DNA from: Candidatus Heimdallarchaeum endolithica | GTDB lineage: Archaea; Asgardarchaeota; Heimdallarchaeia; Heimdallarchaeales; Heimdallarchaeaceae | Direction: 5' to 3' | Assembly (NCBI GenBank): GCA_021513715.1 | Contig: CP084167.1 | Coordinates: 1,888,001-1,952,000, forward strand | Length of the DNA: 64,000 nucleotides | Shown: piece by piece, positions 1 through 64,000 of the stretch | How positions within the stretch are numbered: the stretch's first letter is position 1 | How the letters are laid out: every line of letters begins with the position of its first letter | Program-made: the position numbers and the translations under genes | The notes under the pieces: generated by a model | Database searches by the model: none | What the model was told of the DNA's origin: nothing | Seen by the model: only the letters and a program-made list of their open reading frames with translations

Positions 1-1
1 A

Positions 2-520
2 ATTATTGCTATCTCTGGACAACATGGTAGCGGTAAAACAACCGCAGCAAAATTGTTAGCAGAAAGTCTTAATTATAAATACCTTTCTGCAGGTTCTATT
101 TTTAGAGAAATGGCAGAAAAAGAAGGTTACACCTTAGAAGAATTTACAGCACTTGCAGAGAAGAATACTTCAATTGATGAATATATAGATAAAAAAACTG
201 TAGAAATTGCAAAATCTGAAAAAGATTTGATTGTTGATGCGCAACTAGCTGGTTGGTTACTTAAGGATATTGCAGATCTTTCAATTTGTATTTCTGCAAG
301 TTTTGATAAAAGAATAGAACGTATTGCAAAAAGAGAGAACAGAACAATTGAAGAGGTTCTTAAAGAAACAAAAACTAGAGAAAAATCAGAAAAAGAGCGA
401 TATGCTTCATTATATTCTTTTGATTTAAGTGATTTAAGTATTTATGATTTAATAATTAATACTGATCGATTAGAAGCACATACAGTTGTAAAGATAATAT
501 TGTCAGCAATAAAAGAATAA
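2..520 (+). CDS. cmk: Cytidylate kinase, archaeal type (5'-partial, starts before window)
   Basis: Frame 2 is open from the window edge: IIAISGQHGSGKTTAAK (P-loop), SAGSIFREMA, IYDLIINT; directly upstream of rpl14e as is usual in archaea. Confidence 0.92.
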   Translation: MIAISGQHGSGKTTAAKLLAESLNYKYLSAGSIFREMAEKEGYTLEEFTALAEKNTSIDEYIDKKTVEIAKSEKDLIVDAQLAGWLLKDIADLSICISASFDKRIERIAKRENRTIEEVLKETKTREKSEKERYASLYSFDLSDLSIYDLIINTDRLEAHTVVKIILSAIKE

Positions 521-633
521 AATAAAATTATTCTATTTTCAATTAAACAAAAATTTTTTCATAGAAATTCATTCATAAAAAATATTCTCAAATTTCAGAA
601 TCTTTTAATATATACTCTTATTGTAGGACTTAA

Positions 634-681
634 CCAAACAATTATCCACTAATTGTTAATTAATTAGTGTGGATTAGTTGG
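634..681 (+). promoter_or_regulatory. Putative 5' leader hairpin of rpl14e
   Basis: ATCCACTAATT (644-654) pairs with AATTAGTGTGGAT (662-674, 2-nt bulge); TATA-like TTTTAATATA at 603-612; SD GAGGTG before ATG 705. Confidence 0.4.
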
Positions 682-704
682 TGACAATTAATCGAGGTGC
701 AAAA

Positions 705-980
705 ATGACAGCAATTCAAATTGGAAGAATAGTTGTAAAAACAGCAGGCCGAGAAGCTGGTAAAAAAGCTATTATTGCAGATTTAATTGATCAGAATTAT
801 GTTTTAATTACTGGTCCTAAAGATTTAACAAAAGTACGAAGAAGAAAAGTAAACGTTGGACACATTGAGTTAACTGATAAACTTGTTTCCATTAAGCGCG
901 GTGCTTCTGATGATGAAATAATAAAAGCGATAGATGAAGCCGGCCTTACTGATTTTATGAAAGAGGAAATTATTCCTTAA
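705..980 (+). CDS. rpl14e: 50S ribosomal protein L14e (eL14)
   Basis: IGRIVVKTAGREAGKK...VLITGPK...RRRKVNVGHIE; SD GAGGTG. Confidence 0.95.
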   Translation: MTAIQIGRIVVKTAGREAGKKAIIADLIDQNYVLITGPKDLTKVRRRKVNVGHIELTDKLVSIKRGASDDEIIKAIDEAGLTDFMKEEIIP

Positions 981-1048
981 TTAAATAAAAATGTATCACT
1001 ACATTTTTATTACTTTATTCTTTTTATTTTTCGCGAACAGTGATTTAT

Positions 1049-3559
1049 ATGACACTAATTTTTGAACCACAAGAGATAGAGCTAATAGACGAAACCATTC
1101 CTACTATAACACTATCTTCTGAAACAACAGACTATCGTTATGGAAAATCACCATTAAATAGATCAATTGAGGAACTTCTCAATTATGGTATTATCAATTT
1201 AGATAAACCACCAAATCCAACAAGTCACGAAGTCGTGAGTTTTGTAAAGAAAATTTTAGAAATTCCTCGAGCTGGACATTCTGGTACTCTTGACCCTGCA
1301 GTTACTGGTGTCTTACCTATTGCCCTAAATAAAGCAACAAGAATTCTGGATACTTTACTTTTAGCAGGAAAGGAATATGTTTCTATAATGCAAGTACATC
1401 AAGACATCCCTCATGATAAAATAAAGGAAGTTATGCTTGAATATGTTGGAGAAATCTTCCAGAGACCCCCAATTAGAGCAAGTGTAAAAAGAGTTCTAAG
1501 AAAACGTAAAATCTATGAATTGAAAATTTTGGAAATAGATGATCGCTTAGTATTATTCAAAATGTCATGCCAAGCAGGAACATATGTACGAAAACTGTGT
1601 TTACATCCAACAACGCAAATTTTAACTAAGAATGGTTCAATATCTATCACAGATTTTTATAAGAATCCAACAATAGTTCTTACTTTTAATGATGGTAAGG
1701 TGGTTGAAAAACCCCCTTCTGCTGTTCAAAAAATCAAGGCACCATCACAATTAATAAAGATAACAATGGAATCTGGTATTAGTTTTATAGCAACACCTGA
1801 TCATGAGATGCTTAAGTCCACTTTAGATGGATATGTTATGACTGAAGTTAAAGACTTAAAAAAGGGAGACTATTTAGTAAAAAGTTTGAATTATCATCTA
1901 CCAAATAAGAAACTGATAATAGCGGATTTGCTGGACGATGAGTTCTTAATTGACCAACAAAAACTTAAGGAAAAATGCAAAGAGGCTTTTATTCAAAAAT
2001 ATGGCAGTATAAGAGCTATGAGTGAGGCTTTAAGAATTGATAGAAAAGTGTTTTACTCTGATTCTAGAATCGCAATTAAAATTAAACATCTAAAATTGGC
2101 AGGAATATATGATAAAGTCAAAAAAAACATTCATCGCTTCAAATTCACAAAAGGCATGACTGTAGATTTGAAGAATCTTAATGACGAGTTCTTTTATTTA
2201 TTGGGTTTAATAGCTTCGGATGGAAATAATACAAAGGAAAAAGGTACTGTCCGCTATACGAGGATTATGTTTCACAATAAAGAAAAAGCACTAATTGACA
2301 AATTCATTGAAATTTGTGAGAGACTATTTCCTAATGTACATTATACAGTGAAAAAACATGAAAATGATATTTGGGGTGTTGTTACCTCAAATTCTTTAAT
2401 GGCGTCCATAGCAGCTTCATTAGGGATAAAAAGTCCCAAAAAACATTCAGATTTTTCACCTTTGCTTTATATTGAACCGATACTTCTAAAAGCATACTTG
2501 AAAGGTTATTTTGATGGAGATGGTTCAGCTTATTATAAGAAGTATCCTAATCACATTAAAACACGAATATCCTTGTTTACATTTAGTGAAAAAGAAGCAG
2601 TAGTTCTTCATAAAATCCTCCTCAAATTGAGTATTGAAAATAGAATCTTCTCAAGGACACGAACCAAAAAAGGAAAAGTAGAAGTTTATTATGAAGTATC
2701 TATAGAGATAATTGGAGCTCAACATAAATTCATTAAAGAAATTGGTTCAAATCATCCTAATAAAATGAGAATACTGGAGAAAATAAGATCAATTGAACAA
2801 GAACATGAATATGGAAACAACTATCATGTGGGATTGCATTTTAATAAAATGTTATCTGAAAATAAGACTGAGCTAAAAAGAATAATGGGAGGAAATTTAA
2901 GCAGACTATTGGGAAAAAACATACCTGTCACTAGAAGATTTTACAAACGAGCTTCTTCTTTCGTGAATCTACCTTCACTTGATGATTTCATTATCGAAAA
3001 AATAGAGAAAATAGAAACTGTCGACAGCTGTGATTATGTTTATGATATGACAGTGCCAAACACACACAATTTCCTTATTGAAACTGGATATGTGTCTTCA
3101 AACTGTCACGACATAGGTCAATCTTTAGGTTGTGGAGCCCATATGAAAGAACTGCGAAGAATAAGAACGGGACCATTTACAGAGGAAACTTTCTTGTCCA
3201 CTTTACATGACCTTTATGACGCTTTTATGTGGTATAAAGAAGAAAAAGATGAAATCCCACTGAGAAATATTATTTTGCCTATGGAGTTTGCAGTAAAACA
3301 TTTACCAAAAATTTATGTTAAAGACAATGCAGTAGACACTATATGTCACGGAGCACCTGTTGCTTTACCTGCAATTTCCAAAATAACTACAAATTTCAAG
3401 GAAGGAGATACAGTAGCAATTCACACGCTAAAAAACGAATTAGTAGCTTTAGGAGATGCTCAAATAGATGCAACTAAACTAGAAAAAATGGATTCTGGCC
3501 TTATTGTTAAAACAAAAAGAGTTCTAATGCCAACAGGCACATACCCCAAATCAAATTAA
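1049..3559 (+). CDS. cbf5: H/ACA RNA-guided pseudouridine synthase Cbf5 (TruB family) containing an intein
   Basis: INLDKP..PTSHEV, GHSGTLDP catalytic motif, GTYVRKL/CHDIG motif split by an insert, C-terminal PUA domain. Confidence 0.95.
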   Translation: MTLIFEPQEIELIDETIPTITLSSETTDYRYGKSPLNRSIEELLNYGIINLDKPPNPTSHEVVSFVKKILEIPRAGHSGTLDPAVTGVLPIALNKATRILDTLLLAGKEYVSIMQVHQDIPHDKIKEVMLEYVGEIFQRPPIRASVKRVLRKRKIYELKILEIDDRLVLFKMSCQAGTYVRKLCLHPTTQILTKNGSISITDFYKNPTIVLTFNDGKVVEKPPSAVQKIKAPSQLIKITMESGISFIATPDHEMLKSTLDGYVMTEVKDLKKGDYLVKSLNYHLPNKKLIIADLLDDEFLIDQQKLKEKCKEAFIQKYGSIRAMSEALRIDRKVFYSDSRIAIKIKHLKLAGIYDKVKKNIHRFKFTKGMTVDLKNLNDEFFYLLGLIASDGNNTKEKGTVRYTRIMFHNKEKALIDKFIEICERLFPNVHYTVKKHENDIWGVVTSNSLMASIAASLGIKSPKKHSDFSPLLYIEPILLKAYLKGYFDGDGSAYYKKYPNHIKTRISLFTFSEKEAVVLHKILLKLSIENRIFSRTRTKKGKVEVYYEVSIEIIGAQHKFIKEIGSNHPNKMRILEKIRSIEQEHEYGNNYHVGLHFNKMLSENKTELKRIMGGNLSRLLGKNIPVTRRFYKRASSFVNLPSLDDFIIEKIEKIETVDSCDYVYDMTVPNTHNFLIETGYVSSNCHDIGQSLGCGAHMKELRRIRTGPFTEETFLSTLHDLYDAFMWYKEEKDEIPLRNIILPMEFAVKHLPKIYVKDNAVDTICHGAPVALPAISKITTNFKEGDTVAIHTLKNELVALGDAQIDATKLEKMDSGLIVKTKRVLMPTGTYPKSN
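1598..3103 (+). mobile_element. Intein (502 aa) with LAGLIDADG homing endonuclease in Cbf5
   Basis: Starts CLHPTT, block B ATPDHEML, LAGLIDADG-type motifs LLGLIASDG and YLKGYFDGDG, ends VYDMTVPNTHNF...VSSN followed by Cys+1. Confidence 0.93.
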
Positions 3560-3568
3560 AAGATAGGA

Positions 3569-4183
3569 TTACTTATTAATTTTTGAAAGAATTATATTTT
3601 TGAATATTTTATATGAAATATCAAAAGTATGAAAAGGCCATAATCTATCTTCTGTTATTACTATTCTTTCACTTAATGCAATGGCATTTCCGATCCCAAG
3701 GACAATTTCTCTTTCATCTCTACTTACAAAATTATCCCAAACTGCTAAATCTTTATCTTCTTTTGTTTTTTCGCGATATTTACCTGAAACTTGAAATCGA
3801 TCAGGATTTTTCACCCGTAAGAATCGTGTTTTTTGGCTTGCATGAAAACCTAAAACTGTTACATTTTCCTTTCCAAACCTTTTTTTTGTGTATTCGATTT
3901 CAGATGGAGATTTAACTCCATTTAAAACCAAAGCACTAGAATCACAATAAATATTCTCTTCAGCATCAAGAATTGTTCTAGCAAAAGCTACAGGGTCTTT
4001 TGATAAAAGATCTTTTATTACCATTGTGGTATTTTGATGATTAACCTCTAGTTTTCTTCTCTTAAGTTCATGGTAAACAGCATGTCCTGTTTCAACCATT
4101 GGTATATTTTCCTCTTCACGAAGCCTGTGTCCGTGTGATGACTTACCGCTTAGTTGAAATCCTACTAAAATAAATACCTTCAT
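3569..4183 (-). CDS. P-loop NMP-kinase-like protein (archaeal UPF0200/dephospho-CoA-kinase-like)
   Basis: VGFQLSGKS P-loop, NGVKS..E, RDEREIVLGIGNAIALSE. Confidence 0.7.
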   Translation of the reverse strand: MKVFILVGFQLSGKSSHGHRLREEENIPMVETGHAVYHELKRRKLEVNHQNTTMVIKDLLSKDPVAFARTILDAEENIYCDSSALVLNGVKSPSEIEYTKKRFGKENVTVLGFHASQKTRFLRVKNPDRFQVSGKYREKTKEDKDLAVWDNFVSRDEREIVLGIGNAIALSERIVITEDRLWPFHTFDISYKIFKNIILSKINK

Positions 4184-4444
4184 CTTTTACAATGTAGGGA
4201 TTGAAGTTCAATCAAAAGTTTTTCGGAAATCAACTTTATTTTTGGGCATCTTTTTGTCTGTAAGCCAATGTTGCTCTTTTAAAAATTCAGATAATAAGAA
4301 TTATTCGCTCATTAAACATATGAGAAGGTTGAAACCTCAACTATGAAGAAATGTTTTATAATTAGATTTTACATTTTTAGTTGAGCAATAATCATAATGT
4401 TTAAATTATGAATTACAAGAATAAAAATAATCTCTATAGAGTTT

Positions 4445-4554
4445 GCCAGGATACTCAAGCGGTAAGAGGTATGCCTGGAGAGTATTAAATCAAGGTTTAC
4501 CCATTAAGCATATGCCTTTATGGCTCCGGGGTTCAAATCCCCGTCCTGGCTCCA
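4445..4554 (+). tRNA. tRNA-Ser(GGA) with 26-nt intron (4481-4506) at 37/38; CCA encoded
   Basis: Acceptor GCCAGGA/TCCTGGC, anticodon stem TATGC/GCATA, long variable arm, T arm CGGGG-TTCAAAT-CCCCG, relaxed BHB. Confidence 0.9.
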
Positions 4555-4562
4555 TTTTAAAG

Positions 4563-4589
4563 AAGAGACATACTCTAGATGTCTTTTTT
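4563..4589 (+). terminator. Hairpin plus T-run after tRNA-Ser, between convergent genes
   Basis: AGACAT...ATGTCT followed by a T-run. Confidence 0.4.
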
Positions 4590-4594
4590 AGATA

Positions 4595-5317
4595 TTATAT
4601 AACAAACTTAAACGATTTCTGATAGGATCTAAGAATATCTATTGTCTCAATAGTTGTCGACTTCGCCACAATTTCTGGTAATTGGCTAGTTATCCAATTT
4701 AAAGTATCATCAAGATTTTTTCTCATTTCAGGATCAGTTTTTTTGAATATATCTACAAGGGCATCAAAATCTACTTTTTCAGAGGAAGAGATAACATATA
4801 TCCACTGCTTTAATGTATCTACTCTTTGAGATGGATAAATGAAACTTAAAGAATTATCGTTTTTAGAATAGCTCACTAGTCCTTTGATTTTTACAGGCAT
4901 TAAAGAAATAAATTTCGAACCTAAGAGAGATCTGAAAAGAATACTAAGAATCTGCTCTCTTGATGGAATGCGTAGGCGAGTAGAAACAAATTCATAATTA
5001 ATTAAAGTTGTTGCAAAGTAAAAATACTGATTATTTTGATTAATACTCAAAGCACAGAAATCATCTAGTTTGTTATGCAAATCGCCTAATTCTACTTGAA
5101 ACTTAACGCTAACGAAGTCAATATCATCAGTAACAACCTTCTTCAAAAAATTATCTAGTTCTCCTTCAATAATTAGATCATCACATGAAGCAGTAAAACG
5201 ACGGTCAAAGATTCTTCTTATTACAACCTTTTCACCTTCAAGTGCATCATATATTCGTTCTAAAGTAGAATTAGACAACTTTTTTTGATTCATACGTATC
5301 ATTATTGTTTTTACCAT
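4595..5317 (-). CDS. Hypothetical protein (240 aa), probably co-transcribed with polB1
   Basis: Starts 13 nt after the polB stop with a GGTGA SD; no motif recognised. Confidence 0.75.
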   Translation of the reverse strand: MVKTIMIRMNQKKLSNSTLERIYDALEGEKVVIRRIFDRRFTASCDDLIIEGELDNFLKKVVTDDIDFVSVKFQVELGDLHNKLDDFCALSINQNNQYFYFATTLINYEFVSTRLRIPSREQILSILFRSLLGSKFISLMPVKIKGLVSYSKNDNSLSFIYPSQRVDTLKQWIYVISSSEKVDFDALVDIFKKTDPEMRKNLDDTLNWITSQLPEIVAKSTTIETIDILRSYQKSFKFVI

Positions 5318-5330
5318 ATCATTTCACCAT

Positions 5331-8300
5331 TTAGCTAAAGAACGTATCCAAACTTTTTATTCCCTCAACTTCTTTCCATGAGATTCCAAGTGTATCCAAT
5401 AGTTGTCCAAATGTTGATTGTACTAACTCTTTCATTTTTTTCACATCTACATCAGATTTAGTAGCAAGTTCTATAGGTTTGACAGAACACTCATCACTTA
5501 AACTAATCTTATCATTTAGTAGACCGGGAGGAACTTTTATCTTAAAGGGTTTTGTTTTAACGAATGTTATAGTTGAGCCTACGGCTATATCACTATTAGG
5601 ATTTTTAATTAATAACTGTATTGCTGCTTGTAATGGCTGTGTCCAACTCTCATAATCTTTTAATCTTTTGGAGAGAGTAACTGAAATAGCTAGATCTTCA
5701 AGCTTAAACGTTCTTTCGTCGAGCCTCCTCATTGTTCGTTGAACAATACTGATTATTTTCTCTTTTGCAGTCTCCAATTCTGCAGGAGATTTAACATCTG
5801 AAAGAATTTTCAAAACTCTATCAAAAGCACGTTTGATCAGATTAGGAGTATTCTTTTTCTTACCCATCAGACCTTTTACAATTGGTGTCCCTTTTGTTGT
5901 TATCCCAAAGTAGTTTTTCTTTCTATCGGAAAGGCAACAATACCTAAAAACATAGTCAATTCCTAATTCAATTTGAAAGTTTTCTAAGCTCCACTGTTTT
6001 AGTTCCTCAATATCACTTTGCTTTGGTTGATAAACAAATATACTATCTGTATCACCATACAACACAGGAATACCTAAATCTTTTTCACAGTGTTCTTTTG
6101 TTTTTGAAATTGCTTCTCTAGCTAAAGCAGTAGTTGATTCAGCAACAGGAGGACAATATAAAGCAAAGTTATCGGAACCTAAAACACCATATGAATTATG
6201 AACAACTATACCAGTGTCGCTCACAAACCAACCGTTTGACGTTTGAATGTCGTATACTGGTTCATTTGAAGAAGCACTTATATGCTTAATTTTAGTAGGA
6301 GTAGTCCCATTATAAGATAAGCCTTGCTTTTTGTTTTTGTATGGCTCACAAGGAAGTTCTACAATATGATATGTGGTCTCAATTATCTTATCATTTTCAA
6401 TGCGTTCATCTCGATAAATATTTACATTTTTTCCAGTTGCATTTGCAATCATAACAAGATCAGTTGCAAATTGTTTGTTTACAGTTGTACATCGAATTTT
6501 ATTACTATCTATGCATCCTTCATCATTTCTGAAATATTCATCAATGAAAATCTTGGCTCTATGTTTATCTAACAACTGAAGTGGAATTCTCCTGATGTTT
6601 ATGTAATTTCCACAAAGTTGCTCTAAAATCCTTGACCAAACTTTAGAGTTTATCACAAATCCTTTTTCACTAACAGTATAATTCAGATTCAGACGAGATA
6701 AAATTTTATTAACCCTTTCCCAATTTTCAGAACTTTTTTCTTGTAATTGAGAAATGAATGTAAAACTTTTCTTAACACTACCTACTGCAATAACCCAAGC
6801 AATTAACCGAATAAAATCATCATCAATGGATATTTTAGCATTGTACCAGATATTCTCATCAACCCCGATTGTAACTTTTAGCTCTTCTGAAAGCTCTTTT
6901 CTTATGGTATCTCTCTCAGATTCTGTGAGTTCATTCCATTTTGCTTTATACATTTTTAATGTTTCATTGTAAGTAAAGCATTCATTATCAACATTTATAC
7001 TAGCTTTTTTAACTACTTGATTGGATTGTTTAAAGTATTTTTCATAATTATCTCTTGAAAGTCCTATATACAGTTCTTGATCCGAAACTAAATCTGGAAT
7101 AAAGAGTGTTTTAGGAGGGTTTTCAGTTAATGGAATATTTTGAACAACAAAAACTTCATCATCAATTTTCAGTTCTCCTGCATACTTTTCACCTACTTGG
7201 AAATTTGAGAGTAATACAGGAATTTTATGGTTGGCTGTTAGTCTAATAGTTCTCCCATCTTCAAGCGTAATTTTTATCAAATCAGAAGGTGGCTTTTCCC
7301 AGTAACCTTCTATATCCACGAATATAGGAGAACCAAATGTATCATCTTTTTCTCTAGAAATGGACAATATTTGAAAATCTTGCCAACTATCTGCAAGTTT
7401 ACCAATTGAAAGTTTAGTCACTAATTTTGTTTTTTTATTTCTCACAATAACTTCAGAATCATAGGGAAGGCAAGCATTTATAAGAACTTTCAGTGAAGAT
7501 TGCATCACATTACTTAAAACACGTAATGCTTTATCGACAGTTTGATCCTTTGCTTTTTTCTTAAACCAGTAAACTCTAATATCTCGGATAAAGCCAATCA
7601 ACATGGACATTATTCCAACTTTTTTTGTACATACCCAGTGATTTGTTTCCGGTATTTTGTTGTTTTCTTTACATTCTTTATGGTTACATCTAATAGTTTC
7701 ATAAGAAAGATTACGTGTCTTGATTATTGAAGGGTAAAGACTGGCATAATCCAGAACATAAACGTCCCACCAGACTCCAGCTTTGGGTTGAATAACAATA
7801 GCTCCCTGGTATTTCTTTCCTTTTATAATCGCCTCAGTAGATACCTCTCCTTTTGCTCTTAGTATGTCTTCTGGCAAAGGAATGAGGTAGTTCCTTTTTC
7901 TGTGTTCATAATAAAACCAATTTTGTATCCAAATACTTACACTTGAACGGATAAAATCATCGATAGGCATCTTTGTCATTCTTGAAAGCATAAAGATAAG
8001 TTCCATCACTTGATTTTGACTAAAAGTAGTAAGTTCAAGAGTTATTACTGCATCCTGAGCGTTATATTCTATGAGTTCTTCTAAACTCAGATCCCAAATA
8101 TCTTTTTCATGTTCGACCTTATGTTTACCCAGGAGAGTTGAACCTAACTCATCTAAAGTTACTCGGTCATATTTCGCTCCAAAAGCATAAATTCTCATTG
8201 ATGCTTGTCTGAAAAAACGATAAAGATCAAGATGCAATCCATATTCAAGATAAGTATCATTTTGAGTTGAAGTTGTAGTTATAATCGGATTTTTGATGTT

Positions 8301-9341
8301 ATTTATGCCCAAGTTTTTTGCACGTTTGTTTAAGTAAGGTAAGTCAAAATTATCTCCATTAAAAGTTATAATTATAGGATATTTATTTATTTTCTTAAAA
8401 ACAGCTTCAATCAATTCTTTTTCATTTTCAAATTCAATAACTTTTATTTTCTCATCTTTTTTCTGAATAGGCGTTTTTTCTTCATTTAATATAAATATTG
8501 ACACATCACTACTTGTGTCTGCAAAGCCCACGGAGATAATTTTATCATTAGCTACCTTGGGATCAGGAATACGCCCTTTATCACTTTGTACTTCAATATC
8601 AAGAGAACAACGGGGAATATCAGGAATTGGTGAAAAAAAAGTGGGAAAATAAGATAAAACTAATTCATGTATTTCACTAGGTTGACTAGAGAAAATTTTT
8701 GTTATTTCATCCTTAATGGAAGGATCGATTTCTGGTTCTACTTGAATTATTTTTCCGTCCTTAATTTCATATAGCAATCCCGGAACAAGTAAATTATCGT
8801 AGATATAATTAAGGTGGTAACGGATATTAGCTTCATAGGAGGGGCTGATAAATTCTCTGAAACTATTTGATTTTCCACCTATGGCTAGAGGATTAGTTCC
8901 ATAAACTTTTGTAAGAGAAATAGAACTATCAGTTAACAAATTGTACTTTTCTATAGTTTCACAGCCAACGAATTCCTTATTACCTTGTAGGATACTTTCT
9001 ACTTCACTAATTGTTTTTGTAGTCAACAAATAGGGTTTATGCCCTGATTTGTCGTAAAAACGGTAAACTTTTCCATCTTCAGGATTATAAAATTTCATGT
9101 AGGCTTGCTCCTTTTCACCATCATAATTTACCGAAATAAGATAAGATGCAGGAAGATCAGAATGGACAACCAAAATATTAGAATTATCATCAAGAAAAGT
9201 GATATTACTATCTGAATCGCTGGAAGACGATTCTTTAACCTTAACCTCTTTGATTTCTGAAGCCTTTGTAAGAGAAGAGAATACCTTATTTTTCTCTATA
9301 TTGGGGCGAGACAAAAATTTCTCTAAATTCATTTGACCCAT
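5331..9341 (-). CDS. polB1: Family B DNA polymerase, PolB1-like, containing an intein
   Basis: Exo motifs LDIEV and FNGDNFDLPY; Pol motifs DYASLYPS, KVLINA/SYG, YGDTDS, KKNY; N-terminal YDG...GHKPY segment typical of PolB1. Confidence 0.92.
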   Translation of the reverse strand: MGQMNLEKFLSRPNIEKNKVFSSLTKASEIKEVKVKESSSSDSDSNITFLDDNSNILVVHSDLPASYLISVNYDGEKEQAYMKFYNPEDGKVYRFYDKSGHKPYLLTTKTISEVESILQGNKEFVGCETIEKYNLLTDSSISLTKVYGTNPLAIGGKSNSFREFISPSYEANIRYHLNYIYDNLLVPGLLYEIKDGKIIQVEPEIDPSIKDEITKIFSSQPSEIHELVLSYFPTFFSPIPDIPRCSLDIEVQSDKGRIPDPKVANDKIISVGFADTSSDVSIFILNEEKTPIQKKDEKIKVIEFENEKELIEAVFKKINKYPIIITFNGDNFDLPYLNKRAKNLGINNIKNPIITTTSTQNDTYLEYGLHLDLYRFFRQASMRIYAFGAKYDRVTLDELGSTLLGKHKVEHEKDIWDLSLEELIEYNAQDAVITLELTTFSQNQVMELIFMLSRMTKMPIDDFIRSSVSIWIQNWFYYEHRKRNYLIPLPEDILRAKGEVSTEAIIKGKKYQGAIVIQPKAGVWWDVYVLDYASLYPSIIKTRNLSYETIRCNHKECKENNKIPETNHWVCTKKVGIMSMLIGFIRDIRVYWFKKKAKDQTVDKALRVLSNVMQSSLKVLINACLPYDSEVIVRNKKTKLVTKLSIGKLADSWQDFQILSISREKDDTFGSPIFVDIEGYWEKPPSDLIKITLEDGRTIRLTANHKIPVLLSNFQVGEKYAGELKIDDEVFVVQNIPLTENPPKTLFIPDLVSDQELYIGLSRDNYEKYFKQSNQVVKKASINVDNECFTYNETLKMYKAKWNELTESERDTIRKELSEELKVTIGVDENIWYNAKISIDDDFIRLIAWVIAVGSVKKSFTFISQLQEKSSENWERVNKILSRLNLNYTVSEKGFVINSKVWSRILEQLCGNYINIRRIPLQLLDKHRAKIFIDEYFRNDEGCIDSNKIRCTTVNKQFATDLVMIANATGKNVNIYRDERIENDKIIETTYHIVELPCEPYKNKKQGLSYNGTTPTKIKHISASSNEPVYDIQTSNGWFVSDTGIVVHNSYGVLGSDNFALYCPPVAESTTALAREAISKTKEHCEKDLGIPVLYGDTDSIFVYQPKQSDIEELKQWSLENFQIELGIDYVFRYCCLSDRKKNYFGITTKGTPIVKGLMGKKKNTPNLIKRAFDRVLKILSDVKSPAELETAKEKIISIVQRTMRRLDERTFKLEDLAISVTLSKRLKDYESWTQPLQAAIQLLIKNPNSDIAVGSTITFVKTKPFKIKVPPGLLNDKISLSDECSVKPIELATKSDVDVKKMKELVQSTFGQLLDTLGISWKEVEGIKSLDTFFS
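6195..7472 (-). mobile_element. Intein (426 aa) in PolB1 motif B with a degenerate LAGLIDADG domain
   Basis: Starts CLPYDS, block B LTANHKI, ends VYDIQT...IVVHN followed by Ser+1; endonuclease motifs read LIAWVIAVG and IDEYFRNDEG. Confidence 0.92.
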
Positions 9342-9463
9342 AGTATCAAAACTAAATTCAATTTACAATATATTAAAGTTAGTGTGTTTAAGAGGAATCT
9401 AATTAAGAAAAAAAATAGATTTTAAACAAATAAAAGCAAATTAAAAATAAAAAAGGGGAAAGG

Positions 9464-10906
9464 TTATTTCTTGATACCCAAGAAACCAGCTAATGCAGGA
9501 ACTGTTTCTGCTACTTGCTCACTGGCAAAAATCTCATAATATTGCTTCAAGATACCGACAGTAAGCAAGATACCCGTACCCGTCCCTAATGCGCCTAGAA
9601 AGTCAGCAAAGGCTGCTAATACACCTATAAAGAATCCGCCTAACCAAGCTGCAGTAGGAATATAGCGATCCAAGTATTTTTCGACAATACGAGGGTTACG
9701 ACGAAAACCAGGGATTTGCATATCAGCATCAAGTAATTGCTTGGCAACATTACGAGAACTCATACCTGCAGTATCAATCCAAATCCTAGAAAAGATACCA
9801 CAGAGGATAACCATCAAAATAAAGTACGTAACAGCTTGCCAAGGTTGTTCAACTATTTGCTCCGGACCATATGGGGCAGTAGTAAAGGAAGCTAAACCAT
9901 TGATTGGCCGGCTTTGCTGTGTATCACCTATAGTATCCCATTCACCAAAAAAGGTGACCAAGAATCCACGAATGCCAGGATCGTTGGAATCCCATTTATT
10001 ATCAAGAAGGTTACTGATAAAGTAAATATTGGCAAATAGGGCACTAACTAAAATAACTGGAATGTTAGAGGTATAGAGAAATTTAATAGGATAACGAGCA
10101 GGCATCTTATATTGACTGTGTTGAACAGGAATCTCGATGCGAATACCATCAACATACATAACCATAGCAAAAACAACAATGGTAGCTACCAATCCAATAA
10201 TGTCAGGAGTACGACCAGTACGAGTGATAGATTGCATAACAGTATTTTCATCACGAATAATGCTCTGGAAAAAGGCGATAACAGCGCCACGAGCTAAACC
10301 ATACTGATCAGGGGTGAGATTGAACATACCATCAACAATGTTAAAACTAACACTAGTGGCAATAAAGAGAGAAATACCACTACCTAAACCATAACCCTTC
10401 TGGATGACTTCATCCATCATCATGATAACAAAACCAGCAGCAACAAGCTGAACTAAAAAAAGAGTCTTTTGAGCGAAAACTAAATCCTCACCATAAGCAC
10501 CACCAAGAATATAAGCAAGAGCCTCAAAAAGAAGCATAAGAATAGACATAATCTTTTGAGCACCAGTGTACAAAGCACGCTCTTCAGGGTTACTAAAATC
10601 AACCTTGATAATTTGGGAACCAACGAGGAGTTGAAAAATTAAGCCAGCAGTAACGATAGGTCCAATACCTAGTTCTGCTAATGTTCCTCTTTGCGATGCT
10701 AATATCGCTCTCATTGCATAGAATGGGTCTGTTCCTTGTGTTTCTTTAAATCCCACTAGTGGTATGTTTAGCATTGCCAGATATAGTATCAATATTCCGA
10801 ATGTCCAAAATAATTTTGCTTTAAACGACAGTTTTTTATCTGGTCTTTTTATCTCGAATGTAAAACGTTGAAATGGTTTGAACATAGTTAGGAATTTACT
10901 TGCCAC
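9464..10906 (-). CDS. secY: Preprotein translocase SecY/Sec61alpha
   Basis: RGTLAELGIGPIVTA, KGYGLGSGISLFIA, YPIKFLYTSNIP, IPGFR, GTGILL; GTG start with GAGGAG SD. Confidence 0.97.
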   Translation of the reverse strand: MASKFLTMFKPFQRFTFEIKRPDKKLSFKAKLFWTFGILILYLAMLNIPLVGFKETQGTDPFYAMRAILASQRGTLAELGIGPIVTAGLIFQLLVGSQIIKVDFSNPEERALYTGAQKIMSILMLLFEALAYILGGAYGEDLVFAQKTLFLVQLVAAGFVIMMMDEVIQKGYGLGSGISLFIATSVSFNIVDGMFNLTPDQYGLARGAVIAFFQSIIRDENTVMQSITRTGRTPDIIGLVATIVVFAMVMYVDGIRIEIPVQHSQYKMPARYPIKFLYTSNIPVILVSALFANIYFISNLLDNKWDSNDPGIRGFLVTFFGEWDTIGDTQQSRPINGLASFTTAPYGPEQIVEQPWQAVTYFILMVILCGIFSRIWIDTAGMSSRNVAKQLLDADMQIPGFRRNPRIVEKYLDRYIPTAAWLGGFFIGVLAAFADFLGALGTGTGILLTVGILKQYYEIFASEQVAETVPALAGFLGIKK

Positions 10907-11742
10907 TTTTTACTCCTCTTTTTTTCTATTTCTTTCTCTGTCTTTTCTGAATTCTCGTACCTTTAAAAGCCTTTTCTCTTTGTTCTTATTTTTTACTTTT
11001 TTTTTATTTTTTCTTCATTTCTATTTTTATCGTCTCCCATATTCTCATGTACATTTTGATTGTTAGATTTATTATTTTTTCATTTTTCTTCATTTTCATG
11101 TCTTGTATGATACTTATTTTTTTAGATTTTATAGCTCCTGGGTTGTTTACATAGTCACTTGCATCAAGGTAATCATCTTTCATTCCAAAGATGTTATCCA
11201 GAACAATATAGTAATTTTTTACAAATTCTAGTGCTTTTTCATATCCCATTAGGCTGTATTGGTTCATCGGGTATATTACTTTTTCTTCTTCTGTAAACGC
11301 CTTTTTCCATTCTCTGACATTTTTCCTTGCATTATCTTGAGGTAATCGATAGAATCTTGCTGCTGGTTTTTCTTCTATTGCTTGTGCTGTACATTGTATT
11401 TTGAACACAATTATATTTTCTGTTCCTAAATCGTTTATAGTTAGTTTTAATTTTTCATTTTCAGTTTCTGCTGCTTTTACGTATGCTAGATTTATTATTG
11501 CATTCAACATTTCTATTGTTATTCCTTTTTCTTCGTTTGTCTTTCCGAATATACTATCTGGTGAGAACGAATATCTTTTAAGGTTATATAATTTTGAAAA
11601 ATCTACTTTTATCAATCCTTTTTCTTCTATTATTTCTTTTTCCATTTTTTTTATTATATTCAGTATATTTTTTTCTATTTCTTCGTATTCGAAGTTAAAT
11701 CCTGGTATATCTTTTATTTTATTTTTCAGATCTTTAGTTGTT
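10670..11742. repeat. Direct repeat copy 1: secY 5' 237 bp + promoter region + 3' end of large unknown gene
   Basis: Aligns with 13376-~14450; secY part differs at 15 of 237 nt by manual count. Confidence 0.92.
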
Positions 11743-11745
11743 GAA
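11004..11745 (-). pseudogene. 5'-truncated paralog of the C-terminal ~240 aa of the large island gene
   Basis: Shares KDL..DIPGF, IVFKIQC..Q.IEEKPAAR.YRL, MNQYSLMGY, LDNIFG.K.DYLDAS and LTIKMYMRIW with 13726-17082; homology runs upstream of the internal Met at 11645 with no start codon. Confidence 0.8.
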
Positions 11746-12033
11746 ATATTAAAAAAATTAAAAGAAATTGAATAACTTTCTCAAAGTTGATTTATAATCA
11801 CAATATATGACTTTTAAAAAAAGAATATAAAAAAATCCAATAATAACAGGGGCTCCAAACAGTGAAAAAAAAGTGTAGAATATGTAAATACTTAGATGAA
11901 ATCTATAACAAAAATAAAAATATTTCAAAAAAGGTAGAAGTTAGTTGGAAAACACTATTTAAGCGATAATGCTAACACCCTATTTCTTTAATCAAAAATT
12001 ATTTAAAAAAAAGCAGTGATAATATAATTGATA

Positions 12034-13281
12034 ATGACAATACAGATAATTGGAAAAACAAAATACGGTACAACAGTTATTAAGAAAATAGATACAGAAA
12101 CAAAGGAAGTCTCTTTGAAAGATGAGGGGTTGCAATATATCGATTTAACACCATTAGAAAAATGTACTAATCTAACTACATTGTCTTTAAATGCCAATCC
12201 GTTACGTGAGGTTGATTTACCGTCATTAGAGAAATGTACAAGTCTAACCACATTGAATTTGAATGCAAATTTGTTACAAGAGATAAATTTAACACCATTA
12301 GAAAAATGTACTAATCTAACCAAAGTGTATTTGGGGGATAATCTGTTACAAGAGGTTGATTTATCGCCCCTAGAAAAATGTGCAAAAATAGAATTTTTGG
12401 ATTTGAGGGAGAATCAATTAAAAAAATTAGATTTAAGGTCATTAAAAAAATGTACTAATCTAACAAAAGTGGATTTGGCTATAAATCAGTTACAAGAGAT
12501 ATATTTACCGTTATTAGAAAAATGTACAAAACTAACTGAATTGGATTTAAGCAGCAATCAGTTAGAAAATATCGACTTAAGTCCATTAGAAAAATGTACA
12601 AAACTAACTGAATTGGATTTAAGCAGCAATCAGTTAGAAAATATCGACTTAAGTCCATTAGAAAAATGTACAAAACTAACTGAATTATATTTAAGCAGCA
12701 ATCAGTTAGAAAATATCGACTTAAGTCCATTAGAAAAATGTACAAAACTAACTAAATTATATTTAAGCAGCAATCAGTTAGAAAATATCGACTTAAGTCC
12801 ATTAGAAAAATGTACAAAACTAACTGAATTATATTTAAGCAGCAATCAGTTAGAAAATATCGACTTAAGTCCATTAGAAAAATGTACAAAACTAACTAAA
12901 TTGAATTTAAGCAACAATCAGTTAGAAAATATCGACTTAAGTCCATTAGAAAAATGTACAAAACTAACTAAATTATATTTAAGCAACAATCAGTTAGAAA
13001 ATATCGACTTATGTCCATTAGAAAAATGTACAAAACTAACTGAATTGGATTTAAGCAACAATCAGTTACTATGTTTTATCGATTTAACACCATTAGAAAA
13101 ATGTACAAAACTAACTAAATTGGATTTAAGCAGCAATATTTTAGAAGATATCGATTTAACACCATTAGAAAAATGTACAAAACTAACAAGATTGTATTTA
13201 GATGGAAATCAGTTACATGAATTGGATTTAACACCATTAAAAGACCTTATTGAAAAAGATTTATTGTTCATTTATCGATAA
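12034..13281 (+). CDS. Leucine-rich repeat protein, 15 x 24-aa LRR, no evident signal peptide
   Basis: Consensus LEKCTKLTELxLSSNQLENIDLSP. Confidence 0.92.
   Translation: MTIQIIGKTKYGTTVIKKIDTETKEVSLKDEGLQYIDLTPLEKCTNLTTLSLNANPLREVDLPSLEKCTSLTTLNLNANLLQEINLTPLEKCTNLTKVYLGDNLLQEVDLSPLEKCAKIEFLDLRENQLKKLDLRSLKKCTNLTKVDLAINQLQEIYLPLLEKCTKLTELDLSSNQLENIDLSPLEKCTKLTELDLSSNQLENIDLSPLEKCTKLTELYLSSNQLENIDLSPLEKCTKLTKLYLSSNQLENIDLSPLEKCTKLTELYLSSNQLENIDLSPLEKCTKLTKLNLSNNQLENIDLSPLEKCTKLTKLYLSNNQLENIDLCPLEKCTKLTELDLSNNQLLCFIDLTPLEKCTKLTKLDLSSNILEDIDLTPLEKCTKLTRLYLDGNQLHELDLTPLKDLIEKDLLFIYR
12154..13236 (+). repeat. 72-nt coding tandem repeat, 15 units; units at 12514-13017 nearly identical
   Basis: ttagaaaaatgtacaaaactaact recurs at 12514, 12586, 12658 and onward. 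Confidence 0.95.
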
Positions 13282-13357
13282 TGAAGGTACGAGATTCAGA
13301 GAGGAAAAAGAAACAGTGTGGAAACGATAACAAGAGAGGATATAAACACTTAAACAA

Positions 13358-13612
13358 TTAATGATTAGTAAAAAATAGTTCTGCTAATGTTCCTCTTTGC
13401 GATGCTAGTATCGCTCTCATTGCATAGAATGGGTCTGTTCCTTGTGTTTCTTTAAATCCCACTAGGGGTATGTTTAGCATTGCTAGATATAGTATCAGTA
13501 TTCCGAATGTCCAAAATAATTTTGCTTTAAACGACAGTTTACGTTCGGGTTTTTTTACCTCGAATGTAAATCGTTGAAATGGTTTGAAAATAGCTAAGAA
13601 TTTACTTGCCAC
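13358..13612 (-). pseudogene. secY: Truncated secY 5' copy (79 SecY codons + 5 unrelated codons)
   Basis: MASKFLAIFKPFQRF...SQRGTLAEL then FFTNH-stop; 73 of 79 aa identical to full secY. Confidence 0.93.
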
Positions 13613-14450
13613 TTTTTACTCCTCTTTTTTTCTTTTTCTTTTCTCTGTTTTTTTCAGAAAAATCGTACATTTAAAAGGCTTTTCTCTTTGTTCTTATTTC
13701 TCTTTTTCCTTATCATGTTTCATTCTTAATGTTTTGACATCTCTACTGTTAGAGCCGCCCATATTCTCATATACATTTTAATAGTTAGCGTTATTACTTT
13801 TTCGTTTTCCTTCACCTTAATATTTTGTTGTATATTTATTTTTTTGGATTGTATGTCCTCTGGGTAGTTAACATAGTGACTTGCATCAAGATAATCCTCT
13901 TTTATTCCAAAAATGTTATCAAGTATGATATAATAATCCTTTACTAGTTTTAGTGCGTTTTTATAACCCATTAGACTATATTGGTTCATAGAATACAATA
14001 TTTTATCATCTTCATCATATAATTCTTTCAATGATCTAACATACTTACTTGTAGTATCGTAGTTTAATCTATATAAGCGTGCTGCTGGTTTTTCTTCGAT
14101 TACTTGTGTCCCACATTGGATTTTAAACACTATTGCATTTTCTCCTCTAATATCTTTCCGATTTAGCATTAATTTTTCATTTCCCCTTTCTGCTGCTTTT
14201 ACGTATGCTAGTGTTATTATAGAGTTTAATATTTCCATTGTCATTCCTATCTTTTCAAAAGTATTACCGAAATTGGTATCCGACAAAAACAGATATTTTA
14301 TACTGTTATACGTTTCTGAAAATTCTACTTTTACCTTCTTTTTTTCTTCAATCTGTTTGATTATTTTTTGTATATTATTTGCTATATATTTATAATCATA
14401 TCTAAAACCAGGGATATCTTGCATTAATTTTTTCAAATCTTTACTAGTTA
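13376..14450. repeat. Direct repeat copy 2 (see 10670-11742)
   Basis: Starts with the same tagttctgctaatgttcctctttgcgatgcta; identity drops in the ORF part. Confidence 0.92.
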
Positions 14451-17400
14451 TTTCTTTTATTAACTCAAAAAGTTCTTTTGCTTCTCCTTCGTTATTATGT
14501 CCGAATAGGTATATTCTTATTGTTGGTGGTTTCTTATCATAAAGGATCGACACGAATTTATATCGATTAAATTTTTGTCCTCTTAGTCCATTAACAAAAA
14601 GATAATAGTATTCTTTTGGGTTAGTGGTTGGCATTATCAATATTTGGTCTTTAAAATGATCTTTTAGTTTTTTATTAAAATCTTTAAGTGTATTTATATA
14701 TCTATTATAGATTCTTGGGCATTCTGGTCTTATGAAACCTTTTATTCCAGGTTTTGTGAAGTTTATAAGATCTGTTTTGCTCATTATTTCATCCATAATT
14801 CTTTTTAATTCTCCCTTTTCTCCTTGATATTTTCCGAACATTGTTTTTATATTTTCATTTAGCACTAAATTGTCCACGTTTTCAAGCAATTTTCCCAGAT
14901 CTTTTAGATATATTATTCTTCCTTTTACATCCGCATTTTTTCTTGTAAGCGCTGAAAGTATATTATCATCATTTGGTAATATAAATTCTGCTATTATATC
15001 TACCTGATATCTATATTCCTTTCTTTTATTCTTTATTGCTATTATTTCCCCTTCCGATATTTTTCCTTGTTCTTGTTCTAGAAACGCTACTAAATACCCC
15101 AGCGGATTCAAAGTTTCGTCTAAGTATTTTGTTACACTTTCAGGTTTACTTGCGTTAACTGGGTATTTAGCCATACAAATCCCATTTAGTGCATATATTA
15201 GTTTATTTATTCTTTCGTGAGGATTAAATAGGGTGCTCATTTCTTTTAATCTGTTCAATTCCTTCAGGTAATCTGATAAGATCTTTGCTAATTCGGTTAT
15301 TATTTCATTTGTCAATTCTGTTGATGCAGAATAATAGAAATTCATTATTTTTTCAAGTATAATATATTCATCATTTGGTAAGTTCTCTTTTTTAACTATA
15401 GATTCTCCTTTTACTAGTATATCCAAATAGTTCTTTATTTCTATAATAGCATCTTCTACAGTCATATGATTTTTATCTATTATAATTTCTCCTTTTTCAT
15501 TACTTTCTATTTCAAAAGCTAGGACATTTCGATTTCTTAAATATTGACTGAATTTTAGAGCGCTGTCTGATATAAAAGCCCACACAATTTCTACTGTGAT
15601 ACTTAGCTCCTCTGCTATCTTTCTTAGCATTTTAAGATTAGAATATTCTGTATTCGTCACATTATTTAATTCATCTTTTAAGCTAACTATTTGTTTTTCC
15701 GTTCCTTCGAATCCAGTATATTTATCGTAATTGAGAGGTGAAAATAGTTTCCAATAAATAGATTTACCTTGTTTGTCTTTAATTATATTTCCATCTTTAT
15801 CTTGCAAGATTAATACAGGAATAAGTTCCCCATTTTTGTTAATCACTCTTATTCTTGACCACGTGTTCAATCCTATTCCGTTTTCAAGTAAAGTTTTTTC
15901 TTCTTTAGGTGAATATAATGTATCTACTAATTCTTTAGTAGTTACAGAAACAACTTTTTTTTGTTTTATTTGTATTTGATATAGTTGATATTTCGTTGGT
16001 ATATGATATAATGCTAGAATTTTTGCATGACTATTCCCTTGTATATAATTTTTATTAAAGTCATCCAATGTTGATATTAAAAACTCATTTGATTTAGCAC
16101 CATAGATGAGAACAAATTTTCCATACTGATTGGATTGTGCAGTATAAAAAGCTTGAGCTTCTTCTCCGAAATCTTGCTTGAAATTTTCATTTAAATTTGC
16201 TTTGTTAATAACGTTTAAAACGTTATGAAATTTTATCTTAAGGTATTCATTATTATTGTCTTCCACATCTGTTCTCTTTATGAGTACATAATCTTCAGCA
16301 GGATTATAGATATTTCCTTCTTCATCCTTAATTTCAAATAAACCAAAGTTTGTAGAATAACCTGTCGCCGCATGAAATATCAATTTAAAAGCAAATAATA
16401 TTTTAGCCATTTCATCTATAGTTAATTTTGTAGATTGTCCAGTAAAAAGCGAACCAACACCTAACAAAAATGTTGATAGAAAACCAGTATTATAAGCAAT
16501 TTGTTTTGGTTCATAATCTTTTGTCGCTAATCCATCATATATTTCAGATAATAATATTTTTCCCTTTGATAAATCGTAATCATAAACAAAGTCATCCATT
16601 AATTTCCTTTCCAAAACATCGAGTTTCTTTGATGTTGATTCGCTATAAACGTAACTCCATGCCGGAAGTCCACTTGTAAATTTTGATTCTGAAAAAACAC
16701 CATTTCCTATTATGAGGTCAATTCCTGTTGTAGAACTGAATTTGATGTTGTTTTGCGATTCCAATTCCATGGTGCTCTTTATAATATAATCCTTAATATT
16801 AACTTCAAACGGGTTATCATCTCCTTCCTTTAAATCAGATTTAATCTTTAAGAAGAAATTAGAACCGTCAAAGCTCTCATACATTATTTTATCTGTTTTG
16901 CGAAACAATAACTTCAAGTAATACATTACCTTTACCGCGCATTCTCTATTTGTTATTTCATTTTCTTGATTCTTTATGATGTCAAACATATATTTCGCGA
17001 ATTCAGAATAGAAGAAAATACGTTGCAATAATGTATAAATTGGGATAGCAGATGAAATAAATGTTTTAGCTATATAAGACAACGGAGCTTCTTCTCTTGA
17101 ATCAAATATAGAAACAAGATATGATTCAGAGTAACCTTTTTCTTTTAACCAGTCGAGGAATCTAATATCTAAGTCTTGTTCAAAAAATTTGTGTATCTTC
17201 TTTTTTTATCCATTTACCCAAATATTTTGGTAATTCCAAGTAAAAAACATAAATCTCAGGCGTCCTATAGTGTTTATATATAATTTCGTTTATTTCTTCA
17301 TCAACAAGTTTCGTTATTTCATTTTCTGATAAAAAAGGGCTTTCATTTCTAATTTTCTTCAATAAATTTTTTCTTGTTTCTTCAATATCTATCAAGTTGC

Positions 17401-17509
17401 TCCTAATAAGAAAAATTTCTTCTCTATTTATTGTGTTCAATGCATTCATTTTTGCAGTAATTTCATAATTTTTGCGTAATAGTAACTCACTCGATTCGAT
17501 TTTTTTCAC
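13726..17509 (-). pseudogene. Large unknown gene (~1260 aa) split by a 1-nt frameshift into the 109-aa and 1118-aa ORFs
   Basis: Removing one base from the A6 run at 17182-17187 reads DTQIF-EQDLDIRFLDWLKEKG...EEAP-LSYIAK in one frame; no domain recognised. Confidence 0.75.
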
Positions 17510-17544
17510 CTTTCAAGTAATTTTATTTTATTGCCGTTTTATCT

Positions 17545-17836
17545 TTTTGTTAGAGAAAAGACTGTGAGATTTTTCTCTTTTTTGTAATTTCATACTGTTT
17601 CATAACTTAAGGAAAAGTATTTCAGCAAAGAATATTCTATTAAACATATAATTCCACTTGTGATAGTCTCTGTGGTTAATATAAAGTTTAAATTATTTTT
17701 TAGAAAGCCAATAATTATTAATTAAACTGTGTTTTTGAAACCATTTTTTAAGCACAAAACTAACAACAATATTCAAATTTTAACTTTTCTATAAGGTTTG
17801 TTCATCTGTTGAATGAACAGTCTTTTTCTAACAAAA
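17545..17836. repeat. ~20-bp inverted repeats flanking a 292-bp non-coding segment (MITE-like)
   Basis: TTTTGTTAGAGAAAAGACTGT (17545-17565) vs reverse complement of 17817-17836 TTTTGTTAGAAAAAGACTGT, one gap. Confidence 0.55.
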
Positions 17837-17864
17837 TAAGTTAAATAAAAAGTAAAAAAAGATT

Positions 17865-18308
17865 TTATTCTGGAAGAACTACTTTTCCTCCAGCTTCTTC
17901 TATTTTCTTTATTGCACGTTCTGAAGCCTTTTTCACTTTTATTTCTGCAGGAGAAGTTATTGCTCCTTGAGCTAGAATCTTAGTGTATCCTAGTGCTCCT
18001 AGATCGATAACAATATTTTTCCCTTTTTTCTCAGCTTGTCCTTTAGCTATTAAATTAGGTATCATAGCGTCTATCTGGGAGATATTGATAACTTTATCTT
18101 TTTTGACCACTACAGGTGGCCGAGTAAAGCCATGTTTTCCTATAGGTTTTCGTCGACCTAGAATTACTAGCATCTTGTGTCTAGTTTTGGGTCCACATTT
18201 TCCTACACCTCCGCGAATACCGCTTTTTTTGTGTCCTTTTTGTTTTCCCCATCCATGATGCTGAGAACCTCTAAGTCTTCTTACCCTTTTCTTAAATCTT
18301 ACTACCAT
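17865..18308 (-). CDS. rpl15: 50S ribosomal protein uL15
   Basis: RRLRGSQHHGWG, GIRGGVG, KIEEAGG. Confidence 0.95.
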   Translation of the reverse strand: MVVRFKKRVRRLRGSQHHGWGKQKGHKKSGIRGGVGKCGPKTRHKMLVILGRRKPIGKHGFTRPPVVVKKDKVINISQIDAMIPNLIAKGQAEKKGKNIVIDLGALGYTKILAQGAITSPAEIKVKKASERAIKKIEEAGGKVVLPE

Positions 18309-18313
18309 TTTTC

Positions 18314-18799
18314 TCACGCCATCCTCACAATTAGTTCATTTATTGCTTCTCCTCTGTAGCCTAGATCTCCTCCTTCATTGTATCCTCTTTTCACACTCTT
18401 GAACCCTTTTCTTGGTGGATGTAATCTGAAGAATTTCTTCAGTCCTGGAACATCACTCAATTTTGCTTTTCCTTCGTATACTGCTTTTGCAAAATCTTTT
18501 ATGCTTTTGTACTCTGAATTTTCTTTTATGTATTCATCAGTAAGTCTTTGTTTTCCTCTTAGTTCTCCTCTTTTTTCTAGTAAATATGTTAGGGTTTCAA
18601 GATTTATTTCTCCATATGTAATGGTATCTTTTGCTCTTTTTAGCATACCCATATATGATGGTGTATTAGGTAGTATAGTCATATAGTTTTTTCTTCTAAT
18701 GTTAAGCATATCTAGTGTTTCTTTTATTTTATAATAAAATCCTACAGTTCCTCTTATTCTTATTACTGCTAGCATTGTCTTTTTTTCCTCTTTGCTCAT
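18314..18799 (-). CDS. rpl30: 50S ribosomal protein uL30
   Basis: AVIRIRG, FRLHPPRKG, GDLGYRGEAINELI. Confidence 0.95.
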   Translation of the reverse strand: MSKEEKKTMLAVIRIRGTVGFYYKIKETLDMLNIRRKNYMTILPNTPSYMGMLKRAKDTITYGEINLETLTYLLEKRGELRGKQRLTDEYIKENSEYKSIKDFAKAVYEGKAKLSDVPGLKKFFRLHPPRKGFKSVKRGYNEGGDLGYRGEAINELIVRMA

Positions 18800-18809
18800 T
18801 TTTTCTCAC

Positions 18810-19448
18810 CTATTGTTTTGTCCAATCGAATGGTGCTACTACAGAGTAAGTGTTTTTTAATGCTTCAAAAGTTGCTTTTGCGAAGTTGTTTGTTGTTCTT
18901 GTTTCTCCGAATGTTTTACTCCACACATCGTCTATTCCTGCTAATCTCAGAACTGTTTTTGCCACATCTCCCACCACCAATCCTAGTCCTCTTGGTGCTG
19001 GAATCAGCACTACTTTTGTTGACCCGCATTTTCCTTCTACTTTATAAGGTACTGTGTGGTTTCCTCCACAAGAACATTCCCAGCTTCCACAAGCTCTTCT
19101 TACTGGTCTAACGTTCAATTTTGCATTTGTTATGGCTTTCTTTATTGCAGGTCCTATTTCTTTAAGTTTTGCCTCTCCTACGCCTACATAACCATTCTTG
19201 TTTCCTACCACTACAGTAGCTCTAAATCTTCTTTTTCTCCCTGCATCTGATTGTCTTTGGACTAGTTTAATATCAATAACTTCATCTTCAAGATCAGGTA
19301 ATAAAATATCTACTATTTCTGCTTCTTGTATTTTTAGGTTTTGTGCAAATATTTCGTCGATGCTTGTTATTTGTCCCTCTTTTACCATTCTTCCCAATCT
19401 AGTCAGTGGTTCCCATTCTTCATAATCTAAAAACTCATTACTACTCAT
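18810..19448 (-). CDS. rps5: 30S ribosomal protein uS5
   Basis: [33 protein letters not shown]. Confidence 0.96.
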
Positions 19449-19449
19449 T

Positions 19450-20106
19450 TTACTCACTTTCCTCTATTTTTGTTTTTGTTTCCTCGAAGTAAGTCTGTAT
19501 TTCCTCTGGCTTTTTATTCACTTGAAGATATTTACCAAAGTACCTATTATACTTCTCTTTATCTTCTTTTGCCAAGAGTCTTCCGTAATTTGCTATATGC
19601 TCTCCTCTAATTCGCTCTTCATCTGGGATCATTTTTTCTCCATAAGGTATTTCTACTCCAGCATCGACTATTCCTTTCAACGCTGCAAATAACCTTGTTT
19701 TTGGTAATGCTTCCAAGGTTCCAATATCTAATATCGCTTCATCTATATCCGCTTTTAGCGCTTTTTTGCCTGCTAAAAATCCCGTTAGATAAGCTGCAGG
19801 CATATTGGATGTTGCTATGTCCCAACCGTATTGTGCTAAATCTTTTGATAACACTTGGGTGATTGTTTGGTCACCTCCTTGTTGGGATCGGATAAATTGA
19901 ATACGTAGAGCTTTATTAGAGGGGCGTATTGCAACACGAATCTTTCCTGATTTTAATAATCTTGTACGCTGCCCATAGTCTGTTTTTTGCTCTCTTCTTC
20001 GCCTGAAAGGCATCTTGTAGAGAGGACCATGCTTCTTTTGTGGTGGAGGACTTTTTCTCTTCCTATATCTCTTTCTTCGTTTCATTGCTTTTTTTGACAT
20101 TGACAT
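19450..20106 (-). CDS. rpl18: 50S ribosomal protein uL18 with basic N-terminal extension
   Basis: [28 protein letters not shown]. Confidence 0.95.
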
Positions 20107-20120
20107 CTTTTAGTCACCTC

Positions 20121-20591
20121 TTATTTTAAGTCAGGAAGGCGTTTCTTGGCCAACCCATGTTCCTCAATGTATGTTCTAAGATATCGTACACTCCTAAATA
20201 AGCCACCTTTAGCTTGTAAATAGAGTTTCCTGTAAACAGATTTTTCTATATATCCTTCATTTCTCAGCTTAGCAAGGTATTTTCGTTGAGCTCGAATGTG
20301 ATTAATCCAACGTGTTTTTCTTGGAAGTCTAGAGTATTTTGGACCCTCTCTGCTTCCAGGACCTTTTCGTTGTCCTTTTCGTTTTTTAGCAGCATTTGCT
20401 CGAGCTCTACCTCTGCTTACGCCTTTCACTTTTCGTTTCTTTATGTCTCCAGTATCGATGTGCCCTCGAATATCTTCTCTTGTAATAGCTAATGAGAGAT
20501 CTTGTAGGCTGTCAGGATCAATCTTAACTCTATTTTTTCCAACCTTTAATATTTTGGCAGCAATTCTTCTTTGTGATTTTACATCAGTCAT
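20121..20591 (-). CDS. rpl19e: 50S ribosomal protein eL19
   Basis: QRRIAAKIL, AITREDIR, KGPGSREG, LYLQAKGG. Confidence 0.96.
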   Translation of the reverse strand: MTDVKSQRRIAAKILKVGKNRVKIDPDSLQDLSLAITREDIRGHIDTGDIKKRKVKGVSRGRARANAAKKRKGQRKGPGSREGPKYSRLPRKTRWINHIRAQRKYLAKLRNEGYIEKSVYRKLYLQAKGGLFRSVRYLRTYIEEHGLAKKRLPDLK

Positions 20592-20621
20592 TCTTTTTCA
20601 CGCCCATATTCGCACTATGTA

Positions 20622-21167
20622 TCATTCTGAAGATTCTTGTTCTGAATCTTCATTTTCTAAAGCTTCCTCAGGTTCTTCCTCAGGTTCTTCCTCAAAGTCT
20701 TCTTCAAATTCGAATTCGTCTTCACCTAGCAATTCATATTCTTCTGCTTCCTCACCAAATTCAGCTACTTCAACAGCCTTTACTGGTAAATTAAGCACTT
20801 TCATATGAAGATCTTCGGCGCGTTCAATAATTTGTTGTCTTTTTCTTGAACCTACTGTTCGTTGAATCATGACAGCATCTGTTTCTGGATCAAGTTCGTC
20901 CAATTGTGAAACATTGCTTACATAATTAACTGAATAACCTGAAGGATGCATACCACGAACTGCTTTAGGCCCTCTATAACCTACTCCAGCCATTTTTGGA
21001 TATCCTTTTATCTTTTTGCGCATTTTGTTGTCAATACCTTTTGGTCGACGCCAATTGCTTTTAAGACGTTTGTATCTCCAAGATTCTGGCCGAACGAAAT
21101 TGGGCCTTCTTGCATTTATTTTTTGCTTTATACGCAATAACCGTAATCGTTCTTTATTTTCTGTCAT
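20622..21167 (-). CDS. rpl32e: 50S ribosomal protein eL32 with acidic C-terminal tail
   Basis: WRRPKGIDNKMR, RGMHPSG. Confidence 0.95.
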   Translation of the reverse strand: MTENKERLRLLRIKQKINARRPNFVRPESWRYKRLKSNWRRPKGIDNKMRKKIKGYPKMAGVGYRGPKAVRGMHPSGYSVNYVSNVSQLDELDPETDAVMIQRTVGSRKRQQIIERAEDLHMKVLNLPVKAVEVAEFGEEAEEYELLGEDEFEFEEDFEEEPEEEPEEALENEDSEQESSE

Positions 21168-21410
21168 CGTCAATCAACTATTAACGTCAATAACGTGGTG
21201 TAAGTAAAATCTCCACTGTCCTTTTTTAATCATTATCATTGTTGTTTTTTTGCAACTAATTAGAAAAAAATTCATTTTGAGAGATTAGACAATAGTAGAA
21301 CGTTTTAATCGCAGAATTTGAAAATATAGACAAAAAACTTTAGCAGTATCAAATAACAAAAGTTTATACTATAATAAAATAAAATAAAATAAAAAAATGT
21401 GTATGAGAGA

Positions 21411-21968
21411 TTACTCTTTCTCGAAAACCCAAACTCCATCCATGAAAACTTCAGGATCTTTTTTTCTCTTTCCTCTTAACCTACATATCTCTTGCATATT
21501 TGCAACTGTTTGCCCTACTGCTTCTTTGTCTATTCCTGTTGTGATAACATCTTCTTTATCAACTGTAACTTTAGTATCATCGCCGACTATTTTTGCTTTT
21601 AGTAATTTTCTCCCACCATAGAGATTTTTTATTATCACTTCTCTTTTCTTATTATCTGGTTCTACAGTAATTGGAAAGTGAGAAAATACTATTTTAGATT
21701 TGTAAGTGAAACCTTTCTTTGTTCCTTCTATCATATTATTAAATAGTCCAACAGCAGAAAGAATCTTTGCTTTCTTTCTTCTGTTTAAGTTATATGCACT
21801 AAATTTCATTTTAGAGCCTTCTAGACTAATATAGGTTTCATCAAATCTCCTAAAATCTTTTGTCAATTTTCCTTTAGGGCCTTCTACAGTAATTATTTTT
21901 CCATTCAAAGTTACTTTTACGTCTTCAGGAATTTCTATTTCTCTTTCAATAAACACCGTTTTTGTCAT
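21411..21968 (-). CDS. rpl6: 50S ribosomal protein uL6
   Basis: VEGPKGKL, SHFPITV, KDPEVFMDGV. Confidence 0.95.
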   Translation of the reverse strand: MTKTVFIEREIEIPEDVKVTLNGKIITVEGPKGKLTKDFRRFDETYISLEGSKMKFSAYNLNRRKKAKILSAVGLFNNMIEGTKKGFTYKSKIVFSHFPITVEPDNKKREVIIKNLYGGRKLLKAKIVGDDTKVTVDKEDVITTGIDKEAVGQTVANMQEICRLRGKRKKDPEVFMDGVWVFEKE

Positions 21969-21978
21969 TTTATGTCAC

Positions 21979-22371
21979 CTAGTAGATATATGCTAACAAT
22001 CTCCCGCCTATTCCTTTTTCTTTTGCATCATCATGACTCATCACTCCTTCAGGAGTTGTAACAACGAGCACACCAAAGTTCCGTGCAGGCAAATATTTTT
22101 GCTCCCATTCTTCAAATTCGTCTTTTGCTACAGGATAACGAGGTTTTATTACTCCACATTTGTTAATTCTTCCCATTAACTGAACTTCAAATATTCCTCC
22201 CCGATGATCATTGATATACTCTAATTCACCTAGATAACCAGCTCTTTGTGCAGTTCTAAGGACATTTGCCACTAGCTTACTTGCGGGTTTGATAGATACT
22301 TTTTTCTTTCCGGTTCTTTCAGCATTCAAGATAGAATTAAGAGCATCTGCTAAAGGATCAACTTGTACCAT
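21979..22371 (-). CDS. rps8: 30S ribosomal protein uS8
   Basis: [26 protein letters not shown]. Confidence 0.96.
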
Positions 22372-22372
22372 T

Positions 22373-22540
22373 TTATCCACCTCTACTCCCGGTTTTCTTG
22401 AAACCAATTTTATCATATATTTCTCTAATACACCTTCTACAAATCATCAAGTCAGCTCTTCTAATTACTCCTTTATGTGTCCCACAACGTTGGCATTGAC
22501 GAGATCCTTTTCCATATTTTATTTCTCTTCTTTCTTGCAT
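22373..22540 (-). CDS. rps14: 30S ribosomal protein uS14 (55 aa, absent from the ORF track)
   Basis: Manual translation [20 protein letters not shown]...ICRRCIRE...[11 protein letters not shown]; Zn-finger; expected position between uL5 and uS8. Confidence 0.93.
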
Positions 22541-22545
22541 TTTTA

Positions 22546-23118
22546 TCACTTCACAATTTTAATATTAAACTCTTTAGAAGCGAATTCCATTGCTTCCTCT
22601 TTTGTAATCAGATGTTTTTTAGGTATTTTCTTTCTTTGATTTCTTCTGTATTTCAATCTGTAACCTGGTCGTTCTAGTTTCACAACAACGTTAAACCCTA
22701 TTGTTCCCAACATTGGATCAAAAGGTGCATCACGAATATCTACATGTTCAGTTATACCGAAACTAAAGTTACCTTGTTGATCAAATGCCTTCTGTTTTAT
22801 AATGTAGTCTTTTGCATATAAACATCTGTCTAACATTTCTTTTGCTTCTTCTCCCCGCAAAGTAACGATAGCTGCAATAGGCTCCCCTTTCCTTATTCCA
22901 AAGTCTCTGATACTTTTCTTTGCTGGTCTTTCGGAGGGAACTCGTCCTGTAATTTGAGATAATATGGTTTTAGCTCTCTCGAATCTTGGACCAGATTCAC
23001 CTACAGCAGCGTTCAATATTACTTCTTTCAAGTATGGCTTTCTCATGGGGTGTTTTTCCCATTCTTTTGAGTATTTTTCTTCGATTTCTATTTCTTCTAA
23101 AGGTTCTCCAAAAAGCAT
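22546..23118 (-). CDS. rpl5: 50S ribosomal protein uL5
   Basis: FGIRKGEPI, FDQQGNFSFGI, ERPGYR. Confidence 0.96.
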   Translation of the reverse strand: MLFGEPLEEIEIEEKYSKEWEKHPMRKPYLKEVILNAAVGESGPRFERAKTILSQITGRVPSERPAKKSIRDFGIRKGEPIAAIVTLRGEEAKEMLDRCLYAKDYIIKQKAFDQQGNFSFGITEHVDIRDAPFDPMLGTIGFNVVVKLERPGYRLKYRRNQRKKIPKKHLITKEEAMEFASKEFNIKIVK

Positions 23119-23876
23119 TAGTTATCCACCTCCGGTAAACCAACATCTTGATCTGGCGTATCTTTTCCGATAACAAAAATATAACGATACAAAGTTTCAA
23201 TTGTAGTTCCTGATGTAGTACGAATAGTAGCAGTTTTTGTTTTTGATGTACCATGAGTGCTAATATTTTCTATTATTCCATGTTGACCCATACCACGACC
23301 ACTGATAATTAAACCATAATTACCAACTTCTAAATCAAATTTGTCAAGTATTTTTTGCTCAGGTATAGATATTTTTACTGTTGCATGAGTTGTATATTCT
23401 GCTGCGATCTTATAATCATCTTCTGAAAGGATAATATTTCTACCATCATGAAGATTTAATTGCGTTTTTCCTCCTTTCAATGTGGTTTTATTTACAATTT
23501 GACAGAATTTCACTTTTGCTTTTTCTTCATCTATAGGTACAAGACGTAAACCAATTTTTGGTTTGTATAGCATTCTATAATGTTCGTTTATTTTAGGTAA
23601 ACTAAAAACATCCATGAAACCTACAGGATATTTTCTGTTGAGTCTTACACGTCCATCAACAAGAACATTACGTTCATAAATTATTTTTTTAACTTCACTG
23701 ATGTTTCGAGCATATTTTAAGAGATCTCTTAAAATTATCGCTGTGGGAATACAAACATCTGCTGCATGAGGGCCAGGAGATGGTCTAACTGAAAAAGTGT
23801 ATTCTTTTTTGTGTATGGGGTAATGCTCTGAAACCACCAATCTTTTCAAGTGTTTTTTACCGCCTGATTTTGTCAT
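23118..23876 (-). CDS. rps4e: 30S ribosomal protein eS4
   Basis: KKHLKRL, RPSPGPH, VDGRVR...PVGFMDV, QLNLHDGRN. Confidence 0.96.
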   Translation of the reverse strand: MTKSGGKKHLKRLVVSEHYPIHKKEYTFSVRPSPGPHAADVCIPTAIILRDLLKYARNISEVKKIIYERNVLVDGRVRLNRKYPVGFMDVFSLPKINEHYRMLYKPKIGLRLVPIDEEKAKVKFCQIVNKTTLKGGKTQLNLHDGRNIILSEDDYKIAAEYTTHATVKISIPEQKILDKFDLEVGNYGLIISGRGMGQHGIIENISTHGTSKTKTATIRTTSGTTIETLYRYIFVIGKDTPDQDVGLPEVDN

Positions 23877-24400
23877 TATTCATTCTCCTCCTCTGTAGAA
23901 TCTTCTTCAAGATCTTCTTCAAGATCTTCTTCGAAGTCTTCTTCGAAATCATAGCTTTCATCTAAAGTTTCTTCTACTTCTGTTTCTTCTTCAAATATGC
24001 TTTCTTCTAATTCTTCATCTGTCAATTCTTTGACTGAGAGTCTTTTCAACAATTCTTTCCTTTTTTTATCCTTCAAATTTAAACTTGTAATAATAATATT
24101 AGAAGGCTTTACTGGAAAAGATTTTATTGTTCCATCTGCTTTTTCCTTACTATGACCTTCAATGTGAATTGCATATTTCTGAGGAAGACATCGGATAACT
24201 TTTCCCTTTATCTCATCTTCTTCTCTAATAGCTTTAACTACAACAACTTTATCTCCTCGAACAACAGGAATTCTTTTTACACCATATTTTTCCTGTAATT
24301 CCTTGGAAAGTCTTGCAGTCATACCTTTCTTTCGTTGGTGCAAAGGACGATTGAAGTATCGTTTTCTTTGTTTACTGGGTTTAATTGTCTTTGTTTTCAT
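23876..24400 (-). CDS. rpl24: 50S ribosomal protein uL24 with acidic C-terminal tail
   Basis: PSKQRK, LSKELQEKYG..RIPVVRGDKV, PSNIII. Confidence 0.94.
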   Translation of the reverse strand: MKTKTIKPSKQRKRYFNRPLHQRKKGMTARLSKELQEKYGVKRIPVVRGDKVVVVKAIREEDEIKGKVIRCLPQKYAIHIEGHSKEKADGTIKSFPVKPSNIIITSLNLKDKKRKELLKRLSVKELTDEELEESIFEEETEVEETLDESYDFEEDFEEDLEEDLEEDSTEEENE

Positions 24401-24410
24401 CGTAAATCAC

Positions 24411-24827
24411 CTATACAATTATTGACGCTCTATGAGCGATCCTAGGCCAGTGTTCCGCTGCTTCCTTAGCGATAGGTCCACGAATTTCAGTACCTAGTGG
24501 ATCGCCTACTTCATTCGTCAAAACTATACCATTTTCTTCAAATTGTATCCATGTACCATCTGGTCTTCTGAAAGGAGCTCTCTGTCTAACAACAACAGCA
24601 TGATAAATTTGTTTCCTTCTTTTAGGAGAACCTTTTTTCACACTAACAATGCACATAGTTCCTACTGTTGCCCAAGGTATACGGTTTAATCTTCCTCTAT
24701 AACCTTTTACAGCAATAATTTCCACTTCTCTAGCTCCAGAATTATCAGCACATTTTACTCTACTACCAACAATAAGTGATGGTTTTCTTCTTTTTAATGG
24801 ACGTCCAACTGTCTTACGTTTTGCCAT
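24411..24827 (-). CDS. rpl14: 50S ribosomal protein uL14
   Basis: CADNSGA, AVVVRQR, GPIAKEAA. Confidence 0.96.
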   Translation of the reverse strand: MAKRKTVGRPLKRRKPSLIVGSRVKCADNSGAREVEIIAVKGYRGRLNRIPWATVGTMCIVSVKKGSPKRRKQIYHAVVVRQRAPFRRPDGTWIQFEENGIVLTNEVGDPLGTEIRGPIAKEAAEHWPRIAHRASIIV

Positions 24828-24838
24828 AATCACACACC

Positions 24839-25177
24839 TTAAGATGATTTAAGTTTTTCAATTACAACAAAAGACACAGTCTTAGAGAGAGGGCGACATT
24901 CTGCTGCACGTACTAAATCTCCTTCTTTTACATTAAGACAAGGAGGATTATGTGCACTTATTTTCCCATGTTCTCTCTGGTATCTCCTATATTTCTTAAC
25001 ATATCGTAAGAAATCTCTTCGAATAACAACAGTCCTTCGCATTTTATCAGATACAACACGTCCAATAAATATTCTTCCCCTCACTGGTAATTTCCCATGG
25101 AATGGACATCTAGGGTCATCACAAGTTGTAGTGGGGGGTTCTACATCAATTCCAATATTCCGTACTTTACTACTCAT
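24839..25177 (-). CDS. rps17: 30S ribosomal protein uS17
   Basis: CDDPRCPFHG, VVSDKM, ECRPLSKT; start at MSSK after a GGAG SD. Confidence 0.95.
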   Translation of the reverse strand: MSSKVRNIGIDVEPPTTTCDDPRCPFHGKLPVRGRIFIGRVVSDKMRRTVVIRRDFLRYVKKYRRYQREHGKISAHNPPCLNVKEGDLVRAAECRPLSKTVSFVVIEKLKSS

Positions 25178-25195
25178 ATGATCAACTCCAATAAG

Positions 25196-25251
25196 CGTCT
25201 TATACCCATGGTTTGAAACCAATTTTGGCTCTAGATAACTAGAGTAAGACG
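25196..25251 (-). promoter_or_regulatory. Putative three-way-junction RNA leader of rps17
   Basis: CGTCTTA/TAAGACG closing stem enclosing CTCTAG/CTAGAG and TGGTT/AACCA hairpins, just 5' of the SD. Confidence 0.45.
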
Positions 25252-25358
25252 TCATATTTTGCGTATATTTTACAATTAATTATGCTAATTACAGCCAAAA
25301 TTTTTCCTTTTTAATTGTTTTTATTGTTAAGATTTTTTAAACAAAAAAATAATTTTTT

Positions 25359-25652
25359 CTACCAAGAATATTTTTTTTTCTTCATCCTATCTTCAGGTTT
25401 TCCTAGAAGGTTTTCTCCATTGACTCTAACTGTTAATCCAGGTTCAATTGTAATTTTAAAGACAGAACCTTTTTTTGGAATAGTTCGAATCTTGTCTTGA
25501 GAAAGAACTTTTATCATATGTGCTGTTTCGTCGACGACAACACCACTAAGGTTTGAAAGTGATTCGATAGAACTTTTAACTATCTCAATATAATAACCGT
25601 GGATACCAACAGCAAGTTTTGCCCAGATGTACAATTTTTTATTAAAAATCAA
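25359..25652 (-). CDS. rnp1: RNase P protein Rpp29 (POP4)
   Basis: SGVVVDET, IPKKGSVF, G..L.GKPEDR; conserved position. Confidence 0.88.
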   Translation of the reverse strand: MIFNKKLYIWAKLAVGIHGYYIEIVKSSIESLSNLSGVVVDETAHMIKVLSQDKIRTIPKKGSVFKITIEPGLTVRVNGENLLGKPEDRMKKKKYSW

Positions 25653-25775
25653 ATCATCCCCATTAAATTTGAATCTATCTGCATAATTTATTAACCAGAT
25701 ACTACACTCAAAACGTCAATCAAGATAAATTAAAAACTTTGTTTTATAAAAGTGAGAGAAGAAATAAATAAAAAA

Positions 25776-25979
25776 TTAAAGTTCTCCTTCCTCTGTTAAT
25801 ATAGTTAAGATACGAGCAATTGTTCTTTTATATTCCTGAATTTGTCCTGGATTTTCAATGCTGCCTCCAGAAGCCAACTCAGATTTTACTTTGAAGAGCT
25901 TTTGTTTGTATTCCTCTAATTTTTTTAATTTTTGTTCTCTTGTTAATTTTCTTATTTCTGTAGGTTTAAGTTCACCCAT
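25776..25979 (-). CDS. rpl29: 50S ribosomal protein uL29
   Basis: ENPGQI..KRTIARILT. Confidence 0.94.
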   Translation of the reverse strand: MGELKPTEIRKLTREQKLKKLEEYKQKLFKVKSELASGGSIENPGQIQEYKRTIARILTILTEEGEL

Positions 25980-25992
25980 ATTTCACACCTTC

Positions 25993-26958
25993 TTAATTAC
26001 TTTTTTTATCAACAAATTTCAGGATTGTTTTTCGAGTATCTCCTTCAACAAATTTATGGATTTCTTCAAGAGACATATTCTCCATTAATGCTTTAGCTTC
26101 CTTGACAGTATAATCTGTTGATTTTTTAGTATCTTCAACTTCAGCTTTTTCTTTTTTGATGTCTTCAACTTCAGTTTCACTAATTTCTTCAAGTTCAGCC
26201 ATCTCATCTATTTCATCAATTTCATCTACATCAGTTTCTTCAAGTTCAGCCATCTCATCTAATTCTTCAATTTGTTCTAATTCTTCAGAAAATTCCTCGA
26301 TTTCAGTTTCACCAACAACTTCTTCTTCGCCAATAGATATTTCTTTTGTATCTCTCGCAGTTGGCTCTGCAATAATTTCAATATCATCTGGTAATATAGC
26401 GTCGGGTCGCATAATTCGTACTTTCACACCAATTTTTCCTCTTCTAATAATAGCTGTAGCCTTTCCTTCATCAACAAAATCTGTAGCTGGAGCACCACAT
26501 TTAGCAACAAAACCTGCTCGAAATGTCTCCACCCTAGCTCTTTGGCTAGTGATCTTTCCACTTATTATTACTTCAACACCCTTTGCTCCTGCACTTAATA
26601 TTCTGCGCATAATCCCATGAGCAGAACGTCGAAAATGTCTTCCTCTTTCTAAAGAAGAGGCTAACCTATAAGCCATAACTCTTGCATCGAGATCTGGATT
26701 CTCAACTTGTGATACTTCAATTTGAGGGTTATCTAACTTAAATTGTTCTCTTAATGTATTGGTAATTGTTCTAATGGTTTTTCCTCGACCACCAATGGCA
26801 AGTCCAACACGACCTGCTCTCAAAATGACCCTATCTCCCAGAGGAGTACGTCGAATTTCACACCCTCCATATTCTGCTGTTTTAAGCTTTTTGGCTAAAT
26901 ATTCATCAATAGCGTTTCTTTTAATTTTTCTTGCGATAAAATCTTTTGTTGCTGGCAT
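25993..26958 (-). CDS. rps3: 30S ribosomal protein uS3 with ~120-aa acidic C-terminal extension
   Basis: KH domain IGGRGKTI, LERGRHFRR, GAKGVEVIISGK. Confidence 0.95.
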   Translation of the reverse strand: MPATKDFIARKIKRNAIDEYLAKKLKTAEYGGCEIRRTPLGDRVILRAGRVGLAIGGRGKTIRTITNTLREQFKLDNPQIEVSQVENPDLDARVMAYRLASSLERGRHFRRSAHGIMRRILSAGAKGVEVIISGKITSQRARVETFRAGFVAKCGAPATDFVDEGKATAIIRRGKIGVKVRIMRPDAILPDDIEIIAEPTARDTKEISIGEEEVVGETEIEEFSEELEQIEELDEMAELEETDVDEIDEIDEMAELEEISETEVEDIKKEKAEVEDTKKSTDYTVKEAKALMENMSLEEIHKFVEGDTRKTILKFVDKKSN

Positions 26959-26974
26959 AACTTCACCTATAATA

Positions 26975-27436
26975 TTAATCCTCGATTTCTGCTACAAGTT
27001 CTATATGAACATATTGTCGAACTTTTGGAGTTGACCTTCCGTGAGCCCTATAAAAGTAACGAGCTTCTTTAGAACCTTTTAAAGAAACAGCGTGAATTAT
27101 CTTAGCTTTATCAACTTGAAGCTGATTAGCTTCTACGTTATTTTCCAAATTCTCAACAACTTTCAAGATTTCTTTGGCAGCTTTAACTGGGTAACGTCCT
27201 GCAGACCATCCTTGTAAGTCACTCTTATGTCCAACGTTTCTCTTATAGCGTCTGTATGGAACGCTTCGCTTCTTAGCGATGACGTCCTCAAGATATTCTT
27301 TACACTGATCAATCTTCATACCTTTAATTGCTCTAAGAATCTCTCTAGCAGCTTTTGGTGATATATCAATATCCCTAGCTGAAGCTTTTGCGCTACGATC
27401 AGGGTCAGTTATTATACTGTATTTATATGAAGGCAA
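26975..27436 (-). CDS. rpl22: 50S ribosomal protein uL22 (TTG start)
   Basis: ISPKAARE, GRYPVKAA, RAHGRSTP. Confidence 0.95.
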   Translation of the reverse strand: MPSYKYSIITDPDRSAKASARDIDISPKAAREILRAIKGMKIDQCKEYLEDVIAKKRSVPYRRYKRNVGHKSDLQGWSAGRYPVKAAKEILKVVENLENNVEANQLQVDKAKIIHAVSLKGSKEARYFYRAHGRSTPKVRQYVHIELVAEIED

Positions 27437-27467
27437 CTTAATATCTCCTTTTTAATTATCTCTCTAA

Positions 27468-27538
27468 AGTGTGTGGTGAGTGTCCAATTTTTAAGGTTTG
27501 TTTTTACTCACTTTAATTCAAAGTGACAACCACACACT
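27468..27538 (-). promoter_or_regulatory. Putative r-protein operon promoter flanked by a 10-bp inverted repeat
   Basis: AGTGTGTGGT (27468-77) and ACCACACACT (27529-38) around a minus-strand AAACCTTAAAAA TATA-like box. Confidence 0.45.
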
Positions 27539-27670
27539 GAACATTTTCAACTTTTAAAAAATGTTTAAAACAATTTGGTTTGTCGAGAAAAAAAATCGAA
27601 AAAAATTAATATAAACTAAAAGGATTTAACAGAAAATTTTGAATAAAAAGTGAAAAGAAAAGAAAAATTA

Positions 27671-37587: not shown

Positions 37588-38958
37588 TTATTGGAAACTT
37601 TCTATTGTTTCCTTTATAGTTTTTTTACCTTCTTTCAACAGTTTTTCGGCTTCATCCATTGTATTCGCTTCAACAAAGATTCTAAAGATAGGTTCTGTTC
37701 CAGAAGGGCGGATCAACACCCATCCATTATCATAAATTGCCTTTAGTCCATCAATGGTGATTAATTCTGTGTAACCTTTAACCCTTGAACTAATAGCATC
37801 TAACACTTTACTTTTTAGATTATTGGGGCATTGTACTTTATCCTTTAATTGAGCATATTGAGGAAGTTCATTCATTAATTCGCTAAATGTAGAAGAAGAA
37901 GTTGATAAAATATTTGCCATTAGAGCACCTGCCATTGCTCCATCTCTTACTGGAACGTGAGGAGAATAAAAAAGTCCACCATTTTCTTCTCCACCTAGGA
38001 TTGCATTAAGCTTTTGCATCGTTCTTGAAACATAAATACAACCCACTTTTGTCCATTCAACTTTCCCTCCTATTTCTTCTGCAATATCTGTTACCACAGA
38101 AGATGAACTAACAGGGGTCACGAAAAGTTTGTTTTGTTCATCTTGCAAAATCATTTTTTCAAAAATTGCTATAGATCTATCGCCCCAATAAACAACACCT
38201 CGTTCATCACCAAATATTGCGCGATCAGCATCTCCATCATGAGCAATAGAGAAATCAGCATTAACACTTTTTGCGGTTCTTGCCATTTCAGTAAGCAAAT
38301 GAGGTAAAGGTTCAGAACCTCTTCCGGGAAAATATCCATCAAGAGTAGTGTTTATTGAAAAAACTTTCACCCCTAATTTTTTAAATAAATAGGGCGTTAT
38401 CAAACTTCCTACACCATTTCCACCGTCTACAACAACTTTCATCTTTTTCTTTGATATTTTATCAATATCAACAAAACTAATTATTTGATCTATATATTCG
38501 TCTATCATATTAATTTTAGTAACATTACCCAACTTTGTCCAGTCACTAAAATAAAAATCGCCCTCTTCCAGTTCTTTTTCTACTTTTATTTGATCTTCAA
38601 CACTTATTTCAATTCCATCATCAGAAATAACTTTTAACCCATTAAATTGGGGAGGATTGTGACTTGCAGTAATCATTATACCAAGTCTAGCTTTTAATTT
38701 TCTTACAGCAAACTGTGTTAATGGAGTAGGGACTAACCCAATATCAATTACATCAATTCCACTAGACAATAGAGTTGAAATAACTGCATATTTGATAAAT
38801 GGGCTACTAGTTCTTGCATCAGAACCTACAACTACAACCCCCTTATTCTCAATAAAAGACGAGATTGCAGAAGTAAGTTTATTTACAAAAAAATTTGTGA
38901 TGAGTTCACCTACTACCCCTCGAACTCCATTGGTACCAAAATATTTACGCTCCGTCAT
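37588..38958 (-). CDS. Alpha-D-phosphohexomutase (phosphoglucosamine mutase / PGM-PMM)
   Basis: FGTNGVRG, ITASHNP, DGDADR, GEENG, RPSGTEP. Confidence 0.9.
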   Translation of the reverse strand: MTERKYFGTNGVRGVVGELITNFFVNKLTSAISSFIENKGVVVVGSDARTSSPFIKYAVISTLLSSGIDVIDIGLVPTPLTQFAVRKLKARLGIMITASHNPPQFNGLKVISDDGIEISVEDQIKVEKELEEGDFYFSDWTKLGNVTKINMIDEYIDQIISFVDIDKISKKKMKVVVDGGNGVGSLITPYLFKKLGVKVFSINTTLDGYFPGRGSEPLPHLLTEMARTAKSVNADFSIAHDGDADRAIFGDERGVVYWGDRSIAIFEKMILQDEQNKLFVTPVSSSSVVTDIAEEIGGKVEWTKVGCIYVSRTMQKLNAILGGEENGGLFYSPHVPVRDGAMAGALMANILSTSSSTFSELMNELPQYAQLKDKVQCPNNLKSKVLDAISSRVKGYTELITIDGLKAIYDNGWVLIRPSGTEPIFRIFVEANTMDEAEKLLKEGKKTIKETIESFQ

Positions 38959-39084
38959 TTCTAATCTTAAGACTAATTGCCTTTTATGTGTTTTTCTATA
39001 ATTAAATCAATTTAAAACTTCAAAACAAATATTTTTTTAATAGAATAGATTTTACCATATAACAAGAGAAGAAGAAACATTTAA

Positions 39085-39161
39085 GGCTGGATGGCCTAGT
39101 TTGGTAAGGCTCCAGGTTCGGGACTTGGAAATCGAGTGTTCAAATCACTCTCCAGCCACCA
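39085..39161 (+). tRNA. tRNA-Pro(CGG), no intron; CCA encoded
   Basis: GGCTGGA/TCCAGCC, CCAGG-TTCGGGA-CTTGG, GAGTG-TTCAAAT-CACTC. Confidence 0.92.
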
Positions 39162-39347
39162 CCTAAATTTGATTAAAGATTAAAATCATATTTCTTTTTT
39201 GTTTTCACTGAAACTGAAAGCTGAAATTAATATGTGAAAATATGTTTACATAAGGAAGATTAAATAATGATGAGTGACATTATTATTAGAGAATAAAAAA
39301 ACAGTCGTCTTAGCACAACTAAGAAAATGTTTAGGGGATTCTATTAA

Positions 39348-39935
39348 ATGAGTGAAAGTAGTGATGACTTTGAGCAAGAGAAACAAGCTTCTAATATTAA
39401 CATTACAGAACGTCAACGCCAAACTTTGATTGAAGTCGTTGAAGATATTTGTGGAGATGAGGTTAAACAGGTTACACTTGTTTTGCTTAATAGTGATGAG
39501 GAAATTACTGATGAAGAAATTTCAGAGAAATTAGATATGCGTCTAAATCTTGTTCGCAAATCCTTGTACAAACTGTATGATCTTCAGCTAGCTAGTTTTA
39601 GGAGGATTAGAGATAAAAATACTGGCTGGTTTGTTTATTTCTGGACTCTTCATCCTGAAAGAATCGATATTTTTGTTCAGAAAAAACAGCAAGAAGTTTT
39701 GGAAAAACTCCAATCTCGCTTAGAATATGAAGAATCTAATATGTTTTTTAAATGTAACACTGCAGAATGTCCTCGTTTCACTTTCCAAGAAGCAATGGAT
39801 GCTAATTTCATTTGCCCTAAATGTGGGGGAAGGTTAGAAGCATTCGATAACGATCAAATTAAAAAAGTGCTGAAAAACAAAATCGATGAACTAAAAAGAA
39901 TTCAAAAAAAGACTGAAAAAATAGTTGGTTCATAA
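39348..39935 (+). CDS. tfe: Transcription factor E alpha
   Basis: TDEEI...VRKSLYKL winged helix, GWFVYFW, Zn ribbon C..C/CPKCG. Confidence 0.93.
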   Translation: MSESSDDFEQEKQASNINITERQRQTLIEVVEDICGDEVKQVTLVLLNSDEEITDEEISEKLDMRLNLVRKSLYKLYDLQLASFRRIRDKNTGWFVYFWTLHPERIDIFVQKKQQEVLEKLQSRLEYEESNMFFKCNTAECPRFTFQEAMDANFICPKCGGRLEAFDNDQIKKVLKNKIDELKRIQKKTEKIVGS

Positions 39936-39972
39936 GTTATTATTATTGATTCTTTTTTATTAAGCAGTCCTA

Positions 39973-40638
39973 TTAGTTACTAATTTTGTGTTTTTTTGCT
40001 TCAAGAATATCTTTAACTCTTTTTAATCTTGAAAATGTTTCTCTTTCTTGTTCCTCTAGAGAGCTTGCAATAAATACTGCAATTGCTTTTAATTTTGGAA
40101 TTAATATGTAATTTAGAGCATTTACTCTTCTTTTTGTTTTATTAATTTCTGAAGCTATTTTTTCTAATAATGTCATTTTTTCTGCGATAACCATTAATGT
40201 TTTCAAAGACTTTCTAAAATATGTTATTGCGAGATCCAATTGCGCACTTGAATTGGCTAATCCGTAGAAAACCTTCTCTTCTTCTGTTTCTTTGACTTCA
40301 GTTACAATAAACCTTGGTGCTTTTACTCCCATTATACTTGTTGTTAGAGTCTGAAGTTGCAGAATTTCAGGTGCATATTGTGCAAAATCTCTAATTTTAT
40401 CTGGTCCGATCATCATTTCAGCTTTGGCTAAGGCTTTATATGCTTGAAGGAGCTCTTCTTCAATTTGCTTTTTTGCAGCTCTAACTTCATCTTTAATTGC
40501 ATAGAGCTCTAAGACTAAAGCATCCATTTTCTCTTTTAGTAAATCATGACCTTTTTGTGCAAGTTTAATTTTTGCTCTGATATTTAGCAGTTCCATACGT
40601 GTTGTTTTCACAGTACCAAATTCAATATTGGCGCTCAT
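39973..40638 (-). CDS. atpD: A/V-type ATP synthase subunit D
   Basis: TRMELL, KGHDLLKEK, KTKRRVNAL, LEEQERE.F.RLK. Confidence 0.93.
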   Translation of the reverse strand: MSANIEFGTVKTTRMELLNIRAKIKLAQKGHDLLKEKMDALVLELYAIKDEVRAAKKQIEEELLQAYKALAKAEMMIGPDKIRDFAQYAPEILQLQTLTTSIMGVKAPRFIVTEVKETEEEKVFYGLANSSAQLDLAITYFRKSLKTLMVIAEKMTLLEKIASEINKTKRRVNALNYILIPKLKAIAVFIASSLEEQERETFSRLKRVKDILEAKKHKISN

Positions 40639-40915
40639 CTTGAACGTATAAATTTATATTCATTAAAACTTTGTGTTAAATCTCATCACCTATTGTTTTG
40701 AAAAATTGTTAAAATATAATATAATATAGCCTATTAGTACAGAAAATAACAGAAACTAACTAAATTATTTTTCATAACTTGTCCATTTTCAGGTTAACTT
40801 ATAGAATAAATAATCATGTTCTGTATTTGACAAAAAATTATTTTCAACAAAAACGAAAGGTATTTTATTTATCCTTTTTTTATAGGGAATAAGGAAAAAA
40901 TTTGAGGATATAACA

Positions 40916-41518
40916 ATGCTAGAAATATTTGACCGAGAAAAAAACAAAGAGACATTGGTTTTCCCAGGAACAAGGCTTGGTGTAATTGAAGAATTCTATG
41001 CTGGCCCTGGAACTTATATTGATGATGGTTACATTTATGCAGCTATCCCTGGAAAAGTTGTAATTGACAAATTAAATTATGAAGTATCAATAATGCAATC
41101 GAAAAATAAAAAACTAGTTCAACCTGTTGTTGGGTCTATTTGTTTGGGTACTGTTGTTAGTGTATCGAAGCAAATGATCAATATAGCAATCTATTATGTA
41201 AATAATGTTGAGGTTTACCCCACCTATTCTTGTTTATTACATGTTTCTCAAGCCTCAAGAGCTTATCTTGAAACAGCAGATGAAGCTGTTGCTTTAGGAG
41301 ATGTTGTAAGGGTTAAAATAATTGATGCCAAAACAATTCCTATTCAATGCACAATGGCCGATAGTCACTTAGGAGTAGTAATCAGTTACTGTTCTCGTTG
41401 CGGAAATAGATTGGAAAAAATAGGTAGAAATAAATTAAGATGCAATGAATGTGGAAATATTGAGAATAGAAAAACTGCAATCGATTATGGTCACAGTGCT
41501 TTGCAATTTAAACTATAG
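40916..41518 (+). CDS. csl4: Exosome RNA-binding protein Csl4
   Basis: VFPGTRLGVIEEF..GPGTY, S1 domain, LGVV..CSRCG...CNECG..E.RK. Confidence 0.92.
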   Translation: MLEIFDREKNKETLVFPGTRLGVIEEFYAGPGTYIDDGYIYAAIPGKVVIDKLNYEVSIMQSKNKKLVQPVVGSICLGTVVSVSKQMINIAIYYVNNVEVYPTYSCLLHVSQASRAYLETADEAVALGDVVRVKIIDAKTIPIQCTMADSHLGVVISYCSRCGNRLEKIGRNKLRCNECGNIENRKTAIDYGHSALQFKL

Positions 41519-41532
41519 GTTCATAGTTCAAG

Positions 41533-42264
41533 GTGGTTTTATTGGCAAAAACTACAATGAAAGAGCTTTCTATTAGCTTTACAGAGAAAGACAAGCTAAC
41601 ACAATTTATAGACTTACTTTCTGATGCACCTAGTGGAGTTGATCTTGTTCTTCAATACAAATTGGGTAGCATAAAAATCCGTTTGTTTGGTGAAAAAGAC
41701 GATGTCTCTGAATCTATTTCTAAGATAAAATTATTTAGCAAAATGTATCTTGAGTCAATAAGAAAAAACGAGAAAGGTTTCTACGTTCATCATCTTCCTC
41801 TCATTCAACGTACTACCAAGAAAATAATAGCCTTAGATACACTATCAACCATTCTAAACTATGCAGGATATGAAACACAATTAGTAGAAAAAAAACTCAT
41901 ATCTACAGCAAAAATGGAAGATGTTCTTGAAGTTCTTAACAAATCTTTTGATATTTTACCTGAATTAGAAAAAATTAAAGGTAAACCATTAAGAAAAGTG
42001 CTATTAACTGTCAGTTTTATCACTAACCGAAGTGTTGATTTTATCATCGACTATAGCTTAAAAAAAGGATTCTTCAGGGAATACAAGGATAAAATTTTAG
42101 TTACACAAGATATCGAACGTTGTATTTCTGGGTTAATCCAACACATCCCTCGTGATAAAACTGAAAAGAGCCCTAACATTCTTGTTAAAGCAAAAGATAA
42201 TGAGTGGACAACAATAGGCGATCGTCTAGGAACTATTTCTTTTGACACAGATAATAACGATTAA
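41533..42264 (+). CDS. Conserved archaeal protein (DUF2067-like by position between csl4 and rpoL)
   Basis: Synteny; weak sequence recognition. Confidence 0.55.
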   Translation: MVLLAKTTMKELSISFTEKDKLTQFIDLLSDAPSGVDLVLQYKLGSIKIRLFGEKDDVSESISKIKLFSKMYLESIRKNEKGFYVHHLPLIQRTTKKIIALDTLSTILNYAGYETQLVEKKLISTAKMEDVLEVLNKSFDILPELEKIKGKPLRKVLLTVSFITNRSVDFIIDYSLKKGFFREYKDKILVTQDIERCISGLIQHIPRDKTEKSPNILVKAKDNEWTTIGDRLGTISFDTDNND

Positions 42265-42348
42265 AATTCTTATCTTTCAAATAATAAATTGAGTTCAAAA
42301 ACAAACAGTTTAAAAAAAAAGTGTTAATATGGATTTGAGGTTGTGTTA

Positions 42349-42633
42349 ATGGAAATAAAAATTCTAAAAAAAGAAGATGGATATGTAAAACTAAACATCA
42401 GAGGAACTGACCCTCACACCCTATTTAATTTACTCAGAGTTCAATTATTAAGTGATCCTGAAGTAGACTTTGCAGGTTATTGGAGAAACGAATCGTTTTA
42501 TGAAAGCATCATTTTCCAAGTAAGATTAAAAGATGAATCAAAAGACCCAATTGAAGTAATCAAACTAGCATTAGAAAACATACGAAAACAAACAGAGGAA
42601 TTTATTAAGGTAAGCAAGGAAAAACTTAGTTAG
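42349..42633 (+). CDS. rpoL: RNA polymerase subunit Rpo11 (L)
   Basis: HTLFNLLR..L..DPEVDFAGY. Confidence 0.9.
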   Translation: MEIKILKKEDGYVKLNIRGTDPHTLFNLLRVQLLSDPEVDFAGYWRNESFYESIIFQVRLKDESKDPIEVIKLALENIRKQTEEFIKVSKEKLS

Positions 42634-42639
42634 TTTTGG

Positions 42640-43056
42640 GTGTTTTTTTTGGACAATTCTTTTTTAAATAAAAAAAAATTAAATGAGATTATAAATAACA
42701 AACAACTAGCTAAATTTGGCGATTCTGTTGTTAATTTTGTTTACTCTTACGCTTTGTTTAAAGCTTATAATATACTAGTTGGGATTAAAGTTTCAGATTA
42801 TTGCCTTTCTGAAGCATGCAAAGGATCACCTCTTAGAGACTACGTGGGAACTAGAAAAAAGAAGGGAGAACTAGGTGATGCTGTAGAAGCATTTATTGGA
42901 TATATTGTTATTCAGAATGAATCAAAGCTCCTGGAGATTGTTTCAAACATGGTTCAGTTCTTTAAACTAACAAAAATCGCTCTTAAACAACCGGAAGAAG
43001 CAATATGTATAAAAGCTTTCTCTTTTTTAATCGATAAACTTTTCAATGAACTGTAA
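42640..43056 (+). CDS. Archaeal RNase III-like single-domain protein
   Basis: LAKFGDSVVNF and GDAVEA signature-like motifs. Confidence 0.75.
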   Translation: MFFLDNSFLNKKKLNEIINNKQLAKFGDSVVNFVYSYALFKAYNILVGIKVSDYCLSEACKGSPLRDYVGTRKKKGELGDAVEAFIGYIVIQNESKLLEIVSNMVQFFKLTKIALKQPEEAICIKAFSFLIDKLFNEL

Positions 43057-43090
43057 TTGGATTTCGAAATAAATAAACTTAAACAATTTT

Positions 43091-43675
43091 TCATTCGATA
43101 ATATAATCTTTGAATGTTTGCCCTATCAAATCTGCTATTCTTAGAGATTCAGGTAAAAAACTAGTAAATGTAGCTTTTTCTATAATCTCCTTTACTTCAT
43201 AAATCTTGTTAATACCTGTAAACTGAACAATTGCTTCAAATTCTCTATTAATTTTATTTTTAAACTTTATTCTCTTCATTGGGGGATTCGAAAGGAGTAT
43301 ACCATACCGCTTTTCTCCATCTTCTAAATGCATTAATGCTTTTCTAATTTTTTCTTCATCAGGTTTTTTACTCAAGATTGTAATAACAGGGATATTTAAT
43401 TGTTCATATAAAGCATTCATATCTATTACATTAAAAGCGGCTATAGTCGAACTAGCTAGAAAAATCGCTTTTAACTGTGTAGCAAATTTACTTGTTTCTA
43501 TCATCCAGATTATTTTTTCTGTTGCATCTAATCCATCTATTTCAATTTCACCCCGTAAGATCCCTTCTACAAAACTATAACCACGAGTTACCACTCCAAA
43601 AATAAAAGTTTTTTTTGACTTATTACGATAGAATGCAGCGTCATCAATGCCAATTGTACGAATCTTTTTTTTCAC
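43091..43675 (-). CDS. DUF99 family (endonuclease V-like) protein
   Basis: IGIDD, IDGLDAT, FNVID, LPESLRIA. Confidence 0.85.
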   Translation of the reverse strand: MKKKIRTIGIDDAAFYRNKSKKTFIFGVVTRGYSFVEGILRGEIEIDGLDATEKIIWMIETSKFATQLKAIFLASSTIAAFNVIDMNALYEQLNIPVITILSKKPDEEKIRKALMHLEDGEKRYGILLSNPPMKRIKFKNKINREFEAIVQFTGINKIYEVKEIIEKATFTSFLPESLRIADLIGQTFKDYIIE

Positions 43676-43726
43676 TTTTTAATTTCTAAAAAAAATATAT
43701 AAATACTTATTGTAAAAAAATAAAAA

Positions 43727-44269
43727 TCAAATAAGTTTCTTTCTGACAATTGGAATAATAAATAATGAGAACAGTGAAGTAAATAGATACACTGGTGTTT
43801 TTTCTGTTGTAGGTTCACTAATATCTATTTTAATATAATATGTGTCATCTGTTGGTTGAACAATATTATCTAGACCCAAAAAGTCGACAGAGTTGGGTAA
43901 TAGAATGTTTGTCCCATTAGTATAATAAACAATAAAATGGTATCCAATTGTTGAACCACTTCCTTGTGTTATGTAATAATTTCCTGAAAATACATTTCCA
44001 TTTTGTTCCATCAGAATCGGTTTTGTATCACAAATGAAATCGGGACTAAGTTGACAGAAAAAGAGCCGTATATAGGAGATATTTTCAGAGTCATAAACTT
44101 CTATTGTAATGCTGATATTTGTTTCTGGAGTAACATATGAAGGCGTTTGGTTTATTGATTTTATGTTATAATTTTGCCCATAAACATACATTTTTGTTTC
44201 TAATACTACAGAAAAGAAAAAAAGTATGGTAATTATACCTACTAATTTTATGGATGAGAGTTTTTTCAT
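43727..44269 (-). CDS. Secreted/surface protein with C-terminal membrane anchor
   Basis: Signal peptide, beta-rich body, C-terminus TTEKTP + hydrophobic helix + RKK. Confidence 0.7.
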   Translation of the reverse strand: MKKLSSIKLVGIITILFFFSVVLETKMYVYGQNYNIKSINQTPSYVTPETNISITIEVYDSENISYIRLFFCQLSPDFICDTKPILMEQNGNVFSGNYYITQGSGSTIGYHFIVYYTNGTNILLPNSVDFLGLDNIVQPTDDTYYIKIDISEPTTEKTPVYLFTSLFSLFIIPIVRKKLI

Positions 44270-44270
44270 T

Positions 44271-45587
44271 TCAACTTAAAAGAAAAAATTCCAATAATAA
44301 ATATATCCCTACTAATATTATTATGACACTAGCTACTTTCTTTATAATATCAGTTGCATTTTTTATCTTCTTAAGTAAAGCATCCCGAGAAAGGCTGATA
44401 AGAAGTGTAGCAAAAGCCATGAGGAAGATAATTGTTAATGAAAAAGCTATGTATCCAAAAATTATTTTTATAACAGATAAAGAAGAGATTTGAAGAGCAA
44501 ATGCAAAGAAAATAGGTGCGTTACAGCCAAGTGAAGCTAGTCCGTACCCAATACCATAGAGAAAAGTTTGATTTATTTTTTTGATGAATTCTCTTTTTTT
44601 CTTATTTTCATTAAGCTTCCTTTGCTTTTTGTTAATCCATTGTTGAATAGAGTTAAATTGCAAGGAAAAGTTTGTAAACATTGAGATACCGAATAAAATC
44701 AAGAGCCCTCCAATTATAGGAACAAGGTAAGGAACATATTTTTTTATGCTTCCTCCAACAACTGTTATTAATACACCTAACAGCCCATAACTGATTAATA
44801 TTCCCACTCCTCCGATACTTCCAATCAACAGATACATGGGTGAACTTCCTTTGTGTTCTTCTTTTGTAACACCAGCTGAAGTTTCACTATCTTGTTCTTC
44901 AGTTGACTCTTCGTCTTGTTCTTTCTTCTGTTTTTGATCTTGTCCTATAATATGAGCTAAGTAACTAGGAAGAAGAGGAAAAGCACAAGGAGAGAAAAAA
45001 GAAGCTATACCGGTTAATACTGCGAAACCTATTGTAAATTCACTTCTTGTGGTTATCTCTGTTCCACCTAACTCACCATTTATTGTTTGTTGCAATACAG
45101 TTCTTAATGTATCTTCATCTACAAATCCTGTATCATGGAATGTAATCATACCTTCTTTATTAATAATAACAAAAGTAGGTAAAGAGATTACATTATAATC
45201 ATCGACCATACTATCTGAAGCAAAAGCAACATACCAAGAAATGTTATACTCTTGTTTATAATTTTCTAATTCTTCTTTTGTAGTAAATGAATCAATTTCT
45301 AGAGTTATTATTGTTACATTTTCTTTTATTGATGAATCACCCCAAATATTATTTAATACCGGATTCATTTCTTTACACACTGTACAAGTAACACTCATGA
45401 AATCAAGAAGAAGAACTTTATCACTTTGGGATTCAAAAGATAGGATTTCACCTTCTAGTGTTTCTACTTGGAAAGCTGCAGCTTTTTTGCTTCCTGATCC
45501 AGAATAACGAGTGAAAAAGTAAACCCCTAGCAATGTACTTAATATTACAAATGTAGCTGCTAAAATAATTGCATCTCGTTTCTTCAT
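44271..45587 (-). CDS. Thioredoxin(TlpA)-CcdA/DsbD fusion
   Basis: N-terminal TM, CTVC active site, SFFSPCAFPLLP and SLGCNAP transmembrane cysteines. Confidence 0.88.
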   Translation of the reverse strand: MKKRDAIILAATFVILSTLLGVYFFTRYSGSGSKKAAAFQVETLEGEILSFESQSDKVLLLDFMSVTCTVCKEMNPVLNNIWGDSSIKENVTIITLEIDSFTTKEELENYKQEYNISWYVAFASDSMVDDYNVISLPTFVIINKEGMITFHDTGFVDEDTLRTVLQQTINGELGGTEITTRSEFTIGFAVLTGIASFFSPCAFPLLPSYLAHIIGQDQKQKKEQDEESTEEQDSETSAGVTKEEHKGSSPMYLLIGSIGGVGILISYGLLGVLITVVGGSIKKYVPYLVPIIGGLLILFGISMFTNFSLQFNSIQQWINKKQRKLNENKKKREFIKKINQTFLYGIGYGLASLGCNAPIFFAFALQISSLSVIKIIFGYIAFSLTIIFLMAFATLLISLSRDALLKKIKNATDIIKKVASVIIILVGIYLLLEFFLLS

Positions 45588-45699
45588 ACTGGAAGAAAAA
45601 TTGAGACAGTTATATAATTTTTGAGAAATATTTTCAAGTAAAAAAGGACTTATTAAACATCTAAAGAGGATTTTAAAGAAAGCTACTCAAAAATAAAAA

Positions 45700-46029
45700 T
45701 CATTCAATATCTATACCTAGAGCCATTCGTATCAACTCTTGAACTCGATCCTCTTCTTCCTCATATTTTGCCTTTTTTCCAGGAACTTCTACTATTACTG
45801 GATAAGTTTGTTGCCTAATCTTAGCAATGATAGTAGTATTCGCTTTGGCAACATCCTCTGTCACTATCAATATTGCAAGGTCTGGTTGTTCAGCTAACTT
45901 CTTCAAAATACGCCCAGCATTTTCAGGTTCCACAGTATATGCCTCTGCTATTCCTGCAAGTTTAAAACCAAGCGAAGTTTCTTCATCACCAACAGAAACA
46001 ATCTTCTTTCTTTCCACATTACTACTCAT
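45700..46029 (-). CDS. atpF: A/V-type ATP synthase subunit F
   Basis: VGDEETSLGFKLAGI, PVIVEVP, LIRMALGIDI. Confidence 0.92.
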   Translation of the reverse strand: MSSNVERKKIVSVGDEETSLGFKLAGIAEAYTVEPENAGRILKKLAEQPDLAILIVTEDVAKANTTIIAKIRQQTYPVIVEVPGKKAKYEEEEDRVQELIRMALGIDIE

Positions 46030-46042
46030 CAAAATCACTTAT

Positions 46043-46360
46043 TTAACCAAAGATCTGCGTTACGATAAGTTCAATAGCTTCTTTTTCTACTTTTTTTGCT
46101 TTTTCCTTTAATTTCATTTGCTTCTTTTCAAACTGATTTAATAATTCATTGTAGTTTTGTTCTGCTTTAGCCTTAACAGCTTCAGTAATCTTTGAAGCTT
46201 CTTCTTTAACTTTTATTTCTGCTTCGCGTATCTTTAAAATAGCTTTTTTTTCTGCTTCATTAATCGATGATTTTTTTTCTTGCTCTGCTTGCTTCAATTT
46301 TTGTTGATAACTTTTCTCTGCGTCCTTTATTTTACGTAATAATTCAATTGACATGATCAT
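46043..46360 (-). CDS. A/V-type ATP synthase peripheral stalk subunit H/G
   Basis: ELLRKIKDAE, K/E/A coiled coil, EAIELIV end; adjacent to atpF. Confidence 0.75.
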   Translation of the reverse strand: MIMSIELLRKIKDAEKSYQQKLKQAEQEKKSSINEAEKKAILKIREAEIKVKEEASKITEAVKAKAEQNYNELLNQFEKKQMKLKEKAKKVEKEAIELIVTQIFG

Positions 46361-46550
46361 CGTCCGAATTTTTCTTATTCTTAAAATCTTAAAAATTATC
46401 TACTTAAAATATTTTGTTGTAGCTAACAGTTAACAAATTGTCGACAACTACTACTCAAAAAGAAGACTTAAAAATCACTGAAAGAAAACAATTCGTCAAG
46501 AAAAATGGAAGAAATTCTTTCGACGATGATAGTAAATAGAAGGTGAAAGT

Positions 46551-46856
46551 ATGCGTAAATCACATGGATATAGGCATGGGACACGAAAATTATTTAGTAA
46601 AAAAACAAGAGATAAAGGAATTCGCCCTCCAGATTACATATTAACTCCGTATGAGGAAGGAGATATAGTAGATATTATTATTGATCCAAGCGCACATAAA
46701 GGAATGCCTCACAGGAGATATCATGGAAAAACAGGAGTAATAAAAAAGAAACAAGGCGAATCTTTCATTGTAGAAATAAAACAAGGAAAAGCTATAAAAA
46801 ATATAATTGCAAGAAGAGAACATATTCGAAAGTCACGCTCTCAAATTAAGGTTTAA
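46551..46856 (+). CDS. rpl21e: 50S ribosomal protein eL21
   Basis: SHGYRHGTR, KGMPHRRYHGKTG. Confidence 0.96.
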   Translation: MRKSHGYRHGTRKLFSKKTRDKGIRPPDYILTPYEEGDIVDIIIDPSAHKGMPHRRYHGKTGVIKKKQGESFIVEIKQGKAIKNIIARREHIRKSRSQIKV

Positions 46857-46867
46857 AAGGGATTAGG

Positions 46868-47218
46868 ATGCCAAAGAATGTTTTAAATAAAAAGCCGTTA
46901 ACAATTACTGAAGCAATGGAGATACTTCAGAAAAGAAGTGAAGAAGACGAATTGTCATACTGGCAACGTGTCGCTTACGAGCATGCGATGCAACACGCAA
47001 GAGTAGATCCCAGTGATTCACGTAAAATTGTTGAAACTCTCATAAACGAATTTGAGATAACAGAATTAGCGGCTTTTTCTATTGCAAATGTACTCCCCAC
47101 AAGACCTGAAGAGTTAAAAGACTTACTCCAAAAAGAACCAAAGATTCTTACAGATTCAGAAATAAAAGCTATCTTTGATTTTCTTCGACCTTATGTTCAA
47201 AAATACCTTGGAGAGTAG
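46868..47218 (+). CDS. rpoF: RNA polymerase subunit Rpo4 (F)
   Basis: ELSYWQR.AYEH, IANVLP...EEL; rpl21e-rpoF-DUF655-rsmA synteny. Confidence 0.9.
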   Translation: MPKNVLNKKPLTITEAMEILQKRSEEDELSYWQRVAYEHAMQHARVDPSDSRKIVETLINEFEITELAAFSIANVLPTRPEELKDLLQKEPKILTDSEIKAIFDFLRPYVQKYLGE

Positions 47219-47315
47219 ATGCAATAACCAGAATATAAATCTAAATTTAAAAGCCTTTTTTTAATAATATATGCAAAACTTTTTTTTATAGTATTACTTA
47301 TTGAAGGTGAGACAT

Positions 47316-48023
47316 ATGCAATATAATCCAGAACCAAATAAAGAAAAAAGTCAAAACCAAAGAGATACCCCTTTAGATTTTGAATTTGGAAAAATAAAAC
47401 ATGTCCGTCCTCCAAAAAAATTTGAAAGTAAAATATTAGTATTAGATTATCTACCTGAGGGAAAAGGTTTTAGTCAAGCCCCACGAAAAGAACCAATAAT
47501 TCTTGGGATTGGAACAAAGTGGTTCTCTTTGCTAGAAGTCTCGCTTCGTAAGAGAGGAAACTATACAAAATTTGCTGAATTAAAATTACCTCGCCCAGAT
47601 GAAGAGAACGGAGATACTCCACTAAAACGAGTTATAAGACAAATATCAACAGATGAACTAACCAATACGGCTTATGAAGCTCTAGATGAAGCTATTTGTC
47701 TAATAATCGGAAAAAATGAAAAAAGGTTTGTTACCTTCTTTAATAAAGCTCAACCCATTACTAATAAATTACACGCTTTAAAATTGATACCAGGTATTGG
47801 AAAACAGCTTATGTGGGAGATACTAGAGGAAAGAAAAAAACTTCCATTTGTTTCCTTTAAAGACATTGAAGATAGGGTAAAAGTTACAGACATTGCAAAA
47901 ATGATACAAAAAAGGATAAGACAAGAATTAGAAGGAGAGGAAAAGCATTTACTTTTTACTACAAAACTAGAACTTGACAAAAAAAGTGAATATAGGAAGA
48001 GATCTCGAGAACAAAAATATTAA
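47316..48023 (+). CDS. DUF655 family putative RNA-binding protein
   Basis: VLDYLP.G, FSLLE, FFNKAQPIT..LH.L.LIPGIGK. Confidence 0.88.
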   Translation: MQYNPEPNKEKSQNQRDTPLDFEFGKIKHVRPPKKFESKILVLDYLPEGKGFSQAPRKEPIILGIGTKWFSLLEVSLRKRGNYTKFAELKLPRPDEENGDTPLKRVIRQISTDELTNTAYEALDEAICLIIGKNEKRFVTFFNKAQPITNKLHALKLIPGIGKQLMWEILEERKKLPFVSFKDIEDRVKVTDIAKMIQKRIRQELEGEEKHLLFTTKLELDKKSEYRKRSREQKY

Positions 48024-48079
48024 GAACATCTTATTTCTCCTTACAAAACTTTTATTTTACCAAAATTTAAGAAGATATT

Positions 48080-48958
48080 ATGACCATTTCTCAATCTTTG
48101 TGTTGGAAATCATCAAAAGAATTACGATACCATGTAGTTAGTAGTTTAAAGTATTTGGGCGTTAATCCAACAAAGATCAGAAGTCAAAATTTTTTGATTG
48201 ACTCAAATATTATAAAATATCAAATTGAGAAAGCAGGAATTAACCAAGAAGATATTGTTTTAGAGATTGGGGGGGGATTAGCTTCTTTAACAAAGTGTTT
48301 AGCAGAAAAAGCAAAAAAAGTTTATTGCATTGAGTTAGATAAAATATTTTCAAAATTTCTTCGAGATTATTTTTCTACATACAATAATGTTGAAATTATC
48401 AGTGGAGATGCCCTTAAAATAAAGTGGCCTTCTTTCTCTAAGAGTGTTTCAAATCTTCCATACCAGATATCATCACCAATAACTTTCAAACTTTTAGAAC
48501 AGTCCTTTCAAGTTGCAGTTTTAATGTATCAAAAAGAATTTGCTGAAAGACTATTTGCAGAACCTGGAAGCAAAAATTATTCACGACTTTCAGTTATGGT
48601 TAAACTAAAGGGCAAAGTGAAGTATCTGAAAACAATAAATGAACACTCTTTCTACCCTCAGCCAAAAGTAAAAGGCGCTCTAGTTGAGATTAAACCTTTA
48701 AATAGAGAGTTAAATTTGGACATTATTCAATTTGGGGAGTTTGTCACCAGTTTATTCACTTTAAAAGGGAAAACTGTAAGAAGCGCTCTAAAAATTAACT
48801 TTAAAAACACTTTTTCTAATTTATCTGAGAAAGAAAAAGAGAAATTAGAAAAATTGCCATTCATACATAGGAGAATATTTAGCCTTACTCAAAATGAATT
48901 GATTGAGTTATATAATGAGATTCTTAGAGCAGGATGGTATTCAAGTGAGAGACGTTAA
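48080..48958 (+). CDS. rsmA: 16S rRNA dimethyladenosine transferase KsgA/Dim1
   Basis: QNFLID, VLEIGGG, SNLPYQISS, QKEFAERL, YSRLSV. Confidence 0.93.
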   Translation: MTISQSLCWKSSKELRYHVVSSLKYLGVNPTKIRSQNFLIDSNIIKYQIEKAGINQEDIVLEIGGGLASLTKCLAEKAKKVYCIELDKIFSKFLRDYFSTYNNVEIISGDALKIKWPSFSKSVSNLPYQISSPITFKLLEQSFQVAVLMYQKEFAERLFAEPGSKNYSRLSVMVKLKGKVKYLKTINEHSFYPQPKVKGALVEIKPLNRELNLDIIQFGEFVTSLFTLKGKTVRSALKINFKNTFSNLSEKEKEKLEKLPFIHRRIFSLTQNELIELYNEILRAGWYSSERR

Positions 48959-49571
48959 TCAATATTATTTAGATAAATACAACATTCATTTAAGAATCAA
49001 TGATGACGTTTACGAGCCTGCTGAAGACTCCTTTCTAATGATAGATAATGTGGATATTCCAAAAAATGCTAAAATAATACTAGAAATAGGTTGTGGAAGC
49101 GGAATAATTAGTCTTGCTCTTAGTAAAAAATATCTTAATAAGCGTTTCATTGTTTCTGATATCTCTTTTATATCTACACAGTATACAAACTACAATGTAA
49201 AATTAAACAAATTACAAAATAATATAGATGTAATATGCTCTGATTCGATAAACGCATTAATTAATTTTTCTCCAGACATAATTCTTTGGAATCCCCCATA
49301 TCTACCTGAAGAAGAGAGTTCTTTTTTTACTCCCACTGAAAGGATGATGCTTTTTGGTGGAAAAAAAGGGTATGAAGCAGTTTATAAGTTAATAAATAAA
49401 TTTAATAAAAGAAAGATGAAAACAACATTTTATACTATTTTTTCTTCATTAGCTTGGGACCCAGAAGAAAGAAAGAGGGATGATAGTTCAAGGATCAAAT
49501 TTGAAATTGTTAAAGAACAAAAACTTCCCTTTGAAAAATTATTTTTAGTAAAAATTCTTATAGGAGACTAG
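48903..49571 (+). CDS. HemK2/Mtq2 family protein methyltransferase (true start may be downstream)
   Basis: VYEPAEDS, LEIGCGSG, NPPY. Confidence 0.88.
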   Translation: MSYIMRFLEQDGIQVRDVNQYYLDKYNIHLRINDDVYEPAEDSFLMIDNVDIPKNAKIILEIGCGSGIISLALSKKYLNKRFIVSDISFISTQYTNYNVKLNKLQNNIDVICSDSINALINFSPDIILWNPPYLPEEESSFFTPTERMMLFGGKKGYEAVYKLINKFNKRKMKTTFYTIFSSLAWDPEERKRDDSSRIKFEIVKEQKLPFEKLFLVKILIGD

Positions 49572-49572
49572 T

Positions 49573-50316
49573 TTGACAATGCTAGAAAAAACGTTATTAA
49601 ACTACTCTGTAGTATTAGTACAACCTAAAATAAAAGGAAATATTGGTGCAATTGCTAGACTCTGTAACAACTACAATGCAAAAAACCTCATTTTAATTGA
49701 TCCTCAAGTAGATCATCTATCGTCAGAGTCAAGAGCAAGAGCAATGCATTCACTCAAATATTTGGAAAACGCAGAGATCTATCCTACTCTCTCGGATATT
49801 AGAGGAAGATTTACTACACTTATAGCAACCACAGCAAAAGCAGGTGAACAGTATAAAATTTCAAGACAACCTCTATTGCCCTGGGATTTTACTGAACTAA
49901 AAATACCTTCAAACGCAAAAATTGGAGTAGTTTTTGGCAGAGAAGACATTGGACTACTAAATGAAGAAATCGATATGTGCGACATTCTAGTCAATGTTCC
50001 TTTACCTGGAGAACACAAGGTACTGAATCTATCACATGCTGTAGCCATTTTATTACATGAATTGTGGAAAGCATCAACAGCTATTGAAACAATTAAGAAA
50101 CAAGAACGAATGTCAACATACAACGAAAGGAAGATCCTCTTTGATGAAGTGGAAAAAATTTTAGTTAAAATAGAATATTTTGATCACAAAAGGACAATAG
50201 CGAATAAGTTAATTCAAAAGATAATAAATAGAAGTTTCCCAAATCATCACGAGATTCATTCATTAATAGGATTTTTCAAGGCAATAAGAAGAAAATTAGA
50301 AAAAAAATGTAGATGA
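49573..50316 (+). CDS. trmJ: TrmJ family tRNA 2'-O-methyltransferase (SPOUT)
   Basis: GNIGAIAR, VFGREDIGL.NEE, LNLSHAV. Confidence 0.88.
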   Translation: MTMLEKTLLNYSVVLVQPKIKGNIGAIARLCNNYNAKNLILIDPQVDHLSSESRARAMHSLKYLENAEIYPTLSDIRGRFTTLIATTAKAGEQYKISRQPLLPWDFTELKIPSNAKIGVVFGREDIGLLNEEIDMCDILVNVPLPGEHKVLNLSHAVAILLHELWKASTAIETIKKQERMSTYNERKILFDEVEKILVKIEYFDHKRTIANKLIQKIINRSFPNHHEIHSLIGFFKAIRRKLEKKCR

Positions 50317-50933
50317 GAATAATGAAACAAAAGGACTTAGAGATCTTTTTATCGAGGTTAAAAACATTTCAAAAACCAAAAGTTTCCTTAGAACAATACC
50401 AAATCCCACCAAGACTAGCTGCCATGATTGTTTACAGAGCATATTTGCTGGGAGAAATAGAAAAAAAAAGTGTTTTAGATCTTTGTTGTGGTACTGGCTC
50501 TTTTTCTATAGCTGCAAAATTACTAGGTGCGAGAGAAGTATTTGGAGTTGACATAGACTGGTCTGCCATAAAAATAGCTAATGAAAATTCATCTAAATTT
50601 AACATCTATGTTGAATGGATATTAAGTGACGTATTAAAAACAAATTTTAAAGTAGACACAGCTTTTATGAATAGTCCCTTTGGTATCCAAGGAAAAACCA
50701 GAGATAAATTTTTTCTTGAAATTGCATTAAGAAGTGCAAAAACTTTATACTCCATACATCTTTATAATGAAGAGAACATTAAATTTTTAAAAAGGATAGT
50801 TGAAAAACATAACAAACAAATATCAGAAATCTTCAAAGCAGAATTTGAGATACCAAAAATATTTAAGTTTCATAAAAAAAGATACCACATTATTAATGTA
50901 GCAATTATAAAAACAGAGAATAAGAAAAATTAA
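50313..50933 (+). CDS. METTL5 family methyltransferase
   Basis: PKVSLEQY, VLDLCCGTG, MNSPFG, YSIH, FHKK. Confidence 0.85.
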   Translation: MRIMKQKDLEIFLSRLKTFQKPKVSLEQYQIPPRLAAMIVYRAYLLGEIEKKSVLDLCCGTGSFSIAAKLLGAREVFGVDIDWSAIKIANENSSKFNIYVEWILSDVLKTNFKVDTAFMNSPFGIQGKTRDKFFLEIALRSAKTLYSIHLYNEENIKFLKRIVEKHNKQISEIFKAEFEIPKIFKFHKKRYHIINVAIIKTENKKN

Positions 50934-50934
50934 G

Positions 50935-51114
50935 CTATTTTGATTTATTTAACTGATTTTTTAGCAAGTTTCTACGATATTTGCTATATTTTTGCTCTTT
51001 TTCGATAGAGAACCTAGCTGGATGAGGAGTATAAGTTTTACCTCCACAATGGGGACACAAATCAGGTTTAAGAGTATATTCACCACAATTTGCGCATTTA
51101 TAAAGAGTCTTCAT
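50935..51114 (-). CDS. nop10: H/ACA RNP protein Nop10
   Basis: C..CGEYTL...CPHCGG.T...HPARFS...KYR; follows aIF2a. Confidence 0.92.
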   Translation of the reverse strand: MKTLYKCANCGEYTLKPDLCPHCGGKTYTPHPARFSIEKEQKYSKYRRNLLKNQLNKSK

Positions 51115-51115
51115 T

Positions 51116-51922
51116 TTAATCACTAGAAACATCAGAAATAGTAAAACTAGCTTCATGACCCTCTAAAGACTGTTCAATTTTTTCAACAACTTTAGATAGT
51201 AATTCCTCACCGACTTTTACATCTCTAGCTTTTATTACAAGCCGATAATGAGGAGCTCCAACAGTAAAGATGTCTAAGCTTAGTTCTGCTTTTTCCATAT
51301 CTTTGAACTCTTCTCGTGCTTTTAATGCATTAAGTAACGCACCTTTTATAACTTCAATACCATTACTTTCCCAGCATAAAAGTTCAATATCCTTCTGAAT
51401 TGTTTTAATTGGTATAGTAAGATTCTTGTGAGCAATTTCTGTTAATATCGTTGCCCAATCCTCGGATACACCAGCATCAGTAAAAGCTTGCTCATTTTTG
51501 AAAAGTGCTTCCTCAAATGCTTGGTAAAAAGTTTCATAATAATTTGAGCATGGATCTTCTACGTCATTCCTTGCAGTTTCCAAATCTACCTTTCTCTTCT
51601 TTGCAGCAATTTCTAGAAAAGCAAGAGCAGTCTTATAATGTTTCCAATCTTCGATTTTAGAGCGACGAAGGCTTTCAGAAACTCGTTTTAAGCTAACATC
51701 AATTTGAGTACCAGTTACTCGTTGAACTCGACCTACAACTTTTTTTCCTTCTCTAACCACATTACGTATATTCCTAACCCAAGTTGAAGACAATTCACTT
51801 ATATGGCAATAAGCAATGAGATCTTCATATTCATCAAGTTTTATGTAACACCCATGACTTTCAATTTTTGTAATAGTACCTAAGACTAGATCTCCAGGTT
51901 CAGGTAAATTTCTTCTACTCAT
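51116..51922 (-). CDS. eif2a: Translation initiation factor aIF2 alpha
   Basis: LPEPGDLV, HISELS..WVRNIR, IDVSLKRV, GAPHYR. Confidence 0.94.
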   Translation of the reverse strand: MSRRNLPEPGDLVLGTITKIESHGCYIKLDEYEDLIAYCHISELSSTWVRNIRNVVREGKKVVGRVQRVTGTQIDVSLKRVSESLRRSKIEDWKHYKTALAFLEIAAKKRKVDLETARNDVEDPCSNYYETFYQAFEEALFKNEQAFTDAGVSEDWATILTEIAHKNLTIPIKTIQKDIELLCWESNGIEVIKGALLNALKAREEFKDMEKAELSLDIFTVGAPHYRLVIKARDVKVGEELLSKVVEKIEQSLEGHEASFTISDVSSD

Positions 51923-52412
51923 TATAAACCAATGTTAATTCAAATTAGGCATATAAAAACTTAAGGTTTGGATTCCTATAATTGTGGGTGCTACATACAA
52001 ATTTCAACACAATGAAAACAGATTTGGAGATAAAAAAGTTTAGTTAATTTTCTTTTATTTTCAACTCTCATTTTTTATCCCATATAGAAAAAATTACTTT
52101 GTTATGTTTCTGTGTAGAAAAATAAGGGCTTTCTACTGACTAACTAATTGTTACACATTTACAAGTAAATTATTAAGTAAAATTAATTTATAAAAAGAGA
52201 ATAAAAAACAGAACTACATTAAATTCATTATCTTCAACACATATGATTTTCATTTAAGAAAACTTGTAGAAATTCACAAAGTATTGTAATTATAGCCTTA
52301 TAAAAAAAGTCAAAAAAATAATCAAAAAACGAATAGAAACATTACTAAAGAAACAAATTTAACCAATTTTTATTTGGAAAATATTAATAAAGGCTTGAAA
52401 TCTACGGCGAAT

Positions 52413-53747
52413 ATGAAACAAAAAAATAGTCTAATTATTTTAGTAATTATTGTTTTCTCTTGTTTCACAGTGAAGAACGTTTATTCGTCTAGTAATTCAA
52501 TTATTCAAACTGGCGACACTATTTGGAAAATTGAAGTTGGCACTCAAGCACCAGATTTCTCAATCACTGACGTAGATTCCAAAATTACTTACAAACTAAG
52601 TGACTTTACAGGAAAACCAGTTATGCTAGATTTCTTTGCAACTTGGTGTACTTATTGCGTTCAAGCACTTCCTCACTTAGTTGATATTTATGAAATTTTT
52701 GGTAACGATATTCAAATTATTTCAATCGACGTTGATGAAGATGAAACTGATAAACAAATATCTTCTTTTCGTAAATCACACAACATGGACTGGATAGTTG
52801 GTTCTGATAAAGAAAACATAGGTGACGCCTATGGAGTAAGTGGTATTCCACATTTTGTCATCATTGATCAAGACCAAATTGTTTCTTATGAATTAATTGG
52901 CTTTGCAGAGGCATACGCAGCTGTCATGAAAGATGAAATTTACAAGTTACTTCCTGATACTGTTGCACCTACGATTACTGATTTCCAATATACTATAATT
53001 GGAGATAATTTGTCTGTTTACTCTCCAGAACTACGTGCTTTTGCTAACATCACTGAAGATCGTGAAGTTTCAAATGCTGAACTCATCTTATCAGGTGGTT
53101 CCGATTCTGAAACAACTTGTTTACTTACTCCTAAACGTGAAGGTGATTTCTTTATTATTAACGAAACTGTCTCCATTGATGTAACCTTTTTGTATTCTCA
53201 GGATGAAATTAGCGCAAAGCTAGTCGTAAGTGATTTCAAAGAAAATGAAGATGTTAGCAGTGTTCTCACTATTTCAGTCACTCATTATGACGATTCCAGT
53301 GCTCCAAAAATAGTAAAAACTGACATAGAAGTCTCAGAAGTTTCTGATAAATTCCAAATTGATGTTAGTGTTGTTATTCAGGAAGATTTATTCCTTGTTT
53401 CTGCTAATGCTACAATACTTAAAAATTATGAACGCTGGTACCCGAAACCTCTAATGCAGGTCAACACTACCTTTTGGGAGACTTCATTTACTTTATCAAA
53501 AACAATGGCACATTTATGTGAACTTAACTTAACTATTGAACTTAAGGATGTAGCCAGTAATTTTGTGAACAATACGCTACCCGTTCCTACTGATTTAGAT
53601 CCTTCTGGCTGTGAAGTCGAAGAACCAACAGAATCAACAGAACCAACAGAATCAACAGAACCAACAAAAACGCCCATTTCTACATTTATAACCCTTATTA
53701 CATTAATCACATTGGCATCAGTATATTATAATTTCAAGAAAAAGTAA
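52413..53747 (+). CDS. Surface TlpA/ResA-like thiol-disulfide oxidoreductase with stalk and C-terminal anchor
   Basis: Signal peptide, APDF, FFATWCTYC, YGVSGIP; C-terminal EPTEST linker, KTP + TM + KKK. Confidence 0.85.
   Translation: MKQKNSLIILVIIVFSCFTVKNVYSSSNSIIQTGDTIWKIEVGTQAPDFSITDVDSKITYKLSDFTGKPVMLDFFATWCTYCVQALPHLVDIYEIFGNDIQIISIDVDEDETDKQISSFRKSHNMDWIVGSDKENIGDAYGVSGIPHFVIIDQDQIVSYELIGFAEAYAAVMKDEIYKLLPDTVAPTITDFQYTIIGDNLSVYSPELRAFANITEDREVSNAELILSGGSDSETTCLLTPKREGDFFIINETVSIDVTFLYSQDEISAKLVVSDFKENEDVSSVLTISVTHYDDSSAPKIVKTDIEVSEVSDKFQIDVSVVIQEDLFLVSANATILKNYERWYPKPLMQVNTTFWETSFTLSKTMAHLCELNLTIELKDVASNFVNNTLPVPTDLDPSGCEVEEPTESTEPTESTEPTKTPISTFITLITLITLASVYYNFKKK
53621..53666 (+). 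repeat. 18-nt tandem repeat x2.5 encoding EPTEST linker
   Basis: agaaccaacagaatcaac repeated. Confidence 0.85.
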
Positions 53748-53881
53748 TTTTTTTCTTTCTTTTTTGTTTGTGCAGTTTATGTTGTTCGTTTTTCTTCTTT
53801 TTTCTTTTTGATTCCTTTTGTATAAACTTATCGAAAATAAAAACATTCTTTAGTTCATATATTTTGATAAGCTTGATTAAA

Positions 53882-55222
53882 ATGCTTGGCACTTTAGGCA
53901 ATAAGCTTCACAAAGCTATTACCAATTTCATTCGAGGGGGAGTTGCAGATAAAGAAGCAATAAAACAATTGAAAAATGAAATGTTACGTGCTTTACTTGA
54001 AAGTGACGTCGATTTTGAGATAGCTAATAAAGTAGTCAGCGAAGTTGAAAAAAAATCTTTGGAAAAAGAACTTCCAGAAGGTCTATCTAGAAAGAAAAGT
54101 GTTATTGGTATTATCCATGACGAGCTAGTAGCTATCTTAGGAAAAAAACACTATCCCATCACAATAAATCCAGATAGACCAACTATCATTATGCTTATAG
54201 GTATTCAAGGTAGTGGAAAAACAACTACAACAGCTAAGATTGCAAAATATATTAAAAAACGAGGAAAAAAAGTAGCTGTAGTAACTGCAGACAACTGGAG
54301 ACCAGGGGCGTATGAACAGCTTCAACAACTTTGTTCTCAAATTGATGTCCCAGTATATGGTGATCCTGAAAATAAACGTACTGTAAAAATAGCTCAAGCA
54401 GGTATTAAGAAGTTTTTAGATGAAAAATATAATTATATCATTTTAGATACAGCAGGGCGACATAAGGAAGAGAAAGATTTACTAAATGAGATGAATGAAC
54501 TCTACTCAAAGATCAAACCTGATGAAGTCATTTTAGTAATTGATGGTAACCTAGGTCAAACAGCTTATAAACAAGCTAAAGCATTTGCTGAAAAAACACC
54601 CATAGGATCGATAATAGTCACAAAACTTGATGGTAGTGCAAAAGGAGGAGGAGCTCTTTCTGCAGCTGCAGCAGCTAAAGTTCCGATTAAATTCATTGGT
54701 AATGGAGAAACCATTAATGATTTTGAAGAATTTAACCCCACATCATTTGTTGGAAGACTATTAGGGCTAGGAGATATTGAGGGCCTTTTGAAAGAAGTAA
54801 AAGAGTTAGAAGCCTTACCCTCAAAAGAACAAGCTTTAGATATGTTAAGTGGAAAAATAACTTTTCGTCAAATGATGGAACTACTAGGACAATTTTCAAA
54901 GATGGGTTCAATGAAAAGGATGTTATCTATGATACCAGGTTTAGGAATGACACTTACGGATGATATGCTAGATATTAGTAAGGAAAATATGAAAAAATTT
55001 GAAGTAATAATGAATTCAATGACAGACAAAGAACTAGACAACAAGGTGAAACTAAACCAATCTAGAATCAATCGAATTGCCAGAGGAAGTGGGAGATCTC
55101 ATACAGAAGTAAAGGAGTTAATCAATCAACACAAAATGGTTTCACAGATGATGAAAAAAATGAAAAAGAGCAGAAGAGGAGGATTACAAATACCTGGTTT
55201 TCCTCCAGGTATGTTTGGTTAG
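53882..55222 (+). CDS. srp54: Signal recognition particle protein Srp54
   Basis: GIQGSGKTTT, DTAGRH, TKLDGSAKGGGALS, Met-rich M domain RIARGSG. Confidence 0.96.
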   Translation: MLGTLGNKLHKAITNFIRGGVADKEAIKQLKNEMLRALLESDVDFEIANKVVSEVEKKSLEKELPEGLSRKKSVIGIIHDELVAILGKKHYPITINPDRPTIIMLIGIQGSGKTTTTAKIAKYIKKRGKKVAVVTADNWRPGAYEQLQQLCSQIDVPVYGDPENKRTVKIAQAGIKKFLDEKYNYIILDTAGRHKEEKDLLNEMNELYSKIKPDEVILVIDGNLGQTAYKQAKAFAEKTPIGSIIVTKLDGSAKGGGALSAAAAAKVPIKFIGNGETINDFEEFNPTSFVGRLLGLGDIEGLLKEVKELEALPSKEQALDMLSGKITFRQMMELLGQFSKMGSMKRMLSMIPGLGMTLTDDMLDISKENMKKFEVIMNSMTDKELDNKVKLNQSRINRIARGSGRSHTEVKELINQHKMVSQMMKKMKKSRRGGLQIPGFPPGMFG

Positions 55223-55243
55223 AACAACAATAGGGATCCTAAC

Positions 55244-55831
55244 ATGTCAAAAACCCATTTCATACTTTTTGCTCCACCAGCCCATTTATTTGAAAAAAAT
55301 GACATTTATACCCCTTTTTCTCGTTTTAGTTATATTCACGGAACGTATATTAAAGCGATAGCAGATTGTTTCTTTCTATCAAATAAATTTCGAGTTAATA
55401 ATACCTTACATTATTATACATTTTTCAAAAATAGCACGTATATTATCTCCTTTGATGGGAAGAAGTTAAGATATTTAGGACCCAGTTATTTTTCAGCCAG
55501 TAATCTGCTTCTTCGTGCTTTAACCCACATAGTCAACCCTCGTTCCAAGAAGGGAAAATTAACTCCGGGATTATCCGTGGAAAAGATAGAAGAAGAACCA
55601 TTTATTCATATCCAAAAAAAATATGAGAGTAAAGATATTTTTCTAATTACTAACAGAACACAAACGAAAAAAGAAGAAATCACTACCCAACTATCACATG
55701 AAGGAGCAGTTTTTTTATTTGGATATCAAAAAAAGAACAAAAATTGGAAAGAAATTTTCTTAGGGGACATCGAAATTGATGAACAAATGATATTACTTAA
55801 TTACTACCTCGATTTGTATAAATTATGTTAG
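55244..55831 (+). CDS. Divergent TrmY-like (tRNA pseudouridine-54 N1-methyltransferase) protein
   Basis: FFLSN.FR, ISFDG..LRYL.P, TPGLSV; overlaps pus10; SPOUT knot motifs poorly conserved. Confidence 0.6.
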   Translation: MSKTHFILFAPPAHLFEKNDIYTPFSRFSYIHGTYIKAIADCFFLSNKFRVNNTLHYYTFFKNSTYIISFDGKKLRYLGPSYFSASNLLLRALTHIVNPRSKKGKLTPGLSVEKIEEEPFIHIQKKYESKDIFLITNRTQTKKEEITTQLSHEGAVFLFGYQKKNKNWKEIFLGDIEIDEQMILLNYYLDLYKLC

Positions 55832-57141
55832 CCTTACTGGACAAATCTAAAAAGATTCTAGAAGAATACACTTTATGTGATTATTGTCTAGGTAGACAGT
55901 TTTCAAATTTAGCTACTGGAACAACAAATAAAGACCGAGGAATTTCAATAAAACTGGTTTTAGCAATGAGTAGTACCGTAGAAAAAGAGCAGGTAGATAT
56001 AGAATTATTACAAAATTTATCAAAAACAGGAGCGATATTTGCAAAAAAGACTCTAAAAAAACTAGGATTTACCCCAGAAGAAACTCAAAAATGTTTTTTA
56101 TGCGAAGGAAAAATAGAAGAATTAGAAGAGCTATTACAAGAAATTATTGAAGAAATCAATGAATATGAGTTTGAAAGTTTTCTAATTGGGAGTGTGTTGG
56201 ATAATAATTTTTATGTTAAAGAAAATGAGATTAAAGACAAATTCGGCTTACACGGTACAGAATATTTAAAACAAGAGTTTAACAGAGAGATAGGAAAAAA
56301 AATCAGTAAAAAAACAAATAAAAGAACAGAATTCAATACACCAGATATAATTATAGAATGTAATCCGTTTTCATCAAAAATAGTAGAAGTAAAAATTCGT
56401 TCTGCTTACATTTATGGAAGGTATAATAAATATATTCGAACCATTCCACAAACGCATTGGGACTGTAGAAACTGCAAAGGAAAAGGATGTGAAAAATGTA
56501 ATTTTACAGGAAAGAACTATGCAGAATCAGTGGAAGAACTGATGGCAAAGACAGTTTTAGAAGTCACAAAAGGAGAAAAAGCGGTATTACATGGTTCAGG
56601 AAGGGAAGATATAGATGTGAGGATGCTAGGTTCAGGGAGACCATTTGTACTAGAAGTAAAAAAACCAAGAATAAGAAAAATAGACCTAAAAAAACTAGAA
56701 GAACAAATAAATGAAGAAGCAAAAAATAAAATAAAAGTAAATAACCTAAGGATATCTTCAAAAAAAGAAGTTGTAAAAATTAAAACAAAGTCACAACAAT
56801 TATCTAAGAAGTATAAAGCGATTGTAGAATTCAAAAATGATGTTTCAGATGAAATAATAAGAAAAATTGAAGAAATTTTAAAAGATATAACACTAAATCA
56901 AAAAACACCAACAAGAGTGAAACATAGAAGAGCAGATATAATAAGAAAAAAGAAAGTACATGAAGTAAAATGTAAAAGAATAGATGAAAAACATATAGAA
57001 GCAATAATAACATGTGAGGGAGGAACATATGTGAAAGAGTTAATATCAGGAGATGAGGGAAGAACAGAACCTAGCTTTACAGAAATAGCAAAAAACAGTG
57101 CCGAGTGTATAGAACTAGATGTATTGGAAATAGAAGAATAA
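55825..57141 (+). CDS. pus10: tRNA pseudouridine(54/55) synthase Pus10
   Basis: LCDYCLGRQF, GRYNK..R.IPQT.W, HGSGREDIDVRMLG.GRPF, Q.TP.RV.HRR, GGTYVKELISGD. Confidence 0.95.
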   Translation: MLALLDKSKKILEEYTLCDYCLGRQFSNLATGTTNKDRGISIKLVLAMSSTVEKEQVDIELLQNLSKTGAIFAKKTLKKLGFTPEETQKCFLCEGKIEELEELLQEIIEEINEYEFESFLIGSVLDNNFYVKENEIKDKFGLHGTEYLKQEFNREIGKKISKKTNKRTEFNTPDIIIECNPFSSKIVEVKIRSAYIYGRYNKYIRTIPQTHWDCRNCKGKGCEKCNFTGKNYAESVEELMAKTVLEVTKGEKAVLHGSGREDIDVRMLGSGRPFVLEVKKPRIRKIDLKKLEEQINEEAKNKIKVNNLRISSKKEVVKIKTKSQQLSKKYKAIVEFKNDVSDEIIRKIEEILKDITLNQKTPTRVKHRRADIIRKKKVHEVKCKRIDEKHIEAIITCEGGTYVKELISGDEGRTEPSFTEIAKNSAECIELDVLEIEE

Positions 57142-57300
57142 AAAGAGAAAAAGTAAAACAAGATTAAATACCAACTATTACAAATAAAATAAGAAAATAA
57201 TCTATAAATTAAAAAATAAGGAAAATCAATAAAATCAAAAAGCAAAAAGTTTTAATAAAGAATAAGAAGAAAAAAAATAGAAACAAAAACAACCAAAGAA

Positions 57301-57421
57301 GAGGGGATTGTCGAGCGGTCAAAGACGACAGGCTTAAGATCAGATTGCTTCTTTGAAAAAGGGCTAGAGAAGGAACCTGTTCCTTAGTGGTTCGGGAGTT
57401 CGAATCTCCCTCCCCTCACCA
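57301..57421 (+). tRNA. tRNA-Leu(TAA) with 36-nt intron (57339-57374) at 37/38; CCA encoded
   Basis: GAGGGGA/TCCCCTC, ACAGG/CCTGT, long variable arm, GGGAG-TTCGAAT-CTCCC. Confidence 0.9.
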
Positions 57422-57589
57422 CCACTAATAGAGAATTTTTAAAAAAAACTTTTCTAAATTAAAAGGGGGAAAAGAGAGAAGAGAAGATTAGGTTAAACTA
57501 CTCTCCTCAAAATAAATATAAGAAGTTAATATATAAGGATAGCAATTCTAGAATCCAAATTTCAGATAAACGATAGAAAAAAAATAGGG

Positions 57590-57868
57590 TTAATCATCAC
57601 TTATTTCAAGAAGGGTGATGATTTGTAATAGAATTGTTCTTGCATGCATTGGACAATTAGGATCTAAACTTATTTCTTCTAATATTTCTATAGCATTATT
57701 TGCTTTAACTGCAAGACTCAATTCAGGGTCGGGATCTCTTATAATTTCTAGTGAATTTGATGCTGCGCGTCTGATATTTCTTGGGACTGTAGTGTCTTCA
57801 GAAACTCGTTCAAGAAGCGCAATAGCTTCATTAATTTGTTCAACAGACTCATTATCCATTTCAAACAC
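57590..57868 (-). CDS. UPF0147 family protein
   Basis: D.TVPRNIRRAA, LEEIS.DPN.P.HART. Confidence 0.9.
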   Translation of the reverse strand: MFEMDNESVEQINEAIALLERVSEDTTVPRNIRRAASNSLEIIRDPDPELSLAVKANNAIEILEEISLDPNCPMHARTILLQIITLLEISDD

Positions 57869-58112
57869 CTCATAAATTTAAATGAAAGAACACACTACAC
57901 TTACCATCAGAGTTACTAGGTTTTTAACTTTTTCGAGAGAAGATTTTTAAATGAAAAAAAGAAGTTCAGAACTTTTTGCCTATAGAGATTAGAAATAGTA
58001 AAAAAAATAAATGAGGAAAGGATGATTAGATAAAAATCCCTAAACCAAAAATATAAAAAAGAGAGAAAAAAGAAAGTTTTGATAATATTCAAACTGTAAT
58101 ACAAACCGAGAT

Positions 58113-58188
58113 GGGCCAGTGGTCTAGTGGCTATGACATCTCCCTTACGCGGAGAGGATCGCAGGTTCAATTCCTGCTTGGCCCACCA
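58113..58188 (+). tRNA. tRNA-Val(TAC), no intron; CCA encoded
   Basis: GGGCCAG/TTGGCCC, TCTCC-CTTACGC-GGAGA, GCAGG-TTCAATT-CCTGC. Confidence 0.93.
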
Positions 58189-58266
58189 CATCTAAACAAA
58201 TAAAATCTTTCTTGTTAGTTGAATATTCATTCAGTAAAAATATTTTTAGGAGAGTGGAAGATTTTT

Positions 58267-59052
58267 TCACTTTCCTTTATCCCATAGATATTCAAAATTA
58301 TTTGTGAACAGTTCTATTATTCCAGGATTCGACGAGAAGTGTGGTCTATAGATGTATTTTTCACCTGTTTTTGGTGACACCCATATTACAAAAACCACTT
58401 GATCCTCATCTACTATTGTTCCTCTTACTAGCACGCTTTCTTTTTCTATGAATTTTACTTTTGCACCTATTCTTCTTAATTGTTCTGCTATTGTCTTTGC
58501 TTTTTCATCAGCTACTGTCATAATTACTCTAACTTTTACCCCTTTTGTTGTTACTTGTTCTAATTCTTCCTTTATTTTATCAAACCAATAAAATACATTA
58601 GTAAATATTCTTATATCTTTTTTTGCATTTTTTATTATTTCAATTGTTTTTAATTCCATTTCCTCTAATGATGAGTATCCTTCTAATAGTTCTTCTGGAT
58701 TAATTTTTATTTGTCCTAAAAATGAGGTTATTTCATACACTCTGTTCTTTAAATTTTCCCACTCAGAGTTTATTTCTTGTTCCTTTTTTTCTAAAAATCT
58801 TGTGAATCCTTCCATTGGTGGTAGTACTCTAAATCTTTTTGGTCTTCCAGAAATTATTTTCACTAGTCCTAGTTTTGACAGGTTTTCAATTGTATCATAA
58901 ATCCTCGGTGTAGGGATTTTAGTTTTTTGATGTATTTGTTCTGCTGTTAATTCTGCTTCTGAATTGTCCATTAATGCCATATACGTTTTTATTTCATATT
59001 CAGTTAACCCCACCGATTTTAGCTTTTGTTTTAGCTTATCTTGGTTATCCAT
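58267..59052 (-). CDS. TrmB family transcriptional regulator
   Basis: GLTEYEIKTY, IPTPRIYD..L...GLV...GRP..F; PLD-like effector domain. Confidence 0.9.
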   Translation of the reverse strand: MDNQDKLKQKLKSVGLTEYEIKTYMALMDNSEAELTAEQIHQKTKIPTPRIYDTIENLSKLGLVKIISGRPKRFRVLPPMEGFTRFLEKKEQEINSEWENLKNRVYEITSFLGQIKINPEELLEGYSSLEEMELKTIEIIKNAKKDIRIFTNVFYWFDKIKEELEQVTTKGVKVRVIMTVADEKAKTIAEQLRRIGAKVKFIEKESVLVRGTIVDEDQVVFVIWVSPKTGEKYIYRPHFSSNPGIIELFTNNFEYLWDKGK

Positions 59053-59143
59053 AATTCAAAGATTATTTTTTTCTTAAAAAACTTATCTTAAAATTCTATT
59101 TTACGCAGTTAATCAAAGTAATCGTTATTATAATCTTTATTTT

Positions 59144-59923
59144 TTATTGGTTAGTTGAAAGCAGTTGCTTTAGTCTCCTCGGTGATTGTGCAGCTATTTT
59201 CGCTTCACTCAACAAATAACCTATCTCAGGAATTATTCCGTCTGCCCTTGTGTTTTTTTTACATATTAATCTATGTTCAAGGAATCCTATTCTTTCAATT
59301 ATTTCAATATCTTGACTGTGGTTTGTTTTTTTCAGTGCATCTTTGATCATTTTAGTTGTTGCTCCTGTAATTATTAGTGCTTCATTTTCCTCTTCAAATG
59401 GTTTTAGTAACCAGTCTAATGATTCTTTTGTTAGTTTTACTCTCAATTTTCTTCCAATTACTCGTTTTTCTGTCACTTCAAAGATTAACGGCAGATTTTC
59501 TATAAAACCGAAACTGTGAACTATTTTTTTTAATGATATTTTTCTATTTTTTACTAACTGCTTTCTTATTTCATATAGAGGATAAAGTGCATCTATTCTT
59601 TCTTCGCTTATATATACACCCATATCTATGAACAGACCGAAGTTTACACTTTCTGTTTTTCTTATTCTTCCAAAGTAACTTTTATTTTCTATAATTTCAC
59701 TTATATTATATTCCGCGCCATATTGATTATGAATAAAGTTTGCTACAATTTCTTCATCTTCTCCTTCAACATGTATTTCAGCTAAGTTTTCTTCTGAAAA
59801 ACTAATTTTTTTTATTTGAACATCTAGCTCATTAAATTCATTTTTAAGTATAAATTCTATTGATTTTTTTAGATTCTCCTCTGGTACATTATACAATTTA
59901 ATGAGTGTGCGTATCTTTTTCAT
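59144..59923 (-). CDS. DUF2110-like conserved archaeal protein
   Basis: GEDEEI..N, FGLFID, IERIGFLE...CK..T.ADGII..IG; next to trm56. Confidence 0.7.
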   Translation of the reverse strand: MKKIRTLIKLYNVPEENLKKSIEFILKNEFNELDVQIKKISFSEENLAEIHVEGEDEEIVANFIHNQYGAEYNISEIIENKSYFGRIRKTESVNFGLFIDMGVYISEERIDALYPLYEIRKQLVKNRKISLKKIVHSFGFIENLPLIFEVTEKRVIGRKLRVKLTKESLDWLLKPFEEENEALIITGATTKMIKDALKKTNHSQDIEIIERIGFLEHRLICKKNTRADGIIPEIGYLLSEAKIAAQSPRRLKQLLSTNQ

Positions 59924-60463
59924 TCACTCTTTTCTCCTTTTTTCAATCACTTTCTTTCCTTTTTTACATGGTTCTATCTCGACTCTTGCATCAGAATACC
60001 GTCTTTTTCTTCCTTTTCCATTTGTTATTTTGTCCAAGCATATTGCCAATGCGGCAACTTCTGAATGAGGTTGGTGTCCTATAGCAATGTTAAAGTCTGC
60101 TAAGTGATAGAACTCTATTTCTACCTTTGCTCCTCCAACAATAACTAGTATATCCTTATCCACTTTTCTTATTTCGTCTACTACGTCATCTATTTCTATT
60201 CCAAACATTGTTAAGTGAACAACTATTCCTCCATCTTTTTTCCATTGTTTAACAAATTGTCTTTCATTTTGTGTATACTCTACACCAAAGTTTCCGCCCC
60301 AACTCTCGACTATTTGAGTAACTGTTTGTTCAATTCTATTATCATACTCTCCACTATAAACTAGTTTTTGAGCTCCAAAGGCCCGAGCCACTAGAGCTAA
60401 ATGACTTGACATACGTTTATCTCGTGTTATTCTATGATGTAATCTTAAGACGACTATCTCCAT
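59924..60463 (-). CDS. trm56: tRNA (cytidine-56)-2'-O-methyltransferase
   Basis: HR..RDKR...H.ALVARAFGA, VHLTMFG, QPHSEVAALA. Confidence 0.94.
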   Translation of the reverse strand: MEIVVLRLHHRITRDKRMSSHLALVARAFGAQKLVYSGEYDNRIEQTVTQIVESWGGNFGVEYTQNERQFVKQWKKDGGIVVHLTMFGIEIDDVVDEIRKVDKDILVIVGGAKVEIEFYHLADFNIAIGHQPHSEVAALAICLDKITNGKGRKRRYSDARVEIEPCKKGKKVIEKRRKE

Positions 60464-60742
60464 TGTTTCGTTTTGCTTTTCAACTTACTTAAACTTGATG
60501 TTAGCAGTTTGACACGTGGCTCATCAAATATTTATTTTAGTTAGAACCATTATTAAAATAATAAGCAGATTACTATTTATCTAACCATAAGCTATATGTT
60601 TTTACAGACCTTTATTAAAAAGCCTAAAACTCTAATATTCTTTTAATTGTTCAATATTTAATCACAAGTTTATATCAATATAAAGTCTTTTATATTAGAA
60701 TTAGGAAATGAATAATAGAGAAATAAAGGGGTTGCCATACAT

Positions 60743-61945
60743 TTGTCTAAAGACAAACTATCACCTTTTGAAGAAGAAAAGAATGACCCAGCTTACTTAC
60801 TTTCCTATGCGCATCATTTGGAAAGGCAAGCCAGACAGTTAGAAAGCGAGAAGCAATTAGTTGAAAGTGAACGATTACGTTTACAACGTGAAGTCAACAA
60901 CCTTCGTGCAGAGCTAGAAAGACTTAGAACTCCTCCGCTTTTTATGGGCTATATAGTTGAGATAATTAGTGAAAATAAAGCTGTGGTTAGGAGTACAACT
61001 GGCCCTAATTTAGTTGTTTCAATTTCCAGAAGAATTGATCAGAGTCAATTAAAACCTCAAACAAGGGTCGCTTTAAATCAGCGAACATTTGCAATAATAG
61101 ATGTCTTACCACCTGCTAAAGACCCATTAGTAAGAAAAATGGAATTAATTGAAAAACCCACAGAAACTTATGCAGATATTGGTGGCCTAGATAAACAAAT
61201 TCAAGAAGTCAAAGAAACTGTTGAGTTACCGTTATTAAAACCAGAACTTTTTGAAAAAGTAGGTATCAATCCTCCAAAGGGTGTTCTTCTCCATGGACCT
61301 CCTGGAACAGGAAAAACTTTACTAGCGAAAGCTGTAGCAAATGAAACAAACGCTGCTTTTATTAGATTAATAGGGAGTGAGTTAGTTCAAAAATTCATCG
61401 GAGAAGGTGCAAGATTAGTAAGAGAGTTATTCGAGTTTGCCCGCGAAAATGCGCCGAGTATTCTCTTTATTGATGAATTAGATGCGATAGGGAGCAGAAG
61501 ATTAGATCTTGCAACAAGTGGCGACCGTGAAGTACAACGTACACTAATGCAATTATTGTCTGAACTAGATGGGTTTAACCCAAGAGGAGACGTAAAAGTA
61601 ATTGCTGCAACAAACAGATTGGATATCCTTGATCCTGCTTTACTAAGACCTGGTCGTTTTGATAGACTAATTGAGATTCCTATTCCTAATGAAGAAGCTA
61701 GAAGATCTATTTTCAAAATACATCTTAAAGGAATGAATATTTCTGAGGAAATTGATATTGATTATCTTGTTCAAATGACCGATGGGAGTAGTGGTGCAGA
61801 GATTCACAATATTACCATGGAAGCAGGTATGTTTGCAATTAGAAATAATCGTGATTATATTACAAATGAAGACTTTCATAATGCCGTAAAGAAAGTAAAA
61901 GGAGACAAAGAAAAGGTAGTACGAAACGTTACTGGATTTATCTAA
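60743..61945 (+). CDS. pan: Proteasome-activating nucleotidase
   Basis: Coiled coil, OB fold, GPPGTGKT, FIDELD, DREVQRTLMQLL, LLRPGRFDR. Confidence 0.95.
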   Translation: MSKDKLSPFEEEKNDPAYLLSYAHHLERQARQLESEKQLVESERLRLQREVNNLRAELERLRTPPLFMGYIVEIISENKAVVRSTTGPNLVVSISRRIDQSQLKPQTRVALNQRTFAIIDVLPPAKDPLVRKMELIEKPTETYADIGGLDKQIQEVKETVELPLLKPELFEKVGINPPKGVLLHGPPGTGKTLLAKAVANETNAAFIRLIGSELVQKFIGEGARLVRELFEFARENAPSILFIDELDAIGSRRLDLATSGDREVQRTLMQLLSELDGFNPRGDVKVIAATNRLDILDPALLRPGRFDRLIEIPIPNEEARRSIFKIHLKGMNISEEIDIDYLVQMTDGSSGAEIHNITMEAGMFAIRNNRDYITNEDFHNAVKKVKGDKEKVVRNVTGFI

Positions 61946-61977
61946 AAACTACCGTCACCATTTTTCTTTTTATTTGC

Positions 61978-62514
61978 TTAACTTTTTTGTTTTTTTTTCC
62001 AAGTATTTATCCTATTTTTTTGACGTTCAAAACCTTTCACAACATAAGAGTCGTGACCAAATTTTTTTACAAACATCTTTTTAGCTTCTTCAAAACTGAT
62101 TTCATTTTCTCCTTTTGAACAGTTGTCTGCAAACGAAACGATTTCTTCCTCAATAGTTTTAGGAACGTAATCATCTTCAGGAAGACCTAACTTTTTTGCT
62201 TCTTTTTTTGGAATACCTGTACCAATGTGTTTTTTTACAATATCAAGAACTTTTTCACTAATATTTTCTTTTTCTAAAATCTTTACTCCTTCAATTGCAT
62301 GAAAGATACTATGAGTTACAGATCTACCTATATCATGAAGCATTGCACCAGCAACTACAAGCTCCAAATTAACACCTTTTAAAGGTGAGGCTATTCGTTT
62401 CGCTATTTTTGTTACTACTTCACAGTGTCGAACTACATTTGGAGGAGTTTTATATTTTCTCAACAACATATAACATTCTTCTTCTGAAGGAATGTGTTTG
62501 TTTCGTTTTTGCAT
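61978..62514 (-). CDS. HD (HDIG) domain metal-dependent phosphohydrolase
   Basis: HC..V, LHDIGR, HIGTG, PKTIEE.IV..AD. Confidence 0.88.
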   Translation of the reverse strand: MQKRNKHIPSEEECYMLLRKYKTPPNVVRHCEVVTKIAKRIASPLKGVNLELVVAGAMLHDIGRSVTHSIFHAIEGVKILEKENISEKVLDIVKKHIGTGIPKKEAKKLGLPEDDYVPKTIEEEIVSFADNCSKGENEISFEEAKKMFVKKFGHDSYVVKGFERQKNRINTWKKKQKS

Positions 62515-62614
62515 AAAAACTAAAAAAATCAATCTTTTTTAAACCATTCCGAGACAATTTTTTTTGCTTTTAACAAATGAAAAGAGATATAACATGTGAG
62601 TTTAGATTATTTTT

Positions 62615-63091
62615 ATGAAACGAGAACGACCTTCCTTATTTGAACTTAGACAACTAAAATGTATCGCTGATGTACAGTTTGGTATAGGCTCAGGTGATGT
62701 TTTATTTTCTAATGATATCTTAGTTGAAAGGTCAAAAAGTACCAAAAGAATAAGATATGTATATTTAAACCAATATAGAATTTGCTCTTATCGAGTAACA
62801 GATGGATTTTTAGTTTTATCTTTAATGGGAGGGGAACTACTTCACAGCGCCAACTGTGGAAATAAAGTTGTTTGTCATCCAGATGCCGAACCTTTTATTC
62901 GGAAGAGCAAATCTTTATTTTCACAACATGTTCTTGAGAGCAATAAAGATATTCTAGTAAAAGACGAGGTAATTATCACTAGCAAAACAAATGAATTTCT
63001 GGGCGTAGGAACAGCGAAACTATCTTCACAGTATATGCAACACCTCAAAAGAGGAGTTGCAGTTAATACAAGAAAAGGTAAAAAAAATTAA
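62615..63091 (+). CDS. Stand-alone pre-PUA/PUA protein (TgtA C-terminal-like)
   Basis: IADVQFG, SKSTKRIRYV, DG.L.LS..GG, PUA with GVAV.TR end. Confidence 0.82.
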   Translation: MKRERPSLFELRQLKCIADVQFGIGSGDVLFSNDILVERSKSTKRIRYVYLNQYRICSYRVTDGFLVLSLMGGELLHSANCGNKVVCHPDAEPFIRKSKSLFSQHVLESNKDILVKDEVIITSKTNEFLGVGTAKLSSQYMQHLKRGVAVNTRKGKKN

Positions 63092-63094
63092 TTC

Positions 63095-63451
63095 CTATTT
63101 GGATTTAAGTCTAACAATTGCACCTGCTAAATCGCCATTCTCTTCTTCTAAGGCTTTTTGTGCTTCAGACTTTGAAGCACCAGTTTGTGTCATTATTAGT
63201 TTTATGTCTTCTTCAGAAACTTTTTTCTCGGGCAATTTTTGAGAATCTGCAGTAATTGGTCTTTCAATACCTTGCCCAATAACTTGATACATCTCTTCTC
63301 CGAAAGTTATCTTTGACACAGTGGGGTTAGGAATTGCAATCTCTTTGTTCTTAAAACGGATTATCACTTCTTCAACACCGTTAAGTTCTACTGTTTTCAT
63401 CTTCCCTTGTAACTTTTTTAGTTCTCTTGGACTTAAAGGCCTTTTTCCCAT
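63095..63451 (-). CDS. nac: Nascent polypeptide-associated complex protein
   Basis: VEEVII...I.NP.V...YQV.G; UBA EEDIKLIM.QTG...GDLA.AI. Confidence 0.92.
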   Translation of the reverse strand: MGKRPLSPRELKKLQGKMKTVELNGVEEVIIRFKNKEIAIPNPTVSKITFGEEMYQVIGQGIERPITADSQKLPEKKVSEEDIKLIMTQTGASKSEAQKALEEENGDLAGAIVRLKSK

Positions 63452-63471
63452 CAATTCAATCACATACTATT

Positions 63472-63771
63472 TTATTTATTTTCGTTTTCTTTCGTCTCAT
63501 CTTTTGAGATTTCATTTTCTTCGTCATCAAGATCTTCAAAGTCTATTTCTTCAGGAGTTGGAGTTATAATTAAAGTCCAACCTATCCAAGCAAGTAACAA
63601 CATTATGATTAGTATTGCAAAACTTATTATCCCTGCAGTTACATAATATCCAACAATCTGATATGTGTCGAAGTCTATTGCAGGAAGCACTATTGTTAAA
63701 ACAATGGTTGCACCTATCACTGCAATTGAAAAGAAAATTAAGAATAATCCAATTATTTTATCTTTGTTCAT
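63472..63771 (-). CDS. Two-TM membrane protein, DPM2-like
   Basis: Two hydrophobic helices, WIGWTL..TP.P, acidic tail; D...GL.L...S...........I.LP.ID pattern. Confidence 0.6.
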   Translation of the reverse strand: MNKDKIIGLFLIFFSIAVIGATIVLTIVLPAIDFDTYQIVGYYVTAGIISFAILIIMLLLAWIGWTLIITPTPEEIDFEDLDDEENEISKDETKENENK

Positions 63772-63852
63772 TTAATATCCTCCGTTTCTTCTAAAAAATA
63801 TAGTTTCAATTAATATTTAGATTTTTCTGATAAGGCCCATTTTCTATTTACT

Positions 63853-63999
63853 TTACTTTAAACATTTTTGCTCATTCAACCACTCGACATATAATTTTAT
63901 TCCTTCCTTTATTGTTACTTTATTTGACCAACCCAGAGATCTAATTTTATTAGTATCCATTGAAGTAAAAACAACATCTCCTTTCCATCCTCTTTCGCC
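63853..63999 (-). CDS. NAD-dependent epimerase/dehydratase, C-terminal fragment (gene starts beyond window)
   Basis: Manual translation GERGWKGDVVFTSMDTNKIRSLGW...IKEGIKLYVEW. Confidence 0.8.
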   Translation of the reverse strand, partial: GERGWKGDVVFTSMDTNKIRSLGWSNKVTIKEGIKLYVEWLNEQKCLK

Positions 64000-64000
64000 C

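What the first reader, a model, noticed from the sequence alone, without database searches (positions are those of the whole stretch)
10670..17836. Tandem secY-targeting island whose units supply a replacement secY promoter and 5' end
Seen: rpl15 and secY are separated by ~7 kb holding two units, each ending in [3' end of the same large unknown gene]-[promoter/SD]-[secY codons 1-79]. Both secY copies share identity up to the same base (10670 and 13376). They differ at 15/237 nt: the 4 changes in the ~160 bp nearest the junction are all synonymous and the 6 aa changes are conservative (T7A, M8I, I19V, R21K, D23E, K24R), while the flanking ORF copies are far more diverged. Known: integrative elements such as e14 at icd carry a piece of the target gene to repair it. 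Inference: not a simple tandem duplication but successive integrations of related elements into an essential translocon gene, each swapping in its own SecY N-terminus and promoter, which would also make the element end hard to lose. No integrase is visible in the window. Best candidate here for an undescribed system.
Basis: partly seen in the sequence, partly recalled or inferred. Interest (0 to 1): 0.9.

Follow-up and report, generated by a model that had tools for sequence, protein, structure and literature searches.

The report
Giant mobile elements rebuild essential secY
In an Asgard archaeon, giant-gene mobile elements have twice inserted into the essential protein-export gene secY, each time supplying their own promoter and gene start so the host survives, and they leave a local mutation scar that marks their landing sites across the chromosome.

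Summary
The window is from Ca. Heimdallarchaeum endolithica. The 'large unknown gene' is the 3' end of an aloposon giant gene (Wu 2022), so the 7 kb holds remnants of two such elements.

Other metagenomes supply the missing states: empty sites in both Heimdallarchaeum species; an intact element (4,476- and 5,335-aa giants) ending in the window's secY start; and a host secY stump broken at codon 78 and joined to the same element end (329/330 nt identical) in the sister species. A short-read contig confirms the upstream unit.

Corrections: the element's secY arm runs to codon 91-93, about 45 bp past the break; left junctions differ by 9 bp between strains; no integrase was found in these elements. 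This fits cut-and-copy repair (about 55%) better than an integrase crossover; no nuclease was shown.

The junction is the centre of a symmetric A/T strand skew shared with all three aloposon giant-gene ends and many tRNA genes. First readers had noted the skew on this genome; an integrase-free secY-start island was noted, unchecked, in another genome.

Verdict: a new aloposon variant that targets an essential protein gene and works like SXT at prfC.

The parts
9464..10906 (-). Functional secY (480 aa), chimera of element-A start and host remainder
   Evidence: Pfam SecY and Plug; allele table
10628..10981 (-). Right arm of element A: promoter, SD and secY codons 1 to 91-93
   Evidence: Same alleles as the arm behind the intact 5335-aa giant in L059 (1 difference in nt 1-237, none in 238-279); differs from empty alleles
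10669..10670 (.). Codon 79|80 junction; end of the repeat and centre of the strand-skew switch
   Evidence: Best change point at codon 79|80, rank 2 of 1838 genes; genome-wide peak at window 10671
10960..10968 (-). TATA-like box of arm A with purine-rich BRE-like bases upstream (putative secY promoter)
   Evidence: Conserved in both copies, H. aukensis and a third species; function inferred
11004..11741 (-). 3' tail (last 245 codons) of the giant aloposon gene of element A
   Evidence: 98% identical to P0004 aa 5091-5332
11736..11742 (.). Internal deletion joint of element A at a 7-bp microhomology between the wHTH-like gene and the giant gene
   Evidence: spanned by an independent contig
11736..11869 (+). 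Relics of the aloposon left end: tail of the small regulator gene and a motif like the repeat flanking HeimV2
   Evidence: 79-83% to genome 2244962-2245044, 2399062-2399121, 2245408-2245448
11865..11960 (+). Tail of the aloposon PD-(D/E)XK (Cas4/AddB-like) nuclease gene
   Evidence: tblastn 44-54% identity, E about 1e-6; family
12028..13281 (+). Leucine-rich-repeat cargo gene (24-aa units) at the left end of element A
   Evidence: same gene follows the secY stump in L060, 329/330 nt identical at its end
13375..13376 (.). Left junction of element A: displaced secY start joined to element end
   Evidence: 9 bp longer than the equivalent junction in L060; also a skew switch
13376..13689 (-). Arm of element B: promoter and secY codons 1-79, now an orphan (84-aa frame 13358-13612)
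   Evidence: Closer to arm A (15 differences) than to empty alleles (21 and 26)
13726..17788 (-). 3' 4.1 kb of the giant gene of element B (open 13726-17082, frameshifted beyond about 17200)
   Evidence: 65% to P0004 and 33% to the HeimV2 giant; 88%-identical relative in run X4
17819..17820 (.). Host spacer joined to truncated giant B exactly where the arm homology begins
   Evidence: Comparison with the empty sites
17865..18317 (-). rpl15 (uL15), host gene upstream of the site

Best explanation
SHOWN by sequence comparison: two related aloposon-derived elements inserted one after the other at the start of secY. Each ends, right after its giant gene, in an arm carrying a secY promoter and gene start. 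Element B came first and supplied the working start; element A then entered at codon 78-79, displaced B's start and fused its own (codons 1 to about 93) to the host remainder. Both later decayed. INFERRED (about 55%): insertion is cut-and-copy rather than an integrase crossover. The target is broken near codon 78-79; the downstream host end recombines with the element's arm and copies the element in; the other end is joined imprecisely; 30-45 bp of host sequence are replaced. Repeated repair around such breaks, biased towards T on strands running away from the site, builds the symmetric skew. The cutter is unidentified; candidates are the aloposon PD-(D/E)XK protein or the variable C-terminal module of the giant protein.
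For: Intact giant followed after 97 bp by secY with the window's N-terminus; rpl15-secY stump in the same MAG ending exactly at the break; stump plus LRR end in another MAG with sister-species host alleles; empty sites in both species. Arm alleles continue to nt 273-279 while stumps stop at nt 233 and 237. In L068 the crossover lies before codon 6 instead. At tRNA-Asn the host gene is cut about 25 nt before its end, about 29 bp are lost, and the giant-side end carries a complete inverted tRNA copy, which a single crossover cannot give. HeimV2 and HeimM2 are flanked by 95-134-bp diverged repeats, not short cores. The only tyrosine-integrase match in the genome is HeimV1's and no large serine recombinase was found. 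All 7 element-A changes just past the junction are to T, against 5 of 19 before it (p = 0.001). Skew peaks sit at all three giant-gene ends and 15 of 49 lie within 1.2 kb of a tRNA (1.3 expected); shuffles never exceed 3.2 against 5.2 here.
Against: No nuclease activity or catalytic fold was shown: the C-terminal model had no structural match and the larger model was unreliable. Linking the L059 arm to a sister-species host rests on binning, on contig ends falling at the expected branch points and on 1-2 informative bases. Only two left junctions were compared. A diverged recombinase could be missed by Pfam, and the upstream part of the intact element is not on the contig. The HeimV1 integrase site shows a weak skew of the same sign (2.3/2.7, within the shuffle range). 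The exact position of the 17820 junction is unexplained.
Confidence: 0.55

Rival explanations
1. Classical site-specific integration at codon 79 by an unrecognised or trans-acting recombinase (as SXT at prfC or e14 at icd), with later recombination between strains blurring the flanks.
For: Both repeats end at the same base; the site is reused in two species; tandem accretion also occurs at the 16S site.
Against: Left junctions differ by 9 bp; arm alleles extend 40-46 bp past them; inverted rescue copy at tRNA-Asn; no recombinase gene found in the elements.
Confidence: 0.2
2. One old insertion now spreads passively between strains and species by ordinary homologous recombination of the island with its flanks; no element-encoded cutting is needed.
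For: secY is a recombination mosaic among strains; the LRR end is 99.7% identical across hosts that are about 91% identical.
Against: Host alleles resume within 23 bp on the left and about 45 bp on the right of the element edge, very short for unselected recombination; it does not explain the skew centred on the junction.
Confidence: 0.13
3. The tails are orphan C-terminal modules of a polymorphic toxin-like giant protein kept as a swap library, with secY duplicated as a by-product.
For: The giant has a signal peptide and an acidic body; its last 1,400 aa are swapped between elements (80-100% identity before aa 3880, 24-46% after); unit B starts near that boundary.
Against: No immunity-like gene follows either tail; unit B is frameshifted and unit A keeps only 245 codons; the tails are tied to target-site arms; no toxin domain found.
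Confidence: 0.08
4. Simple tandem duplication in place, or misassembly of two haplotypes.
For: Mixed empty and filled alleles occur in environmental runs.
Against: Giant tails are five times more diverged at silent sites than the adjacent secY copies and evolved under selection; each unit has its own relatives elsewhere; short-read contig agrees.
Confidence: 0.03

Closest known systems
Aloposons / HeimV2 of Ca. Heimdallarchaeum (Wu et al. 2022, PMC8813620)
   Same: Tandem giant genes, subtilase-like gene, PD-(D/E)XK and small regulator genes, insertion site directly downstream of the second giant gene. The paper's Extended Data Fig. 7 legend mentions a further region with truncated giant-gene fragments, probably this one.
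   Different: Target is an essential protein gene, not a tRNA; the element carries a promoter and about 93 codons of it; rescue arms, imprecise junctions, target-linked C-terminal modules and the strand-skew scar were not found in the paper's text or supplements.
SXT/R391 ICEs at the 5' end of prfC (PMC2791158); e14 and phage 21 at icd (own knowledge)
   Same: Insertion near the start of a host gene, tandem arrays at one site; replacement of the gene start (restoration of prfC is from my own knowledge).
   Different: Those use a tyrosine integrase and near-identical short att sites; here none was found, the arm is over 350 bp and overlaps the break, and the target is essential.
Intron and intronless homing in T4 phage (PMC2988022)
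   Same: Break-directed copying with co-conversion of flanking sequence near the cut is what the junctions resemble.
   Different: No homing-endonuclease family was identified; the unit is over 33 kb and one junction is non-homologous.

Membership tests
Aloposon (Wu 2022) | Tandem genes for 3,000-6,000-aa proteins | tested here: met
   Window holds tails only; the intact relative has 4476- and 5335-aa genes, the latter 98% identical to unit A's tail
Aloposon (Wu 2022) | Integration at a tRNA site downstream of the giant genes | tested here: not met
   The site is downstream of the giant gene but is secY; hence filed as a variant, not a plain member
Aloposon (Wu 2022) | Four upstream genes including MinD/ParA | tested here: inconclusive
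   Tails of the regulator and PD-(D/E)XK genes remain; ParA region deleted in the window and beyond the end of the intact contig
SXT/R391 ICE | Element-encoded tyrosine integrase | tested here: not met
   Single PF00589 match in the genome, in HeimV1; none called on the intact contig
SXT/R391 ICE | Integration at prfC through near-identical attP/attB | tested here: not met
   Target is secY; junctions differ between strains
SXT/R391 ICE | Conjugative transfer genes and excised circle | not testable with these tools
   No Pfam family on the giants; only contigs, no raw reads
Homing-endonuclease mobility | Site-specific endonuclease cutting the empty allele | tested here: inconclusive
   PD-(D/E)XK gene present in aloposons; no fold match for the giant C-terminus; activity untested
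Homing-endonuclease mobility | Co-conversion of flanking target sequence | tested here: met
   Element alleles through nt 273-279 in two hosts, past the break; linkage caveat stated
Polymorphic toxin orphan modules | Variable C-terminal module on a conserved exported body | tested here: met
   Identity drops at about aa 3880
Polymorphic toxin orphan modules | Immunity gene directly downstream of each module | tested here: not met
   The secY arm follows within about 25-40 bp

The most novel reading that the evidence does not exclude
Aloposons are integrase-free 'cut and rescue' elements: an element-encoded nuclease, possibly the exchangeable tip of an exported giant protein, breaks an essential host locus (secY, tRNA genes, the 16S processing stem), the cell survives by copying in the element with its replacement arm, and each round leaves a symmetric mutational scar, so that old landing sites (about 15-20 in this chromosome, some inside protein genes) can be read from the sequence alone.
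Probability: 0.3. Interest if true: 0.92.

Novelty: new variant of a known kind. Interest (0 to 1): 0.78.

Why it matters
How aloposons move was left open when they were described. This locus gives the first set of empty, stump, intact and relic states for one, and makes the mechanism testable. It shows a mobile element supplying, and repeatedly re-supplying, the promoter and N-terminus of the SecY/Sec61 channel in a lineage close to eukaryote origins. The skew scar offers a sequence-only way to map past insertion sites, and warns that secY, tRNA-flanking and ribosomal-protein sequences of this genus carry local compositional bias and inter-species mosaicism that could affect phylogenies.

Tried and rejected
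Early idea that the orphan copy is the native host start (its protein equals H. aukensis): rejected, its DNA is closer to arm A than to either empty allele. Apparent 5-bp terminal inverted repeats at 17820 and at the arm start: rejected as probably chance, because giant-gene similarity runs to within about 20-30 bp of 17820. Giant gene next to rps2 in L055: chimeric contig with adapter sequence, ignored. Idea that the altered SecY N-terminus gives immunity to the giant's tip: not supported, L068 has the same type of tip with a native N-terminus. 'Recoded only at the break': arm A also diverges at codons 6-30, so the claim is not specific. No relatives found in viral, metagenome or genome contig scans, word-based protein searches, the Atlas (72) or PHROGs (102). 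Structure: C-terminal 376 aa modelled at pLDDT 75 with no usable match; the preceding 1091 aa gave pLDDT 37. No duplicated fragments found in this genome at the other in-gene skew peaks, and cluster members gave no clear stumps. Joints listed at low identity were not used as evidence.

Full report
Source. The window lies in a single 3,326,783-bp contig, the size reported for one of the two circular Ca. Heimdallarchaeum genomes. Its sister genome carries the secY named for H. aukensis, and it holds HeimV1, HeimV2 and aloposon 2 as described for H. endolithica, so I treat it as H. endolithica.

Observation. The two secY starts differ at 15/237 nt (dS 0.15) while the adjoining ORF tails differ at 191/720 nt (dS 0.84, dN 0.25), so the tails diverged as parts of separate working genes and the repeat is not an in-place duplication. 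A short-read contig matches 13.4 kb of the locus exactly and ends in the repeat.

What the ORFs are. The 1118-aa ORF and the frameshifted stretch above it match aa 3960-5323 of the 5326-aa giant of HeimV2 at 33%. A search of 1.8 billion proteins found a full-length 5335-aa giant whose end is 98% identical to the downstream tail and 65% to the upstream one. Its contig also carries a subtilase-like gene and a 4476-aa giant. These are aloposon genes (PMC8813620). Unit A also keeps tails of the small regulator and PD-(D/E)XK genes and an LRR cargo gene; its middle was deleted at a 7-bp microhomology. The paper's legend mentions an extra region of truncated giant-gene fragments, probably this one, but not secY.

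All states of the site exist. Empty: H. aukensis and an H. endolithica-type strain have rpl15, about 118 bp, secY. Intact right end: the 5335-aa giant is followed after 97 bp by secY with the window's N-terminus. Left end: the same MAG has rpl15 and a secY start ending at nt 233; another MAG continues from that base into the LRR end, 329/330 nt identical to the window although its host genes are of the H. aukensis type. So element A is mobile, recent and crosses the species line. The orphan copy in the window is closer to arm A (15 differences) than to the empty alleles (21, 26), so it is the arm of the earlier element B. B has no stump upstream: host spacer joins its truncated giant exactly where the arm homology starts. 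Either a deletion removed the stump, or B entered at the spacer as a truncated copy. In a third species the skew centre described below lies in that spacer, which favours an older intergenic target, but this is unresolved.

Junctions argue against a clean integrase crossover. The two left junctions differ by 9 bp. Element alleles continue to nt 273-279 (codon 91-93) on the right in both hosts, though stumps stop at nt 233-237, so 40-46 bp of host sequence are replaced; the host assignment of L059 rests on binning, contig branch points and 1-2 bases. In L068 an A-type giant and spacer are followed by a native secY from the first codons. At tRNA-Asn, aloposon 2 cuts the host gene, about 29 bp are lost, and a full diverged tRNA copy sits inverted after the giant. 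At the 16S site the repeats are 95-134 bp and 91-97% alike, the copy starting 8 bp after the giant's stop. The genome's one tyrosine integrase belongs to HeimV1; two resolvases lie far away; no large serine recombinase was found.

A mutational scar. At four-fold sites secY is A-rich in codons 1-79 and T-rich from codon 80, with the best change point exactly at 79|80, second strongest of 1838 genes; the switch persists in the empty alleles and is not seen in 28 secY genes of other genera. Genome-wide, strands running away from such points are T/C-rich, fading over 2-4 kb. Peaks lie at the giant-gene ends of all three aloposons and near tRNAs (15 of 49, 1.3 expected), far above shuffles, and the opposite polarity is rare. 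Recent changes follow the rule: 7 of 7 element-A substitutions just past the junction are to T. I infer repeated exposure or resynthesis of DNA on both sides of the site; whether by resection, strand displacement or local replication I cannot tell. I computed this before seeing that first readers had noted the same flips.

Mechanism. Best reading: break near codon 78-79, homology-directed copying through the arm, imprecise joining of the far end (0.55). The giant's last 1,400 aa are exchanged between elements and are more alike among secY-linked copies (65%) than to the 16S-linked one (33%), so they may choose the target; but aloposons 2 and 3 share this module at different tRNAs, and no fold was recognised. 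Rivals: hidden integrase (0.2), passive recombination (0.13), orphan toxin tips (0.08), duplication or artefact (0.03). That the locus is two aloposon-derived insertions with replacement secY starts I put at about 0.9.

Comparison. It works like SXT/R391 at prfC (PMC2791158) but fails that family's integrase and target tests; it resembles homing in its co-conversion (PMC2988022); it is an aloposon derivative that fails the tRNA-target criterion. I found no paper describing secY as such a target. Verdict: new variant of a known kind, interest 0.78.

Noticed in passing
window 27671-35420, centre about 32141-32326: Strong skew switch centred on an intron-containing tRNA gene with no element present; probably an old landing site.
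   Followed up: partly
window 57301-58188: Second skew switch at two tRNA genes (Leu/Val calls).
   Followed up: partly
G000 1825770, 1699325, 2600110, 3085390, 2487550, 2516691: Skew switches inside or beside protein genes (a class I tRNA ligase, probably ileS; a thermosome subunit; inositol-3-phosphate synthase; hypD) and at a remnant of an aloposon upstream gene; candidate former targets.
   Followed up: partly
G000 2352059-2352249 and 2390386-2390609: Aloposon 2 breaks tRNA-Asn and carries a complete inverted replacement with compensatory stem changes.
   Followed up: yes
G000 2204662, 2207402, 2245392: Three copies of the repeat downstream of 16S rRNA divide HeimV2 into a 38-kb aloposon and a separate 2.7-kb ibrA/ibrB unit; the 'virus-transposon hybrid' may be tandem accretion.
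   Followed up: partly
L057:3361-4299: Stand-alone 312-aa gene homologous to the giant's last domain, between rearranged halves of an actin-like gene in another strain or species.
   Followed up: partly
window 1040-3559 and 5331-9341: Inteins in cbf5 (absent in H. aukensis, 337 aa) and in polB.
   Followed up: no
L039:14893-16203 (G017); also G013, G015: Second, divergent full-length secY paralog (about 40-45% identity) in some relatives.
   Followed up: no
window 11919-11948: Three runs hold contigs that join other DNA at 11918-11919, and one leaves the locus at 11948, suggesting a further insertion polymorphism just upstream of the LRR gene.
   Followed up: no
window 11981-13362: The LRR gene with both flanks has four 65-70% relatives at G000 310-314 kb and 794-795 kb, so it may be a cassette of its own; not found in H. 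aukensis with this query.
   Followed up: partly
L064:8248-10480: In a third species the skew centre lies between rpl15 and secY, and rps5 is T-rich, suggesting the target has moved within the operon.
   Followed up: partly

Follow-up and report, generated by a model that had tools for sequence, protein, structure and literature searches.

Strand-switched adenine loss around secY, an aloposon target, and around other conserved genes of Candidatus Heimdallarchaeum endolithica

The secY gene of Candidatus Heimdallarchaeum endolithica switches from A-ending to T-ending codons between codons 79 and 80, and this site is one of about 20–30 sites of the genome that carry a symmetric gradient of adenine loss, mostly tRNA genes, the 16S rRNA gene's 3' end and conserved genes. 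The region of secY codons ~78-79, and at an earlier time the spacer between the L15 gene and secY, has served as an aloposon target, and the working secY consists of a 5' part from the element and a 3' part from the host, the target gene having been rebuilt by a captured arm that adjoins the 3' end of the giant gene. The scars are probably produced by recurrent element-directed cutting followed by error-prone fill-in, a reading to which we assign a probability of roughly 55% and for which only candidate enzymes can be named. The window analysed is a stretch of 64,000 nt (GCA_021513715.1, CP084167.1:1888001-1952000), to which coordinates refer unless a contig is given, and the genome (working label G000) is one contig of 3,326,783 bp with 30.8% GC. 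Other G numbers denote genomes and L numbers (L114, L123 and so on) denote contigs from other assemblies; G001 is the genome of the sister species, whose secY is annotated as that of Ca. Heimdallarchaeum aukensis.

The codon-usage switch and the chimeric structure of secY

secY is located at 9464-10906 on the minus strand. The switch from A-ending to T-ending codons that the first-pass annotation had placed at codon 79/80 is confirmed by counts at the third positions of four-fold degenerate codons, which are 24 A, 2 T, 6 G and no C for codons 2-79 and 20 A, 126 T, 6 G and 32 C for codons 80-480 (Fisher p=3e-15). The change point near 10670 persists when amino acids are controlled by stratification by codon family (Cochran-Mantel-Haenszel chi2=72, p=2e-17), and a change-point scan gives the best split after codon 79, with a 2-unit interval of 79-83. 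The skew centre at the codon 79/80 boundary lies at 10652-10670, and 10670 is both the last base of codon 79 and the end of a direct repeat (10670-11742 and 13376-14449; 1.07 kb, 78% identical overall and 94% in the secY portion). T-ending codons are nearly exclusive only in codons 80-280 and then fade into polB, forming a gradient without a plateau. Thus, in the host part of secY (approximately codon 92 to 480, 9464-10633, minus strand), the coding strand, which is the outward strand, is depleted in A, and this depletion fades with distance. A comparable flip is found in none of 28 secY genes of other genera and families, while the sister species has one; the genome contains neither a second secY copy nor an inversion breakpoint. 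Codon bias of highly expressed genes was rejected as the cause of the flip, because ribosomal protein genes far from centres are neutral. Several family members contain a second, divergent (41-46%) secY-like gene (G017:C68, G024:C204, G021:C94, G015:C209 and G013:C54).

Comparison with the sister species, in which L15 directly precedes secY, reveals positions 10984-17819 of the window as extra DNA, and this DNA contains relics of two aloposons. Aloposons of Ca. Heimdallarchaeum have been described as elements with tandem giant genes of 3,000-6,000 aa and four upstream genes including one for a MinD/ParA ATPase, inserted at tRNA sites only, and no integration mechanism was given (Wu et al. 2022, PMC8813620). 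The words secY and skew do not occur in that paper, and the legend of its Extended Data Fig. 7a, the part of the figure consulted, mentions a region with truncated giant-gene fragments that may be the secY locus. The older relic (13692-17819, minus strand) lies precisely in the L15-secY spacer with a 2-bp GT overlap and contains ORF1118 (13726-17082, minus strand) and ORF109 (17180-17509, minus strand), which represent a broken C-terminal module of a giant protein. The younger relic contains ORF213 (11004-11645, minus strand), the last 213 aa of the second giant protein of this aloposon, with 99.5% identity to the giant protein of L123, and, at its far end, an LRR cargo gene (12028-13281, plus strand). 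All three ORFs match the C-terminus of a giant protein (5,326 aa) that is encoded by another aloposon of this genome, and the C-terminal relics of the window are 33% identical to the giant protein of HeimV2.

Contigs of other assemblies represent other states of this locus. In L123 the same secY start comes after an intact giant gene of 5,335 aa, which is 83-99% identical to that of HeimV2 over residues 2000-3800. L121 contains a giant-gene end ahead of a host-type secY; in L114, L15 and secY codons 1-78 precede the same LRR gene, and the joint is shorter by 9 nt than that at 13376; L120 and L122 represent empty sites. ORF213, ORF1118 and the giant genes of L121 and L123 all stop approximately 100 bp ahead of the secY start. 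The site is therefore located directly downstream of the giant gene, as it is in aloposons, but here secY and the L15-secY spacer are targeted instead of a tRNA gene, so that the secY insert is a variant or relic and not a typical aloposon; the four upstream genes including MinD/ParA are absent from the relic in the window. As a relic, the element belongs to a known family, in this case with a protein-coding gene as its target. It is not one of the Campbell-type elements with a tyrosine integrase, because Phage_integrase (PF00589) gives a single match in G000 (29.7 kb, HeimV1) and none in G001, and because the left joints at 13376 and in L114 are imprecise, differing by the 9 nt. We infer that the older aloposon entered the L15-secY spacer precisely and then decayed, and that codon 79 was then the entry site of a second aloposon, which pushed the old 5' end aside, replaced it by its own and afterwards lost its interior. 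The LRR gene consists of homogenised 72-bp units, is nearly identical in another host species (L114), and has paralogues elsewhere in the genome. A homologue of ORF109 and ORF1118, the limits of which almost coincide with those of the older relic, is found in L035 (an ENA contig; 85% nucleotide identity) beside a different left flank, and two metagenome scans found no relatives. The window also contains inteins in Cbf5 and PolB (1040-3559 and 5331-9341); the Cbf5 intein has LAGLIDADG, and is absent in the sister species and present in L107 and L121.

The element-borne arm (10634-10983, minus strand) comprises a 77-bp upstream region and secY codons 1 to ~91-94, and matches L123 to codon 91. 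Its N-terminus differs from the host type by 6 aa plus M91F. The displaced earlier 5' end of secY (codons 1-79) lies with its upstream region at 13376-13691 on the minus strand, with an attL-like junction at 13376. The fragment at 13376-13612 has no amino acid difference from the N-terminus of the sister species, whereas the functional copy has 6, and the latter differs from the arm of the intact L123 aloposon by 1 nt in codons 2-77. This result bears out the suggestion that the functional secY is a chimera, since the displaced fragment is of the sister type and the functional copy is the arm of the element. L123 has the variants of this genome through codon 91 and is of the host type from codon 95, indicating that the arm overshoots the end of the repeat, with the caveat that L115 and L123 belong to the same MAG bin and may be mis-binned. 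The arm and an endolithica host allele differ at 8 positions in codons 80-94, as compared with ~1-3 per 15 codons just upstream, and these differences may represent escape from cutting or a neighbouring scar. The secY alleles are mosaic.

The insert-free alleles of G001, L120 and L122 flip as well, at codon 85/86, and the chimera is therefore not the cause of the flip. The other suggestion of the first-pass annotation, that the junction is the centre of a strand-asymmetric process, also holds, because it is one of 18-26 centres of the same polarity; both alternatives are thus supported, as separate facts. That the flip marks the insertion site is correct for the target region but not for one exact base, since the skew centre of a related species (L118) is located in the L15-secY spacer; another related species (L107) has no centre. 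At 13376, for which the same polarity had been claimed, the direction agrees, with the right side T-rich, but the switch is weaker than at 10670; left of 13376, A/(A+T) is 0.73 in the LRR gene as compared with 0.39-0.61 in six paralogues.

Skew centres across the genome and the adenine-loss spectrum

A genome-wide scan of 289,102 four-fold A/T sites detects 18 centres that are A-rich on the left and T-rich on the right against 1 of the opposite sign at a contrast of 0.6, and 26 against 2 at a contrast of 0.5. The ORF caller is crude, and four of the listed centres (1049k, 2899k, 3097k and 3196k) coincide with repeat arrays and are likely to be artefacts. Approximately 15 of the 44 tRNA calls are centres. 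Other centres lie in or beside ileS, hypD, EF-2 and ABC-transporter genes, named from their translations, and at the 16S 3' end. Those within ileS, hypD and the 5' end of EF-2 are located at G000:C1 1824283-1827441, 2486655-2487764 and 2598020-2600251 respectively; the searches used find no element remnant at these three sites, which are predicted to be former or current targets. The centres recur in G001, in which 19 of 33 sampled tRNA genes are centres, a rate that is partly biased because some of the sample was picked near the centres of G000. Among other relatives, centres are found at 1 of 32 tRNA genes in G012, at none of 15 in G002, and at 1 of 23 in G005, which has at least one non-tRNA centre in addition; none is seen in G030. 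In G005, another genus of the family, the scars at tRNA-Trp and at the non-tRNA site are clear (L073 5696-10227 and L074 8625-13675), and the queries used detect no giant gene in this genome, which is 89% complete. A weak replichore-scale switch near cdc6/orc1 marks the probable main origin of G000 (C1 2100000-2150390).

The window contains two further centres. One, within 27671-35423, is at a tRNA gene (32213-32326; Ile by the call in the sister species), around which valS has T-ending codons, the adjacent gene A-ending codons and hef T-ending codons; the other, within 55825-60463, is at tRNA-Leu and tRNA-Val (57301-58188). A 540-bp insert beside the former tRNA (32334-32871) is absent at the site in the sister species and is 78% identical to DNA beside the tRNA-Tyr of that species; judged from this identity, it is probably a relic end common to two centres. 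The stranded other arm of the secY scar is represented by the L30-S5-L18 genes (18234-20000, minus strand), which have A-ending codons. The intervening L15 gene (17865-18317) is neutral at silent sites in the endolithica and aukensis types, though both of its neighbours are skewed, and is strongly skewed in L118. This neutrality may result from two opposing old centres or from recombinational replacement. L118 has a further centre in or just before the gene for ribosomal protein S5 (8248-8886), which is absent in endolithica and aukensis.

T/(A+T) of the outward strand is 0.85-0.91 within 250 bp of a centre regardless of gene direction and 0.5 beyond 5-7 kb, and the decay is fitted by 0.44*exp(-d/2545), with a length of ~2.5 kb. 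On outward genes, G at the third position of Lys, Glu and Gln codons increases from 0.20 to 0.40 near centres, and the CGN fraction of Arg codons from 0.26 to 0.82. C at the third position of two-fold pyrimidine codons increases from 0.25 to 0.40 in inward genes and is unchanged in outward genes. This pattern indicates that the change is a loss of A (to G, C or T) and not a gain of T as such; effects of neighbouring bases are weak. Amino acid usage of outward genes near centres is shifted, with Lys at 0.67x and Ser at 1.44x, values that are confounded by gene identity.

When aukensis alleles are used as the outgroup, the private changes of two endolithica-type strains within 3 kb downstream of secY comprise 40 from A (21 A>G, 13 A>C and 6 A>T) and 10 from T, as compared with 25 from A and 28 from T farther away (p=0.001). 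The excess of 40 over 10 indicates that the process is recent at secY. Of the nine changes in secY that are private to G000, seven are A>N (p=2e-4). Between the two species, silent sites diverge less near centres (0.175) than far away (0.26), from which it follows that the process is episodic, is limited by the targets that remain, or is masked by gene flow at these sites.

Each of the three intact aloposons ends on a centre at its giant gene, and relics of aloposon genes are present at tRNA-Pro(ggg), tRNA-Gly, tRNA-Lys, tRNA-Pro(tgg) and secY. Of nine such pieces or ends, eight are no more than 340 bp from a scan centre, the ninth being located at a tRNA gene with a strongly skewed host flank. 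Regions within 1 kb of a centre represent 2.5% of the genome; no p-value is given for this proximity, because the loci are few and clustered. Most centres, such as those at tRNA-Met and ileS, have no element remnant. Both host flanks and the giant-gene end, at which the target is rebuilt, are skewed, whereas the ParA end, at which the target is truncated, is not. This geometry agrees with a process directed at the intact target, either empty or rebuilt by the arm, and not an origin inside the element. The tyrosine-integrase site of HeimV1 shows weak contrast (0.60 vs 0.38). In the tRNA-Asn aloposon (G000:C1 2352059-2352249 and 2390390-2390608), the host tRNA gene is truncated in the T arm, and the giant-gene end has a full divergent tRNA-Asn gene with 100 bp of upstream DNA, inverted. 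An aloposon-like element of G002:C7 (L137-L139) contains a 5,235-aa giant gene (~18.9-34.6 kb), ParA and a winged-helix gene, and has no scar at the giant-gene end.

Candidate enzymes and alternative explanations

In the second giant protein, a hydrophobic segment at the N-terminus and a constant body are followed by a hydrophobic junction, which is shared, and by a C-terminal module of ~1,500 aa. At the junction, identity decreases from 87-100% to 44-79% between the aloposons at tRNA-Asn and tRNA-Gly, and from 83-99% to 23-48% between those at secY and the 16S end; the module thus tracks the integration target in each of two independent pairs. The motif G-I-D-L-x8-E-x-K, which is PD-(D/E)XK-like, is located at residues 120-134 of ORF1118 (16681-16725, minus strand), and its G, D, L, E and K are invariant in 6 homologues. 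G[IT]DL-x7-8-E-x-K is found 474-490 aa past the junction in four modules of two unrelated families, against a background of 0.02 per 1500 aa. The module is therefore a candidate PD-(D/E)XK-like nuclease on the evidence of its sequence; another candidate is a separate 305-aa PDDEXK_1 gene, which is part of the aloposon core. No Pfam or PDB profile matches the modules, and a weak match to the I-DmoI (LAGLIDADG) profile (E 0.5) was not accepted. The C-terminus of ORF1118, a domain downstream of the motif domain, was modelled as 600 aa (pLDDT 57) and 304 aa (pLDDT 83). Neither model gives a Foldseek match at E<=0.001, with Atlas TM <=0.32 by query; VIA for the 304-aa model gives a best Z of 5.1, with weak, recurring nucleotidyltransferase rows. 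A third aloposon has a scar and lacks the G[IT]DL..ExK motif, and the element of G002 (genus g2) also lacks the motif, the core nuclease not being found there. A homologue of the core nuclease in G030 lies in no element and has no scar.

Resection from a break removes the 5'-ended, outward strands, which are remade by fill-in. If an element-encoded, site-specific nuclease (the C-terminal module that is swapped between the secreted giant proteins, or the product of the small PD-(D/E)XK core gene) repeatedly cut the intact target over evolutionary time, and if the polymerase that fills in, most likely the single Y-family polymerase of the host, erred opposite template T, changes from A to another base would accumulate on the outward strands, symmetrically on either side of the cut and in numbers that diminish with tract length. 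Most cuts would be mended without insertion, scarring both host flanks, and some would end in capture of the element, through homology at the arm and an imprecise joint at the other end. The A>C and A>G products would later be converted to T under the AT bias of the genome, giving T-ending codons. The polymerase and repair set of the host consists of one DinB (Y-family), two PolBs and NucS, and is the same in relatives without scars. The main tension with this cut-and-fill-in model is the lower divergence near centres. The neutral L15 gene, the many centres with no element remnant, the scar of the aloposon that lacks the motif, the unscarred giant-gene element of G002, the presence of DinB in unscarred relatives and the weak context dependence also speak against it. 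A wider proposal, which we advance tentatively, is that aloposons are homing-like: the secreted protein of 5,000 aa would bring a swappable site-specific nuclease into neighbouring cells, where it cuts a conserved gene (a tRNA gene, the 16S end or secY) and the element enters with a captured, recoded arm, while the repair would leave strand-switched scars of adenine loss on a kilobase scale, which record past targets and alter codon and amino acid usage.

It is unlikely that the centres are instead sites of replication initiation or fork restart of the host, at which the outward strand is the leading strand with its own errors and which aloposons merely prefer. Archaeal origins are often located beside tRNA genes, empty centres exist, and divergence near centres is not raised, flux between A and T appearing redistributed and not added (A differs at 0.31 and T at 0.10, with a mean near the background of 0.21), all of which this explanation would accommodate. 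However, the genome has two replichores that switch near 2.1 Mb, with cdc6 at 2.15 Mb, and the signature of this switch is weak, long-range and of the T+G type as against the adenine-specific T+C type of the centres. The centre at secY is 250 kb away, with a local signature, and no replichore-scale switch beside cdc6/orc1 is found there. No common motif is visible by eye at tight centres. Centres lie inside secY, ileS and hypD, and shift between related species (spacer, 79/80, 85/86 or none), and a decay of 2.5 kb is short for origin skew.

Mutation of the flanks while they are single-stranded or copied during transfer of the element, in a conjugation-like or lateral-transduction-like manner, followed by recombination back into the chromosome, would make the scar a product of many rounds of co-conversion, with no free cutting of empty sites. 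The passage of the arm beyond the junction, by which variants of the donor reach another host type (L123 codons 80-91), the mosaic secY alleles and the raised interspecies identity near several sites (95-98%) are consistent with such transfer, but one-ended transfer explains neither the mirror-image scars on both flanks nor the unskewed ParA end, and relaxase or transfer domains are not found, so that this explanation is also improbable. In its A>G/C/T spectrum and its slight dependence on context, the scar resembles mutagenesis by diversity-generating retroelements (DGRs), and a DGR-like reverse transcriptase that copies outward transcripts with adenine errors, its cDNA replacing the chromosome, could produce it. 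This is very unlikely, because no RVT_1 match at E<=0.1, a search that a very divergent reverse transcriptase may escape, is found in either complete genome or in three relatives, because a template repeat is absent, and because the scar crosses operons and is indifferent to gene direction. That the flip is nothing but the joining of a 5' end of foreign codon usage to a host gene, or an assembly error, might be supposed from its coincidence with the repeat end and from the element-borne 5' end. The empty alleles that flip already refute it, the more unusual part is the 3' one, which forms a gradient, and both junctions recur in independent assemblies, leaving it hardly any credence.

Relation to known systems and significance

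The secY insert resembles known aloposons in its relic ORFs homologous to the C-terminus of the giant protein, in a target downstream of the giant gene and in the host genus, and differs from them in the protein-coding target rebuilt by an arm of ~350 bp, in the target-tracking C-terminal module and in the mutation scars. Adenine-specific A>N change is shared with DGRs, from which the present case differs in the lack of a reverse transcriptase and of a pair of template and variable repeats, and in its bidirectional, kilobase-scale extent in core genes. In kataegis and yeast single-stranded DNA hypermutation, strand-coordinated clusters of mutations arise at resected breaks, and in somatic hypermutation Pol eta mutates A:T pairs. 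These processes are similar in the switch of the mutated strand at the break, in kilobase tracts and in A>N on the newly made strand. However, they are C-directed (APOBEC) or WA-motif-directed and somatic, whereas the scars described here are heritable, depend weakly on context and are fixed in archaeal core genes.

The closest precedent is the report of SNP gradients around mobile introns, with mutagenic repair after cleavage by homing endonucleases (Repar and Warnecke 2017, PMC5378118). In the portion consulted, mutations likewise cluster at the target and decrease with distance, and co-conversion and error-prone break repair are given as candidate causes. What it describes is a rise in SNP density, whereas a base-specific, strand-switched bias is found here, and the silent sites are nearly saturated over kilobases at tens of loci without an intron. 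Replacement of the 5' end of a conserved gene, here an essential one, is shared with dusA-associated integrases (PMC4482086, in excerpt) and ICEs, from which the present element differs in its imprecise joints, in the overshoot of the arm beyond the junction and in the inversion of one arm, the tyrosine integrase of G000 being confined to HeimV1. Polymorphic toxins, as described in the abstract of PMC3482391, resemble the present system in that a giant protein is secreted, its body is constant, and beyond a hydrophobic junction its C-terminal module, which has a nuclease-like motif, can be swapped, with C-terminal pieces also occurring as orphans; here, by contrast, an arm of the target gene follows the module, a dedicated immunity gene is lacking, and the module tracks the integration site. 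No description of strand-switched adenine scars at integration sites was found in the literature covered, which leaves out most subscription papers.

Aloposons received their name without a mechanism, and testable candidates are now available, namely a module that tracks the target and has a nuclease motif, an arm that is captured, and a far side that is end-joined. The scars are a readable record of where aloposons acted, and they reveal a local, base-specific mutation pressure strong enough to bring silent sites to ~90:10. The genes that are hit include secY and those for ribosomal proteins, aminoacyl-tRNA synthetases and EF-2, which serve as markers for the placement of Asgard archaea with respect to eukaryotes. 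The module would represent a new enzyme family if it is a site-specific nuclease that can be retargeted.
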